A stretch of 50,125 nucleotides of DNA from Beijerinckiaceae bacterium (lineage in GTDB: Bacteria; Pseudomonadota; Alphaproteobacteria; Rhizobiales; Beijerinckiaceae). The translations under genes were made by a program, and so were the position numbers. The DNA is taken from assembly GCA_051648665.1 (NCBI GenBank), contig JBOFFO010000092.1, positions 1 through 50,125 on the forward strand, in the 5' to 3' direction. This document shows positions 1-50,125 of this stretch, piece by piece. Below the pieces are notes generated by a model. It did not search any database and had not been told where the DNA came from. It saw only the letters and a program-made list of their open reading frames with translations. Numbering within the stretch: the first letter of the stretch is position 1; the number at the start of each line of letters is the position of its first letter.

Positions 1-186
1 TATGGCGCACGGCCGCTGAAGCGCACGATCCAGAAGAATGTGCAGGATCCGCTGGCGGAAATGATCCTCGCCGGACAGGTGCGGGATGGAACAGTCGTGC
101 CGATTTCAGTGGGCGGCGCGGGGTTGATGATCGGCGATGTGCATGTGGCCGGTGAACGCCGTCCGCAGGGCGTAACGCTGAACTAG
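1..186 (+). CDS. clpB: ClpB chaperone, C-terminal end (5'-truncated by window)
   Basis: Frame 1 reads [27 protein letters not shown]...TLN*; GARPL(K/R)R is the sensor-2 motif of ClpA/B D2, followed by a ClpB-type tail; stop TAG at 184-186. Confidence 0.85.
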
Positions 187-208
187 CGCCGGCATAAATC
201 CAAACCAT

Positions 209-240
209 GCGCGCGGGCCTTTGGCTCGCGCGTTATTTTA
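209..240. terminator. Hairpin between convergent genes, probable (bidirectional) terminator
   Basis: gcgcgcgggcc-ttt-ggctcgcgcgt stem (with G-U pairs) followed by tatttta, between clpB stop and the stop of the minus-strand gene. Confidence 0.6.
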
Positions 241-1491
241 TGATGCGGCGCGGAATTGTTCCCAAGCGTTTGCCAGCGCATTGCGGTGATCCGGCGCAGC
301 AACCGCGATGAGCGCTTGGGCGCGGGCGTCGCAATCAAGGTCGCGCAACTGCGCCACGCCGTGTTCGGTCACGACAATGTCGGCATCGGCGCGCGCCATG
401 CTCGCCGCACCAGCGGCCAGCAGCGGTACGATGCGGCTGCGGCCTTTATGGTGTGACGGCAGCGCTGTAATGGCGCGGCCGCCGGGCGCGAGGCGTGCGG
501 CACGCAGAAAATCGCCGCCTCCGCCAATGCCGCTCACTTGCCGGCCATTGATGCTTTCACAATTGATCTGACCGAGGAGATCAATTTCCAGTGCGGAATT
601 GATGGCAGTGAAATTCTTGATTGCAGCAATGTGCAGAGGGTTATGGGTGATCCGGTTGCCATGAAATTCGACATCGGGCCTGCGGCAGAATTCATGCAGG
701 CTTTCGCCGCCTGCCGCAAAGCCGGTGATGACGACAGGCGCATGTGCGGCTGGCGCTGTCAGTGCGCCTGATCCGTGCAATTCAACCAGTGCGTCGGTGA
801 TCATGCCGGAGCGTACGCAGAGGCGGCGATGATGCTTCAATGCGCTGAGAATGGCGGTCTGCACACGGCCTATGCCAAATTGCAGGGCATCGCCATCGCG
901 CACCAACCCGGCGACATGGTTTGCGATGGCCTGCGTCACATTATCGGTGCCGAGGTCTGCGGGAATAGCGAGCAGCGGACCATCAGCATCGATAAGAAAA
1001 TCTGTATCCGATTCAGCCAGCGCGACCGCACCGTGCGTGAACGGTATCTGCGGATTGACGAGCACGGCAATTTTTCGCGCATAGGCGCGTACGCCATCGG
1101 CAATGTCAGCGGTTAGGCCACAGGAGAAAACGCCGTCGCGCGGCGGCGGGAGATGCAGGATTGCGAGGTCGGCGGGGTTGCGGGTGAAATAATCCGGCAC
1201 ATGCGAATAATGCAGCGGCAGCAATGCGGTGCGGCCATCGCGAAACGTTGCTGTCTGATCGGGGGTGACGAACAGGGTTTCAACGCGGGTCGTTGGCGTC
1301 AGGGTGGCAAGATCAAATGGCAGCAGACCGGGGATGAACAGGCCGGTGAAGGTGCGGTTTGCGGCAAGGGCAGGATCATGGCGCAAGGTTTCCAGCAGCA
1401 ATGGCGAGAGCGACGGCCCGGCATGCAGCAGCACGCGGCGGTCATGCGGCATTTCATTCTGCAACAGGCTTTCGAGTGTCGTTGTCGTCAT
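238..1491 (-). CDS. Acetyl-CoA hydrolase/transferase family protein (family I, 4-hydroxybutyrate CoA-transferase-like)
   Basis: Motifs GDALQFGIG, INSALEIDLLGQ, SGIGGGGDF, SRIVP, VVTEHGVAQLR, RAQALIAVAAPDHR. Confidence 0.85.
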   Translation of the reverse strand: MTTTTLESLLQNEMPHDRRVLLHAGPSLSPLLLETLRHDPALAANRTFTGLFIPGLLPFDLATLTPTTRVETLFVTPDQTATFRDGRTALLPLHYSHVPDYFTRNPADLAILHLPPPRDGVFSCGLTADIADGVRAYARKIAVLVNPQIPFTHGAVALAESDTDFLIDADGPLLAIPADLGTDNVTQAIANHVAGLVRDGDALQFGIGRVQTAILSALKHHRRLCVRSGMITDALVELHGSGALTAPAAHAPVVITGFAAGGESLHEFCRRPDVEFHGNRITHNPLHIAAIKNFTAINSALEIDLLGQINCESINGRQVSGIGGGGDFLRAARLAPGGRAITALPSHHKGRSRIVPLLAAGAASMARADADIVVTEHGVAQLRDLDCDARAQALIAVAAPDHRNALANAWEQFRAAS

Positions 1492-1656
1492 GGTCAGTGT
1501 TGGCGGCCGCGTATGGGCCAGCTATGGCGCGCGCCGGGAGTGCCGTCCATAGGCGGCTGCGCGACAAAGGCAGGACAATGCGCAGCGCTTGTGCCATGTC
1601 TGCCGCGCAGCGTTGCGGAGGCGACGCGATGATGACGTGGATTGAAGGGTTGGGCG

Positions 1657-2136
1657 ATGACGTTTCTGGTGAAAGCCGTGGTGATTGGCGGTGGGGCAAC
1701 GCTGGTTCTTGATCTGTGGGCGCTGCTGCTCAACCGGCTGTTCGGATTTGGGCTACCGAACTGGGCGCTTGTCGGGCGCTGGGTCGCCCACCTGCCGCGC
1801 GGCCAGTTCGTGCATGCGGATATTGCGCAGGCGCAACCGGTGGCGAATGAATTGGCGCTGGGCTGGGTGTTTCACTACGCCGTGGGCGTCCTGTTCGCTG
1901 CGGTCACATTGCTGCTGGGTGGCGCAGCCTGGGCGGCGCAACCGACTTGGCCGCTGCCGCTGGCTGTTGGCCTGATCACCGTGGGATGCGGCTGGTTTAT
2001 TCTTCAGCCTGGCATGGGTGCTGGCATCGCCGCTTCTAAAAAGCCTGACCGGGCGCGTATCCGCACCTTGAATATCGTGGGACATATTGTGTTTGGTCTC
2101 GCGATGTGGGGCATGGCGTGGTTTACGCGCGGCTGA
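1657..2136 (+). CDS. DUF2938-like membrane protein
   Basis: Four hydrophobic segments; IGGGATLVLDLW, NWALVGRW, ELALGWVFHY, WFILQPGMGAG, HIVFG motifs; ATG at 1657 chosen over TTG 1642. Confidence 0.75.
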   Translation: MTFLVKAVVIGGGATLVLDLWALLLNRLFGFGLPNWALVGRWVAHLPRGQFVHADIAQAQPVANELALGWVFHYAVGVLFAAVTLLLGGAAWAAQPTWPLPLAVGLITVGCGWFILQPGMGAGIAASKKPDRARIRTLNIVGHIVFGLAMWGMAWFTRG

Positions 2137-2158
2137 ACGCCGGCATAGGAGGCGTGCA

Positions 2159-3304
2159 ATGACGGGCAAGCAGGGTCCGTTGACGGGGTTGCGGGTTGTC
2201 GAATTTCTCGGCATCGGACCGGGGCCGGTGTGCGGCATGATGCTGGCCGATCTCGGTGCGGAGGTGCTTGTGATCGACCGGGTGACGCCAAGCACGCTCG
2301 GCGTGCCAAGGCCGCCGCGTTTTGAAGTGGCGCGGCGCGGCAAGGCGTATCTGGCGCTCGATCTGAAAGACAAGGCGGATATTGCGCTGGCGCTCGATCT
2401 GATCGCGGGCGCCGATGCTCTGGTGGAAGGTTTTCGGCCCGGCACAATGGAGCGGCTGGGGCTGGGGCCGGATGAGTGTCTGGCGCGCAATCCGAAACTG
2501 ATTTTTGCGCGCATCACCGGGTGGGGTCAGGAAGGACCGCTCGCCGCAACCGCCGGGCATGACCTGAATTATATCGCGCTGACGGGGGTGCTGGCCGGCA
2601 TCGGCCGCAAGGGCGGAGCGCCGACACCGCCTCTCAACCTGGTCGGCGATTATGCCGGAGGCGCGATGCTGGCGGCATTCGGCATTCTCGCCGCTTTGCA
2701 GGAACGCACGCGATCCGGGCGGGGTCAGGTCGTGGATGCGGCGATGGTCGATGGCGTCGCGACGCTGTTTGCGGAATTTTTCGGTTTCGCGGCGGCGGGT
2801 TTTTATAATGGCGAGCGTGGTAGCAATCTGCTCGACAGCGGTGCGCCGCAGTACGATGTTTATGTATGCGCCGATGGCCGGTGGCTGTCCGTCGCGCCGA
2901 TTGAGGATAAATTCCGCGCTGTGATGCTGGAGCGGCTGGGACTGGCGCCGGAAGCATTTCCCGATGTGCGCAATCCGGCCAACTGGGAAGCGGGCAAGCA
3001 GATTCTGTCGGAAATTTTCCGCACGAAGCCGCGCGATGCGTGGGTGGCGCTGTTTGCCGGCACGGATGCCTGTGTCGCGCCCGTGCTGTCGATGGCGGAA
3101 GCGCCGCAGCATCCCCATGCGCAGGCGCGTCAATCCTATCTCAATCATGACGGATTGACGCATGCGGCGCCCAGCCCGCGGTTTAGCCGCACACCCGGCG
3201 CGATTGATTTCAGTGATGAAAAGCAGCGTACAACGGCAACATTGCGCGAATGGCCGCTGGCGGAGGCCGTGCGCGCGGTGTGCCTATCCCGCGTTCAGGG
3301 CTGA
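2159..3304 (+). CDS. CaiB/BaiF family III CoA-transferase / alpha-methylacyl-CoA racemase-like
   Basis: GPLTGLRVVEFLGIGPGP, EGFRPGTMERLGLG, GHDLNY, NLVGDYAGG (catalytic Asp), DAAMVDG, PAPRFS-like tail; AGGAGG RBS before ATG 2159. Confidence 0.9.
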   Translation: MTGKQGPLTGLRVVEFLGIGPGPVCGMMLADLGAEVLVIDRVTPSTLGVPRPPRFEVARRGKAYLALDLKDKADIALALDLIAGADALVEGFRPGTMERLGLGPDECLARNPKLIFARITGWGQEGPLAATAGHDLNYIALTGVLAGIGRKGGAPTPPLNLVGDYAGGAMLAAFGILAALQERTRSGRGQVVDAAMVDGVATLFAEFFGFAAAGFYNGERGSNLLDSGAPQYDVYVCADGRWLSVAPIEDKFRAVMLERLGLAPEAFPDVRNPANWEAGKQILSEIFRTKPRDAWVALFAGTDACVAPVLSMAEAPQHPHAQARQSYLNHDGLTHAAPSPRFSRTPGAIDFSDEKQRTTATLREWPLAEAVRAVCLSRVQG

Positions 3305-4530
3305 TGCGCGGCCTGCATCGCCGCTTGCAGCAGCACATTCGCGCCCGCAATGAGGTCAGCCTCTGCAGTGAATTCCTTTGGATTGTGTGAAAGCCCGCCG
3401 GTGGAGGGGACGAAAATCATGGCGGTCGGACACAGGGACGCCATGAGTTGCGCATCATGTCCTGCCCCGGAGATCATGCGCCGCACGGGATAATTCAGCG
3501 CATGCGCCGCGTGCTCAACGCTGGTAATCAACGATTCCGAAAATGGCGTCGGCGCAAAGCGGGCGAGGTCACGGATGCCGATGGTGACGCCACCCTCGTC
3601 CGCACAGCGTTTGCAAAAATCGCGCACATTGTTCTCGGCTTCGGCCAAGCCCGCTGCATCGGGATTGCGCAGATCGAGCGTCGCGACCACGCGCTCCGGC
3701 ACGACATTCACATTGTTGGGATCGAAGCGAATGAAACCCATATTGGCGAGTTGGCCGGGGATGGCTTTTGTTACTTCATGGGCGTGGGCGTTGATGCGCG
3801 CGGCAGCGAGGCCGGCGTCCCGGCGATAGGCCATTGGCGTCGTGCCGGCATGGTTGGGCTGACCTTCAATGGTCAATTCGAGCCAGGTTATGCCTTGCAC
3901 ACCTGTCACTGCGCCGATGCCGCCGCCTTCGCGGTCGAGCACCGGCCCCTGCTCGATATGCAGTTCCAGATAGGAATGGGCGGCCAGAAATCCGGGCGGC
4001 TCCGGCCCTTCGTAGCCGATGCGGCGTAATTCATCGCCGACCCTCAAACCCTCTGTGTCGCAGGCGTTTCTTGCATCGGCCAGTGACAATTGTCCGGCCC
4101 AGACACAGGAGCCAAACATATCGGGTTGAAAGCGGGCTCCTTCCTCATTGGTGAAGGCGATCACGGCCATGTCGCGCGGGGGTGTAATCTGCGCATCGCG
4201 CAGCGCTGCCAGCACTTCCAGTCCGGCGATGACGCCATACGCGCCGTCATATTTCCCGCCGGTCGCAACGGTGTCGATGTGTGAACCCATAATCAGGGCC
4301 GGGCCAGCGTGCGCGCCTTTCAAAACGCCGACAATGTTGCCAATGGCGTCGATCTGCACCGTGAGTCCGAGCGCGCGCATTTCTTCAACCAGCCAATCGC
4401 GGCCCTGCTTGTCCTCATCGGTCAGTGCCAGCCTGCGGCAGCCGCCATCGGGCGTCGCGCCGATATGCGCCAGCGCCATCAGGCGACTCATCAGCCGCGC
4501 GCCATCAATCCGCAGATTGCCGTGTTTCAT
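3295..4530 (-). CDS. M20 Zn-dependent amidohydrolase (N-carbamoyl-L-amino acid hydrolase / beta-ureidopropionase / allantoate amidohydrolase family)
   Basis: GSHIDT, GKYDG, NEEGARF, ELHIEQGP, NHAGTTPM, SGAGHDAQ, SHNPKE motifs; start placed at MKHGNLRID (4530). Confidence 0.9.
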   Translation of the reverse strand: MKHGNLRIDGARLMSRLMALAHIGATPDGGCRRLALTDEDKQGRDWLVEEMRALGLTVQIDAIGNIVGVLKGAHAGPALIMGSHIDTVATGGKYDGAYGVIAGLEVLAALRDAQITPPRDMAVIAFTNEEGARFQPDMFGSCVWAGQLSLADARNACDTEGLRVGDELRRIGYEGPEPPGFLAAHSYLELHIEQGPVLDREGGGIGAVTGVQGITWLELTIEGQPNHAGTTPMAYRRDAGLAAARINAHAHEVTKAIPGQLANMGFIRFDPNNVNVVPERVVATLDLRNPDAAGLAEAENNVRDFCKRCADEGGVTIGIRDLARFAPTPFSESLITSVEHAAHALNYPVRRMISGAGHDAQLMASLCPTAMIFVPSTGGLSHNPKEFTAEADLIAGANVLLQAAMQAAHQP

Positions 4531-4546
4531 ATGCTGTCCTGCGCGC

Positions 4547-5494
4547 TCAATCCGGTTCGCGCACGCCCTTCTGCTCGACAATGCGGCGATATTGTTCCGG
4601 CTCCCGGTGCCGCTCGAAATTGAACACCCATTTCTTGTAGCTCGTGACGAGATCAAGGTCGCAACGCGCGACGATCAACTCATCACCTGTCGTTTGCGCC
4701 TGCGCGACAATTTCGCCGGTTGGCGCGATAATGCAGCTGCCGCCGATCAAATCGCACCCTTCTTCGAAACCCGCCTTGGCGACGCCAACGACCCATGTGC
4801 CGTTCTGATAAGCACCGGCCTGCATCACAAGCTGGTTGTGAAAATAGCCGAGCCGGTCCTGCTCGGGCGAAGGCGGGTTGTGGTAGGGCGTGTTGTAGCC
4901 GAGCAGGATCATTTCCACGCCCTGCAGGCCCATAACGCGGTAGCTTTCCGGCCAGCGCCGGTCGTTGCAGATCATTTGGCCGAACAGGCCGCGCTGCAAA
5001 TCCTCGCCAGCGCGCGCCACGGGCCATGACAGATCGCCGACTTCGAAATAGCGTTTTTCCAGATGCTGGAACACGCGCCACGGCTCATGTTCACGATGGC
5101 CGGGCAAATGGATTTTCCGATAGCGGGCGATAATCGCGCCAGATTTATCGACAATGATTTGCGTGTTGAAACGGCGAATGCGGCCATCCTGCACGGTTTT
5201 TTCGGCATAGCCGAAGGAAAAGGCGAGCTTCAGCGCGCGCGCCGCTTCAAACAAGGGTGCGGTTTCGTTCGACGGCATGGCCGATTCAAAGAAGCTGTCG
5301 ATCTCCGCCTGATCTTCCATGTACCAGCGCGGGAAAAAGGTCGTCAGAGTCAATTCGGGGAACACCACGAGATCGCAGCGGTTGTGCGCAGCCTGCTGCA
5401 TCAGCGCAATCATGCGGGACACAACCTCGGCGCGGCTATGCCGGCGCTGGATCGGTCCCATCTGGGCTGCGCCGACAGTGATCACTCTGCTCAT
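4547..5494 (-). CDS. N-carbamoyl-D-amino acid amidohydrolase (D-carbamoylase, nitrilase superfamily)
   Basis: FPELTLTTFFPRW (Glu), YRKIHLPGH (Lys), FQHLEKRYF, ICNDRRWPE (Cys), GYNTP: the D-carbamoylase signature set. Confidence 0.9.
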   Translation of the reverse strand: MSRVITVGAAQMGPIQRRHSRAEVVSRMIALMQQAAHNRCDLVVFPELTLTTFFPRWYMEDQAEIDSFFESAMPSNETAPLFEAARALKLAFSFGYAEKTVQDGRIRRFNTQIIVDKSGAIIARYRKIHLPGHREHEPWRVFQHLEKRYFEVGDLSWPVARAGEDLQRGLFGQMICNDRRWPESYRVMGLQGVEMILLGYNTPYHNPPSPEQDRLGYFHNQLVMQAGAYQNGTWVVGVAKAGFEEGCDLIGGSCIIAPTGEIVAQAQTTGDELIVARCDLDLVTSYKKWVFNFERHREPEQYRRIVEQKGVREPD

Positions 5495-6630
5495 GATGGT
5501 GAACCCGCCTTTATGATTTCTTCGGCGCTCTTGCCAACGATGTCGCGATATACGGCGGCATCAGTCGCGCCTTCGGTGCCGAACACCAACACGCGCGATT
5601 GTTCATTGATCCGCAATGCCGCGCGCATGGCCGGATCAGCGGCGGCATGACGGAAGCCGGCAAGACCGGCAACGCCGGATTCCCCGCCGACGATGCCATG
5701 ATCAGCCAGATCGCGCATGGATTGTGCTGCCATCGCATCGGTGATCGTCATGAACGCGTCCGCGCCGGGCTGGAGGATTTGCCAGGCGAGGATGGAGGGT
5801 TCGCCGCAGGCCAGGCCAGCCATGATGGTTTCGAGATCGCCGCCGACGGTCCGTAACGTGTGGGCGCGGGCACTGTCGAACAGGCAGGCTGCCGTCACCG
5901 GCTCGACCACCGTAAAAATCGGCCGCGAGGCGCCGTGTGTTTCCCAGTAATAGGACAGCAACGCCGCCGCGAGGCCGCCCACGCCACCCTGCACGAACAC
6001 ATGGGTCGGGCTGGCCGCTTGCGCCGCCGCCTCCATCGCCATGACAGCATAGCCCTGCATGACATCCTTGGGCACGTCCTCGTATCCGGGCCATGAGGTA
6101 TCGGAGACTATGTGCCAGCCATTTTTCGCTGCAGCAGCCGTGGAGGCGCGCACCGCGTCATCATAAGTGCGGCCTTCGCGCACAACCGTCGCGCCGAGCG
6201 CTGCAATGGCGCCGGCGCGGCCGGAGCTCACCGTCTCATGGACATAAATCACGGCCTTGATGCCGGCGCGGCGGGCGCCCCACGCAACAGCGCGGCCATG
6301 ATTGCCGTCCGTCGCACAGGTCACGGTGAGGCCGGTGCGGCCCAGCCGGTTCACCAGACGCTCCACCGCGTAAGCGCCGCCGAGGCCCTTGAATGCCTTG
6401 AGCGCGAACCGGTGTCCCTCGTCCTTGTAGGAGACCGACGCAATTTTGCACTCCGCTGCAATAAATTCCAGCGACCGCAACGGGGTAGGCGCATATCCAT
6501 CCCACGCTGCGATCGCCGCCTGCGCGGCGCGCGCGCCTTGCAAGGAGAGAATGGATTGCAGCGCAGCATCGTACGGTGCTGCAGTGCGCTGTTCCAGATT
6601 CAGGAAAAAGCCTGGCGAAGTGTTTGTCAT
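5491..6630 (-). CDS. dpaL: Diaminopropionate ammonia-lyase (PLP, fold type II)
   Basis: YAPTPL, KDEGHRFALKAFKGLGG (PLP Lys), ATDGNHGRAVAW, SDTSWPGY, QGGVGG, TIMAGLACGEP, GESGVAG, TEGATD. Confidence 0.9.
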   Translation of the reverse strand: MTNTSPGFFLNLEQRTAAPYDAALQSILSLQGARAAQAAIAAWDGYAPTPLRSLEFIAAECKIASVSYKDEGHRFALKAFKGLGGAYAVERLVNRLGRTGLTVTCATDGNHGRAVAWGARRAGIKAVIYVHETVSSGRAGAIAALGATVVREGRTYDDAVRASTAAAAKNGWHIVSDTSWPGYEDVPKDVMQGYAVMAMEAAAQAASPTHVFVQGGVGGLAAALLSYYWETHGASRPIFTVVEPVTAACLFDSARAHTLRTVGGDLETIMAGLACGEPSILAWQILQPGADAFMTITDAMAAQSMRDLADHGIVGGESGVAGLAGFRHAAADPAMRAALRINEQSRVLVFGTEGATDAAVYRDIVGKSAEEIIKAGSPS

Positions 6631-6785
6631 CACGCCGGAGTGTCGGCGCGTGCGGCTGTCACCGTCAAGCGCCCGCGTATGCCCGGAGGGCCGTCTGCAC
6701 TTGCGAAATTTGCATTGGCAGGGTGAACGAGACTCGCTAGCGTTGCTGGATCAGGTGCTGCCTGCCTGGTACTGAGGAGATGCTG

Positions 6786-8255
6786 ATGCGGATTTTTGCT
6801 GCTTCGCTCGCGACCGAGACGAATACCTTCTCGCCGATCCCGACGAACCGCGCTAATTTCGAAGCATCGGCGTATTTTCCCCCCGGCCAGCATCCTGATC
6901 GTGCGACGCATACGACGGCGCCGCTTTATGTGGCGCGCCAGCGCGCCCGCCAGGAAGGTTTTACGCTGATCGAAGGCTCCTGTTTCTGGGCGGAACCGTC
7001 CGGAACGTGCGCGCAGGCTTCTTATGAAGACATGCGCGATGAAATCCTTGCCCAGTTGCGCGCTGCAATGCCAGTCGATGGGGTGCTGCTTGGCCTGCAT
7101 GGCGCCTTCGTCGCCCATGGTTATGATGATTGCGAGGGCGACATCATCGCGCGCGTGCGGGACATTGTCGGCCCGTCAGTGCCTATCGGGGTGGAGCTTG
7201 ATCCGCATTGCCATCTGACGGAAAAACGCGTGCAACTGGCGGATATCATCATCATCTACAAGGAATATCCGCATATCGATTTTGTCGAGCGGGCAGAAGA
7301 ACTTGTCGGGCTGATCGTGAAAACCATCCGCGGCCAGATCAAGCCCGTGATGTCGCTTTATGATTGCCGGATGATTGAGCTGGTGCCGACGACGCGCGAA
7401 CCGGGACGGTCGTTTGTCGATCGCATGAGTGCGCTGGAAGGCAAGGATCATGTGCTCTCGATTTCGCTGGCGCATGGCTTTCAGCAGGGCGATGTGCCGG
7501 AAATCGGCTCGCGCGTGCTGGTCGTCACCAACAATGCGAAAGCGACTGGCGATGCGCTGGCGCGCAAGCTGGGTGAAGAATTCCGTGCGCTCAAAGGCTC
7601 GTTTGCGCCGCCGCTGGTGGCGCTCGACGATGCGCTGGATCGCGCACTCGCCGCGCCTGCCGGCAAGCCGGTCGTGCTTGGCGATTCCTCGGACAATGCC
7701 GGTGGCGGAGCAGCTTCTGATAACACCAATGTGCTGCGCCGCATGCTGGAGCGCGGGATCGACAATGCGGCCATTGGGCCGATCTGGGATCCCGTCGCCG
7801 TTGGATTTTGTCACACCGCAGGGGTCGGTGCGACCATTCCCCTGCGCTTTGGTGGCAAGGCAGCGGCCACCTCCGGTACGCCTGTCGATGGCGAGGTGAC
7901 CATTATCGGCCTGGCGAAAAACGCCGTTCAAAGTTTTGGCACAGCCAAGGTGCCGATCGGCGATGTCGCCGGCATCCGCATCGGCGGGGTCGAGGTGGCG
8001 CTGATCTCGCACCGTTCGCAAGCGCTGGGACTGGAAATTTTCACCAGCGTCGGCATCGACCCGACGAAGAAGAAGGTGATCAACGTCAAGTCCACCAACC
8101 ATTTTCATGCCGCCTATGGACCGATTGCGCAGGAGGTCATCTACACCGATGGCGGCGGACCTTCGCATATCGATGTGCGGAAATATCCCTACAAAAAAAT
8201 CATGCGGCCCTTGTGGCCGCATGATCCGCTTCCTGATGGGCGCTTGCTGATATGA
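6786..8255 (+). CDS. M81 family metallopeptidase (MlrC-like)
   Basis: ETNTFSP, LHGA, LDPH, YPHID, DNAGGG, VKSTNHF motifs; GAGGAG RBS upstream (alternative ATG 6780). Confidence 0.88.
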   Translation: MRIFAASLATETNTFSPIPTNRANFEASAYFPPGQHPDRATHTTAPLYVARQRARQEGFTLIEGSCFWAEPSGTCAQASYEDMRDEILAQLRAAMPVDGVLLGLHGAFVAHGYDDCEGDIIARVRDIVGPSVPIGVELDPHCHLTEKRVQLADIIIIYKEYPHIDFVERAEELVGLIVKTIRGQIKPVMSLYDCRMIELVPTTREPGRSFVDRMSALEGKDHVLSISLAHGFQQGDVPEIGSRVLVVTNNAKATGDALARKLGEEFRALKGSFAPPLVALDDALDRALAAPAGKPVVLGDSSDNAGGGAASDNTNVLRRMLERGIDNAAIGPIWDPVAVGFCHTAGVGATIPLRFGGKAAATSGTPVDGEVTIIGLAKNAVQSFGTAKVPIGDVAGIRIGGVEVALISHRSQALGLEIFTSVGIDPTKKKVINVKSTNHFHAAYGPIAQEVIYTDGGGPSHIDVRKYPYKKIMRPLWPHDPLPDGRLLI

Positions 8256-8349
8256 GCAAGGGCACAGGCCATTTATCTGTGGCTCCATCCCTGAAGCTGA
8301 AACTGCTTTTCTCACGCATGTCATCATTCGCCGCAGGAGGGCGTTGACC

Positions 8350-9957
8350 ATGAGATCCAACCGTCGTCAGTTCATGCAGGGCACACTCGCTGCCGGTGCT
8401 CTTGTGGCCAATCCCGGCCTGCTGCGTGCGCAAGGCACGCCATCCGCCGCGCGGACCATTCGCGCCGTTATGCATGGCGATTTGCGCGTATTCGATCCGA
8501 TCTGGACGACGGCGAACATTACTTCATACCATGCGGCGATGGTGTATGACACGCTGTTCGGCACCAATGACAAATACGAACCGCAACCGCAGATGATATC
8601 CAAGTGGAGTCTTTCGGATGACCGCAAGACCTACACCTTCGAGTTGCGCGACGGACTGAAATTCAGCGACGGCACACCGGTAACTGCCAAGGATTGTGTG
8701 GCCTCGATCCGGCGCTGGATGGCGCGCGATGGCGGCGGCATGCACATGGCTTTGCGTCTGGCTGATACGCCGGTCAAGGATGACAAGACGTTCCAGTGCG
8801 TGATGAAGGAACCCTATTCGCTGCTGATTGAGTGGCTGGCAAAAGCAGGCACCAATGTCTGCTATGTCATGCGCGAAAAGGAAGCGCAGACGGATCCGAT
8901 GCAGCAGATTCAGACCATTATCGGGTCCGGGCCATTCCTGTTCAACCAAGGTGCAGTCGTTCAAGGCCAGCGCTATGTCTACGACAAGAACCCGAATTAC
9001 GTGCCGCGCAGCGAGCCTGCCAGCCATACATCCGGCGGCAAGGTTGTGAATGTTGACCGGGTTATTTTTGAAAACATCGCCGATGAGGCGACGGCCATCG
9101 CAGCCCTGCGCGCCGGGGAAATCGACTTCATCGAATATCCGAATGTCGATCTGATCGATACGCTGAGCGGCGATCCTGACATCAAGCTCGAAGTTCTCAA
9201 CAAGCAAGGCCAAATGGGATGGGCGCGGCTGAATTTCCTGCATCCGCCCTTTAACAATGTGAAGGCGCGGCAAGCGATGCTGCATCTCATTCACCCCACA
9301 GAGGTGATGAAAGCGACATTCGGCAACGAAAAATATTTCCGTGGCTGCCATTCCCTGTTTGGCATGGGCACGCCGATGGAGAATGACGCCAATATCGGCT
9401 GGTACACAGGCAAGCAGAATTTCGACAAGGCGCGTCAGCTGATCAAGGAATCCGGTTATGACGGGCGCGATGTTGTGGTGTTGCAGGCAACCAACATCGC
9501 CTACATGAAAAATGCCGCCGAACTGATCGCACAATGGATGCGGGAGGCAGGCTTCAAAGTGTCCTTGCAGGCCTCCGACTGGGGCGGCGTTGTTACGCGG
9601 CGTGCCGTGAAGTCGGCGCCGGAAGCGGGGCAGGGCGGCTGGAACGTGTTTTTCACCTCTGCATCCGTCAATGCCTTCGGCAATCCCGTTGGCCTTTCCG
9701 GCCATGCGGCGAATGGCGAAAAGGGCTGGTTCGGCTGGCCCTCAGACGAGAAGCATGAGCAGCTGCGCGACAAGTGGGCCGCAGCGGCAACCGATGCGGA
9801 ACGCAAGGCAGTGGCGCGCGAAATTCAGGAGAATGCCTGGAATTTTGTGCCGCATGCCTATTATGGGCAATGGACACAGCCGGCGGCTCTGCGCAAACTT
9901 TCCGGGATGATTGGCATGCCCGAGCTTGTGCCGTTCTGGAATGTGAAAAAAGGTTGA
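8350..9957 (+). CDS. Peptide/nickel-type (family 5) ABC transporter substrate-binding protein, Tat-exported
   Basis: SNRRQFMQG twin-arginine signal; VYDTLF, FELRDGLKFSDG, GSGPF, HPPFNNVKARQA; AGGAGG RBS. Confidence 0.9.
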   Translation: MRSNRRQFMQGTLAAGALVANPGLLRAQGTPSAARTIRAVMHGDLRVFDPIWTTANITSYHAAMVYDTLFGTNDKYEPQPQMISKWSLSDDRKTYTFELRDGLKFSDGTPVTAKDCVASIRRWMARDGGGMHMALRLADTPVKDDKTFQCVMKEPYSLLIEWLAKAGTNVCYVMREKEAQTDPMQQIQTIIGSGPFLFNQGAVVQGQRYVYDKNPNYVPRSEPASHTSGGKVVNVDRVIFENIADEATAIAALRAGEIDFIEYPNVDLIDTLSGDPDIKLEVLNKQGQMGWARLNFLHPPFNNVKARQAMLHLIHPTEVMKATFGNEKYFRGCHSLFGMGTPMENDANIGWYTGKQNFDKARQLIKESGYDGRDVVVLQATNIAYMKNAAELIAQWMREAGFKVSLQASDWGGVVTRRAVKSAPEAGQGGWNVFFTSASVNAFGNPVGLSGHAANGEKGWFGWPSDEKHEQLRDKWAAAATDAERKAVAREIQENAWNFVPHAYYGQWTQPAALRKLSGMIGMPELVPFWNVKKG

Positions 9958-9966
9958 GGCAAAGAC

Positions 9967-9993
9967 GCGCGGCTGATTCTGCGTCAGCCGCGC
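9967..9993 (+). other. Intergenic stem-loop after the SBP gene (mRNA-stabilising or attenuating hairpin)
   Basis: gcgcggctga-ttctgcg-tcagccgcgc, perfect 10-bp stem, no U-tract. Confidence 0.55.
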
Positions 9994-10082
9994 TCATATC
10001 CGGTGTCTGCGCCAATGAGGGATAGGAAACTGACGAGACCATCGCTACATGCGACGCGATTGCATCCGCATAGGCCAAGCGG

Positions 10083-11024
10083 ATGCTAGGCTATATCCTG
10101 CGCCGTCTGGCCTCGACCGTGCTTGTCATGGGGCTAGTCGGCGTGTTCGTCTTTTTGCTGCTGCATCTGTCAGGTGGTGATCCGGCCGCCATTATTGCCG
10201 GTGATAACGCTACACCGCAACAGATCGAAGAAATCCGCAGGAAACTTGGTCTTGATGACCCCTTGCCATCACAATTCTGGCGCTGGCTTGTGGCCGTGCT
10301 GCATGGTGATCTCGGCGTGTCGATTTTTTCAAATACGCCGGTTACGGAATTGATCGCGCAACGGCTGGCGCCAACCGTTTCACTGGCAATCCTGACAATG
10401 ACATTTGCTGTCATTCTGGCTGTGACGGCGGGTGTGCTGGCGGCGTGGAAAGCCGGCAGCGTTATCGATCGCATTCTCATGGGTTTCTCGGTTCTTGGAT
10501 TTTCCGTGCCAGTCTTCGTTGTCGGCTATGTGCTGATTTATATTTTTGCCATACAGCTGCGCTGGCTGCCCGTGCAGGGCTACAAGCCGTTGAGCGAAGG
10601 TGTGTGGCCGTGGTTTCAGAATCTTATTCTGCCGATGGTGACGCTGGGCATGGCTTATGTTGCGCTGATCGCGCGCATCACTCGCACATCCATGCTTGAT
10701 GTGCTGGCGGAGGATTATATCCGCACCGCCAAAGCCAAGGGCGTCGCGACCCGCACCATGCTGATCAAGCACGCTCTGAAAAACGCTGGCGTGCCGATCA
10801 TTACCGTGATCGGTATTGGCATTGCATTGCTGATCGGCGGTGTTGTCATCACGGAGACGGTTTTCAACATCCCCGGCATTGGACGGTTGGTGGTCGATGC
10901 CATTGCGAAACGCGACTATCCGATCATTCAGGGTGTGATCCTGATTTTTTCCGGCGTTTATGTCGTGGTCAATCTGCTTGTCGATCTCAGCTACACGCTG
11001 ATCGATCCAAGGATCCGGTATTGA
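10083..11024 (+). CDS. Peptide ABC transporter permease (DppB-like)
   Basis: GDPA, GLDDPL, GDLG, EAA-loop EDYIRTAKAKG, HALKNA, RDYPIIQG, DPRIRY. Confidence 0.92.
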   Translation: MLGYILRRLASTVLVMGLVGVFVFLLLHLSGGDPAAIIAGDNATPQQIEEIRRKLGLDDPLPSQFWRWLVAVLHGDLGVSIFSNTPVTELIAQRLAPTVSLAILTMTFAVILAVTAGVLAAWKAGSVIDRILMGFSVLGFSVPVFVVGYVLIYIFAIQLRWLPVQGYKPLSEGVWPWFQNLILPMVTLGMAYVALIARITRTSMLDVLAEDYIRTAKAKGVATRTMLIKHALKNAGVPIITVIGIGIALLIGGVVITETVFNIPGIGRLVVDAIAKRDYPIIQGVILIFSGVYVVVNLLVDLSYTLIDPRIRY

Positions 11025-11899
11025 TGAGCGTCGCGGCTGAAACCTCTCCGGTTGTTGGGCACACTCCGCCGCGCGGTGTCTGGCGCTTCATCCGTCGTAA
11101 TCCCACCATGACGATTGGTGCGGTGATTCTGATTGCTGCGATTGGCCTCACGCTCCTGGCGCCAATTTTTGCCGGCGATCCCCTGTTGAAGGCGCCATCA
11201 CGCCGGTTGCAGGGGCCGTCAGCACAATTCTGGTTCGGAACGGATCACCTCGGCCATGATATTTTTGCCCGCACCATTTACGGCGCCCGCGTGTCGCTCA
11301 TTGTCGGCTTGAGCGTGGCCACGCTTTCAATCCTGTTCGGGCTGTTGATTGGGCTGATGGCCGGCTATTACAAGTTGGTGGATGCGGTTGTGATGCGGCT
11401 GATGGATGGGCTGATGTCAATTCCTGCCATTCTGCTGGCGATTGCGCTGGTCGCACTTAACCGCGGCAGTGTGTTCATCGTCATTGCCGCCATCACCATT
11501 CCGGAAATTCCGCGCGTGGTGCGACTGGTGCGCTCTATTGTTCTGGGTGTGCGCGAGCAGCCTTTTGTGGAGGCGGCGGTGGCCGGAGGCGCACGGCAGC
11601 TCAAGATTATTGTGCGCCACATCATGCCCAGCACATTTTCGCCGCTGATCGTGCAGGCGACGTATATTTGCGCCTCGGCGATTCTGGTCGAGGCGTCACT
11701 GTCTTTTCTGGGTGCCGGCGTGCCGCCAGATATCCCCAGCTGGGGCAACATGATTGCGTCAAGCCGGCTTTATCTGGCTCGCGCGCCGTGGACCGTGTTC
11801 TATCCGGCGGCAGCACTCGCGCTGGTGGTTTTGGCCGTTAATTTGCTGGGCGACGGCCTGCGCGACCGGCTCGATCCACGCCTGTCACGGCGGATGTGA
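11024..11899 (+). CDS. Peptide ABC transporter permease (DppC-like)
   Basis: FGTDHLGHD, YGARVSL, FVEAA, EASLSFLG, PSWGNM, NLLGDGLRDRLDP; TGATG coupling with upstream gene. Confidence 0.92.
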   Translation: MSVAAETSPVVGHTPPRGVWRFIRRNPTMTIGAVILIAAIGLTLLAPIFAGDPLLKAPSRRLQGPSAQFWFGTDHLGHDIFARTIYGARVSLIVGLSVATLSILFGLLIGLMAGYYKLVDAVVMRLMDGLMSIPAILLAIALVALNRGSVFIVIAAITIPEIPRVVRLVRSIVLGVREQPFVEAAVAGGARQLKIIVRHIMPSTFSPLIVQATYICASAILVEASLSFLGAGVPPDIPSWGNMIASSRLYLARAPWTVFYPAAALALVVLAVNLLGDGLRDRLDPRLSRRM

Positions 11900-12906
11900 G
11901 CATGAGCGCGTTGCTGTCCGTTCGTGATCTGGAAACTCATTTCTTCAATGAAGAAGGCATAACGCGCGCTGTTGGGGGGCTGTCCTTCGACATTGCACCG
12001 GGAGAGACGCTTGGCATCGTCGGAGAATCTGGCTGCGGCAAGAGCGTGACGGCGCTGTCGGTGATGCAGCTTTTGCCAGCAGGTCTGGGTCGGACTGTCG
12101 GCGGGCAGGTGCTGTTCGATGGCGTCGATCTCCTGAACCTTTCTGAAGAGGAGATGCGGGCCATCCGCGGCAATCGAATCGCGATGATTTTTCAGGAGCC
12201 GATGACGAGCCTCAATCCGGTGCTGACCATCGGGACGCAAATTGCCGAGGCGGTGCGTATTCATCAGGGGGCCGATGAAAAGGCTGCGCGGCAGCGGGCG
12301 CTCGACATGCTGACGCTGGTGCGGATTCCCGACGCTGGCAAGCGGCTGGACGATTATCCGCACCAGTTTTCCGGTGGCATGCGGCAGCGCGTGATGATCG
12401 CGATGGCCTTGGCGTGCAGCCCTCGCCTGCTGATCGCGGATGAGCCGACGACTGCGCTTGACGTGACCATTCAGGCGCAAATCCTCAAGCTCATTGTCGA
12501 TCTCAAGGAACGCACCGGCGCAGCGGTGATCATGATCACGCATGATCTTGGTGTTGTTGCGGAAACCTGCCAGCGCGTCATCGTGATGTATGCCGGCAAG
12601 AAGATCGAGGAGGCGCCGGTGGAGGCGCTGTTCGATGCGCCGCTGCACCCTTACACGCGCGGGTTGCTAGCCTCAATTCCGCGTGTCGGCGGCAAGAGTG
12701 GAGCACGGCTCAACGAAATTCCCGGCATCGTGCCCTCGCTGCGTGAGCCGATTGCAGGCTGCGCGTTCGCGCCGCGTTGTCCGTTAGCGCATGACCGTTG
12801 CCGGACTGAGCCGCCGGCCTTGCGGGAAATTGATGCCGGACACTGGGCTGCCTGCCATGTGGCCGAGCAGGCGTTAGGGCGTGTATCGGCTGGAGCATCG
12901 CCATGA
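11896..12906 (+). CDS. Peptide ABC transporter ATP-binding protein (DppD-like)
   Basis: Walker [31 protein letters not shown]-terminal Cys motif of oligopeptide ATPases. Confidence 0.93.
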
Positions 12907-13877
12907 CGGACGTGGTGCTGCGTGTCGAAAATCTCAGCAAGCATTTTCCGGTGCGGCGCGGTTTGCTGAAGCGTGAGGTTGCTTCGGTGAAGGCCGTCGA
13001 TGGCGTGTCTTTCGCGCTGGCTGCGGGAACGACGCTGTGTGTTGTCGGTGAATCCGGTTGCGGAAAATCAACGGTTGGGCGGCTGGTGATGCGGTTGATT
13101 GAGCCGACAGGCGGGCGCATCACCCTGCATGGCGAGGATATCACCGGCCTGTCGGCCGAAGCGGTGCGTCCGTTCCGGCAGAAGGTGCAGATGGTGTTTC
13201 AGGATCCGTTTGCCTCGCTCAATCCACGCCTGCGCGCCGGGACGATTGTTGGTGAGCCGCTGGAAAATTTCGGCGGCCATGACAGCAAGGCGCGGCGCGA
13301 GCGGGTGGAGTGGCTGTTCGCCAAGGTCGGCCTGCGCGCCGATGCGATGCAGAAATTTCCGTTTGAATTTTCCGGCGGGCAGCGGCAACGGCTGGGCATC
13401 GCGCGGGCGCTGGCGCTGTCGCCATCCGTCATCGTGGCGGATGAGCCGGTGTCGGCGCTTGATGTGTCTGTGCAGGCGCAGGTGCTCAACCTGTTGATGG
13501 ATTTGCAGGCGGAGATGCGGCTAGCCTATCTGTTCATCTCGCACGATCTCGGGGTGGTTGAGCATATCGGCGATCATATCGCAGTGATGTATCTGGGCCG
13601 TATCGTTGAGATGGCGCCAAAAAAATCCCTGTTCGCCACACCCCGACATCCCTACACGCGCGCGCTTTTGTCGGCTGCACCGGTGCCTGATCCGCGCGCG
13701 AAGCGCGAGCGCATTTTGCTGGAAGGCGATGTGCCGTCACCACTCAACCCGCCGCCGGGTTGCGCCTTTCACACGCGTTGCCCGTTCGCGTTCGACCGCT
13801 GCAAGGTGGAGACGCCGCGGCTGCAGGCGATCGGTGACAATCACGTCAGCGCCTGTCACCTGACCGAGAATGGCTGA
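12903..13877 (+). CDS. Peptide ABC transporter ATP-binding protein (DppF-like)
   Basis: [47 protein letters not shown]. Confidence 0.93.
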   Translation: MTDVVLRVENLSKHFPVRRGLLKREVASVKAVDGVSFALAAGTTLCVVGESGCGKSTVGRLVMRLIEPTGGRITLHGEDITGLSAEAVRPFRQKVQMVFQDPFASLNPRLRAGTIVGEPLENFGGHDSKARRERVEWLFAKVGLRADAMQKFPFEFSGGQRQRLGIARALALSPSVIVADEPVSALDVSVQAQVLNLLMDLQAEMRLAYLFISHDLGVVEHIGDHIAVMYLGRIVEMAPKKSLFATPRHPYTRALLSAAPVPDPRAKRERILLEGDVPSPLNPPPGCAFHTRCPFAFDRCKVETPRLQAIGDNHVSACHLTENG

Positions 13878-13882
13878 CCGGC

Positions 13883-15049
13883 TCAGCCGCTCTTTTTCGG
13901 AAATTTCGCGCCGCGCTTCGGGTGCCACCATTTCCCCTTCAGCACCACGCCTTCACTGACGATCTTGCGGTCGCCGATGAGGTGTTCGCCGACCACATCG
14001 ACATAGTCGAACTTGCCTTGCTTGACCGTGAGGATCGTTGCATCGCCGAGCGAGCCGACTTTCAGCGAGCCATATTCCATGCGCTTCAGCGCAATCGCTG
14101 CATTGAGTGTCGAACATTTCACGACGTCCGCAAGGTCCATGCCGAGGCAAAGGAATTTCGACATGGTCGTAACCTGATCGAAGGCCGGCCCGTCGATGCA
14201 GAGCTGATGCACGTCTGATGAAATCACATCCGGCGGAAAACCGTTTGCCAGCATGGCGCGGGCAGTCTTGAAGGCGAAGGATCCCTTGCCGTGGCCGATG
14301 TCGAAGATGACGCCGCGCTTGCGGGCGGCGAGCACAGCCGGCTTCACCGTTCCTTGCGCGGTCGCCGGCGCGTTGGGGAAGGGGCGGAAGGCGTGAGTCA
14401 GCACGTCGCCCGGCCGCAACATGCCGATGACCTCTTCATAGGATGGCGGCGGATGGTCGATGTGGCACATCAAAGGCATACCCACCTCGTCCGCCACCTG
14501 TAGCGCCATATTAAGCGGCGCTGTGCCCTGATCGCCGGAGGAATGACGGCCGACGCGGACCTTGATGCCGACAATCAGATCGCGGTTCTTGTCCGCCACC
14601 TCGGCGCATTCCGCCGGGGCCATCAGGCGCAGATCCTCGCTTTCGCCGACCATCACGGTTTTGGAAAAGCCGTAGATGCCGGCGAAGGAGACGTGCAGAT
14701 AGGCGAGAATGCGCGCCTCGCTGCGCTCGATCACATGCTTGCGAAAGCCGGCCCAGTTGCCGGGACCGGCGCTGCCGGTATCAACAGACGTCGTCACGCC
14801 AGAGGTGCGGCAGAACTCATCGGCGTCGATGCCGAGCGATGTGCCGCCCCAATAGACATGGGTGTGCAGGTCGATCAGGCCCGGCGTGACAATATACCCG
14901 CTGACATCCCGCACCTCGGTCTGGGGGCCTGCTTTGAGGTTTTTGCCGAAGCCGGACACCTTGCCATCGCGAAATGCGACATCGGCAATGCCGTCATGGT
15001 TCTGGGAGGGATCAATGATCCGCGCGCCGGTGAGAATGAGATCGTGCAT
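13883..15049 (-). CDS. Amidohydrolase/deacetylase family metallohydrolase (dihydroorotase-like, COG3964 type)
   Basis: PGLIDLHTH, GVTTSVDTGSAG, GIKVR (carboxylated Lys), CHID, DVLTH, DIGHGKGSF, ISSDVH; start placed at MHDLIL (15049). Confidence 0.85.
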   Translation of the reverse strand: MHDLILTGARIIDPSQNHDGIADVAFRDGKVSGFGKNLKAGPQTEVRDVSGYIVTPGLIDLHTHVYWGGTSLGIDADEFCRTSGVTTSVDTGSAGPGNWAGFRKHVIERSEARILAYLHVSFAGIYGFSKTVMVGESEDLRLMAPAECAEVADKNRDLIVGIKVRVGRHSSGDQGTAPLNMALQVADEVGMPLMCHIDHPPPSYEEVIGMLRPGDVLTHAFRPFPNAPATAQGTVKPAVLAARKRGVIFDIGHGKGSFAFKTARAMLANGFPPDVISSDVHQLCIDGPAFDQVTTMSKFLCLGMDLADVVKCSTLNAAIALKRMEYGSLKVGSLGDATILTVKQGKFDYVDVVGEHLIGDRKIVSEGVVLKGKWWHPKRGAKFPKKSG

Positions 15050-15331
15050 CGGGATAGGCCAAATCCTTGCCGGGCTGGTGATGCGCCCTGCCGTCACGAT
15101 GCCGGGGAAGGGTGGCCCTGTCTATTGCCTGCCGCGAGGGTCGCGGCTGCGCGCTGTGCGGGGGTTGGGCACACGGCCCTGTCATCGCCGTTTAGGCTGT
15201 TCCCTGGGGAATATCGACAGCCTAACGACCGAGGGTTAATGATGCCGTGTGGAATGAGCTGGACCAGCGGCAAGGTTGGCGCCCATCGCGCCACTGCGCA
15301 GGGGCTTCGTCCCGCATTTGGAGATGTTGAT

Positions 15332-17137
15332 TTGAAAGCGCCAGCTTATTTGCGTGAGGGCATTCTCGCTGCTTTTCTGAAAAAGGCCCGCCATGCACTC
15401 ATGGCCATCGGCCTGTTTTCCGGCGTTATCAACCTGCTGATGCTCACCGGCTCGTTGTTCATGCTGCAAATCTACGATCGGGTGATGACCAGCCGCAGCG
15501 TGCCGACGCTGGTGGCGCTTCTGGGCGTGGTGATCTTCCTGTTCGCTATTCAAGCTGTGCTGGAAACGGTGCGCGTGCGCCTGCTGGCGCGGCTGGGGCG
15601 GCAGCTCGACGAAGCCTTGGCCGTCCCGTCCTACCGCTCCGCCATTTCGCTGTCGCTGGTGGCCACGGAGTCTGGTCAACGGCCCGATCCGATCCGCGAT
15701 CTGGACTCAGTGCGAACCTTCATGGGCAGTAACGGGCCAGTGGCGCTGTTCGATCTGCCCTGGGTGCCGCTCTACATCATCATCACCTTTTTGTTCCATC
15801 CCTTGCTGGGCTGGCTCACGGTCGGTGGCGCTGCCTTTGTGACCGCGCTGGCGATCTGGGGCGAATTCCGCTCGCGCGATCTGAATGCGCGCGTCACCGC
15901 AGCCGCGGCGCAGCGGCAGGCGATGGTCGATGGCAGCAAGCGCAATGCCGAAGTGCTGGCAACGATGAATCTGGCAGCTCGCCTTGAAGGCGTGTTCGAG
16001 AAATCGAATGACCGCTTCATTGCCGTGCAGCAGACGAGCGTCGACGCTGTGTCGGGCATCAGCGCCTCCGTGCGCGCCATCCGCATGCTGCTGCAATCCC
16101 TCGTGCTGGCGCTCGCGGCCTATCTGGCGATCAAACAGGAGATCAGCGCGGGTACGATTATCGCGGCCTCGATCCTGTCGTCGCGCGCGCTGGCGCCTAT
16201 CGATGCGGCGGTGTCGCAATGGCGGTTGTTTGTCGGTGCCCGGCAGGCCCTGACTCGGCTGCGCAAGGCATTGACGCTGACGCAGACAACGCCGCCGGAT
16301 ACGGAATTGCCAGTGCCGCGCGCAAGTTTTGAAATCGAAGGCGGATTTATCGCTGCGCCGGGCATGCAGCGTCCCATTGTCAATAATGTCAGCTTCCGCG
16401 CTGTCGCTGGCGATGGCATCGGCGTGATCGGCCCGTCCGGTTCCGGCAAGACGACGCTGGCGCGGGCCTTGACCGGCATCTGGCCGTTGCTGCGTGGCAA
16501 GGTGATGCTGGATGGCGCGCCGCTCAGCCAATATTCGCCAGAGGCGCTGGGACGCGCGCTCGCCTATTTGCCGCAGGATGTCGACCTGTTTGAAGGAACG
16601 ATTGCCGATAATATCGCCCGCTTCGATCCAGAGCGTACGGACGAGAAAATTGTCAGCGCCGCGAAGCTGGCGCATGTCCATGATCTCATCCTGAAATTTC
16701 CGCAGGGCTATGACACCATTATCGGCGATGGCGGTATCAAGCTCTCGGCAGGGCAGCGGCAGCGCATCGGTCTGGCGCGCGCGCTCTATGGCGATCCCTT
16801 TGTCGTTGTGCTCGATGAACCCTATTCCAATCTCGATGGCGAAGGCGACGCTGCGCTTAACGAAGCGCTGGCGGGCATCAAGCGGCGCGGCGGCATCTTT
16901 GTCCTGATTGCGCACCGGCGCAGTGCGATCCGGCAGGTCGACAAGCTGGTGGCGATCATGGAGGGCATGCAGACAGCCTTTGGTCCGCGCGATCAGGTGC
17001 TGGCAAAGCTGGCGGACATGGGCCGGATGGGCGCGTCCGCGCCTCCTTCTGGAGCGGCCGCGCGTGGCGCGCCGATTCAGACCTCATCCGTGGCCCCGGC
17101 AACGCTGAAGGTGGTGAGCGATGTCAAACGCGACTGA
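15332..17137 (+). CDS. Type I secretion system permease/ATPase (PrtD/AprD family)
   Basis: FSGVINLLML, MLQIYDRV, FDLPW, GPSGSGKT, YLPQDVDLF, LSAGQRQR, LDEP; TTG start at 15332 with GGAG 8 nt upstream. Confidence 0.9.
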   Translation: MKAPAYLREGILAAFLKKARHALMAIGLFSGVINLLMLTGSLFMLQIYDRVMTSRSVPTLVALLGVVIFLFAIQAVLETVRVRLLARLGRQLDEALAVPSYRSAISLSLVATESGQRPDPIRDLDSVRTFMGSNGPVALFDLPWVPLYIIITFLFHPLLGWLTVGGAAFVTALAIWGEFRSRDLNARVTAAAAQRQAMVDGSKRNAEVLATMNLAARLEGVFEKSNDRFIAVQQTSVDAVSGISASVRAIRMLLQSLVLALAAYLAIKQEISAGTIIAASILSSRALAPIDAAVSQWRLFVGARQALTRLRKALTLTQTTPPDTELPVPRASFEIEGGFIAAPGMQRPIVNNVSFRAVAGDGIGVIGPSGSGKTTLARALTGIWPLLRGKVMLDGAPLSQYSPEALGRALAYLPQDVDLFEGTIADNIARFDPERTDEKIVSAAKLAHVHDLILKFPQGYDTIIGDGGIKLSAGQRQRIGLARALYGDPFVVVLDEPYSNLDGEGDAALNEALAGIKRRGGIFVLIAHRRSAIRQVDKLVAIMEGMQTAFGPRDQVLAKLADMGRMGASAPPSGAAARGAPIQTSSVAPATLKVVSDVKRD

Positions 17138-18446
17138 AGAATTGCGCAGCAGCGACGACGTGCAGCGCTCCGTGCGCCGCCATATTCTGTTCGGACTGGC
17201 TGTGGCTGTGGGCCTGTTTGGCGGCACATTGCTCTGGTCGGCTGTCACGGAAATCGCTGGCGCTGTCGTGGCGCCGGGCGTTGTCGCCGTGGAGAGCAGC
17301 GCCAAGAAAGTGCAGCATCCGGAAGGCGGCATTATTGCGAAACTGAATGTGCGCGAGGGCGACCGTGTGCAGGCGGGCGATGTGGTGGCGCGGCTTGATG
17401 ACACGCAGCTGAAGGCCAGCCTCGCCATTGTCACCAAGGCGCTGAACGAGATGACCGCACTCGAAGCGCGGCTGATGGCGGAACGTGACGGCGCTTCGGC
17501 AGTGACGTTTCCTGCAACGCTGGTCGAAGCGGCCGCAAGCAATCCCGAAGCGGCGGCGTCGATGGCCGGGCAGAAAACAATTTTTGAAAGCCGCCGCACT
17601 GCGCGCGACAGTGCCCGCACGCAGTTGCGCGAACAGATCACGCAACTTGAATCCGGCATCACCGGCCTGACCACGCAACAGGAAGCGCGCGAGCAGGAAC
17701 TGCAGCTTATCGAGGTTGAACTGAAAGGCGTGCGCGACCTTTTTGCGAAGAATCTCGTGCCGATTGCGCGGGTCAATGCGCTGGAGCGTGACCGGGCACG
17801 CATTTCCGGTGACCGTGGCAAACTGATTGCCGATATTGCTGCTTCTCGCAGCACCATTTCGGAGAAGAGAATTCAGATCTTGCGGCTGGAAGATGATTTC
17901 CGTTCCGAAGTGGTGCGTGAGCTTGCCGATGTGCGCAACAAGATCAACGAGGTTGTCGAGCGCAAGGTGTCGTCGGAGGATCGGCTGGCGCGTGTCGATA
18001 TCAAGGCGCCTGCATCTGGCCAAATTCACCAACTCAATGTGTTTACCGTTGGCGGCGTCATCGGCAATGGCGAAGCGATCATGATGGTGGTGCCTGACAA
18101 CGACAAACTGGTGGTCGATGCGCAGGTCGAGCCGCAGGATATTGAAAATATAACTGTCGGGCAAAAGGCGAATGTGCATTTTACAGCCTTCGCGGACCGT
18201 AACCTGCGTGAAACAACAGGCGAAGTGCTCACCGTTTCGCCGGACCTGGTCGAAGATGCGGCCACGCGGCGGAAGTTCTACCGCATCAAGCTCGCTGTCA
18301 CCGCGCCGGTCACCGCCGAGGGCCGGATGATGACTCTCGTGCCGGGCATGCCGGTTGAAAGCTATATCAACAAGGGCGACCGCACGGTGCTGGCCTATCT
18401 GCTCAAGCCGATGCGTGACCAGTTCCGTCGCGTATGGCGCGAATAG
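17121..18446 (+). CDS. HlyD-family type I secretion membrane fusion protein (PrtE/AprE family)
   Basis: Single N-terminal TM, KKVQHPEGG, VREGDRVQAGD, long coiled-coil, IKAPASG, GGVIGNGE, PGMPVE, YLLKP. Confidence 0.92.
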   Translation: MSNATEELRSSDDVQRSVRRHILFGLAVAVGLFGGTLLWSAVTEIAGAVVAPGVVAVESSAKKVQHPEGGIIAKLNVREGDRVQAGDVVARLDDTQLKASLAIVTKALNEMTALEARLMAERDGASAVTFPATLVEAAASNPEAAASMAGQKTIFESRRTARDSARTQLREQITQLESGITGLTTQQEAREQELQLIEVELKGVRDLFAKNLVPIARVNALERDRARISGDRGKLIADIAASRSTISEKRIQILRLEDDFRSEVVRELADVRNKINEVVERKVSSEDRLARVDIKAPASGQIHQLNVFTVGGVIGNGEAIMMVVPDNDKLVVDAQVEPQDIENITVGQKANVHFTAFADRNLRETTGEVLTVSPDLVEDAATRRKFYRIKLAVTAPVTAEGRMMTLVPGMPVESYINKGDRTVLAYLLKPMRDQFRRVWRE

Positions 18447-18455
18447 CGCCTGAGG

Positions 18456-18938
18456 TCAGGCGCTGCGGCGACGCACGCCGGCAATGACATCGCGGACGCT
18501 CAGCACGCCAACAAGCGCGCCATCCTGCATGACCGGCACATGGCGGATGCGTTTTTCGTCCATCACACCGCAGAGATGATCCAGCGTATCGCCGAGCGTG
18601 CAGGAAATGACGGCGATGGTCATCACCGCGCCGAGTTTCATGGACATGGCAGCCGGGCCGTGCGTGTCGAGCAGGCGGACGACATCGCGCTCGGAAAACA
18701 TACCGACCACGACATGCCCCTCGGTAGCGCAGGCATCGGTGACGACCAGCGCCCCGACGCGTTCCTTCGCCATCATTGTGATGGCATCCTTCACAGTCTC
18801 GCTCATGCGAATGGTGATGATGCGCCGGCCACCCTTGGAATCTGATGGCTGCTGGCGAAGCAAGTCGGCAACTGTTTCTACCGCACGCAGTGGCAGGACC
18901 GGAGCGGCAGCGCTAACGGGATTGAGTGCTGCACCCAT
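18456..18938 (-). CDS. Stand-alone CBS-pair domain protein
   Basis: TVKDAITMM, VGALVV, GMFSERD, IRHVPV, LVGVLSVRDV; GGAGG RBS before ATG 18938. Confidence 0.85.
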   Translation of the reverse strand: MGAALNPVSAAAPVLPLRAVETVADLLRQQPSDSKGGRRIITIRMSETVKDAITMMAKERVGALVVTDACATEGHVVVGMFSERDVVRLLDTHGPAAMSMKLGAVMTIAVISCTLGDTLDHLCGVMDEKRIRHVPVMQDGALVGVLSVRDVIAGVRRRSA

Positions 18939-18966
18939 GACGAACCTCCAGTGGCTGCATGCTCTT

Positions 18967-18983
18967 TGGCATGCCACATACCA
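18967..18983. promoter_or_regulatory. 17-bp palindromic operator copy (oxalate-island motif) upstream of the CBS gene
   Basis: tggcatgccacatacca (reverse tggtatgtggcatgcca), resembling the sites at 23601, 27990 and 28069. Confidence 0.6.
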
Positions 18984-19089
18984 GCTTAGCCTTCAGCCTT
19001 TCCGTGTCAATGGCGTTGCGTCACTTCGCATAAAAATTGGGTGCGGATAGCCGCGATGTGGTCATCCGCAAGAGGTGCGTGGCTGGCCG

Positions 19090-21873
19090 CTACTCGGCGG
19101 CGACCGCGTGCGCCGGCAGCTTTTCGATCCGTGCTGCGCAGTATTTGAACTCGGGGATTTTTCCCATCGGATCGAGTTGCGGGTTGGTGAGGAAATTGGC
19201 CGGCGCTTCGGCGAAGCAGAAGGGAATAAACAGCATGCCTTCCGCCACATCGCGATCCTGACGGACGCGCAATGTGACTTCGCCGCGACGGGTTGCGATC
19301 CGGACAAATTCTCCCGGCGCAATATCCAGTTTGCGCATATCGTGGCGGTTCATCCCGACAATCGCTTCAGGCTCCAGCGCATCCAACTGTGATGCGCGGC
19401 GCGTCATCGCGCCGGTGTGCCAATGTTCGAGCAGGCGGCCCGTGGTGAGCACCATCGGATATTCCGCATCGGGCACTTCATCCGGCGCGCGCAATTCTGC
19501 CGGCGTGATTTTTGCGCGGCCCGATGCGGTTGGAAAGGCGTTGACGAAGATAATATCATTTCCGGGCTTGTCAGGCGCCGGGCAAGGATAGGTAACCACA
19601 TCCTCCCGCTCCAGCCGGTCCCACGTGATGTTTTTCAGCGAGGGCATGACCTGCGTCATTTCTGCAAAGACATCGGAAACATGGGCATAATTCCACGCAA
19701 GGCCGATGCGGTGAGCCAATTCCTGCACCAGCTCCCAATCCTGCCGCGCTTCACCGGGCGGCGGCACAACGGGCCGGCCAATCTGCACCTGCCGGTTGGT
19801 ATTGGTAAAGGTGCCCCATTTTTCTGCGTGCGCAGATGCCGGCAGCACTACATCGGCGTGCCAAGCGGTTTCGGTGAGAAAAATATCCTGCACGACGAGA
19901 TGCTCCAGCGTCGCCAGCGCCTTGCGCGCATGGTTCTGGTCGGGGTCTGACATCGCGGGATTTTCACCCATGATGTACATGCCCTTGATCTCGCCATGCT
20001 CGATGGCGTGCATGATTTCAACGACGGTCAAACCGCGCTTTGCATCAAGCGTCGTGCCCCAGACATTCTCATACAGGCCGCGAATGTCGTTGTTCTCAAC
20101 CGATTTATAATCAGGGAAAAACATCGGGATCAGGCCGGCATCGGATGCGCCCTGCACATTATTCTGGCCGCGCAGCGGATGCAGACCGGTGCCGGGACGT
20201 CCGATCTGGCCCGTGGTCAGAGCGAGTGCAATCAGGCAACGCGAATTATCAGTGCCATGGGTGTGCTGCGAGACACCCATGCCCCAGAAAATAATCGACG
20301 CGCTGGATTTGGCGTAAAGCCGCGCTACTTCGCGGATGGTGCCGGCGGCAATGCCGCAGAGTGGCTCCATCGCCTCCGGAGAATAACTCTGCACGCTAGC
20401 CTTCAACGCCTCGAAGCCTTCGGTATGAGCCTGCACATATTGCACATCGACGAGATTCTCATTGACGATGACGTGCAGCATGGCATTGAGCAGCGCCACA
20501 TCGGTGCCGGGCTTGAATTGCAGCACATGGCTGGCGTGACGGCCCAGGCCCTGATTTTGGCCGCGCGGATCCATGACAATGAGTTTCGCGCCGCGTTTGG
20601 CGGCTGCCTTGATATAGGTCGCCGCAACGGGGTGATTTTCCGCGGGCCTTGCACCGATGACGATCATCACCTCCGCATCCTTGGCGGCGGTGAAGGGCGC
20701 GCTCACTGCACCGGAATTCAACCCTTCCATCAATGCTGCGACGGACGAGGCATGGCATAACCGCGTGCAGTGATCGACGTTGTTGGTGCCAAAGCCCTGC
20801 CGAATCAATTTCTGGAAGAGATAGGCTTCTTCATTGGATCCCTTGGCGGAGCCGAAACCGGCGAGCGCCTTGCCGCCATCACGGGTATGAATTTTCTTGA
20901 GGCCTGATGCTGCGCGTTCCAGCGCCTCTTCCCATGTCGCCTCGCGAAAAACGCTCCACGGATTGGCAGGATCGACTTGCATCACCGCGTCCTTGCCCAC
21001 GCCTTCTTTGCGGATCAGCGGTTTCGTCAGGCGATGGGGATGATGAATATAGTCGAAGCCGAAGCGGCCCTTGACGCAGAGCCGGTTATTGTTGGCAGGC
21101 CCATCGCGGCCATCGACGTAAAGAATTTCGTTGCCCTTGATATGTGCGGTGGTCTGGCAGCCGACGCCGCAATAGGGGCAAACCGTATCAACGCTGTGGG
21201 TGGGATATTCGACGCGCACATTGTTGGCGTCGAGCAGCTTCGATTCCATGAGCGCGCCAGTGGGGCAGACCTGCACGCATTCACCGCAAGCCACGCAGGT
21301 GGATTCGCCCATTCCCTCATCAAAATCGAAAATTACCTTTGCGTCATGACCGCGATAGGCCATGCCGATGACCTCGTTCGATTGCACCTCGCGGCAGGCA
21401 CGCACGCACAGGCCACACTGGATGCAGGCATCGAGATTGACGGCGATGGCGGAATGGCTGCGGTCAGGTTGCGGCCGCCTATCGTTCGAGGGAAAGCGGC
21501 TGGTCGTGGTGACGCCCATGGCGCCGACCCAGTTCCAGAATTTCGACTGGTCGTCATGGGCTTGCTCTGGCTGCGGCTGATCGGCGACGAGCAGCTCGAA
21601 CACGAGCGCGCGGCCTTTGCTGGCACGCTCGCTTTGTGTTTTTACCTTCATGCCCGGCGTCGGCTGGCGCACGCAGGACGCCGCCAGCACGCGCTCGCCC
21701 TCAATTTCGACCACGCAGGCGCGGCAATTGCCATCGGCGCGATAGCCCGGTGCATCATGCCAGCACAGATGGGGAATGGTTGTGCCTTCGCGCTGCGCCA
21801 CCTGCCAGATGGTTTCTCCGGCTGCGGCTTCAACGGTCTTACCATCGAGTTCGAATGTGATTTTGTCTGACAT
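19090..21873 (-). CDS. fdhF: Formate dehydrogenase alpha subunit (Mo/W-bis-PGD, Cys ligand; Methylorubrum Fdh1A-like)
   Basis: N-terminal 2Fe-2S (CRAC), two 4Fe-4S motifs (CIQCGLCVRAC, CVACGECVQVCP), CPYCGVGC, CVKGRFG, CTRLCHASS, LRGQNNVQG, TTGRLLEHWHTG, IPEFK. Confidence 0.93.
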   Translation of the reverse strand: MSDKITFELDGKTVEAAAGETIWQVAQREGTTIPHLCWHDAPGYRADGNCRACVVEIEGERVLAASCVRQPTPGMKVKTQSERASKGRALVFELLVADQPQPEQAHDDQSKFWNWVGAMGVTTTSRFPSNDRRPQPDRSHSAIAVNLDACIQCGLCVRACREVQSNEVIGMAYRGHDAKVIFDFDEGMGESTCVACGECVQVCPTGALMESKLLDANNVRVEYPTHSVDTVCPYCGVGCQTTAHIKGNEILYVDGRDGPANNNRLCVKGRFGFDYIHHPHRLTKPLIRKEGVGKDAVMQVDPANPWSVFREATWEEALERAASGLKKIHTRDGGKALAGFGSAKGSNEEAYLFQKLIRQGFGTNNVDHCTRLCHASSVAALMEGLNSGAVSAPFTAAKDAEVMIVIGARPAENHPVAATYIKAAAKRGAKLIVMDPRGQNQGLGRHASHVLQFKPGTDVALLNAMLHVIVNENLVDVQYVQAHTEGFEALKASVQSYSPEAMEPLCGIAAGTIREVARLYAKSSASIIFWGMGVSQHTHGTDNSRCLIALALTTGQIGRPGTGLHPLRGQNNVQGASDAGLIPMFFPDYKSVENNDIRGLYENVWGTTLDAKRGLTVVEIMHAIEHGEIKGMYIMGENPAMSDPDQNHARKALATLEHLVVQDIFLTETAWHADVVLPASAHAEKWGTFTNTNRQVQIGRPVVPPPGEARQDWELVQELAHRIGLAWNYAHVSDVFAEMTQVMPSLKNITWDRLEREDVVTYPCPAPDKPGNDIIFVNAFPTASGRAKITPAELRAPDEVPDAEYPMVLTTGRLLEHWHTGAMTRRASQLDALEPEAIVGMNRHDMRKLDIAPGEFVRIATRRGEVTLRVRQDRDVAEGMLFIPFCFAEAPANFLTNPQLDPMGKIPEFKYCAARIEKLPAHAVAAE

Positions 21874-23585
21874 TATTTAGTCTCCGCAAAGTCGGCGGGA
21901 AAATGTTTCATGGCGCTGACGAGCGGGTTGGCCGCCGCCTGCCCGAGGCCGCAGATGGACGCATCACGCATCACCTGCGCGAGATCAGCATGGAGTTGCC
22001 GGTCCCAGTTGTTCCGTTCCATCATCGTCACAGCTTTTTCTGTGCCATTGCGGCAGGGCGTGCACTGGCCGCAGCTTTCGTCACGGAAAAACTTCATCAG
22101 GTTGAGTGCCACGTCCTTCATGTCATCTTGATCGGACAAAATGACGACCGCGTGCGAGCCGACGAAGGAGCCGTGTTTTTCAAGCTGGCCGAAATCGAGC
22201 GGAATATCGGCCATGCTCGCGGGCAAGATGCCGCCCGATGCGCCGCCGGGCAAGTAACCCTTGAACGTGTGGCCATCGACCATGCCGCCGCTGATGGCGA
22301 TGAGTTCTTCCGCCGTGACCCCGGCGGGGACCAGTTTCACACCGGGATTTTTGACGCGGCCTGAAACGGAATAGCTGCGCAGGCCCTTTGCGCCATTCTT
22401 GCCTTGCGATGCAAACCAATTGGCTCCCTTCGCAAGAATTTGCGGCACCCAGTAAAGCGTCTCGATGTTATTGACGAGGGTTGGACGGTTGAAAATGCCG
22501 ACCTGCGCCACATAGGGCGGGCGATGGCGGGGCAAGCCGCGCTTCCCCTCAATGGATTCGATCATTGCGGATTCTTCGCCGCAAATATAAGCGCCAGCGC
22601 CGCGGCGGAGATGGATTTTTGTATGGGGGCTGAGGCCCGCCGCTTCCACCGCGGCGATTTCGCGGGTGAGAATCTCGCGCGCAGCCGGATATTCGTCGCG
22701 CAGATAGATATAGACCGCCTCAGCTTCCACGGCCCATGCGCCGATGAGCATGCCTTCGAGAAAGGCATGCGGATTGGTTTCCAGATAATGCCGATCCTTG
22801 AAGGTGCCGGGTTCCCCCTCATCACCATTTACGGCCATCAGGCGCGGTCCGGGTGTGCCCCGTACCAGTCCCCATTTGCGGCCCGTAGGAAACCCTGCGC
22901 CGCCGAGGCCGCGCAAGCCGCCATCGGACAGTGTTGCAATCACGGATTCAATGGAACGGCTGCCCGCGAGGCATTCGTTGAGGACCGCATAACCGCCATC
23001 GCCGCGATAACGCGTAAAATCTGCATGGGCGGGAATTTCGGCATGCACATGCTTGTGTGCAGCCAGTTGACGCACTTTGTCCGCTGTCGCGTGATCGACA
23101 TGATGATGACCGACTTCGGCGGCGGGCGCTGTGGCGCAACTGCCGATGCAGGGCGCACGCAGCACGCGCACGCCTTGTGGCGGATTATTCTGCATTTCAG
23201 CAATCAATTTTTCCGCTCCCGCCATCATGCAGGACAGGGAATCGCAGATGCGGATGGTAATGGGGGCGGGTTTCTCTTCGCCATCGCGCACAATGGTGAA
23301 ATGCGCGTAGAAGGATGCGACTTCGTAAACCTCGGCCATGGGAATGCGCATCTCTTCAGCGAGCGCATGCATCATGCCCTCGGTCAGGCATCCGTCTGCA
23401 TCATTGATGACGTGAAGATATTCGATGAGCTCATCGCGCTGCAGCGTGCGACCGGCCAACATGGCGCGCAAGGCGTCGCGCTCCTGCGGCGCAAGCTGCC
23501 GGCCCTTGGGGAAAAAGGGCGCTTTGCGCCGTCCGGAGCCGGGGTGAATGGGGCGGCCACCCTGCGTGAAAGCAATCTGGTTCAT
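21873..23585 (-). CDS. NAD-dependent formate dehydrogenase beta subunit (fused NuoE/NuoF-like; Fdh1B-like)
   Basis: N-terminal PKGRQ...LIEYLH, CDSLSC/CIGSC 2Fe-2S, LRGLGGAGFPTG, NGDEGEPGTFKD, GAGAYICGEE, ESCGQCTPCR...SICGLG; TAATG overlap with alpha gene. Confidence 0.92.
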   Translation of the reverse strand: MNQIAFTQGGRPIHPGSGRRKAPFFPKGRQLAPQERDALRAMLAGRTLQRDELIEYLHVINDADGCLTEGMMHALAEEMRIPMAEVYEVASFYAHFTIVRDGEEKPAPITIRICDSLSCMMAGAEKLIAEMQNNPPQGVRVLRAPCIGSCATAPAAEVGHHHVDHATADKVRQLAAHKHVHAEIPAHADFTRYRGDGGYAVLNECLAGSRSIESVIATLSDGGLRGLGGAGFPTGRKWGLVRGTPGPRLMAVNGDEGEPGTFKDRHYLETNPHAFLEGMLIGAWAVEAEAVYIYLRDEYPAAREILTREIAAVEAAGLSPHTKIHLRRGAGAYICGEESAMIESIEGKRGLPRHRPPYVAQVGIFNRPTLVNNIETLYWVPQILAKGANWFASQGKNGAKGLRSYSVSGRVKNPGVKLVPAGVTAEELIAISGGMVDGHTFKGYLPGGASGGILPASMADIPLDFGQLEKHGSFVGSHAVVILSDQDDMKDVALNLMKFFRDESCGQCTPCRNGTEKAVTMMERNNWDRQLHADLAQVMRDASICGLGQAAANPLVSAMKHFPADFAETK

Positions 23586-23600
23586 GCGACACTCGCGAAC

Positions 23601-23617
23601 TGGGATGTGGCATACAA
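23601..23617. promoter_or_regulatory. 17-bp operator copy upstream of the FDH beta gene
   Basis: tgggatgtggcatacaa, 16 nt upstream of the FDH beta start. Confidence 0.5.
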
Positions 23618-23625
23618 GCCCGTTC

Positions 23626-23676
23626 TTGATAGCTATTCAAATAGAAGATTTGGAATGATTGATAGTTATTATCTAT
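23626..23676. promoter_or_regulatory. Putative LysR binding region of the fdh promoter
   Basis: AT-rich; ATAG-N7-CTAT dyad (T-N11-A) at 23662-23676 and a direct repeat ttgatagYtatt at 23626 and 23659. Confidence 0.6.
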
Positions 23677-24599
23677 TAAAAGTCGCGGTCGGCTGCCACA
23701 AGTGCACTGGCCTGCGGCAGGTCCGGTTGTTGTGCAAGTGCCGCCAGGGCTTCTACCAGCGTGGACAGGGGCGCCCGGTCCGGCACAACAAGGCCAACCA
23801 GACGGGTGATGTCCGGTTCGGTGAGCGGATGTGCCTCAACCGTCTCCGGCAAGCCGATTGCTTTCAGCATGGGGGTCGGCACGATGCTGGACCAGGGGCC
23901 TACGCCGACCTGCGCGCACAGCGATATGATTGAATTGGTTTCAAACACGGTCTGCGGCTTGCGGCCAATGGCGCGGAAAACGCCATCGATAATGCGGCGG
24001 TTCTGCATGTCCTGCGTCAGCAGACAGAGCGGCAAATCCGCAGCTTCACGCCAAGTAACTGTGGCGCGTCCGCTGAATGGCCCGCCGCGATGGGTGAGCA
24101 AGCTATAGGTTTCGGCATAAAGCGGCTTGGGCTGCACCCGCTCCAGCGGTTCGTTGTCGAGATAGGTGATGGCGGCATCGAGATCGAATTCGTCAAGCCC
24201 GCGCTGGATTTCGATGGAGGAGCGCGACAGGACCGACACGGTCACCGAGGGAAAGCGGCTGGTGAAGGGCGCGATGATCGTGCCAACAACGGCCAGCGCC
24301 GTAGGAATAACGCCGATGCGGACGGAGCCGGCGAGGCCGGCGCGAAATTGCGCCACATCTGAGCGCAGCATGCCGCATTCGGCCAGAATGCGGCGGGCGC
24401 GTTCAAGCACCCGTTCACCCTCCGCTGTGAAGCCAGTGAAACGATGGCCGCGCTCGACAATCAGCACGCCCAGTTCCTGTTCAAGCTGGCGTATGCCGGC
24501 TGACAGCGAGGGTTGCGACACATTCAGGCTGGCTGCCGCACGCGCGAAATGCTTTTCACGGGCCAACGCAACCAGATATTCAAATTGCCGCAACAGCAT
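23676..24599 (-). CDS. LysR-family transcriptional regulator (probable formate dehydrogenase regulator)
   Basis: HFARAAASLNVSQPSLSAGIRQLEQELG HTH; position directly upstream of the fdh genes (alternative GTG start 24602). Confidence 0.9.
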   Translation of the reverse strand: MLLRQFEYLVALAREKHFARAAASLNVSQPSLSAGIRQLEQELGVLIVERGHRFTGFTAEGERVLERARRILAECGMLRSDVAQFRAGLAGSVRIGVIPTALAVVGTIIAPFTSRFPSVTVSVLSRSSIEIQRGLDEFDLDAAITYLDNEPLERVQPKPLYAETYSLLTHRGGPFSGRATVTWREAADLPLCLLTQDMQNRRIIDGVFRAIGRKPQTVFETNSIISLCAQVGVGPWSSIVPTPMLKAIGLPETVEAHPLTEPDITRLVGLVVPDRAPLSTLVEALAALAQQPDLPQASALVAADRDF

Positions 24600-24624
24600 C
24601 ACATTCCCTCATGTGGCCTTGATA

Positions 24625-24658
24625 CAAACAGAAAGGCCGGCGGGAAAGCCGCCGGCCT
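24625..24658 (-). terminator. Rho-independent terminator after tctB
   Basis: Minus strand aggccggcgg-ctttc-ccgccggcct followed by ttctgtttgt. Confidence 0.65.
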
Positions 24659-24683
24659 GTTGCCTGTGCGCAGCGTCGATGGG

Positions 24684-25199
24684 TCAGTAGCCGAGCGCCG
24701 CCTCCAGCGGCCCTTTCGGCAGAGGCACCAGAAACCAGACCTCGAACATCATGAAGCTGACCAGGGCAATGCCGCCAGCGACAGCGATGCATTTCAGGAT
24801 CGAGAATTTGCCGATCAGATACATGAAGCCGGCGATATAAATCGCCGAAGCAACATAAATTCCGATGACATGAATGGCGCCGACATAAACAATGGCGGGC
24901 ACAAAAATCGTTGCCATGCGCTTAAAGCCCTCGCGCGTCACCATGGTGCGCACACCGCTGGCATTGTAGGGCAGGGCGCGCCACAGGTTGATCAGGCTCG
25001 CGATCGTCATCACCACGGCGATATAGAACGGAAAATAGCCGGGCGCCGGGCCTTCATTCGGCTTCCAGCCGAAGCCGAGCCGGATGCTGTCCTTAATCAC
25101 GATGGCGCTAACAATCAGAAAAAAGACGGCGACGGCAATTTCCATCGTGCGGTAGTTGACCAGCGGCCGTTCTTCGGCGTCTTCAGTTTCATGCGACAT
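24684..25199 (-). CDS. tctB: Tripartite tricarboxylate transporter small permease TctB
   Basis: Four to five TM segments, GPAPGYFPF, C-terminal FEVWFLVPLPKGP. Confidence 0.88.
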   Translation of the reverse strand: MSHETEDAEERPLVNYRTMEIAVAVFFLIVSAIVIKDSIRLGFGWKPNEGPAPGYFPFYIAVVMTIASLINLWRALPYNASGVRTMVTREGFKRMATIFVPAIVYVGAIHVIGIYVASAIYIAGFMYLIGKFSILKCIAVAGGIALVSFMMFEVWFLVPLPKGPLEAALGY

Positions 25200-25228
25200 G
25201 CGAGGCGCTTTCAGTCAGGATCGGGGAC

Positions 25229-25255
25229 GCATCCGGCGCATGCTGCGCCGGATGC
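25229..25255. other. Perfect 12-bp stem-loop between tctC and tctB
   Basis: gcatccggcgca-tgc-tgcgccggatgc. Confidence 0.6.
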
Positions 25256-25269
25256 AGGATCAGATCAAA

Positions 25270-26292
25270 TCAGTTGGTGGCGAGGAAGCCCGCTTCCTTC
25301 ATCAGGTCGCGATGCAGGTTTTCGTTGGTGGCAACCCACTTCTCAAAATCCGCGCCGGTCAAGAAGGTCTGGTTGAATGCGCCTTTTTCCATGAATTCCT
25401 TCCAGTCCGGTGTCGCCATGACTTTCTTGAAGAGATCGACATAGAAAGCGATCTGGGCCGGCGTCGCGCCCTTGGGCATGAAGATGCCGCGCAGCATCTG
25501 ATACTCCACAGGCAAACCAGATTCCTTGCAGGTGGGAATATCGCTCCACGCCATCGTTTCCGTCACTTTGGCAGTATAGGTCGAGCGCTTGGAATCAAAG
25601 ATGCAAAGCGCGCGAAGCTGGTTGGCGCGCCACTGCGAAACGGCCTCAATGGGGTTATTGACAGTGGAATCCACATGCTTGCCAACAAGCTGGACCGCAA
25701 CCGCGCCGCCGCCGGCGTAGGGCACATAGGTGAATTTCTTGCCGCCGGTTTGTTTTTCAACGGCAACCGTTACAATCTGGTCTTCCTGCTTGGATCCCGT
25801 GCCGCCCATCTTGAATTGCCGGTCATCGCCTTTCTTCACAGCCTCGATATATTCAGCCGCTGTCTTGTAAGGCGTTTCGGCATTGACCCAGAGAATGAAT
25901 TGGTCAAGCGCCAGCATTGCAACAGGTTGCAAATCTTTCCAGCTGAACGGCGATCCCGTTGCGAGCGGGGTGGTGAAGAGATTTGACAGGGTAATGATCA
26001 GCTTGTGCGGATCACGCTGGCTGGCCTTCATTTCAAGAAAGCCTTCAGCGCCAGCGCCGCCGCCTTTGTTCACGACAATCAGCGGCTGCTTCATCAGGTT
26101 ATGTTTCTGAATCACGCCTTGCACAAAACGCGCCATCTGGTCGGCGCCGCCACCGGTGCCGGCGGGAATCACGAACGTCACCGGCTTCTGCGGCTCCCAC
26201 GCCTGCGCACGGGCGTGGGCGGTCATCGTCAGCACGGTGGCCGCAGCGGTTGCGGCCAGCGTCATCGCTTTACGAACATTCAGCACTCGCAT
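25270..26292 (-). CDS. tctC: Tripartite tricarboxylate transporter substrate-binding protein TctC (Bug family)
   Basis: Signal peptide, WEPQKPVTFVIPAGTGGGADQMAR, NKGGGAG, VPYAGGG, PTCKESG; GGAGG RBS before ATG 26292. Confidence 0.9.
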   Translation of the reverse strand: MRVLNVRKAMTLAATAAATVLTMTAHARAQAWEPQKPVTFVIPAGTGGGADQMARFVQGVIQKHNLMKQPLIVVNKGGGAGAEGFLEMKASQRDPHKLIITLSNLFTTPLATGSPFSWKDLQPVAMLALDQFILWVNAETPYKTAAEYIEAVKKGDDRQFKMGGTGSKQEDQIVTVAVEKQTGGKKFTYVPYAGGGAVAVQLVGKHVDSTVNNPIEAVSQWRANQLRALCIFDSKRSTYTAKVTETMAWSDIPTCKESGLPVEYQMLRGIFMPKGATPAQIAFYVDLFKKVMATPDWKEFMEKGAFNQTFLTGADFEKWVATNENLHRDLMKEAGFLATN

Positions 26293-26354
26293 GATTTTCG
26301 TCCTCCCGAGATGGTTTTGGTTTTTCAGCCTGTTTGTCGTTTTATCAGCAGCGC

Positions 26355-27875
26355 TCAGCGATGGGCGCGGCTGTAGCCTTTGAATTGCGGCCGGATGCGG
26401 CCCTGGATTGCCTTGATCATCGGCCAGAGCGCGAGGATCAGACCCAAAGTCATGATGCTGCCAGACAGCCAGTTTGACCAGAAGACGCCGACATTGCCTT
26501 GCGAAACGAGCATGGCCTGCCGGAACGAGCTTTCGGCCTGATCGCCAAGCACGAGTGCGAGCACCAGTGGCGGCAGCGGATACCCCAGCTTCGAGAACAG
26601 ATAGCCCATCACACCGAACACAAGCATCATCCACACATCGAACATGGCATTGTTCACCGTGAATGCACCGATGGCACAAATCACAACAATGGCAGGCGCG
26701 ATGATTGAAAATGGCACACGCAAAATGGCCGCGAACAACGGCACGCAAGTGAGCACGAGGATGAGGCCGACGACGTTACCGATATACATTGATGCGATGA
26801 GGCCCCAGACGAAGTCCGGCTTTTCGACAAACAGGAGCGGTCCCGGTTGCAGGCCCCAGATCATCAGGCCGCCAAGCAGCACGGCGGCTGTGGGTGAGCC
26901 GGGAATGCCGAGCGTCAGCATCGGCAGCAGCGCGCTGGTGCCGGCGGCATGGGCCGCCGTTTCCGGCGCGACCACGCCTTCCAGCTCGCCCTTGCCAAAA
27001 TTTTCGCCATTCTTGGAAAAGCGCTTGGCAAGGCCGTAACCCATGAAGGATGCCGGCGTCGCGCCGCCCGGCGTTATGCCCATCCAGCATCCAACAATGC
27101 AGCTGCGGACAAAGGTCATGGTCATGGCCGGCAATTTCTTCCACGTCTCAATCACCGCATTGAGGCGCAGCTTTGCATGCGCGCCCTGGAATTTCAGGCC
27201 ATCTTCCATGGATGCGAGAATTTCACCAATGCCGAACAGGCCGATGACCGCCACAAGAAACTTAAAGCCATTCAGCAGTTCGTCCTGACCAAATGTCATG
27301 CGCAGGCTGCCGGTAACATTGTCGAGGCCGACCGATGCCAGCGCAAAGCCAAGGCACATGGATGCGAGTGTCTTGAACGGCGAACCACGGCCCATGCCGA
27401 TGAAGCTGGCAAAGGTCAGGAATTGAACGGCAAAAAATTCGGCTGGCCCGAACTTGAGCGCGAATTTCGCCACAACGGGAGCCAGAAACGTGATCATTGC
27501 CACAGCGACAATTGCGCCCACGAAAGACGAGGTGAACGCGCCAACCAGCGCTTCATCAGCCTTGCCATTCTGCGCCATGGGGTGCCCGTCGAACGTGGTC
27601 GCCACAGACCAGGGTTCGCCGGGGATATTGAACAGGATGGAGGTGATGGCACCGCCAAACAGCGCGCCCCAGTAAATGCAGGTCAAAAGGATGATCGCCG
27701 ATGTCGGCGGCATGGTGAAGGTCAGCGGCAACAAAATGGCGACGCCATTGGCGCCGCCGAGACCTGGGAGAACACCGATGATGATGCCGAGAACAATACC
27801 GATCACCATCAACAGGATATTGTAGGGGGAAATTGCGACCGCAAATCCGCCCATCAGGGCGCTGAGTTCTTCCAC
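26355..27875 (-). CDS. tctA: Tripartite tricarboxylate transporter large permease TctA
   Basis: GVLPGLG, GGAITSILFNIPG, FDGHPMA, APETAAHA, PMLTLGIPGS, GLQPGP; GTG start at 27875 with GGAG RBS. Confidence 0.92.
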   Translation of the reverse strand: MEELSALMGGFAVAISPYNILLMVIGIVLGIIIGVLPGLGGANGVAILLPLTFTMPPTSAIILLTCIYWGALFGGAITSILFNIPGEPWSVATTFDGHPMAQNGKADEALVGAFTSSFVGAIVAVAMITFLAPVVAKFALKFGPAEFFAVQFLTFASFIGMGRGSPFKTLASMCLGFALASVGLDNVTGSLRMTFGQDELLNGFKFLVAVIGLFGIGEILASMEDGLKFQGAHAKLRLNAVIETWKKLPAMTMTFVRSCIVGCWMGITPGGATPASFMGYGLAKRFSKNGENFGKGELEGVVAPETAAHAAGTSALLPMLTLGIPGSPTAAVLLGGLMIWGLQPGPLLFVEKPDFVWGLIASMYIGNVVGLILVLTCVPLFAAILRVPFSIIAPAIVVICAIGAFTVNNAMFDVWMMLVFGVMGYLFSKLGYPLPPLVLALVLGDQAESSFRQAMLVSQGNVGVFWSNWLSGSIMTLGLILALWPMIKAIQGRIRPQFKGYSRAHR

Positions 27876-27989
27876 CGGCGGTTCTCCCAAACCTGTGTTG
27901 TCATGCTTTTCGTTGTTATTCTTGCGGTCCTGCTGACTTTGATCAGTCCGCTTGATGAACCGAGACATACAGCTAATCAAAACTTCATC

Positions 27990-28006
27990 TGGTATGCAAT
28001 ATGCCT
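27990..28006. promoter_or_regulatory. 17-bp operator copy in the tctA/gntR divergent promoter (tctA side)
   Basis: tggtatgcaatatgcct. Confidence 0.6.
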
Positions 28007-28068
28007 TTTTATGGTGCGTTGCAGCATAAAATGCAGCAGAAAACCCCTCTTGCGCGGTGTTTCAGGAG

Positions 28069-28085
28069 TGGCGTATGGTATGCCA
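28069..28085. promoter_or_regulatory. 17-bp operator copy upstream of the gntR-oxc-frc operon
   Basis: tggcgtatggtatgcca, near-perfect dyad TGGCRTA-N3-TAYGCCA. Confidence 0.65.
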
Positions 28086-28129
28086 AGAACCAGCGCCTTT
28101 CGCGCGCATGAGATGGACTTGGTTTGAGA

Positions 28130-28816
28130 ATGCCCGGCGCCCGCTTGCAGATCAGGCCTATCGAAGAGGCTCCCAGCCTCAAGACGCGCACCTATGAAGC
28201 GCTGAAGGCGGCGATCAACGCCATGAATATTTATGCCGAAGGGGCGGAGCTGCGGCTCGATGAGCGCGCATTGTCGCTGCAATTCGGCGTAAGCCGCACG
28301 CCGCTGCGGGAAGCTGTTGCCCAGCTTGAACAGGAAGGGCTTGTGGCGGTTGCGCCGCGCAGGGGCATTTTTATCGTTCGTAAGACGAAAGCCGAAATTC
28401 TGGAAATGATCACGGTCTGGGCCGCGCTGGAAAGCATGGCCGCGCGGCTCGTGACGGAGGTTGCGACTGACGAGGAAATCGCGTCCCTGCACACGCTTGT
28501 GGATGATTTTGCGGCCAGCGCCATCGCAGCCAAAATGGGCGAGTATTCCGACGCCAATATCAAGTTTCACGGCACAATCATCGCGCTGTCCCGCTGCCAG
28601 AAGCTTGTTGAGATCACCAATGGGCTGTTTATGCATGTGCGCGCCATCCGCCATCGCGCGATCTTTGAAAAGGATCGCGCAAAGCGGTCCGTCGCCGACC
28701 ACAAGGAAATTGTCGAAGCGCTGGAAACCCGTCACGCCGAGCGTGCCGAGCGGCTTGTGCGCGAACATACACTCCGCCTGCGCGATCACGTCGCGCAACA
28801 TGTATCCATCGATTAA
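28130..28816 (+). CDS. GntR-family (FCD/FadR-type) transcriptional regulator of the oxalate cluster
   Basis: RLDERALSLQFGVSRTPLREA HTH; FCD domain (NIKFH, SVADHKEIVEAL, REHT). Confidence 0.92.
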   Translation: MPGARLQIRPIEEAPSLKTRTYEALKAAINAMNIYAEGAELRLDERALSLQFGVSRTPLREAVAQLEQEGLVAVAPRRGIFIVRKTKAEILEMITVWAALESMAARLVTEVATDEEIASLHTLVDDFAASAIAAKMGEYSDANIKFHGTIIALSRCQKLVEITNGLFMHVRAIRHRAIFEKDRAKRSVADHKEIVEALETRHAERAERLVREHTLRLRDHVAQHVSID

Positions 28817-28855
28817 GCCGCGATTGCGAACGGCAAGCATAAACGGGAGTTCGCC

Positions 28856-30562
28856 ATGTCCACCGAAACCGAACGCGAATTGACTGACGGGTTTCATCTT
28901 GTCATCGATGCGCTCAAGCTCAATGGCGTGAAAACCATTTACAATGTGCCTGGCATTCCGATCACGGACTTGGGGCGCATGGCGCAGGCGGCGGGCTTGC
29001 GCGTCATTTCCTTCCGGCATGAGCAGCATGCGGGCAATGCGGCGGCTATTGCCGGCTTTCTCACAAAACAGCCGGGCATCTGCCTGACTGTGTCTGCGCC
29101 GGGCTTTCTCAATGGCCTGACTGCGCTTGCGAATGCGACCACAAACTGCTTCCCGATGATTCTCATCTCAGGCTCCTCCGAGCGCGAGATTGTCGATCTT
29201 CAGCAGGGCGATTACGAGGAGATGGATCAGCTCGCGATTGCCAAGCCCTTGTGCAAAGCAGCGTTCCGCGTGCTGCATGCAGCCGATATTGGCATTGGCG
29301 TGGCGCGGGCGATTCGCGCCGCTGTCTCGGGCCGTCCTGGCGGCGTCTATCTCGATCTCCCGGCGAAACTGTTCTCGCAGGTTATGGATGCGGAAGCAGG
29401 CCAGAAATCCCTCGTAAAGGTCATTGATGCGGCTCCTGCACAAATTCCGGCGCCGGATGCGGTGAAGCGCGCGCTTGAGGTGCTGAAAGCCGCGAAACGG
29501 CCGCTCATTATTTTGGGAAAGGGCGCTGCCTATGCGCAAGCCGATGACGCGATTCGACAATTTGTTGAAAAAAGCGGCGCGCCGTTCCTGCCGATGAGCA
29601 TGGCCAAGGGCCTTTTGCCGGATACGCATCCGCAATCAGCCGGTGCAGCACGCTCAACCGTGTTGAAAGATGCTGATGTTGTCATGCTGATCGGCGCTCG
29701 GCTGAACTGGCTGTTATCGCACGGCAAGGGCAAAACGTGGGGTGATGCGCCGAAGAAATTCATTCAGATTGACATTGAGCCGAAGGAGATGGACTCCAAC
29801 GTCGAGATTGTCGCACCAGTTGTTGGCGATATTGGCTCCTGCGTGCAGGCCTTGCTGGCCGGCATGGGAGGCAACTGGACGTCGCCGCCGGCGGACTGGA
29901 CAAATGCCGTCAACAGCAAGCGTGAAGAAAATATCGCCAAGATGGCGCCGCGTTTGATGAATAACAAGTCGCCGATGGATTTCCACGGCGCGCTGGGTGC
30001 ATTACGTCAGGTGATCAAGGAGCGGCCTGACGCTATTCTCGTGAATGAGGGCGCCAATACGCTCGATCTCGCTCGCGGTGTCATCGATATGTACAAGCCG
30101 CGCAAACGGCTCGATGTCGGTACATGGGGCGTGATGGGCATTGGCATGGGCTTTGCCATCGCGGCCGCCATTGAAACCGGCAAGCCTGTGCTGGCTGTGG
30201 AAGGCGACAGCGCGTTCGGATTTTCCGGCATGGAGGTCGAGACGATCTGCCGCTATAATTTGCCGGTGTGTGTTGTCGTGTTCAACAATAACGGGATTTA
30301 TCGCGGCACGGACGTTAACGCGGCGGGTGATGATCCAGCCACGACTGTATTCGTCAAAGATTCGCGGTACGACAAGATGATGGAAGCGTTTGGCGGCGTC
30401 GGCGTAAACGCGACATCGCCGGATGAGCTGAAAAGAGCCGTGGATGCGGCCATGGATTCCGGCAAGCCCACCCTCATCAATGCTGTGATCGACCCGGCGG
30501 CAGGCAGTGAATCTGGCCGGATCGGCAATCTCAATCCACAAAGCATGCTGAAAAAGAAATAA
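28856..30562 (+). CDS. oxc: Oxalyl-CoA decarboxylase
   Basis: [66 protein letters not shown]...NNNG (TPP), GSESG. Confidence 0.97.
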
Positions 30563-30573
30563 GGAGCAGGACG

Positions 30574-31851
30574 ATGAAAGCCCTTGCAGGTGTCAAGATT
30601 CTTGATTTCACCCATGTGCAGTCCGGCCCGACGTGCACGCAGCTCCTCGCCTGGTTCGGCGCAGATTGCATTAAGGTCGAGCGTCCTGGTTCCGGAGACA
30701 TCACACGCGGGCAGTTGCAGGATGTGCCGAATGCGGACAGCCTGTATTTCACAATGCTGAATCACAACAAGCGGTCGATTACGCTAGATACGAAAAATAA
30801 GAAGGGCCTTGAGGTTCTCGAACGTCTGATCAAGACATGTGATGTGCTGGTGGAAAATTTTGCACCTGGTGTGCTGGATCGGATGGGCTTCACTTGGGAG
30901 CGCATTCAGGAACTCAATCCGCGTATGATCTATGCCTCGGTCAAAGGGTTTGGTCCTGGCCCGTATGAAGATTGTAAGGTTTATGAAAACGTTGCGCAGT
31001 GTACCGGCGGCTCTGCCTCGACAACGGGCTTTCGTGATGGCCCGCCCCTCGTAACGGGCGCACAAATCGGCGATTCCGGCACCGGACTTCATCTGGCGCT
31101 TGGCATCGTTACTGCGCTTTATCACCGCACGCATTCCGGCAAGGGGCAACGCGTGGTTTGCGCCATGCAGGATGGCGTGCTCAATCTGGCGCGCGTGAAG
31201 TTGCGCGATCAGCAGCGGCTCGCGCACGGGCCGCTAAAAGAATATAGCCAGTTTGGCGAAGGCATTCCCTTCGGCGAAGCGACGCCGCGCGCAGGCAACG
31301 ATTCTGGCGGTGGTCAGCCTGGCCGCATCCTGAAGTGCAAGGGCTGGCAGAACGACCCGAACGCTTACATTTATTTCATTACGCAAGCGCCGGTTTGGGA
31401 AGCCATCTGCGACGTGATTGGCGAGCCGGAATGGAAAACGCATCCAGATTACGCCAAGCCGGGCGCACGGTTGCCGCGTCTGAATGAAATCTTTGGCCGA
31501 ATCGAACAGTGGACGATGACAAAGACCAAGTTCGAAGCCATGGATATTCTGAATCAGTACGATATTCCGTGCGGGCCGATCCTTTCCATGAAAGAGCTGG
31601 CGGAAGATCAATCGCTGCGCGCAACGGGCACGATTGTTGAGGTCGATCATCCCACCCGTGGAAAATATCTTTCGGTGGGCAATCCGATCAAGCTGTCGGA
31701 CTCGCCCGCTGAGGTCAAACGTTCGCCGCTTCTGGGCGAGCATACGGACGAGATTCTGTCGTCGGTGCTTGGTTATTCGGCGGCTGAGATCGAAGCCATC
31801 AAGGCATCCGGTGCGACCGAGCCGCCGCCGAAAAAAGCGGCTGCGGAATAA
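30574..31851 (+). CDS. frc: Formyl-CoA:oxalate CoA-transferase
   Basis: [42 protein letters not shown] (catalytic Asp), [10 protein letters not shown] glycine loop. Confidence 0.97.
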
Positions 31852-31922
31852 GATCGCCATAGGTTTAAGGAGGGCGGACAAACGCCGCCTTCATCCCCGT
31901 CTCGTTTCCAGAGGATAATCGC

Positions 31923-32855
31923 ATGCGGATCGTGGTTCATGGACAAGAAGCTTTCGGCAAGGCTGTGCTTGAAAAGCTCTTGGCGCGCGGCGAAAATGTC
32001 GTTGGCGTCTTCTGTGCTCCGGACAAGGAAGGCCGCCCTCAGGATCCTTTGAAGCTGTATGCACTTGAAAAAAATATTCCTGTCCATCAACCCAAAAGCT
32101 GGAAGACGCCGGAAGCGCTGGATCTGATGAAGTCTTTCAATCCGGATGTCTGCATGATGGCGTATGTAACGTTGTTTGTACCACAACCTGTTATTGATGC
32201 GCCGAAATACAACACTTTCCAGTATCATCCGTCACTGTTGCCGATGCATCGTGGCCCTTCGTCCATTAATTGGCCGATTGCCATGGGAGCCAAGAAGACT
32301 GGATTGACAATTTTCTGGCCGGATGAGGGCCTTGATGAGGGGCCGATCCTTTTGCAGAAAGAAGTCGAGATAGGGCCTGACGAGACTTTGGGCGACGTGT
32401 ACTTTAAAAAGCTGTTTCCCATCGGCGTTGATGCAATGATCGAATCGCTCGATCTCGTGCGTAGCGGAAAAGCGCCCAAGATCGTTCAGGATTTGTCGAA
32501 AGGCTCATATGAGAGCTGGTTCCGCAAGGATGCCGCAGGCATCGACTGGTCGAAGAGCGCGGCGGATATTTATAACTTGATCCGTGCCGCGAATCCGCAA
32601 CCCGGGGCATGGGCATTGTTCAACGGCACGGAAGTGCAGTTCTTTGACTCGGTGCGTCGTGATGGGGCAGGCGTAAGCGGCACCATCAGCGCTATCGATG
32701 CCGATGGCGTGACGGTTGCGGGTAATGATGGAAGCATTTTGCTGAAGCGCGTCAAAGCAGCCGGAGGGCAAAAGGTTGCAGCGCAGGAATGGGCTGCTTC
32801 GGCCGGCGCCAAGGTCGGTGACCGCTTCGAAAATGCGCCGAAAAAACAAACATAA
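31923..32855 (+). CDS. Formyltransferase-fold protein (Fmt-like; most similar by motif to the ALDH1L1 10-formyl-THF hydrolase/transfer domain)
   Basis: MRIVVHGQEAFG, VVGVFCAPDKEG, QYHPSLLPMHRGPSSINW, GLTIFWPDEGLDEGPILLQ, IDW...IYNLIRAANPQPGAW. Confidence 0.85.
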   Translation: MRIVVHGQEAFGKAVLEKLLARGENVVGVFCAPDKEGRPQDPLKLYALEKNIPVHQPKSWKTPEALDLMKSFNPDVCMMAYVTLFVPQPVIDAPKYNTFQYHPSLLPMHRGPSSINWPIAMGAKKTGLTIFWPDEGLDEGPILLQKEVEIGPDETLGDVYFKKLFPIGVDAMIESLDLVRSGKAPKIVQDLSKGSYESWFRKDAAGIDWSKSAADIYNLIRAANPQPGAWALFNGTEVQFFDSVRRDGAGVSGTISAIDADGVTVAGNDGSILLKRVKAAGGQKVAAQEWAASAGAKVGDRFENAPKKQT

Positions 32856-32897
32856 GTGTTGCGCTAAAGAATACAGCAAGATTGGGAAGGGAATGTC

Positions 32898-34577
32898 ATG
32901 AGCGTTAAATCGGATATCGAGATTGCCCGCGAAGCAAAAATGAAACCAATCGCCGAGGTTGGGAAGAAGATTGGTATTCCGGCAGATGCGCTGTTGAATT
33001 ATGGCCCGACGAAGGCCAAGGTGTCATTTGATTTCATCGAGGCACAGAGGAAAAACAAGAATGGCAAGCTCATTCTTGTGACGGCGATCAATCCAACGCC
33101 AGCGGGTGAAGGAAAGACAACGACTACTGTTGGCCTGGGCGATGGTCTTAACCGCATTGGCAAAAAAGCGATGAGCTGCCTGCGTGAACCTTCGCTTGGC
33201 CCATGTTTCGGCGTCAAAGGCGGGGCGGCTGGCGGCGGCTATGCGCAGGTCGTGCCGATGGAAGATATCAATCTGCATTTCACGGGTGATTTTCACGCCA
33301 TCACTTCGGCGCACAACCTGTTGTCTGCACTTTTGGATAACCACATCTATTGGGGCAATGCGCTTGGCATTGACCAACGCCGTGTGGGTTGGCGCCGGGT
33401 TATGGATATGAATGACCGTGCGCTGCGCTCAATTGTCAATTCACTCGGCGGCACAGCCAATGGTTTTCCGCGCGAAGATGGTTTCGACATTACTGTCGCA
33501 TCGGAAGTGATGGCGATTTTTTGTCTCGCGACGGACTTGAAGGATCTGGAACGTCGTATCGGCAACATCGTCGTCGCTTATACCCGCGATAAAAAGCCCA
33601 TTCATGCGCGCGATCTGAAGGGCGACGGCGCGATGACCGTGCTGCTCAAGGACGCCTTGATGCCAAATCTGGTGCAGACACTGGAGAACAATCCAGTCTT
33701 CATCCACGGTGGCCCGTTCGCGAATATCGCTCACGGCTGCAACTCTGTTCTCGCGACCACAACGGCTCTAAAGTTGTGTGACTATGTGGTGACCGAAGCG
33801 GGATTTGGCGCTGATCTTGGCGCTGAGAAATTCTTTGATATCAAATGCCGCAAAGCAGGCCTGACACCTTCGGCTACTGTGATCGTTGCGACGATCCGCG
33901 CGCTGAAAATGCATGGTGGTGTCGCCAAGGATGGATTGAAGGAAGAGAATGTCGCCGCTGTTGCCAAGGGCTGCGATAACCTCAAGCGTCATATCGAGAA
34001 TGTGCGGAAATTTGGCGTATCGCCGGTGGTGGCCATCAACAAATTCATCACGGATACGGATGCAGAGATCGCTGCCGTCAAGAAAGCTGCCGAGGAGATG
34101 GGTGCGAAGGCTTTCCTTTGCACGCACTGGGCCGATGGCGGTGCTGGCATCGAAGATCTGGCGCGCCATGTGGTGGACTTGTGCGACAAGAATGACGATG
34201 CGCAGTTCAAGCCGCTCTATCCCGACAGCATGACGCTGCGCGACAAGGTTAAGTCAATCGCGACAGAAATCTATCGGGCTTCCGATATTTCCTGTGACGC
34301 CTCGGTTGAAGCGCGATTCAAGGAACTTCAGGATGCTGGGTATGGCCATTTCCCGGTCTGCATGGCCAAGACGCAGTATTCATTCTCGACCAATCCTAAT
34401 GCCCGCGGTGCGCCGACAGGTCATGTCGTTCCCGTGCGTGAGTTGCGGCTTTCTGCCGGCGCGGAATTTATTGTCGTTGTGACCGGCGACATTATGACCA
34501 TGCCGGGTCTTCCCAAGGTTCCATCAGCCGATGTCATTCGCCTCAATGCGCAGGGGCAGATTGAAGGCCTGTTCTAG
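32898..34577 (+). CDS. fhs: Formate--tetrahydrofolate ligase (FtfL/Fhs)
   Basis: [82 protein letters not shown]. Confidence 0.97.
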
Positions 34578-34604
34578 GCCAAGCAAAAGCGCACAGGACA
34601 TATT

Positions 34605-34631
34605 ACGCCGGCCTTTTGGCCGGCGTTTTTT
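34605..34631 (+). terminator. Rho-independent terminator of the gntR-oxc-frc-fmt-fhs operon
   Basis: acgccggcc-tttt-ggccggcgt followed by a T-run. Confidence 0.8.
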
Positions 34632-35358
34632 ATGCTTCGGGATGTGCAGAATTCCATGCCGCCGCATAGGTTTCACAGAAGGTATCAAGCGCAGCACGAT
34701 CGAGCACGCCGCCAGGATTGGCGCGCGTTGGTCCGCAAGCCTGAAAAGGCACATATCTTTGATGCGCCTTGCGCCACAAGCGGCGCATTTCGTTCAGGGG
34801 ATCGGCGTGATCATCCACGCGCATATCGATGACGGGAAAGACGTCGGCATCCCAGATGCGGAGGGCCGCAGATTGTTTGCCGCGCTTGTCGCCTCCAGCC
34901 CGCTCGCCGGCTTCCAGCGACAGAAGCAGGCGATCATCAAAATCAAGAGCGGGATTATCGAGATAGCATGCCAGTGTATCGGCAATAACGCGCTCATTGG
35001 CGAGCATATTACCGGCCACTGACACATTGGCTGCACGTACAGCGCCACACCAGGGAACGCAGGCTTCGCCGGTAAAAGCTGCGATATTGCCGTCTCGATC
35101 CAGAATATGAGCCTGACGCAGGGCCGCTCCAGGGTCGGCTGCGACAACAATATTCAGCGTTTCCTGCGCGGTGCGCCCTTCCTGAAGTAATCGAAGCCCA
35201 TCAACGCCAATCAGGGGATTCACGAAGGATTGTGTGGCGACAACACCAATATTTCCGCATCCGAATGGCACCCGTGCTCCCACAGCGAAGGCACAGGTTG
35301 AAACAGCAATGCCGAAGCGGCCGGACGCTTTATCGCGCGCGAGAATGGACCATGTCAT
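34630..35358 (-). CDS. DUF1028 family protein (Ntn-hydrolase fold)
   Basis: MTWSILARD (Thr2 nucleophile position), FAVGARVP, VATQ, FTG, AGNML, AGGDKRGKQSAAL, DMRVDDH. Confidence 0.85.
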   Translation of the reverse strand: MTWSILARDKASGRFGIAVSTCAFAVGARVPFGCGNIGVVATQSFVNPLIGVDGLRLLQEGRTAQETLNIVVAADPGAALRQAHILDRDGNIAAFTGEACVPWCGAVRAANVSVAGNMLANERVIADTLACYLDNPALDFDDRLLLSLEAGERAGGDKRGKQSAALRIWDADVFPVIDMRVDDHADPLNEMRRLWRKAHQRYVPFQACGPTRANPGGVLDRAALDTFCETYAAAWNSAHPEA

Positions 35359-35368
35359 GGCGTTTCCT

Positions 35369-37183
35369 TCATCGTCCGATGGCATAGGCTTGCATGAGGC
35401 GCGGCGTTGCTGCGGCGCGCAGCACGCCGTCACGTCCTTTTTCTGCTGCTGTCAACCGTCCGACAGACCATGCCGCTGCCTGTTCAATGCGGTGACCGCG
35501 TTTCTCCAGCGCCGCAATGGTTTCAGCGCCCGCTGTTTCTTCAATCATGAGATGGCCGGGGTTGGCCTCGCGCGGGTAGAAGGATGATGGCGCATGGGCG
35601 GTGTGAAATAGCGGCAGATCGATCGCTTCCTGCAGATTTAAACCGTGATGCACGCGCCGCAGAAACAGCGGCAGCTGCCACTGCTCCTGCTGATCGCCGC
35701 CGGGGGTGCCGAACGCAAGGCGGGGCTCGCCATCCTCAAAGGCAATCGAGGGCGTCAGCGTTGTGCGAGGGCGGCGTCCGGGCGCCAGCGATGTCGGCCG
35801 GCCTTCTTCGAGCCAGAACATTTGTGCGCGGCTATTGAGCGGAAACCCCAATTCCGGAATCACGGGCGATGATTGTAGCCAGCCACCGGAAGGGGTGGCG
35901 GCAATCATATTGCCTTCCTGATCGATGACATCGATATGCACGGTGTCGCCGCGTCGCGCTCCCGCTTGTTGCGCTGTCGCCATCATGGATTGCAACGTTG
36001 GCTCGCCGACTGCGGCGCTGCCCGCTACATCGGCATTGACCAGCCGCACGCTTTTCATCATGCGCGCAACCTGATTTTCAAAGCCGCTTATCATGCCGGG
36101 GCGAATATCATGAGAGGCGCGATCGGTGATCAGTGACCGTCGGTCTGCTGCATAGGCATTTGACAGCAATGTATCGAGCGGAATTGCTGAAAAATCCGGA
36201 TCGCCATAATAGGCTTCGCGATCAGCGAAGGCGAGTTTGACGGCTTCCGCGACCAGATGCGTAAACTCAGCAGCGCTGGGGCCGAGCTTGGCAATGTCGA
36301 AGCCTTCAAGAATTTTAAGCGCCTGCAGAAAGGCTGGTCCCTGTCCCCAGGGTCCTGTCTTAAATACCGTCCAATTGTGATAATCAGCGCTCGCAGGTTT
36401 GTCGTACGTTGCCTGCCATTGCGCCATGTCATGACCGGTCAGCAATCCGCGATGGCGGCGGCCTGATGAATCCATGACTTCCTGTGTGCGGCAAAATGCA
36501 TCGATTGCCTCTGCCACAAAACCCTGAGACCAGCTGCGTCGCGCTGCATCGATTTGCTGATCCCGTGCGCCGCTTGCCGATTCAGCCTCGCGCAAAATGC
36601 GCTCATAGGTTTCGGCAACCGCTATATTGCGAAACAGCGCATGGGCCTTTGGCGTTTCTCCGCCAGGCAAATACACGGCCGCAGATGTGGGCCACTCGTC
36701 TATAAACAGATCTTTGACACCTGCGATCTGATCGGCAACACGGGGGAGCATGGGGTGCCCGTTGCGCGCATATCCAATGGCTGGTGTAAGAACCTCGCGC
36801 AGCGACAACCGCCCATGGTCACGCAGCAGCATCATCCAGCCATCAAATGCACCCGGCACAACCGTTGCCAGCAAGCCAGAACCCGGCACAAGATCAAGCC
36901 CCAGCGCGCGATAGGCTGCGATGGTTGCAGCTTGCGGCGCTACGCCTTGCGCGCAAAGAACTTCAACTTTTTTTGCTTTGGCATTGTAGAAAACGGCCGG
37001 CATATCGCCGGCTGGACCCACCAGATGCGGTTCGACGATTTGCAACACGAAGGCAGCAGCGATGCATGCGTCAAATGCGTTGCCGCCTTTTTCGAGCATG
37101 GCCATACCAGAGGCGGACGCGAGCCAATGCGTTGATGTCACAACGCCAAAGGTTCCGCGAATTTCAGGGCGCGTGGTGAACAT
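35369..37183 (-). CDS. Gamma-glutamyltransferase-family Ntn hydrolase
   Basis: GGNAFDA, VPGAFDGW, KLAFADREAYYGDP, D|TVHIDVID autocleavage Thr, PGRRPRTTLTP, GTPGGDQQ. Confidence 0.88.
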   Translation of the reverse strand: MFTTRPEIRGTFGVVTSTHWLASASGMAMLEKGGNAFDACIAAAFVLQIVEPHLVGPAGDMPAVFYNAKAKKVEVLCAQGVAPQAATIAAYRALGLDLVPGSGLLATVVPGAFDGWMMLLRDHGRLSLREVLTPAIGYARNGHPMLPRVADQIAGVKDLFIDEWPTSAAVYLPGGETPKAHALFRNIAVAETYERILREAESASGARDQQIDAARRSWSQGFVAEAIDAFCRTQEVMDSSGRRHRGLLTGHDMAQWQATYDKPASADYHNWTVFKTGPWGQGPAFLQALKILEGFDIAKLGPSAAEFTHLVAEAVKLAFADREAYYGDPDFSAIPLDTLLSNAYAADRRSLITDRASHDIRPGMISGFENQVARMMKSVRLVNADVAGSAAVGEPTLQSMMATAQQAGARRGDTVHIDVIDQEGNMIAATPSGGWLQSSPVIPELGFPLNSRAQMFWLEEGRPTSLAPGRRPRTTLTPSIAFEDGEPRLAFGTPGGDQQEQWQLPLFLRRVHHGLNLQEAIDLPLFHTAHAPSSFYPREANPGHLMIEETAGAETIAALEKRGHRIEQAAAWSVGRLTAAEKGRDGVLRAAATPRLMQAYAIGR

Positions 37184-38053
37184 TTAATTTTCCTTAGGGT
37201 CGAGTGCATCACGCAGGCCGTCGCCCACGAGATTAAATCCGATGACGACGAGACATATAGCGATACCGGGGAAAATCGACATCCACGGCGCCTGTTCCAT
37301 AAAATTCTTCGCCGTATTCAGCATCGATCCCCAGGACGCGGCCGGCGGTTGTTGCCCCAAGCCCAGAAAGGATAGTGAGGCTTCGAGAATAATCGCTTGC
37401 GCCATGAATAGGGTAGCCTGCACCAGAATGGGCGGCATCGTGTTGGGAGCGAGGTGCCGGACCAAAATGGCGCGATCACTGATGCCGATGGCACGGGCGC
37501 CTTCAATATAATCTTCTGCCCGCACGGTTAGAGCCTGTCCCCGTGCGAGGCGCACGAAAATTGGCACGGCTGACAGGCCAATCGCAATCATCGCATTGGT
37601 CAATGACGGGCCGAGAACAGCCGCAAAGGCAATGGCCAGAATGAGAAAGGGCAACGCCAGCATCGCTTCGGTAATGCGGGAGATTACCATATCAAACCAG
37701 CCCCCATACCACCCCGCCAGCAGGCCGAGTGGCACGCCAATCAGCACAGCAATGACCACGCCAATCACGCCAGCCAGCAGCGAAGCCCGCGCACCATAGA
37801 GCATCCGGGTGAAAATATCGCGGCCAAGATCATCCGTGCCAAACCAGTAGAGCGCTGACGGCGCCTTGCGGATGAGCATGAAGTTGGTTTTATTCGGGTC
37901 GTAAGGCGCGATCAACGGTGCAAATATGGCGCAGGCCACAAAGAACAGAACAATCGCGCCACCAAGCAGAGCGCCACGGTTGCGGCGAAATTTCTCGACG
38001 ATACGGCTTTTTTGTCGACCAGCGCTGGACGCATGTATGGCGAGGCCGCTCAT
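37184..38053 (-). CDS. Peptide ABC transporter permease (DppC-like)
   Basis: FGTDDLGRD, YGARASL, EDYIEGARAIG, EASLSFLGLG, SWGSML, GDGLRDALDP. Confidence 0.92.
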   Translation of the reverse strand: MSGLAIHASSAGRQKSRIVEKFRRNRGALLGGAIVLFFVACAIFAPLIAPYDPNKTNFMLIRKAPSALYWFGTDDLGRDIFTRMLYGARASLLAGVIGVVIAVLIGVPLGLLAGWYGGWFDMVISRITEAMLALPFLILAIAFAAVLGPSLTNAMIAIGLSAVPIFVRLARGQALTVRAEDYIEGARAIGISDRAILVRHLAPNTMPPILVQATLFMAQAIILEASLSFLGLGQQPPAASWGSMLNTAKNFMEQAPWMSIFPGIAICLVVIGFNLVGDGLRDALDPKEN

Positions 38054-38997
38054 GCGCCAGCCCTCAGGCGTGGGTTGACAAGAATATAGAGCAGATCGGC
38101 CACGAGATTCATGATAATGAAGCCAATGGCCGTGCAGAGCACTACGCCTTGCACGACGCCGTAATCGCGGTTGAAGACGGCGTCGACGATCAGCTTGCCA
38201 AAACCGGGAATGGTAAAAACCTGTTCCGTCAATACAGCGCCCGCAAGCAATTCGCCGAACAGAATGGTTGCCAGGGTAATAACCGGAATGAGTGCATTGC
38301 GCAGGGCATGCTTGAGAATGACGCGATTTTCGTGCAACCCCTTGGCACGGGCGGTTCGCACATAGTCGGAGCGCAAAACTTCAAGCATGGCGGAACGGGT
38401 GTGGCGCATAATAAAGGCTGCCAGACCTGTGCCGAGCACAAAGGCCGGCATCGCCAATGTTTGTATGGCGCCTGCGGGATCCTGAAAAAAAGGCACATAT
38501 CCTGATGCAGGAAGCCATTTCAGCTGAACCGCGATCACCAGAATTAGCATAATGCCCAACCAGAAATTTGGTATGGACAAGCCCGACAGTGCAAAAGCGC
38601 TTGCAGCATAGTCAATGGCCGTGCCCTTGTAGACAGCGGCCGCAACGCCGGCGGGCAGGCCAATCACCAGAGCCACAATCATCGCCGCTGCGGCGAGCTG
38701 GATCGTAACCGGCAATTTTTGCAGAACGAGATTGAGAACCGGTTCGCCCGTGCGCAGCGAGCGGCCGAATTCACCCTGAACGACCTGCCATAGCCAGGCG
38801 AAATATTGCGTGATCACCGGATCATCCATGCGGTAGAGCGCGCGCAACCGGGCGATGGTTTCCGGGTCCCGTTCCTCGCCAGCAATGACAAGGAACGGAT
38901 CACCCGGCAATGCGTGCTGAAGGGCGAACACCATCAAAGACACGATGAGCAGCGTTGGTATCGCAATCAGCACACGGTTGGCGATCAGGCGCAGCAT
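38050..38997 (-). CDS. Peptide ABC transporter permease (DppB-like)
   Basis: LPGDP, GEFGRS, SIPNFW, DYVRTARAKG, HALRNA, RDYGVVQG, NPRLR. Confidence 0.92.
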   Translation of the reverse strand: MLRLIANRVLIAIPTLLIVSLMVFALQHALPGDPFLVIAGEERDPETIARLRALYRMDDPVITQYFAWLWQVVQGEFGRSLRTGEPVLNLVLQKLPVTIQLAAAAMIVALVIGLPAGVAAAVYKGTAIDYAASAFALSGLSIPNFWLGIMLILVIAVQLKWLPASGYVPFFQDPAGAIQTLAMPAFVLGTGLAAFIMRHTRSAMLEVLRSDYVRTARAKGLHENRVILKHALRNALIPVITLATILFGELLAGAVLTEQVFTIPGFGKLIVDAVFNRDYGVVQGVVLCTAIGFIIMNLVADLLYILVNPRLRAGA

Positions 38998-39007
38998 GAT
39001 ACGGCGG

Positions 39008-40522
39008 TCAGTTTTTCTTGATGCCGCTTAGGCGGATCATCCCGTCGGGATGCACCGAAAACCCGCTGATTTTCGTCGAAGCCGCATAGAACCAGGGCTG
39101 ATTGTAAAGATAGAGCACGGGCACTTCATCCTGGGCAATTTTTTGCGCTGCGTCATACAGCTTCTTGCGTTCGGTGGCGTCATAAACTCCGCGCGCATCG
39201 GTCAACAACTTGTCCATTTGATCATTCTTGTATTTGCCATCGTTCTGGCCGCCACCGCTTGTCCAGAAGGGGTGAACATTGCCATCAGGATCGATGCGGC
39301 CGGACCAACCCACTCGGCTCAACTGGAATTTGCCTTGCTGCTGATCCCGCAACTGGCTGGCAAATTCCATCGAGCGCAGCTGAATATCAAAGCCCGCTTC
39401 CTGCGCCATGGCCTGAATGACCTGCCCAAGCTGGGCGTCAACAGGATTGTTGGTGACCATCAATTCCAGCTTCAGAGGTGGCTTAACGCCAGCTTCCGCC
39501 AGCAGTGACTTGGCTTTGGCGATATCGCGCGCCGGCGGTTTCATGTCCTGAATGTAATAGGCGCTGGAGGGGGGGAAAGGTTGTACTGTCGGTGGATGCG
39601 TGCCTTCGAACACAACGTCATTGATCACGTTGCGATCAATGGACAGGCTGAGGGCCTGACGCACACGCTTGTCCTTGCCGAACGGTGTGTTCGCTAATTC
39701 ACCATTGTTATGATTGAGGGTCATGCCCTGATAGCCGAGGCCTGGGGTTGAAAAATATTGCAGCGCGCGGTCACCCTTGACGGATTTGACATCGGTCGCG
39801 GCGAGACGCTCAAGCATGTCGACTTCGCCGGATCGCAAATTGGCGAGCCGCACCGTTGTGTCGGGGATGGAGCGGTAGATCACGCGGTCGAAATGATAAT
39901 TCTGTGCTTCCCAATGATCCGTGAATTTATCGAGCACGATGCGATCATTTTGCACCCGCTCGACGAATTTGTATGGGCCTGTGCAAATCGGCTTGACGGC
40001 GACATCCCCCGATAGGCTGGCCGGTGAAAGCATCATGCCGGCACGATCCGCGAGTTGTGACAGCAGGGTTGCGTCCTTTTGTTTCAATTTGAGCGCAATA
40101 GTCTGGGCATCGACAACAACAACCTCTGCAACTGTCGCGAGTTCCGAGCGCCGGAGTGATTCCGGCAAAGTGCGGGCGCGATCAAGATTGGCTTTGGCGG
40201 CAGTCGCATCAAAGACTGTGCCATCGTGAAATTTGACACCGCTGCGCAGTTTGATTGTCGCGGTCAAGCCGTCATCAGAAAAGCTCCATTCCGTGGCGAG
40301 GCGCGGCACCAGCTTGAGATCCGGCGTCGCGTCGAACAGTTTGTCGCACAGCGCTTTGAACACGATGCGGCCAACGAATGTGCGCGCCTTGTGCGGGTCG
40401 AGCATATCGGGGTCCTCCTGCAAGGCGATGCGCAACGCATTTTGTTGCGCATACGCCTGTGGCGCTGCGAGGAGGGCGAGACAGGAAATGCCGGTGAGAG
40501 CGAGTGCCTTCAAATTATTCAT
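39008..40522 (-). CDS. Family 5 ABC transporter substrate-binding protein
   Basis: Sec signal, EDPDMLDP, LRSGVKFHDG, TGPYKF, DKRVRQALSLSIDR. Confidence 0.92.
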   Translation of the reverse strand: MNNLKALALTGISCLALLAAPQAYAQQNALRIALQEDPDMLDPHKARTFVGRIVFKALCDKLFDATPDLKLVPRLATEWSFSDDGLTATIKLRSGVKFHDGTVFDATAAKANLDRARTLPESLRRSELATVAEVVVVDAQTIALKLKQKDATLLSQLADRAGMMLSPASLSGDVAVKPICTGPYKFVERVQNDRIVLDKFTDHWEAQNYHFDRVIYRSIPDTTVRLANLRSGEVDMLERLAATDVKSVKGDRALQYFSTPGLGYQGMTLNHNNGELANTPFGKDKRVRQALSLSIDRNVINDVVFEGTHPPTVQPFPPSSAYYIQDMKPPARDIAKAKSLLAEAGVKPPLKLELMVTNNPVDAQLGQVIQAMAQEAGFDIQLRSMEFASQLRDQQQGKFQLSRVGWSGRIDPDGNVHPFWTSGGGQNDGKYKNDQMDKLLTDARGVYDATERKKLYDAAQKIAQDEVPVLYLYNQPWFYAASTKISGFSVHPDGMIRLSGIKKN

Positions 40523-41625
40523 GATGACGGGCCTCCATTGGCTGGGATTTGATTTTCATTTTTCTGCCGTTGCTTTTCAACGGCGCTGGCAAAGATCGCC
40601 ATGCGTTTTTGCCGCGCAGGGCTGCCTGAATTATCTGGCAGAATAGCGTCGGTGATCAAGGTTTCTGCATGATGGCAAGCGACAGTGTGATTGTCCGCAA
40701 ATGCACGCAAGATTGGCTCTTCGGTGCTGCAACGCGATGTTGCGTGTGGACAGCGGGGGTGAAAGCGGCAGCCACTGGGCGGCGCGACGGGCGAAGGCGG
40801 ATCGCCTTCCAACAGCTTGCGTTCGCGCCGCGCCGCAGGCGTTTGCGCCGGAATCGCCGCCATCAAGGCGCGCGTGTAGGGATGCGCCGGGTGATTATAC
40901 AGGCTTTCGGTCGGCGCCAGCTCGACGATCTTGCCAAGATACATGACGGCCACGCGGTCAGCCGTATGCCGCACGACACCGAGATCGTGCGAGACAAGCA
41001 GCAAGGTCAAGCCGAGCGCTTCCTTCAAATCCTCCAGCAGATTGATGATCTGGGCGCGGATCGAAACGTCGAGTGCAGAGACCGGTTCATCGCCGACCAC
41101 GAATTTGGGTTGGGATGCAAGTGCTCTGGCAATGCCAATGCGTTGGCGCTGGCCGCCAGAAAATTCGTGCGGATAACGCGCTGCGTGCTCGGGGAGCAGA
41201 CCCACGGTGCGCAACATATCCGCGACACGCGCTGGCACCTCAGCGGGCAGCGCTATAGCATGGGCCTGTATCGGTTCGGCAATCAGACTTCCAATGGACA
41301 TGCGCGGATTGAGCGACGAGAAGGGGTCCTGAAAAATAATCTGCATATCACGCCGCAGGGTACGCATTTGCGCGGGTGTCAGATTTGTAATGTCGCGATC
41401 TTCATAGGTCACGCGCCCTGCTGTTGGCTCGATCAGACGTAGCAGCACGCGGGCAAGGGTCGATTTTCCGCAGCCGGATTCACCGACGATGGCAAAGGTT
41501 TCGCCGCGGCTGATCTGAAATGATACGCCGTCCACAGCGCGCACGAGCGGATCGCGCTTCAGCAAGGTGCGTTTGCCGCCGAAATGCTTCACGACATTGT
41601 CAGCCAGCAGCACAGGCGCCGTCAT
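40519..41625 (-). CDS. Peptide ABC transporter ATP-binding protein (DppF-like)
   Basis: [38 protein letters not shown]. Confidence 0.93.
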
Positions 41626-42620
41626 GCACTCAGCTCCATCGCATTTTCGATGGGCGCCTTGAAGCAGGCGACGGCATGATTATCCGACATCTTCGACAAG
41701 GGCGGCACTGAGGCGCGGCAATGGGCATCGGCAAATGGACAGCGCGTGGAAAACCGGCAGCCCTTGGGCCATTGCGATGGCGGTGGAACAGAGCCCGGCA
41801 CGGCGGCCAGCCGCCCCATGCGATGGCCCAGGGATGGCAAAGAGCCCATCAAACCGATGGTGTAGGGGTGTTGCGGGTTTTCAAAAATATCGAGCGCCGG
41901 ACCTTTTTCTACAATGCGGCCGGCATACATGACCGCGACATCATCAGCCATATCGGCGACAACGCCAAGATCGTGGGTGATGAGCAGCATACCCGCACCG
42001 GTCTGTTGTTGCAGATCGCGCATCAGGCGAAGAATTTGTGCCTGTATGGTGACATCAAGCGCCGTTGTCGGCTCATCGGCGATCAATAATTGCGGATTGT
42101 TGGCCAGCGCCATGGCGATCATGATCCGCTGACGCATGCCGCCGGAGAGCTGGTGCGGATAAACGTCCAGCCGCGTTTCTGGCGCTGGAATGCGCACTTT
42201 GCGCAACAATGCAATCGCTTCTGTCCTGGCTTCTGCCGCGCGCATGGGCCGATGCCTCAGGATGGCTTCTGTCAGTTGATTGCCGACTGTGAACGCCGGA
42301 TTGAGCGATGTCATCGGCTCCTGAAAAATCATCGCCATACGGTTGCCGCGCAAATCGGCCAGTGCAGGCGATGGCAATGTCAGCAAGTCCTGCCCTTCAA
42401 GGACAATGCGCCCGCCTGGTATTTTCGCAGGCGGGCGTGGCAGCAGACCCATGATGGCCAGCGAAATGATCGATTTTCCACAACCGGATTCACCGACGAC
42501 ACATAGTGTGCGCCCGGATTCGATGGAAAATGAAACTGAATCGACCAGCGCAAAGCCTGAAGGCAATCCATCGAAGCTGATGGACAGATTTTCGACAGAC
42601 AGGATCGGCGTGGTATTCAC
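41622..42620 (-). CDS. Peptide ABC transporter ATP-binding protein (DppD-like)
   Basis: [38 protein letters not shown]; GTG start. Confidence 0.93.
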
Positions 42621-42740
42621 AGGCGATGACGGTCATTCTGCCAGATGCTTGATCTCAGGCATCCAAGCCGATTTCAAACCGCAGCGCTACCCTAAAAATT
42701 CCAAATGGAACTTGTTCTGGATTGCGGCACGGGCGGCACC

Positions 42741-43190
42741 CTATAGGTCAAAGATCACGCCCTTGCGGAACAGGAAACAGCCATAACCGCGTGGATCGCC
42801 GACCTGCACTATGGCGAATGCCGCGCGCGCTGCATCATAAAAGGCAAAGCGCTCCAATCCGCGCATGTGAAGGCTTGTTCCCTCTGATCGATCCAGTACG
42901 TCCTGCACGTCCTGCTGCACGGGCGGCAAGGTGTCAGGGGCGCCCACCACTTCCATGCGGCGCACCGGGTCTGGCGTGAAATCATCGAGCGGTAACACCG
43001 AGAGGATGGCTTTGGCCACCTGCGGCATGGACAGGCCGGGGAGGTGGATCAGCTTGCCGTGGGCGGTGGCGCGCGCAATGCGTTCAGCGGGATGATTGGC
43101 GTCCACCAACGCCAGATCATCGCCATGCCCCATCGCCGCCAGCACCCAGAGCAGGTCCGGGGTCAGAAGCGGATCAATTCCCTTCAGCAT
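42741..43190 (-). CDS. RbsD/FucU family mutarotase/pyranase
   Basis: MLKGIDPLL, MGHGDDLALVDANHP, LERFAFY, GDPRGYG, KGVI. Confidence 0.9.
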   Translation of the reverse strand: MLKGIDPLLTPDLLWVLAAMGHGDDLALVDANHPAERIARATAHGKLIHLPGLSMPQVAKAILSVLPLDDFTPDPVRRMEVVGAPDTLPPVQQDVQDVLDRSEGTSLHMRGLERFAFYDAARAAFAIVQVGDPRGYGCFLFRKGVIFDL

Positions 43191-44029
43191 GCGAAGCGTC
43201 CCCGGCTGCGGCCATAAATGCGTTTGGCGTTGCCGCCGAGAATACCGGCGCGGTCTGGCGGGTTCAAATCGGCAAGCAGGGCGGCCGTTGTTTCAACCCA
43301 GCGGCCATAGTCGGCGGCGAGTGTCGCAACCGGCCAATCACTGCCCCAGATCAGCCGCTGCGGCCCAAAGAATGCCAGCACGTCGGCTGTGACCGGACGT
43401 AAATCGCCAACGGTCCAATCGGCAGCGGCTTCGGTAACAAGTCCGGATAATTTGCACAGCACATTCGGATGGTGCGCCAGCGCCCGCATATGGGTCCGCC
43501 ACGGTTCGTATAAAGGTTTGCGGATATGGGGTTTGGCGGCGTGATCGATGACGATGGTCAGTTCGGGATGACGTTCGGCCACTGTCAGCAAGAAAGGCAA
43601 ATGCTGCGGTAAAACCAGCGCATCGAACACCAGGTCATGGGCGCACAGGGATTCAAAGGCCGGGATCAGATCGGGTCGCGCCAGCCAGTCCTGTTGTGGA
43701 ATATCTTGAACCATGGGTCGCAAGCCCAGCAGCAACGGGTGTTGCGCCAGTTTGGCAATGGCGCTGGGTGCATCCGGCGCGGAAAAGTCAGTCCAGCCGA
43801 CCACGCCAGCGACAAAAGGCGTGTTTTCCGCGATGGACAGCAGATAAAGCGTTTCCGCCTCGGTGGGCGCGGCCTGTACGAGAATAGTCTTGTCGATGCT
43901 GTTGGCTGCAAGCAGCGGCGCGAGATGTTCCGGGCCAAAGTCGCGCCAGAGCGGCGTGAGATCTGGCGTCAGCCAGCCGTAATCCTTGCGGGCGATGGAC
44001 CAGAAATGCTGGTGGGCATCAATGCGCAT
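43184..44029 (-). CDS. Amidohydrolase_2 family sugar lactonase (L-fuconolactonase-like, COG3618)
   Basis: MRIDAHQHFW, ILVQA, GVVGW, IDHAAKP, CKLSGL, WGSDWPV. Confidence 0.85.
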   Translation of the reverse strand: MRIDAHQHFWSIARKDYGWLTPDLTPLWRDFGPEHLAPLLAANSIDKTILVQAAPTEAETLYLLSIAENTPFVAGVVGWTDFSAPDAPSAIAKLAQHPLLLGLRPMVQDIPQQDWLARPDLIPAFESLCAHDLVFDALVLPQHLPFLLTVAERHPELTIVIDHAAKPHIRKPLYEPWRTHMRALAHHPNVLCKLSGLVTEAAADWTVGDLRPVTADVLAFFGPQRLIWGSDWPVATLAADYGRWVETTAALLADLNPPDRAGILGGNAKRIYGRSRGRFAC

Positions 44030-45050
44030 GGGCAGCGTCCGGAGTCGGTGCATCGGGCGCGAGCAACCCCTCGGTTTTCAGGGCGTGCCACAGCGCAGCA
44101 GGAATGGTTGCGGTCATGGCTGCTATATTGTCAGTCACTTCCTGCGGCGTGACAGCGCCGAGCACGACACTTTTCACCACGGGGTGCGCGGCGGCGAAGT
44201 GCAGCGCTGCGATGCGCAAGGGCAAGCCGAAGGCTTCGCAACAGGCGGCAATGCGGTCTACACGGGCACGAATATCAGGTGGGGCGGGGCTATAATTGTA
44301 TCGGGCGTCCGGCGTGTTGCCCGTGGCGAGAATGCCGGAATTGAACACGCCGCCTAGGAGAACATCGATGTTCTTTCGCATGGCCAGCGGGAAAAATTCC
44401 GTCAACGCCGGCTGCTCCAGCAGCGAATAACGTCCGGCGAGCAGCACAATATCCATGTCCGTCTCGTGGGCGAAGCGCGTGCAAATCTCGGCCTCGTTGA
44501 CGCCAATGCCGATGGCTTTCACAACACCCTGCGCGCGCAAATCGTGCAAGGCCGGGTACGCGCCGGAGAGCGCTTCACGGATCCGCGCGTCGGCATTTTC
44601 GCCATGGGTCCAGACATCCACGTCATGGATGAGGGCGATGTCGATACGGTCAACGCCGAGCCGGAGCATGGACTGTTCCAGACTGCGCAGCGCGCCGTCC
44701 CGCGAATAATCGAACCGTGCGCCATGCGGTAGGCCCCCGCGATAGCCGGAGCCGCCGCCGCGCGGTGAAAGCGGGTCCATGACGCGGCCGACCTTCGTGC
44801 TGAGCACAGGCTGTGCATCCGGCACCCGCCGCAGGGTTGCGCCGATGCGATGCTCCGCGAGTCCATGTCCGTAAAGCGGTGCGGCGTCGAGCAACGTGAC
44901 GCCGCCCCGCAAGGCTGCTTCCACGGTCGCGACCGCGCGCGCCTCATCGAGACAATCGTAGAGATCGCCCAACGGCGCGCCGCCATAGCCCAGCGCAGAG
45001 ACGCTGAGGCCGCTGCGCGAGAGGCGGCGAACGGGGAGGCGAGGGTGCAT
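44019..45050 (-). CDS. Aldo/keto reductase, L-fucose/D-threo-aldose 1-dehydrogenase-like
   Basis: GYGGAPLGDLY, DAAPLYGHGLAE, STKVGR, FDYS, IHDVD, LAGRYSLLE, GVFNSGILA. Confidence 0.85.
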   Translation of the reverse strand: MHPRLPVRRLSRSGLSVSALGYGGAPLGDLYDCLDEARAVATVEAALRGGVTLLDAAPLYGHGLAEHRIGATLRRVPDAQPVLSTKVGRVMDPLSPRGGGSGYRGGLPHGARFDYSRDGALRSLEQSMLRLGVDRIDIALIHDVDVWTHGENADARIREALSGAYPALHDLRAQGVVKAIGIGVNEAEICTRFAHETDMDIVLLAGRYSLLEQPALTEFFPLAMRKNIDVLLGGVFNSGILATGNTPDARYNYSPAPPDIRARVDRIAACCEAFGLPLRIAALHFAAAHPVVKSVVLGAVTPQEVTDNIAAMTATIPAALWHALKTEGLLAPDAPTPDAAHAH

Positions 45051-45111
45051 GCGGGCCTACTGAACTGTGTAGCCTAGCAACGGTTGCGGCTTGCGCCGGG
45101 CTTGTCAACTG

Positions 45112-45125
45112 ACTAACATGTTAGT
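45112..45125. promoter_or_regulatory. Perfect 14-bp palindrome in a divergent promoter (putative GntR operator)
   Basis: ACTAACATGTTAGT between the AKR gene and the DHDPS-family gene. Confidence 0.6.
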
Positions 45126-45149
45126 GAAACATAGTATGGAGCCTGTGAC

Positions 45150-46046
45150 GTGGCGATCAAACCCAGCCGCTTTGGACTATCCTGTGCGATTACCACGCCG
45201 ATGCGGGCGGATGGGGCTGTCGATCTCGCCCGCCTTGCCCACCATGCCCGGCATGTGCTGGCCGAAGGCTGCGATTCCCTGACGCTGTTCGGCACGACGG
45301 GTGAGGGTGCTGGTCTGACCATGCGTGACAGGGCCAGCATGTTCGGCGCCGTGCTCGGTGCTGGCGTTGAGCCGTCGCGGCAGTTGCTGGCAGGCATTTC
45401 CGCACCGGCGCTGGATGATGCGGTGGATCAGGCGCGCATGGCGCTCGATGCGGGATGCCGGGGTCTGCTGGTCGCGCCGCCCTTCTATTTCAAGGGTGTC
45501 GATGATGACGGCATATTCGCCTGGTTCGCTGAATTTTTTGAGCGGCTGAAGGGCGATGCGCGCGGCGTAATCCTCTATCATATTCCTTCGCAGACAGCAG
45601 TTTCGCTCTCGGTCGCGCTGGTGGACCGCTTGAAGCGGGCGTTTCCCGGCACCGTAGCGGGGGTGAAAGACTCGTCCTGTGATTGGAATACAACCGAGCA
45701 GTTTCTCAAGGCGCACGGTGAGCTCGCCATTCTTGTCGGTGACGAACGTCATCTCGCGCGCGCGGTTCGTGAGGGCGGCGAAGGCAGCATCTGTGGCGTC
45801 GCCAACATTGTTCCGGGCTGGCTGCGGCCGCTTGTCTATGAGGGCAAGGACGATGCGCGGGTGAACGCGCTCGTGGAGGCGATTTGCCGGTATCCCGTCA
45901 TGGCAGCCGTAAAGGCGCTGGTTGGCCATATCCACGGCGATGCCGGATATGGTCCGATGCGCGCACCTTTGCGGGCGCTGACTGCGGCGGAGCGGCAAGG
46001 CGTTGTCACTGCCTATGATGCCCTGCGCGCCGCCAAGGCGGCCTGA
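45150..46046 (+). CDS. DHDPS/NAL family class I aldolase (2-keto-3-deoxy sugar-acid aldolase/dehydratase-like)
   Basis: TPM, LFGTTGEG, PPFYFK, LYHIP, GVKDSS (Schiff-base Lys), GSICGVAN; GTG start with GGAG RBS. Confidence 0.88.
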   Translation: MAIKPSRFGLSCAITTPMRADGAVDLARLAHHARHVLAEGCDSLTLFGTTGEGAGLTMRDRASMFGAVLGAGVEPSRQLLAGISAPALDDAVDQARMALDAGCRGLLVAPPFYFKGVDDDGIFAWFAEFFERLKGDARGVILYHIPSQTAVSLSVALVDRLKRAFPGTVAGVKDSSCDWNTTEQFLKAHGELAILVGDERHLARAVREGGEGSICGVANIVPGWLRPLVYEGKDDARVNALVEAICRYPVMAAVKALVGHIHGDAGYGPMRAPLRALTAAERQGVVTAYDALRAAKAA

Positions 46047-46057
46047 CAGGCGCGGTG

Positions 46058-46729
46058 ATGGCGTCCGCGCCCGCCCGCCACCCTGATGCGCCCAAGCTGC
46101 GGGAGCGCGCTTATGTCCGTTTCACGGAAAGCCTGATTGCGCGCGACATCAAGCCCGGCCAGTTCATATCGCAGCGTGAACTGGTCGAGATTACCGGCCT
46201 GCCGCTCGGCGCAATACGCGAATTGATTCCGCGGCTGGAAGCGGAAGGGTTGATCGTGACGGTGCCACAGCGCGGCATGCAGGTTGCGCATGTGGATCTC
46301 AACCTGATCCGCAACGCCTTTCAGTTCCGCCTGTTTCTCGAACGGGAAGCGGCAGCGCTATATGCGCAGAACGCCAGCGATGCAGCGATTGCGCAGCAGC
46401 AGGCGGCGCATGAAGCGATTATCCGTCGGGCACAGGCGGGCGGTGATGAATCCCTGATTGTCGATGCCGAGGCGACGGACCGCATCCTGCATGAGGCGAT
46501 TATCGATCATCTCGACAACGAGATTATTTCCAAAGCCTTTCGCGTGAACTGGATCAAAATCAAGCTCATCCGGCAGAATGAGACGCGGCTCTATGCGGAT
46601 CTTGTTGTGCCGGTGATGCAGGATCATCTCAAGATTATCCGCGCGATGGCGGCGCGTGATGCGCAAGGCGCTGCCGATGCGATGGCGGAACACATCTCCA
46701 ATGCCCGCAACCGGGCGATGGAAATCTAG
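46058..46729 (+). CDS. GntR-family (FCD) transcriptional regulator
   Basis: PGQFISQRELVEITG...IRELIPRLEAEGLI HTH; FCD with LHEAI, DHLKII, MAEHI. Confidence 0.9.
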   Translation: MASAPARHPDAPKLRERAYVRFTESLIARDIKPGQFISQRELVEITGLPLGAIRELIPRLEAEGLIVTVPQRGMQVAHVDLNLIRNAFQFRLFLEREAAALYAQNASDAAIAQQQAAHEAIIRRAQAGGDESLIVDAEATDRILHEAIIDHLDNEIISKAFRVNWIKIKLIRQNETRLYADLVVPVMQDHLKIIRAMAARDAQGAADAMAEHISNARNRAMEI

Positions 46730-46760
46730 GCGTTCAAATCACAACAACCGGGAGGCTGAC

Positions 46761-47756
46761 ATGATGAAACTCAATCGGCGCAAGGCCATCATTGGTGCAG
46801 GCGCTGCAGGTGCGGCTTTGGCCATGCCGTCCATCGGTGCGCGGGCGCAGGCGACGGTCATCCGCTGGGGAGAAATGCTGGCGCCATCCCATCCGCAGGT
46901 GATGATGATTGATCGCATCGCCAAGGACGTGAAAGAGAAAACATCGGGCCGCGTCGATATCCAGAGTTTCCCCAATGGCCAGCTTGGCTCAGGCAAGGAC
47001 ATGATGGAATCGGTGGCGGCGGGCGCGCTCCACCTGACAACTGACGGTGCGGCCGCGCTTGGCTCTTTTCTGCCGCAGCTTTCCGTCATCGAAGCGCCCT
47101 ATCTATGGCGCGATGCCGCGCATATGGCGAAGGCTGGCGGCTCGGACATTTTCAAGGGCATGAACAATGACCTCGTGTCCAAGCGCGGCATTCGCATGCT
47201 GGCCGTCACTTATTATGGCAAGCGTCATCTCACCACCGGCAACAAGGCCGTGAAAAGTGCTGCGGATATGGCAGGCTTCAAGCTGCGTGTGCCGCCGGTT
47301 GATACCTTCCGCGCGATGGCGGAAGCGTGGGGGGCGCGCGCCACACCGATCAATTTCAATGAGCTTTATCTCGCGCTCAGTCAGGGTGCTGTGGACGGGC
47401 AGGAAAATCCGTTGCCGACGATTGCCAGCGCCAAATTGCCGGAGGTGCAGAAATTCCTTGTGTTGACCGGGCATATCATCACACCGCGCCTCGTTATCGC
47501 GAATGAGGATTTTCTCAGGAAATTGTCCGGGCCTGACCGCGCAGCGCTCGATGCGGCGATTGCTGCCGGCGTAGCGTGGCAGGATGCGGAATTGTCGCGG
47601 CAGGAAGGCACGCTGGTCGATACGTTCAAGACGCAGGGCATGACGGTGATCGAGCCTGATCTTGAAAGTTTCCGCAAGCCGGTGCTGGCGCAGGTGCCGC
47701 CGAAATTCGAGGATAAATGGGGCAAGGGCACCTGGGACAAGCTGGCGGCACTGTGA
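46761..47756 (+). CDS. dctP: TRAP transporter substrate-binding protein DctP
   Basis: LNRR Tat-like signal, FPNGQLG, GFKLRVP (conserved carboxylate-binding Arg), ELYLALSQGAVDGQENP; GGAGG RBS. Confidence 0.92.
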   Translation: MMKLNRRKAIIGAGAAGAALAMPSIGARAQATVIRWGEMLAPSHPQVMMIDRIAKDVKEKTSGRVDIQSFPNGQLGSGKDMMESVAAGALHLTTDGAAALGSFLPQLSVIEAPYLWRDAAHMAKAGGSDIFKGMNNDLVSKRGIRMLAVTYYGKRHLTTGNKAVKSAADMAGFKLRVPPVDTFRAMAEAWGARATPINFNELYLALSQGAVDGQENPLPTIASAKLPEVQKFLVLTGHIITPRLVIANEDFLRKLSGPDRAALDAAIAAGVAWQDAELSRQEGTLVDTFKTQGMTVIEPDLESFRKPVLAQVPPKFEDKWGKGTWDKLAAL

Positions 47757-47769
47757 ACTGAGCGCGCCG

Positions 47770-48258
47770 GTGAGGCATTTTCAACGGTGGCTGGACCGCG
47801 CATTGCACGCCCTTGCGGTCTGGCTGCTTCTCGCCCTTCTGTGCAGCGTTGTCGCAGGCGTTATCTCGCGGCAACTCGGCATGCCGCTGGCGTGGACGGA
47901 CGAGCTTGCGCAATATCTGCTGGTGTGGACCGGGTTCTGCGGCTGGATGATCGCTTCACGCAGACGCAGCCATATCCGCATCGGCATTTTTGCCGCGCGC
48001 ATGCCGTCAGCGATGCAGCGTGTGCTGGAGATTCTGACGCAAGCGGCGATTTTCGCGCTCGGCCTTGGCCTCGTGTGGCATGCGCGCACGCTCATCCTGC
48101 GCACGCTCGATGTTGAATCGATCAGCCTGCCATTTCCGGCGGCGGTGCTGTATTTTCCGTTGCCGGTATTGGGCCTGTTGCTGATGGGGCAGGCGCTTGC
48201 TGAAGCCATTGTAGCATTGCGCGGTCGCACGGCCTTTTCAGAAGGGCAAGTGCTGTGA
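47770..48258 (+). CDS. dctQ: TRAP transporter small permease DctQ
   Basis: Four TM, WTDELAQYLLVW, SHIRI; start uncertain (GTG 47770). Confidence 0.85.
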   Translation: MRHFQRWLDRALHALAVWLLLALLCSVVAGVISRQLGMPLAWTDELAQYLLVWTGFCGWMIASRRRSHIRIGIFAARMPSAMQRVLEILTQAAIFALGLGLVWHARTLILRTLDVESISLPFPAAVLYFPLPVLGLLLMGQALAEAIVALRGRTAFSEGQVL

Positions 48259-49541
48259 CCGGCCTGATGTGGCAGGTTCTCGGCGGCTGGCTGGTGGCGA
48301 TGCTGCTCGGCGTGCCGCTGTTTGCTTCCATGGGTCTTGCCGCGTTCGCCTTTGTCTATCTCGGCGGATTGCCGCCGGGCATGATCCCGCAGAAAATCGC
48401 GCAATCCGCCAATTCATTTCCCCTGCTTGCCGCGCCGCTGTTCATTCTGATGGGCAACATCATGAACAGCGCGGGCATCACCGAACGCATTTTTACCTTT
48501 GCGACAGCCTGTGTGGGATGGCTGCGCGGCGGTTTGTGCCATGCCAACATTCTCGCCAGCGTCATTTTTGCGGGCATGTCAGGCTCCGCTGTCGCCGATG
48601 CCGGTGGTGTCGGCACGCTGGAAATCAAGGCGATGAAGGATGAGGGCTATGATCCGGAAACGGCAGCTGCGATTACGGCCGCATCCGCGACCATCGGCCC
48701 GATTATTCCACCTTCGCTGCCGATGGTGATTTACGGCGTGACCGCAGATGTCTCCATCGGGGCACTGTTTCTCGCCGGCGTCATACCCGGTCTGCTCATG
48801 GCTGCGGCGCTGATGGCGATGGTGGCGGAGGTGGCGCGCCGCCGGAATTTGCCGCGCCATCCCTTTCCCGGATTGCGCGATGTCTGGGTTGCCTACAAGC
48901 GGGCGCATTGGGCGCTGATGACGCCGGTAATCCTGTTCGGCGGCATGATGAGCGGCATTTTCACGCCGACGGAAGCGGCAGGCGTCGCCACTGTTTATGC
49001 CATTTTCCTTGGGCTTTTTGTTTATCGCGATTTCAGCCTGGCCCGGTTGCCGAAGCTGGTGGCCGAGACGGTGGAGACCACCGGCATTGTACTTGCACTG
49101 GTGATGACGGCGGCTGCACTGGGGTGGTGTCTGTCAATCAGCCGCCTGCCGCAGACATTGGGGCCGCAAATTGTCAGCCTTGTCGGCACGCCGCTGCTGT
49201 TCCTGCTGCTGGTGAACGGGCTGCTGCTGATTGTCGGCTGCTTTATGGAAGCGCTGGCGGCGATGCTCATTTTGATTCCGATTCTTGTCCCGGCCGCTAT
49301 CGCTCTTGGCATCGATCCAATTCAATTCGGCCTGATTTTCGTACTCAATCTGATGATCGGGACGATCACGCCACCGGTGGGCGTCGTGTTGTTCGTGACA
49401 GCGCGTATTGCCAATATCAGCTTTGAAGCGATGTCACGCGCCATCGTACCGTGGCTGGTTCCGCTGATTTCCGTGCTGCTGGCGATCACTTTATGGCCGC
49501 CGCTGACCACATGGCTGCCGAAACTGGTCATGGGGCGCTAA
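48255..49541 (+). CDS. dctM: TRAP transporter large permease DctM
   Basis: FPLLAAPLF, FAGMSGSAVAD, PIIPPS, GIFTPTEA, GIDPIQFG, TPPVG. Confidence 0.93.
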   Translation: MTGLMWQVLGGWLVAMLLGVPLFASMGLAAFAFVYLGGLPPGMIPQKIAQSANSFPLLAAPLFILMGNIMNSAGITERIFTFATACVGWLRGGLCHANILASVIFAGMSGSAVADAGGVGTLEIKAMKDEGYDPETAAAITAASATIGPIIPPSLPMVIYGVTADVSIGALFLAGVIPGLLMAAALMAMVAEVARRRNLPRHPFPGLRDVWVAYKRAHWALMTPVILFGGMMSGIFTPTEAAGVATVYAIFLGLFVYRDFSLARLPKLVAETVETTGIVLALVMTAAALGWCLSISRLPQTLGPQIVSLVGTPLLFLLLVNGLLLIVGCFMEALAAMLILIPILVPAAIALGIDPIQFGLIFVLNLMIGTITPPVGVVLFVTARIANISFEAMSRAIVPWLVPLISVLLAITLWPPLTTWLPKLVMGR

Positions 49542-49554
49542 CTGCGCCCGCGCC

Positions 49555-50125
49555 TCACCATTTCAGGATTAATTTTCCTGCCAGCCATGATGTGGCCATG
49601 ACGATGGCCGCAGCGATGCTGTACCAGAACATAACGAAGAGTGGGCTGTCATCCATGCAGTTCAGGGCGTAGATGCTGGCGCCGATGCCGGTGGCGGTGA
49701 CCGCTGCCGCGATTGATGCGGCCTGTGGATGCAGGATGGTGCCGTGCCGCAAGGCCATGAGAATTGCGGCCAGCGGCAAGGCAGAAAACAGCGGCACCAG
49801 TGTCAGGCAATGCAATCCCTTCATGCCGATCATGCGGCGTTCCATGCCATTGATGCCATTGCCGGTGAGATCGATGACGATGAACACCAGCAGCGTGACC
49901 GGGCCTGCGAGCATGATCATCCGCCGCCACGGGCGCTGCCCGGCGTTATTCTCGGCATTGATGATCATCAGCCCGCTGAGAGCGAGAAGCCCGGTAAACA
50001 TGAATTTCATGATCAGTGCACCAGTGACACCCGGCGCGGCAATATCAGGACGCAAGCCAAGCGTCAGGAAAAACAACGCGATGACCAATGCGATGCTGGC
50101 TGGCAGCAGCCATTTCAGGACGCGC
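49555..50125 (-). CDS. nrsF: NrsF/DUF1109 family membrane anti-sigma factor (5'-truncated by window)
   Basis: LGLRPD, multiple TMs, conserved Cys (LHC; YALNCMDDSPLFVMFWY); frame stays open to the window end. Confidence 0.75.
   Translation of the reverse strand, partial: RVLKWLLPASIALVIALFFLTLGLRPDIAAPGVTGALIMKFMFTGLLALSGLMIINAENNAGQRPWRRMIMLAGPVTLLVFIVIDLTGNGINGMERRMIGMKGLHCLTLVPLFSALPLAAILMALRHGTILHPQAASIAAAVTATGIGASIYALNCMDDSPLFVMFWYSIAAAIVMATSWLAGKLILKW

Follow-up and report, generated by a model that had tools for sequence, protein, structure and literature searches.

A free-standing 310-aa formyltransferase (FT), encoded between frc and fhs in an oxalate operon of a Beijerinckiaceae bacterium, is probably a reversible 10-formyl-tetrahydrofolate (10-formyl-THF):CoA formyltransferase, as judged from its sequence and genomic setting, and we give about an even chance to its combining this activity with a net flux toward formyl-CoA in this operon. 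The window, meaning the whole stretch of 50,125 nucleotides that was analyzed, comes from a genome that is 85.6% complete and contains the following features:

19090..24602, minus strand: LysR regulator and beta and alpha subunits of an NAD-type formate dehydrogenase, a formate sink (Pfam LysR; NuoE/F-like subunit; TIGR01591, 744 bits, cut-off 666)
24684..27980, minus strand: tctA-tctC-tctB, divergent tripartite tricarboxylate transporter, likely for oxalate uptake (Pfam TctA, TctC, TctB; coordinates are ORF bounds, the true starts lying further in)
28124..28816, plus strand: GntR/FCD regulator, first gene of the operon (Pfam GntR and FCD)
28856..30562, plus strand: oxc, oxalyl-CoA decarboxylase, the formyl-CoA source (TIGR03254, 1040 bits, cut-off 739)
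30574..31851, plus strand: frc, formyl-CoA:oxalate CoA-transferase (TIGR03253, 724 bits, cut-off 504)
31923..32855, plus strand: FT, free-standing formyltransferase of 310 aa akin to the N-domain of ALDH1L1, proposed 10-formyl-THF:CoA formyltransferase (Pfam Formyl_trans_N and C)
32898..34577, plus strand: fhs, formate--tetrahydrofolate ligase, joined to FT as one protein in close relatives (PRK13505, 932 bits, cut-off 652)
34605..34632, plus strand: intrinsic terminator-like hairpin and T run at the operon end (hairpin scan, fold z)

The genes oxc, frc, FT and fhs all lie on the plus strand with gaps of 11, 71 and 42 bp, and oxc starts 39 bp after the GntR gene that heads the operon; the five genes are presumably co-transcribed. 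The hairpin (34605-34626; nine pairs, eight of them G-C, with a T run) was the strongest among 16 terminator-like sites (8.5 expected; fold z = -2.4). The open reading frames, the profile scores and this hairpin bear out the terminator-closed operon described in the initial annotation. The promoter scan yielded three signals against 3.5 expected, none over chance, and the hairpin between frc and FT gave no fold signal (z = 0.04).

FT carries the database label of Fmt, the housekeeping methionyl-tRNA formyltransferase, with which it has the two-domain fold and the formyl donor in common. Seven NCBIfam profiles matched, none over its cut-off: the scores were 160.4 bits for Fmt (TIGR00460, cut-off 201.5) and 20.8 bits for PurU (TIGR00655, cut-off 286), and the sugar N-formyltransferase test failed (ArnA profile, 118 bits, cut-off 777; PRK06988, 139 bits, cut-off 316). 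The Pfam content was limited to Formyl_trans_N and C, an ACT domain being absent. All seven motifs quoted beforehand were recovered in the translation (GQEAFG, VVGVFCAPDKEG, YHPSLLPMHRGPSSINW, IFWPDEGLDEG, LFPIG, GKAP and PGAW), and the Fmt motifs GT-P, N-x-H, SP and PI were all missing. At the Fmt signature sites FT has GQ, Gln100 and SI, whereas the Fmt rows have Thr (27/28), Asn (28/28) and Pro (28/28). This Asn of Fmt, two residues ahead of the catalytic His, is itself catalytic. A separate housekeeping def-fmt was found on contig C129, its end on C135; def is thus not beside FT, as had been stated.

The closest solved structures were six ALDH1L1/FDH sequences (197-214 bits), followed by Fmt (up to 146 bits), ArnA (up to 88) and HypX (up to 42), in agreement with the earlier preference for the ALDH1L1 N-domain over Fmt. 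The N-terminal formyl-transfer ("hydrolase") domain of ALDH1L1/L2 (PDB 4qpd, 1s3i, 2bw0), at 36% identity and 214 bits, shares with FT the GQ, DP, YHPS, INW, IFW and FP-G motifs missing from Fmt, as well as the catalytic triad: H102, S104 and D138 of FT align with His106, Ser108 and Asp142 of FDH (numbering of PMC6802093) and were invariant in 149/149 FT family sequences. The carrier and ALDH domains fused to it in ALDH1L1/L2 are absent from FT, whose ORF ends in a stop. In a tree built without ArnA, LctF, HypX and NRPS formylation domains, FT split from Fmt at 100/100 and fell on the same side as ALDH1L1; direct sisterhood did not hold, the stand-alone prokaryotic proteins P0270 (Chloroflexota), P0327 and P0347 branching nearer ALDH1L than the oxalate FT clade does.

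Across relatives, frc was located directly 5' of FT in 102/139 loci and fhs directly 3' in 81/140, with frc adjacency dropping to 28/55 loci at 50-60% identity. Of the 55 related loci whose flanks reached 7 kb in both directions, 40 had a GntR-like gene and 33 had tctA. The ThDP enzyme slot of the FT loci held Oxc in 45/112 and a 25%-identical enzyme in 39/112, never both together; the best solved relatives of the alternative enzyme, of which L033:5960-7675 is an example, were 2-hydroxyacyl-CoA lyases (HACL), indicating that FT tracks formyl-CoA rather than one single gene. Full-length FT-Fhs fusions of 860-900 aa formed 37 clusters, 36 of them with Ala/Pro/Lys linkers, and 36 sequence clusters were counted as FT-Fhs fusions; P0121 is one natural fusion of this kind. 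The fusion was a single frame in the DNA of L050, L124 and L137. The Frc-FT "fusions" P0135, P0164 and P0187 and the FT-Fhs entry P0130 resemble products of a frameshift or of read-through and were left out of the counts.

In a class sample of one genome per family (151 genomes), FT was found in 13, Frc in 15 and Fhs in 73, and 13/13 FT genomes encoded both Frc and Fhs (Fisher tests, 5e-17 for Frc and 4e-5 for Fhs, both inflated by kinship among the genomes). In the order sample (251 genomes; FT in 54, Frc in 71), Frc was present in 54/54 FT genomes, and pooling both samples gave 66/66. A Frc match was absent in 6/13 orphan-FT genomes, where priming of an oxalate cycle is thus impossible. Five FT genomes lacking Frc all encoded Fhs, and four had a close bacterial HACL, with 815 and 843 bits to 8vza; genome G085 had HACL and no FT.

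An ADP-forming acyl-CoA ligase of about 700 aa, exemplified by L216:3396-5570, was tested for exclusion in 85 Frc genomes, and it was found in 0/54 genomes with FT directly after frc versus 17/31 of the others. Counted by genus, the two arrangements were seen in 33 versus 10 of 56 genera, none common to both. In 5/11 loci the ligase starts 109-159 bp 3' of frc, in the slot of FT, and it was absent from nine further FT and frc genomes of other groups. The ligase was chosen after being seen in FT-negative loci, so that its count there (12/19) is partly circular; the other 7/19 Frc genomes without FT also lacked it. FT and ligase were found together in six genomes (G154, G330, G370, G396, G078 and G401), with FT away from frc in each. 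Since ligases of the ADP-forming type are reversible, this pattern of replacement speaks for a transfer that conserves energy and leaves its direction unfixed; moreover, the ligase may activate oxalate rather than formate. YfdE was detected in one class-sample genome of 151, with Oxc and Frc and without FT, and in 0/251 genomes of the order sample; replacement of YfdE by FT as a general rule was rejected, having just this one genome in its favor. The search of the window's genome (85.6% complete) gave neither a SucC-like ortholog nor one of YfdE or of the ADP-forming ligase, and no close PanE2-type reductase that would drain oxalyl-CoA (best match, 29%).

The fold, the catalytic His/Ser/Asp, the operon position, the co-occurrence, the Fhs fusion and the exclusion with the CoA ligase are what the analysis shows; CoA as the acceptor, and the direction of the reaction in the operon, we infer. 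The formyl exchange between CoA and THF put forward in the initial annotation is favored by the distribution over genomes, the fusions and the patterns of replacement. By analogy with FDH and HypX, the D142 equivalent would activate a pantetheine thiol for formyl transfer, and by analogy with LctF the formyl group would pass to free CoA. FT and Fhs together would then amount to an ADP-forming formate:CoA ligase working in two steps (formate + ATP + CoA -> formyl-CoA + ADP + Pi), in which THF is recycled. The pair would start the Frc/Oxc oxalate cycle and keep it supplied, at one ATP per recharge. This priming route, from formate through formyl-THF to formyl-CoA, best fitted the operon among the options raised initially, the chances for and against it being roughly balanced. 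In its favor, formyl-CoA is labile: in quenched mixtures its half-life was 1.9 h, that of oxalyl-CoA 29 h (PMC3720670). The enzyme described for priming this cycle, YfdE/UctC, an acetyl-CoA:oxalate CoA-transferase, is likewise proposed to act when formyl-CoA is scarce (PMC3720670), but it has a class III CoA-transferase fold and spends acetyl-CoA, whereas the FT route would spend ATP via folate.

The chemistry of folate-to-CoA formyl transfer is not new, contrary to the initial claim that no such reaction was described. LctF, the lactacystin formyltransferase of Streptomyces lactacystinicus, is a stand-alone Fmt-fold enzyme like FT that was shown in vitro to convert 10-formyl-THF and CoA to formyl-CoA (PMC11730586); it supplies the PKS starter unit for a natural product from within the biosynthetic cluster, whereas the setting of FT is catabolic, namely C1/oxalate operons that also encode Frc and Fhs. 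HypX makes formyl-CoA internally from 10-formyl-THF (PMC6802093; PMC12134894), its N-domain using His/Asp catalysis as proposed for FT, but at 17-18% identity, with CoA that stays bound and a fused C-terminal crotonase domain that decarbonylates formyl-CoA to CO; this domain and the hyp gene context are both absent for FT. A link to acetone formylation in sulfate reducers was considered and dropped, as the work on it does not settle the formyl donor and mentions no FT-like enzyme (PMC7888143).

The same transferase could instead have a net flux from formyl-CoA to 10-formyl-THF here, another enzyme activating oxalate, which we regard as rather unlikely. ADP-forming ligases often run toward ATP, and this direction would be obligatory where HACL and Fhs are present and Frc is absent, as in four of the five FT genomes tested; it fits the FT relatives of that kind. 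SucCD-like ligases near FT in some loci could activate oxalate and supply oxalyl-CoA, on the plasmid of the cultured Paracoccaceae strain La 6 (CP031587, LA6_005544) the operon is set among the serine-cycle genes glyA, sga, hpr and ppc, and FolD is encoded directly 5' of FT in L181. The flux would salvage the labile formyl-CoA into the folate pool or yield ATP through reverse Fhs. However, Frc uses one formyl-CoA per oxalate, so that any formyl-CoA sent to THF must be repaid elsewhere at the cost of one new oxalate activation, and the window's genome showed none of the activating enzymes sought above; the gain of FT in place of a ligase suits a charging role as well. By this stoichiometry there would be no net ATP saving or gain on oxalate at steady state, and neither the "ATP-free entry" of oxalate carbon nor the "ATP gain through reverse Fhs" suggested earlier would hold.

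That FT is a hydrolase, be it one that like PurU splits 10-formyl-THF into formate and THF or a thioesterase acting on formyl-CoA, appears improbable. The FDH N-domain, named a hydrolase domain in PDB entries, has thiol-dependent hydrolase activity, and PurU was over its cut-off in 0/15 Frc genomes, so FT could substitute for it. Nevertheless, the PurU match of FT is far below the cut-off and FT has no ACT domain; true PurU avoids Fhs (8/73 Fhs genomes versus 24/78 others, p = 0.005), whereas FT accompanies and is fused to Fhs, beside which a hydrolase would run a futile cycle burning ATP. Co-occurrence with Frc and HACL would not be expected of a folate hydrolase, and the Frc cycle would lose its formyl-CoA to a thioesterase. 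Replacement of PurU by FT was rejected, the absence of PurU from FT genomes (0/13 versus 8/60 other Fhs genomes, p = 0.34) being no greater than expected among Fhs genomes.

Formylation of another acceptor is very improbable, whether this be Met-tRNA, a small amine or, in a split FDH, a carrier-protein pantetheine as in ALDH1L1. In its favor, the closest characterized kin, ALDH1L1, works with a carrier protein, G370 and G396 have an ALDH gene directly 5' of FT, and a fold search with the FT model (pLDDT 95) does not separate FDH (TM-scores 0.83-0.87) from Fmt (0.89-0.92). Against it, the genome has three carrier-protein matches, all on contigs other than that of the window; two of its carrier proteins had no match in any fetched FT locus; and no ALDH gene adjoins FT within the window (both absences as first noted). 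The ALDH adjoins FT in those two loci only and scores higher with general ALDHs (539 bits) than with the ALDH domain of FDH (430-439), which led us to reject a split bacterial FDH. Met-tRNA has its own def-fmt, from which FT differs in motifs and branch.

More broadly, and tentatively, the FT family may be a free-standing and widespread hub that connects formyl-CoA with the folate pool. With Fhs, its frequent fusion partner, it would equal a natural ADP-forming formate:CoA ligase interchangeable with the single-chain ligase; it would start oxalate degradation in genomes with Frc and, where formyl-CoA comes from HACL, recover its C1 unit and thioester energy. The N-domain of animal ALDH1L1 would have arisen within this CoA-using prokaryotic group, a tethered pantetheine replacing CoA. 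If true, FT would fill a gap in how bacteria metabolize oxalate and formyl-CoA, correct the "fmt" label on thousands of proteins, provide synthetic one-carbon work with a natural route from formate/folate C1 to formyl-CoA, for which the FT-Fhs fusions are ready-made, and suggest concretely where the formyl-transfer domain of ALDH1L1 came from. In the homologue search 7999/8000 scored candidates were under E 1e-20, a count that may take in other formyltransferases, and the plasmid search recovered one FT family member among five records. An FT fusion to an Oxc/HACL-like enzyme was found in the eukaryote Namystynia.

The feature in the window is real, and the comparative evidence gives strong support to a known chemistry acting in an undescribed catabolic role. 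The ORFs of the oxc-frc-formyltransferase-fhs operon and the terminator-like hairpin that closes it were found as the initial annotation had described them, with all genes on the forward strand:

28124-28816, + strand, GntR gene at the head of the operon
28856-30562, + strand, oxc (oxalyl-CoA decarboxylase, Oxc), passes its curated cut-off
30574-31851, + strand, frc (formyl-CoA:oxalate CoA-transferase, Frc), passes its curated cut-off
31923-32855, + strand, 310-aa ORF of the stand-alone formyltransferase (FT), passes no curated cut-off
32898-34577, + strand, fhs (formate--tetrahydrofolate ligase, Fhs), passes its curated cut-off
34605-34632, G+C-rich hairpin with a T run, 3' end of the operon

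Upstream, in divergent orientation, are genes for a tripartite tricarboxylate transporter, a LysR regulator and an NAD-type formate dehydrogenase; a def-fmt pair is encoded separately from FT in the genome.

The top solved relatives of FT were the N-domains of ALDH1L1/FDH (10-formyl-THF dehydrogenase; 197-214 bits), followed by Fmt at no more than 146 bits, and the motifs GQ, DP, YHPS, INW, IFW and FP-G were common to FT and ALDH1L, against Fmt; the nearness to the ALDH1L1 N-domain first proposed from motifs was thereby upheld. An Asn two residues before the His, found in 28/28 Fmt rows, was absent from FT. Residues H102, S104 and D138 aligned with FDH His106, Ser108 and Asp142 (triad numbering from PMC6802093), and were invariant in 149/149 family sequences. 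The AlphaFold model was confident (pLDDT 95), and five FDH domains led the Foldseek search by E-value; the TM-scores of Fmt were equal or higher, so that fold alone cannot tell FDH from Fmt. An IQ-TREE tree was built from 70 of 113 collected sequences (ArnA, LctF and HypX left out, 17 long-branched or redundant rows removed after a FastTree view, Fmt rows thinned), in which the oxalate-linked FT family formed one group (100/99), nested with all 11 ALDH1L domains in a 48-row group apart from Fmt (100/100). The oxalate clade was not what lay nearest to ALDH1L: that place was taken by further stand-alone prokaryotic lineages of ~310 aa, which include P0270 (from Chloroflexota), P0327, P0347, P0260, P0297 and others. 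The closest named relatives were Hyphomicrobiaceae genomes (70-72% identity). The identities Fmt, PurU, ArnA and HypX all failed on the criteria tested.

Gene neighbourhoods were compared in 160 loci, the best 80 of 593 from genomes and the best 80 of 596 from metagenomes, a set biased to close relatives. Among those with sufficient flank, frc lay immediately upstream of FT in 102/139 and fhs immediately downstream in 81/140; adjacency to frc was seen in 57/62 loci at 65% identity or more, 17/22 at 60-65% and 28/55 at 50-60%. On an annotated plasmid of Paracoccaceae strain La 6 the order was GntR-oxc-frc-'fmt_2'-fhs, with serine-cycle genes around it (49% identity). PanE-like genes, which may be oxalyl-CoA reductases that drain the Frc/Oxc cycle, were present near FT in 17/160 of these best loci, and none was found in the window's genome (85.6% complete).

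In a class-wide sample of 151 genomes, nearly all one per family (the unpublished G036 counted only as a non-match), FT-family matches of at least 300 bits occurred in 13, the next score falling to 145; Frc was present in 15, Fhs in 73 and PurU in 32. All 13 FT genomes had Frc and Fhs, and none had PurU. In the order sample (n = 251), Frc was present in all FT genomes (54/54), and 17 Frc genomes had no FT; p-values for FT co-occurrence are inflated by the kinship of the genomes. A strict coupling of FT to Frc is contradicted by 13 further genomes with a frc-less FT locus, of which seven had Frc elsewhere and six had no close Frc match. Five of these six were tested, of which all carried Fhs and four a bacterial 2-hydroxyacyl-CoA lyase (HACL), an enzyme reported to release formyl-CoA (PMC7176365). 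Two of the lyases scored 815 and 843 bits to PDB 8vza, and the other two were 76-77% identical to one of that pair; the only HACL match in the class sample was in G085, a genome without FT. What the FT genomes share is Fhs and formyl-CoA, rather than oxalate itself.

In FDH, Asp142 is reported to activate the pantetheine thiol that accepts the formyl group (PMC6802093), and the same transfer is described for HypX with bound CoA (PMC6802093; PMC12134894) and for LctF with free CoA (PMC11730586). The last two precede the reaction that the initial annotation had held to be without a described counterpart. Beyond the observed fold, triad, gene context, fusions and ligase exclusion, we infer that FT moves formyl between 10-formyl-THF and CoA, most likely working like LctF and the FDH N-domain. 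Together, FT and Fhs would sum to formate + ATP + CoA = formyl-CoA + ADP + Pi. A literature search with most subscription journals outside it (a weak negative) returned no paper on the FT family in oxalate operons, the FT-Fhs fusion or the ligase described below.

A conserved ADP-forming acyl-CoA ligase of ~700 aa was frequent in Frc loci without FT. Its query was picked after the FT-negative loci had been seen. With hits counted from 70% identity upwards (which excluded three at 35-36%), the ligase occurred, among all 85 Frc genomes, in 0/54 with FT directly after frc, 5/12 with FT elsewhere and 12/19 without FT. Of 56 genera, 33 had FT after frc vs 10 with the ligase, none in common. The ligase was absent from the 160 best FT loci (80 + 80) and from nine FT+frc genomes of other groups, searched in part with a positive control. 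It adjoined oxc/frc in 11 loci (L213-L216, L218, L219, L223, L232, L234-L236), in five of which it took the slot of FT, starting 109-159 bp after frc. Seven Frc genomes had neither FT nor ligase: one carried YfdE (acetyl-CoA:oxalate CoA-transferase), three a second frc paralog, and in three no nameable substitute was found. The ligase is a candidate oxalate- or formate-CoA ligase, and where it replaces FT it would run in one chain the kind of reaction that FT and Fhs sum to. FT, HACL and ligase were present together in G401, which has no Frc, and a relative of the ligase (64% identity; L254:10247-12376) adjoins HACL in a Frc-less genome.

The Frc/Oxc cycle needs charging with formyl-CoA at start-up and after losses. 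Formyl-CoA is reported to hydrolyse fast, with a half-life in quenched mixtures of 1.9 h, and a priming role in the cycle has been described for YfdE (PMC3720670). Given this lability, this precedent and the cycle stoichiometry, priming of the cycle by FT and Fhs was ranked first for the window operon, with about an even chance of being correct. Forward salvage by the same transferase, from formyl-CoA to THF, was ranked second and is rather unlikely here; in the FT genomes with HACL as source and no Frc, the flux must go towards THF. With Frc/Oxc, one formyl-CoA is spent per oxalate activated, so neither its diversion to THF nor reverse Fhs would bring a net benefit in ATP; the ATP-free entry and ATP gain proposed earlier for oxalate fail on this count. 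A hydrolase, ranked third, is improbable: PurU occurred in 8/73 class genomes with Fhs vs 24/78 without, a depletion expected because the pair would form a futile cycle, whereas FT accompanies Fhs.

Of 301 longer relatives 120 were listed, and these included 37 clusters of full FT-Fhs fusions (860-900 aa), 36 of them with varied Ala/Pro/Lys linkers and 67-79% identity to the window FT; the fusion read as a single frame in three fetched loci. After the FT family itself, the next matches among the listed longer relatives were ALDH1L1/L2. P0171 (EukProt, diplonemid Namystynia karyoxenos) joins FT to an Oxc/HACL-like ThDP domain (920 aa, 45% to Oxc), as one transcriptome cluster in which contamination or mis-assembly is possible. 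In P0169 (688 aa, eight members) FT is the C-terminal part of a fusion, and the membrane and repeat-like part ahead of it matched no Pfam family at 1e-5.

The slot before frc held Oxc in 45/112 of the best 80 + 80 loci, another ThDP enzyme in 39/112, never both, and neither in 28/112. This enzyme (e.g. L033:5960-7675; also L031, L034, L035 and L038) was ~25% identical to Oxc and under all NCBIfam cut-offs, its top solved relatives being 2-hydroxyacyl-CoA lyases. In the class sample of 151 genomes, Oxc (n = 6) and the other enzyme (n = 9) were mutually exclusive and added up to the 15 Frc genomes. It is probably a second oxalyl-CoA decarboxylase family, which surveys using oxc as marker would overlook.

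A divergent SucC/SucD-like pair, under the SucC cut-off where checked, was repeatedly seen next to oxalate operons, both those that contain FT and those that lack it (L049, L061, L062, L071, L080, L138, L217, L223, L234, L236, L240). At L225 (4820-8710) and L226, an ALDH is directly followed by FT, apart from frc, and preceded by a divergent HTH and PBP-like regulator, which may resemble the formate-responsive FdsR. Elsewhere in the window, 14543-18446 (+) encodes a PrtD-type type I secretion ABC permease/ATPase and an HlyD adaptor, and 34630-42620 (-) a cluster converging on the fhs terminator, with DUF1028, gamma-glutamyltranspeptidase and peptide ABC transporter genes, the latter identified by reading translations. 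At 2087-3304 (+), 27 kb from the operon, there is another class III CoA-transferase-like match (32% to Frc).
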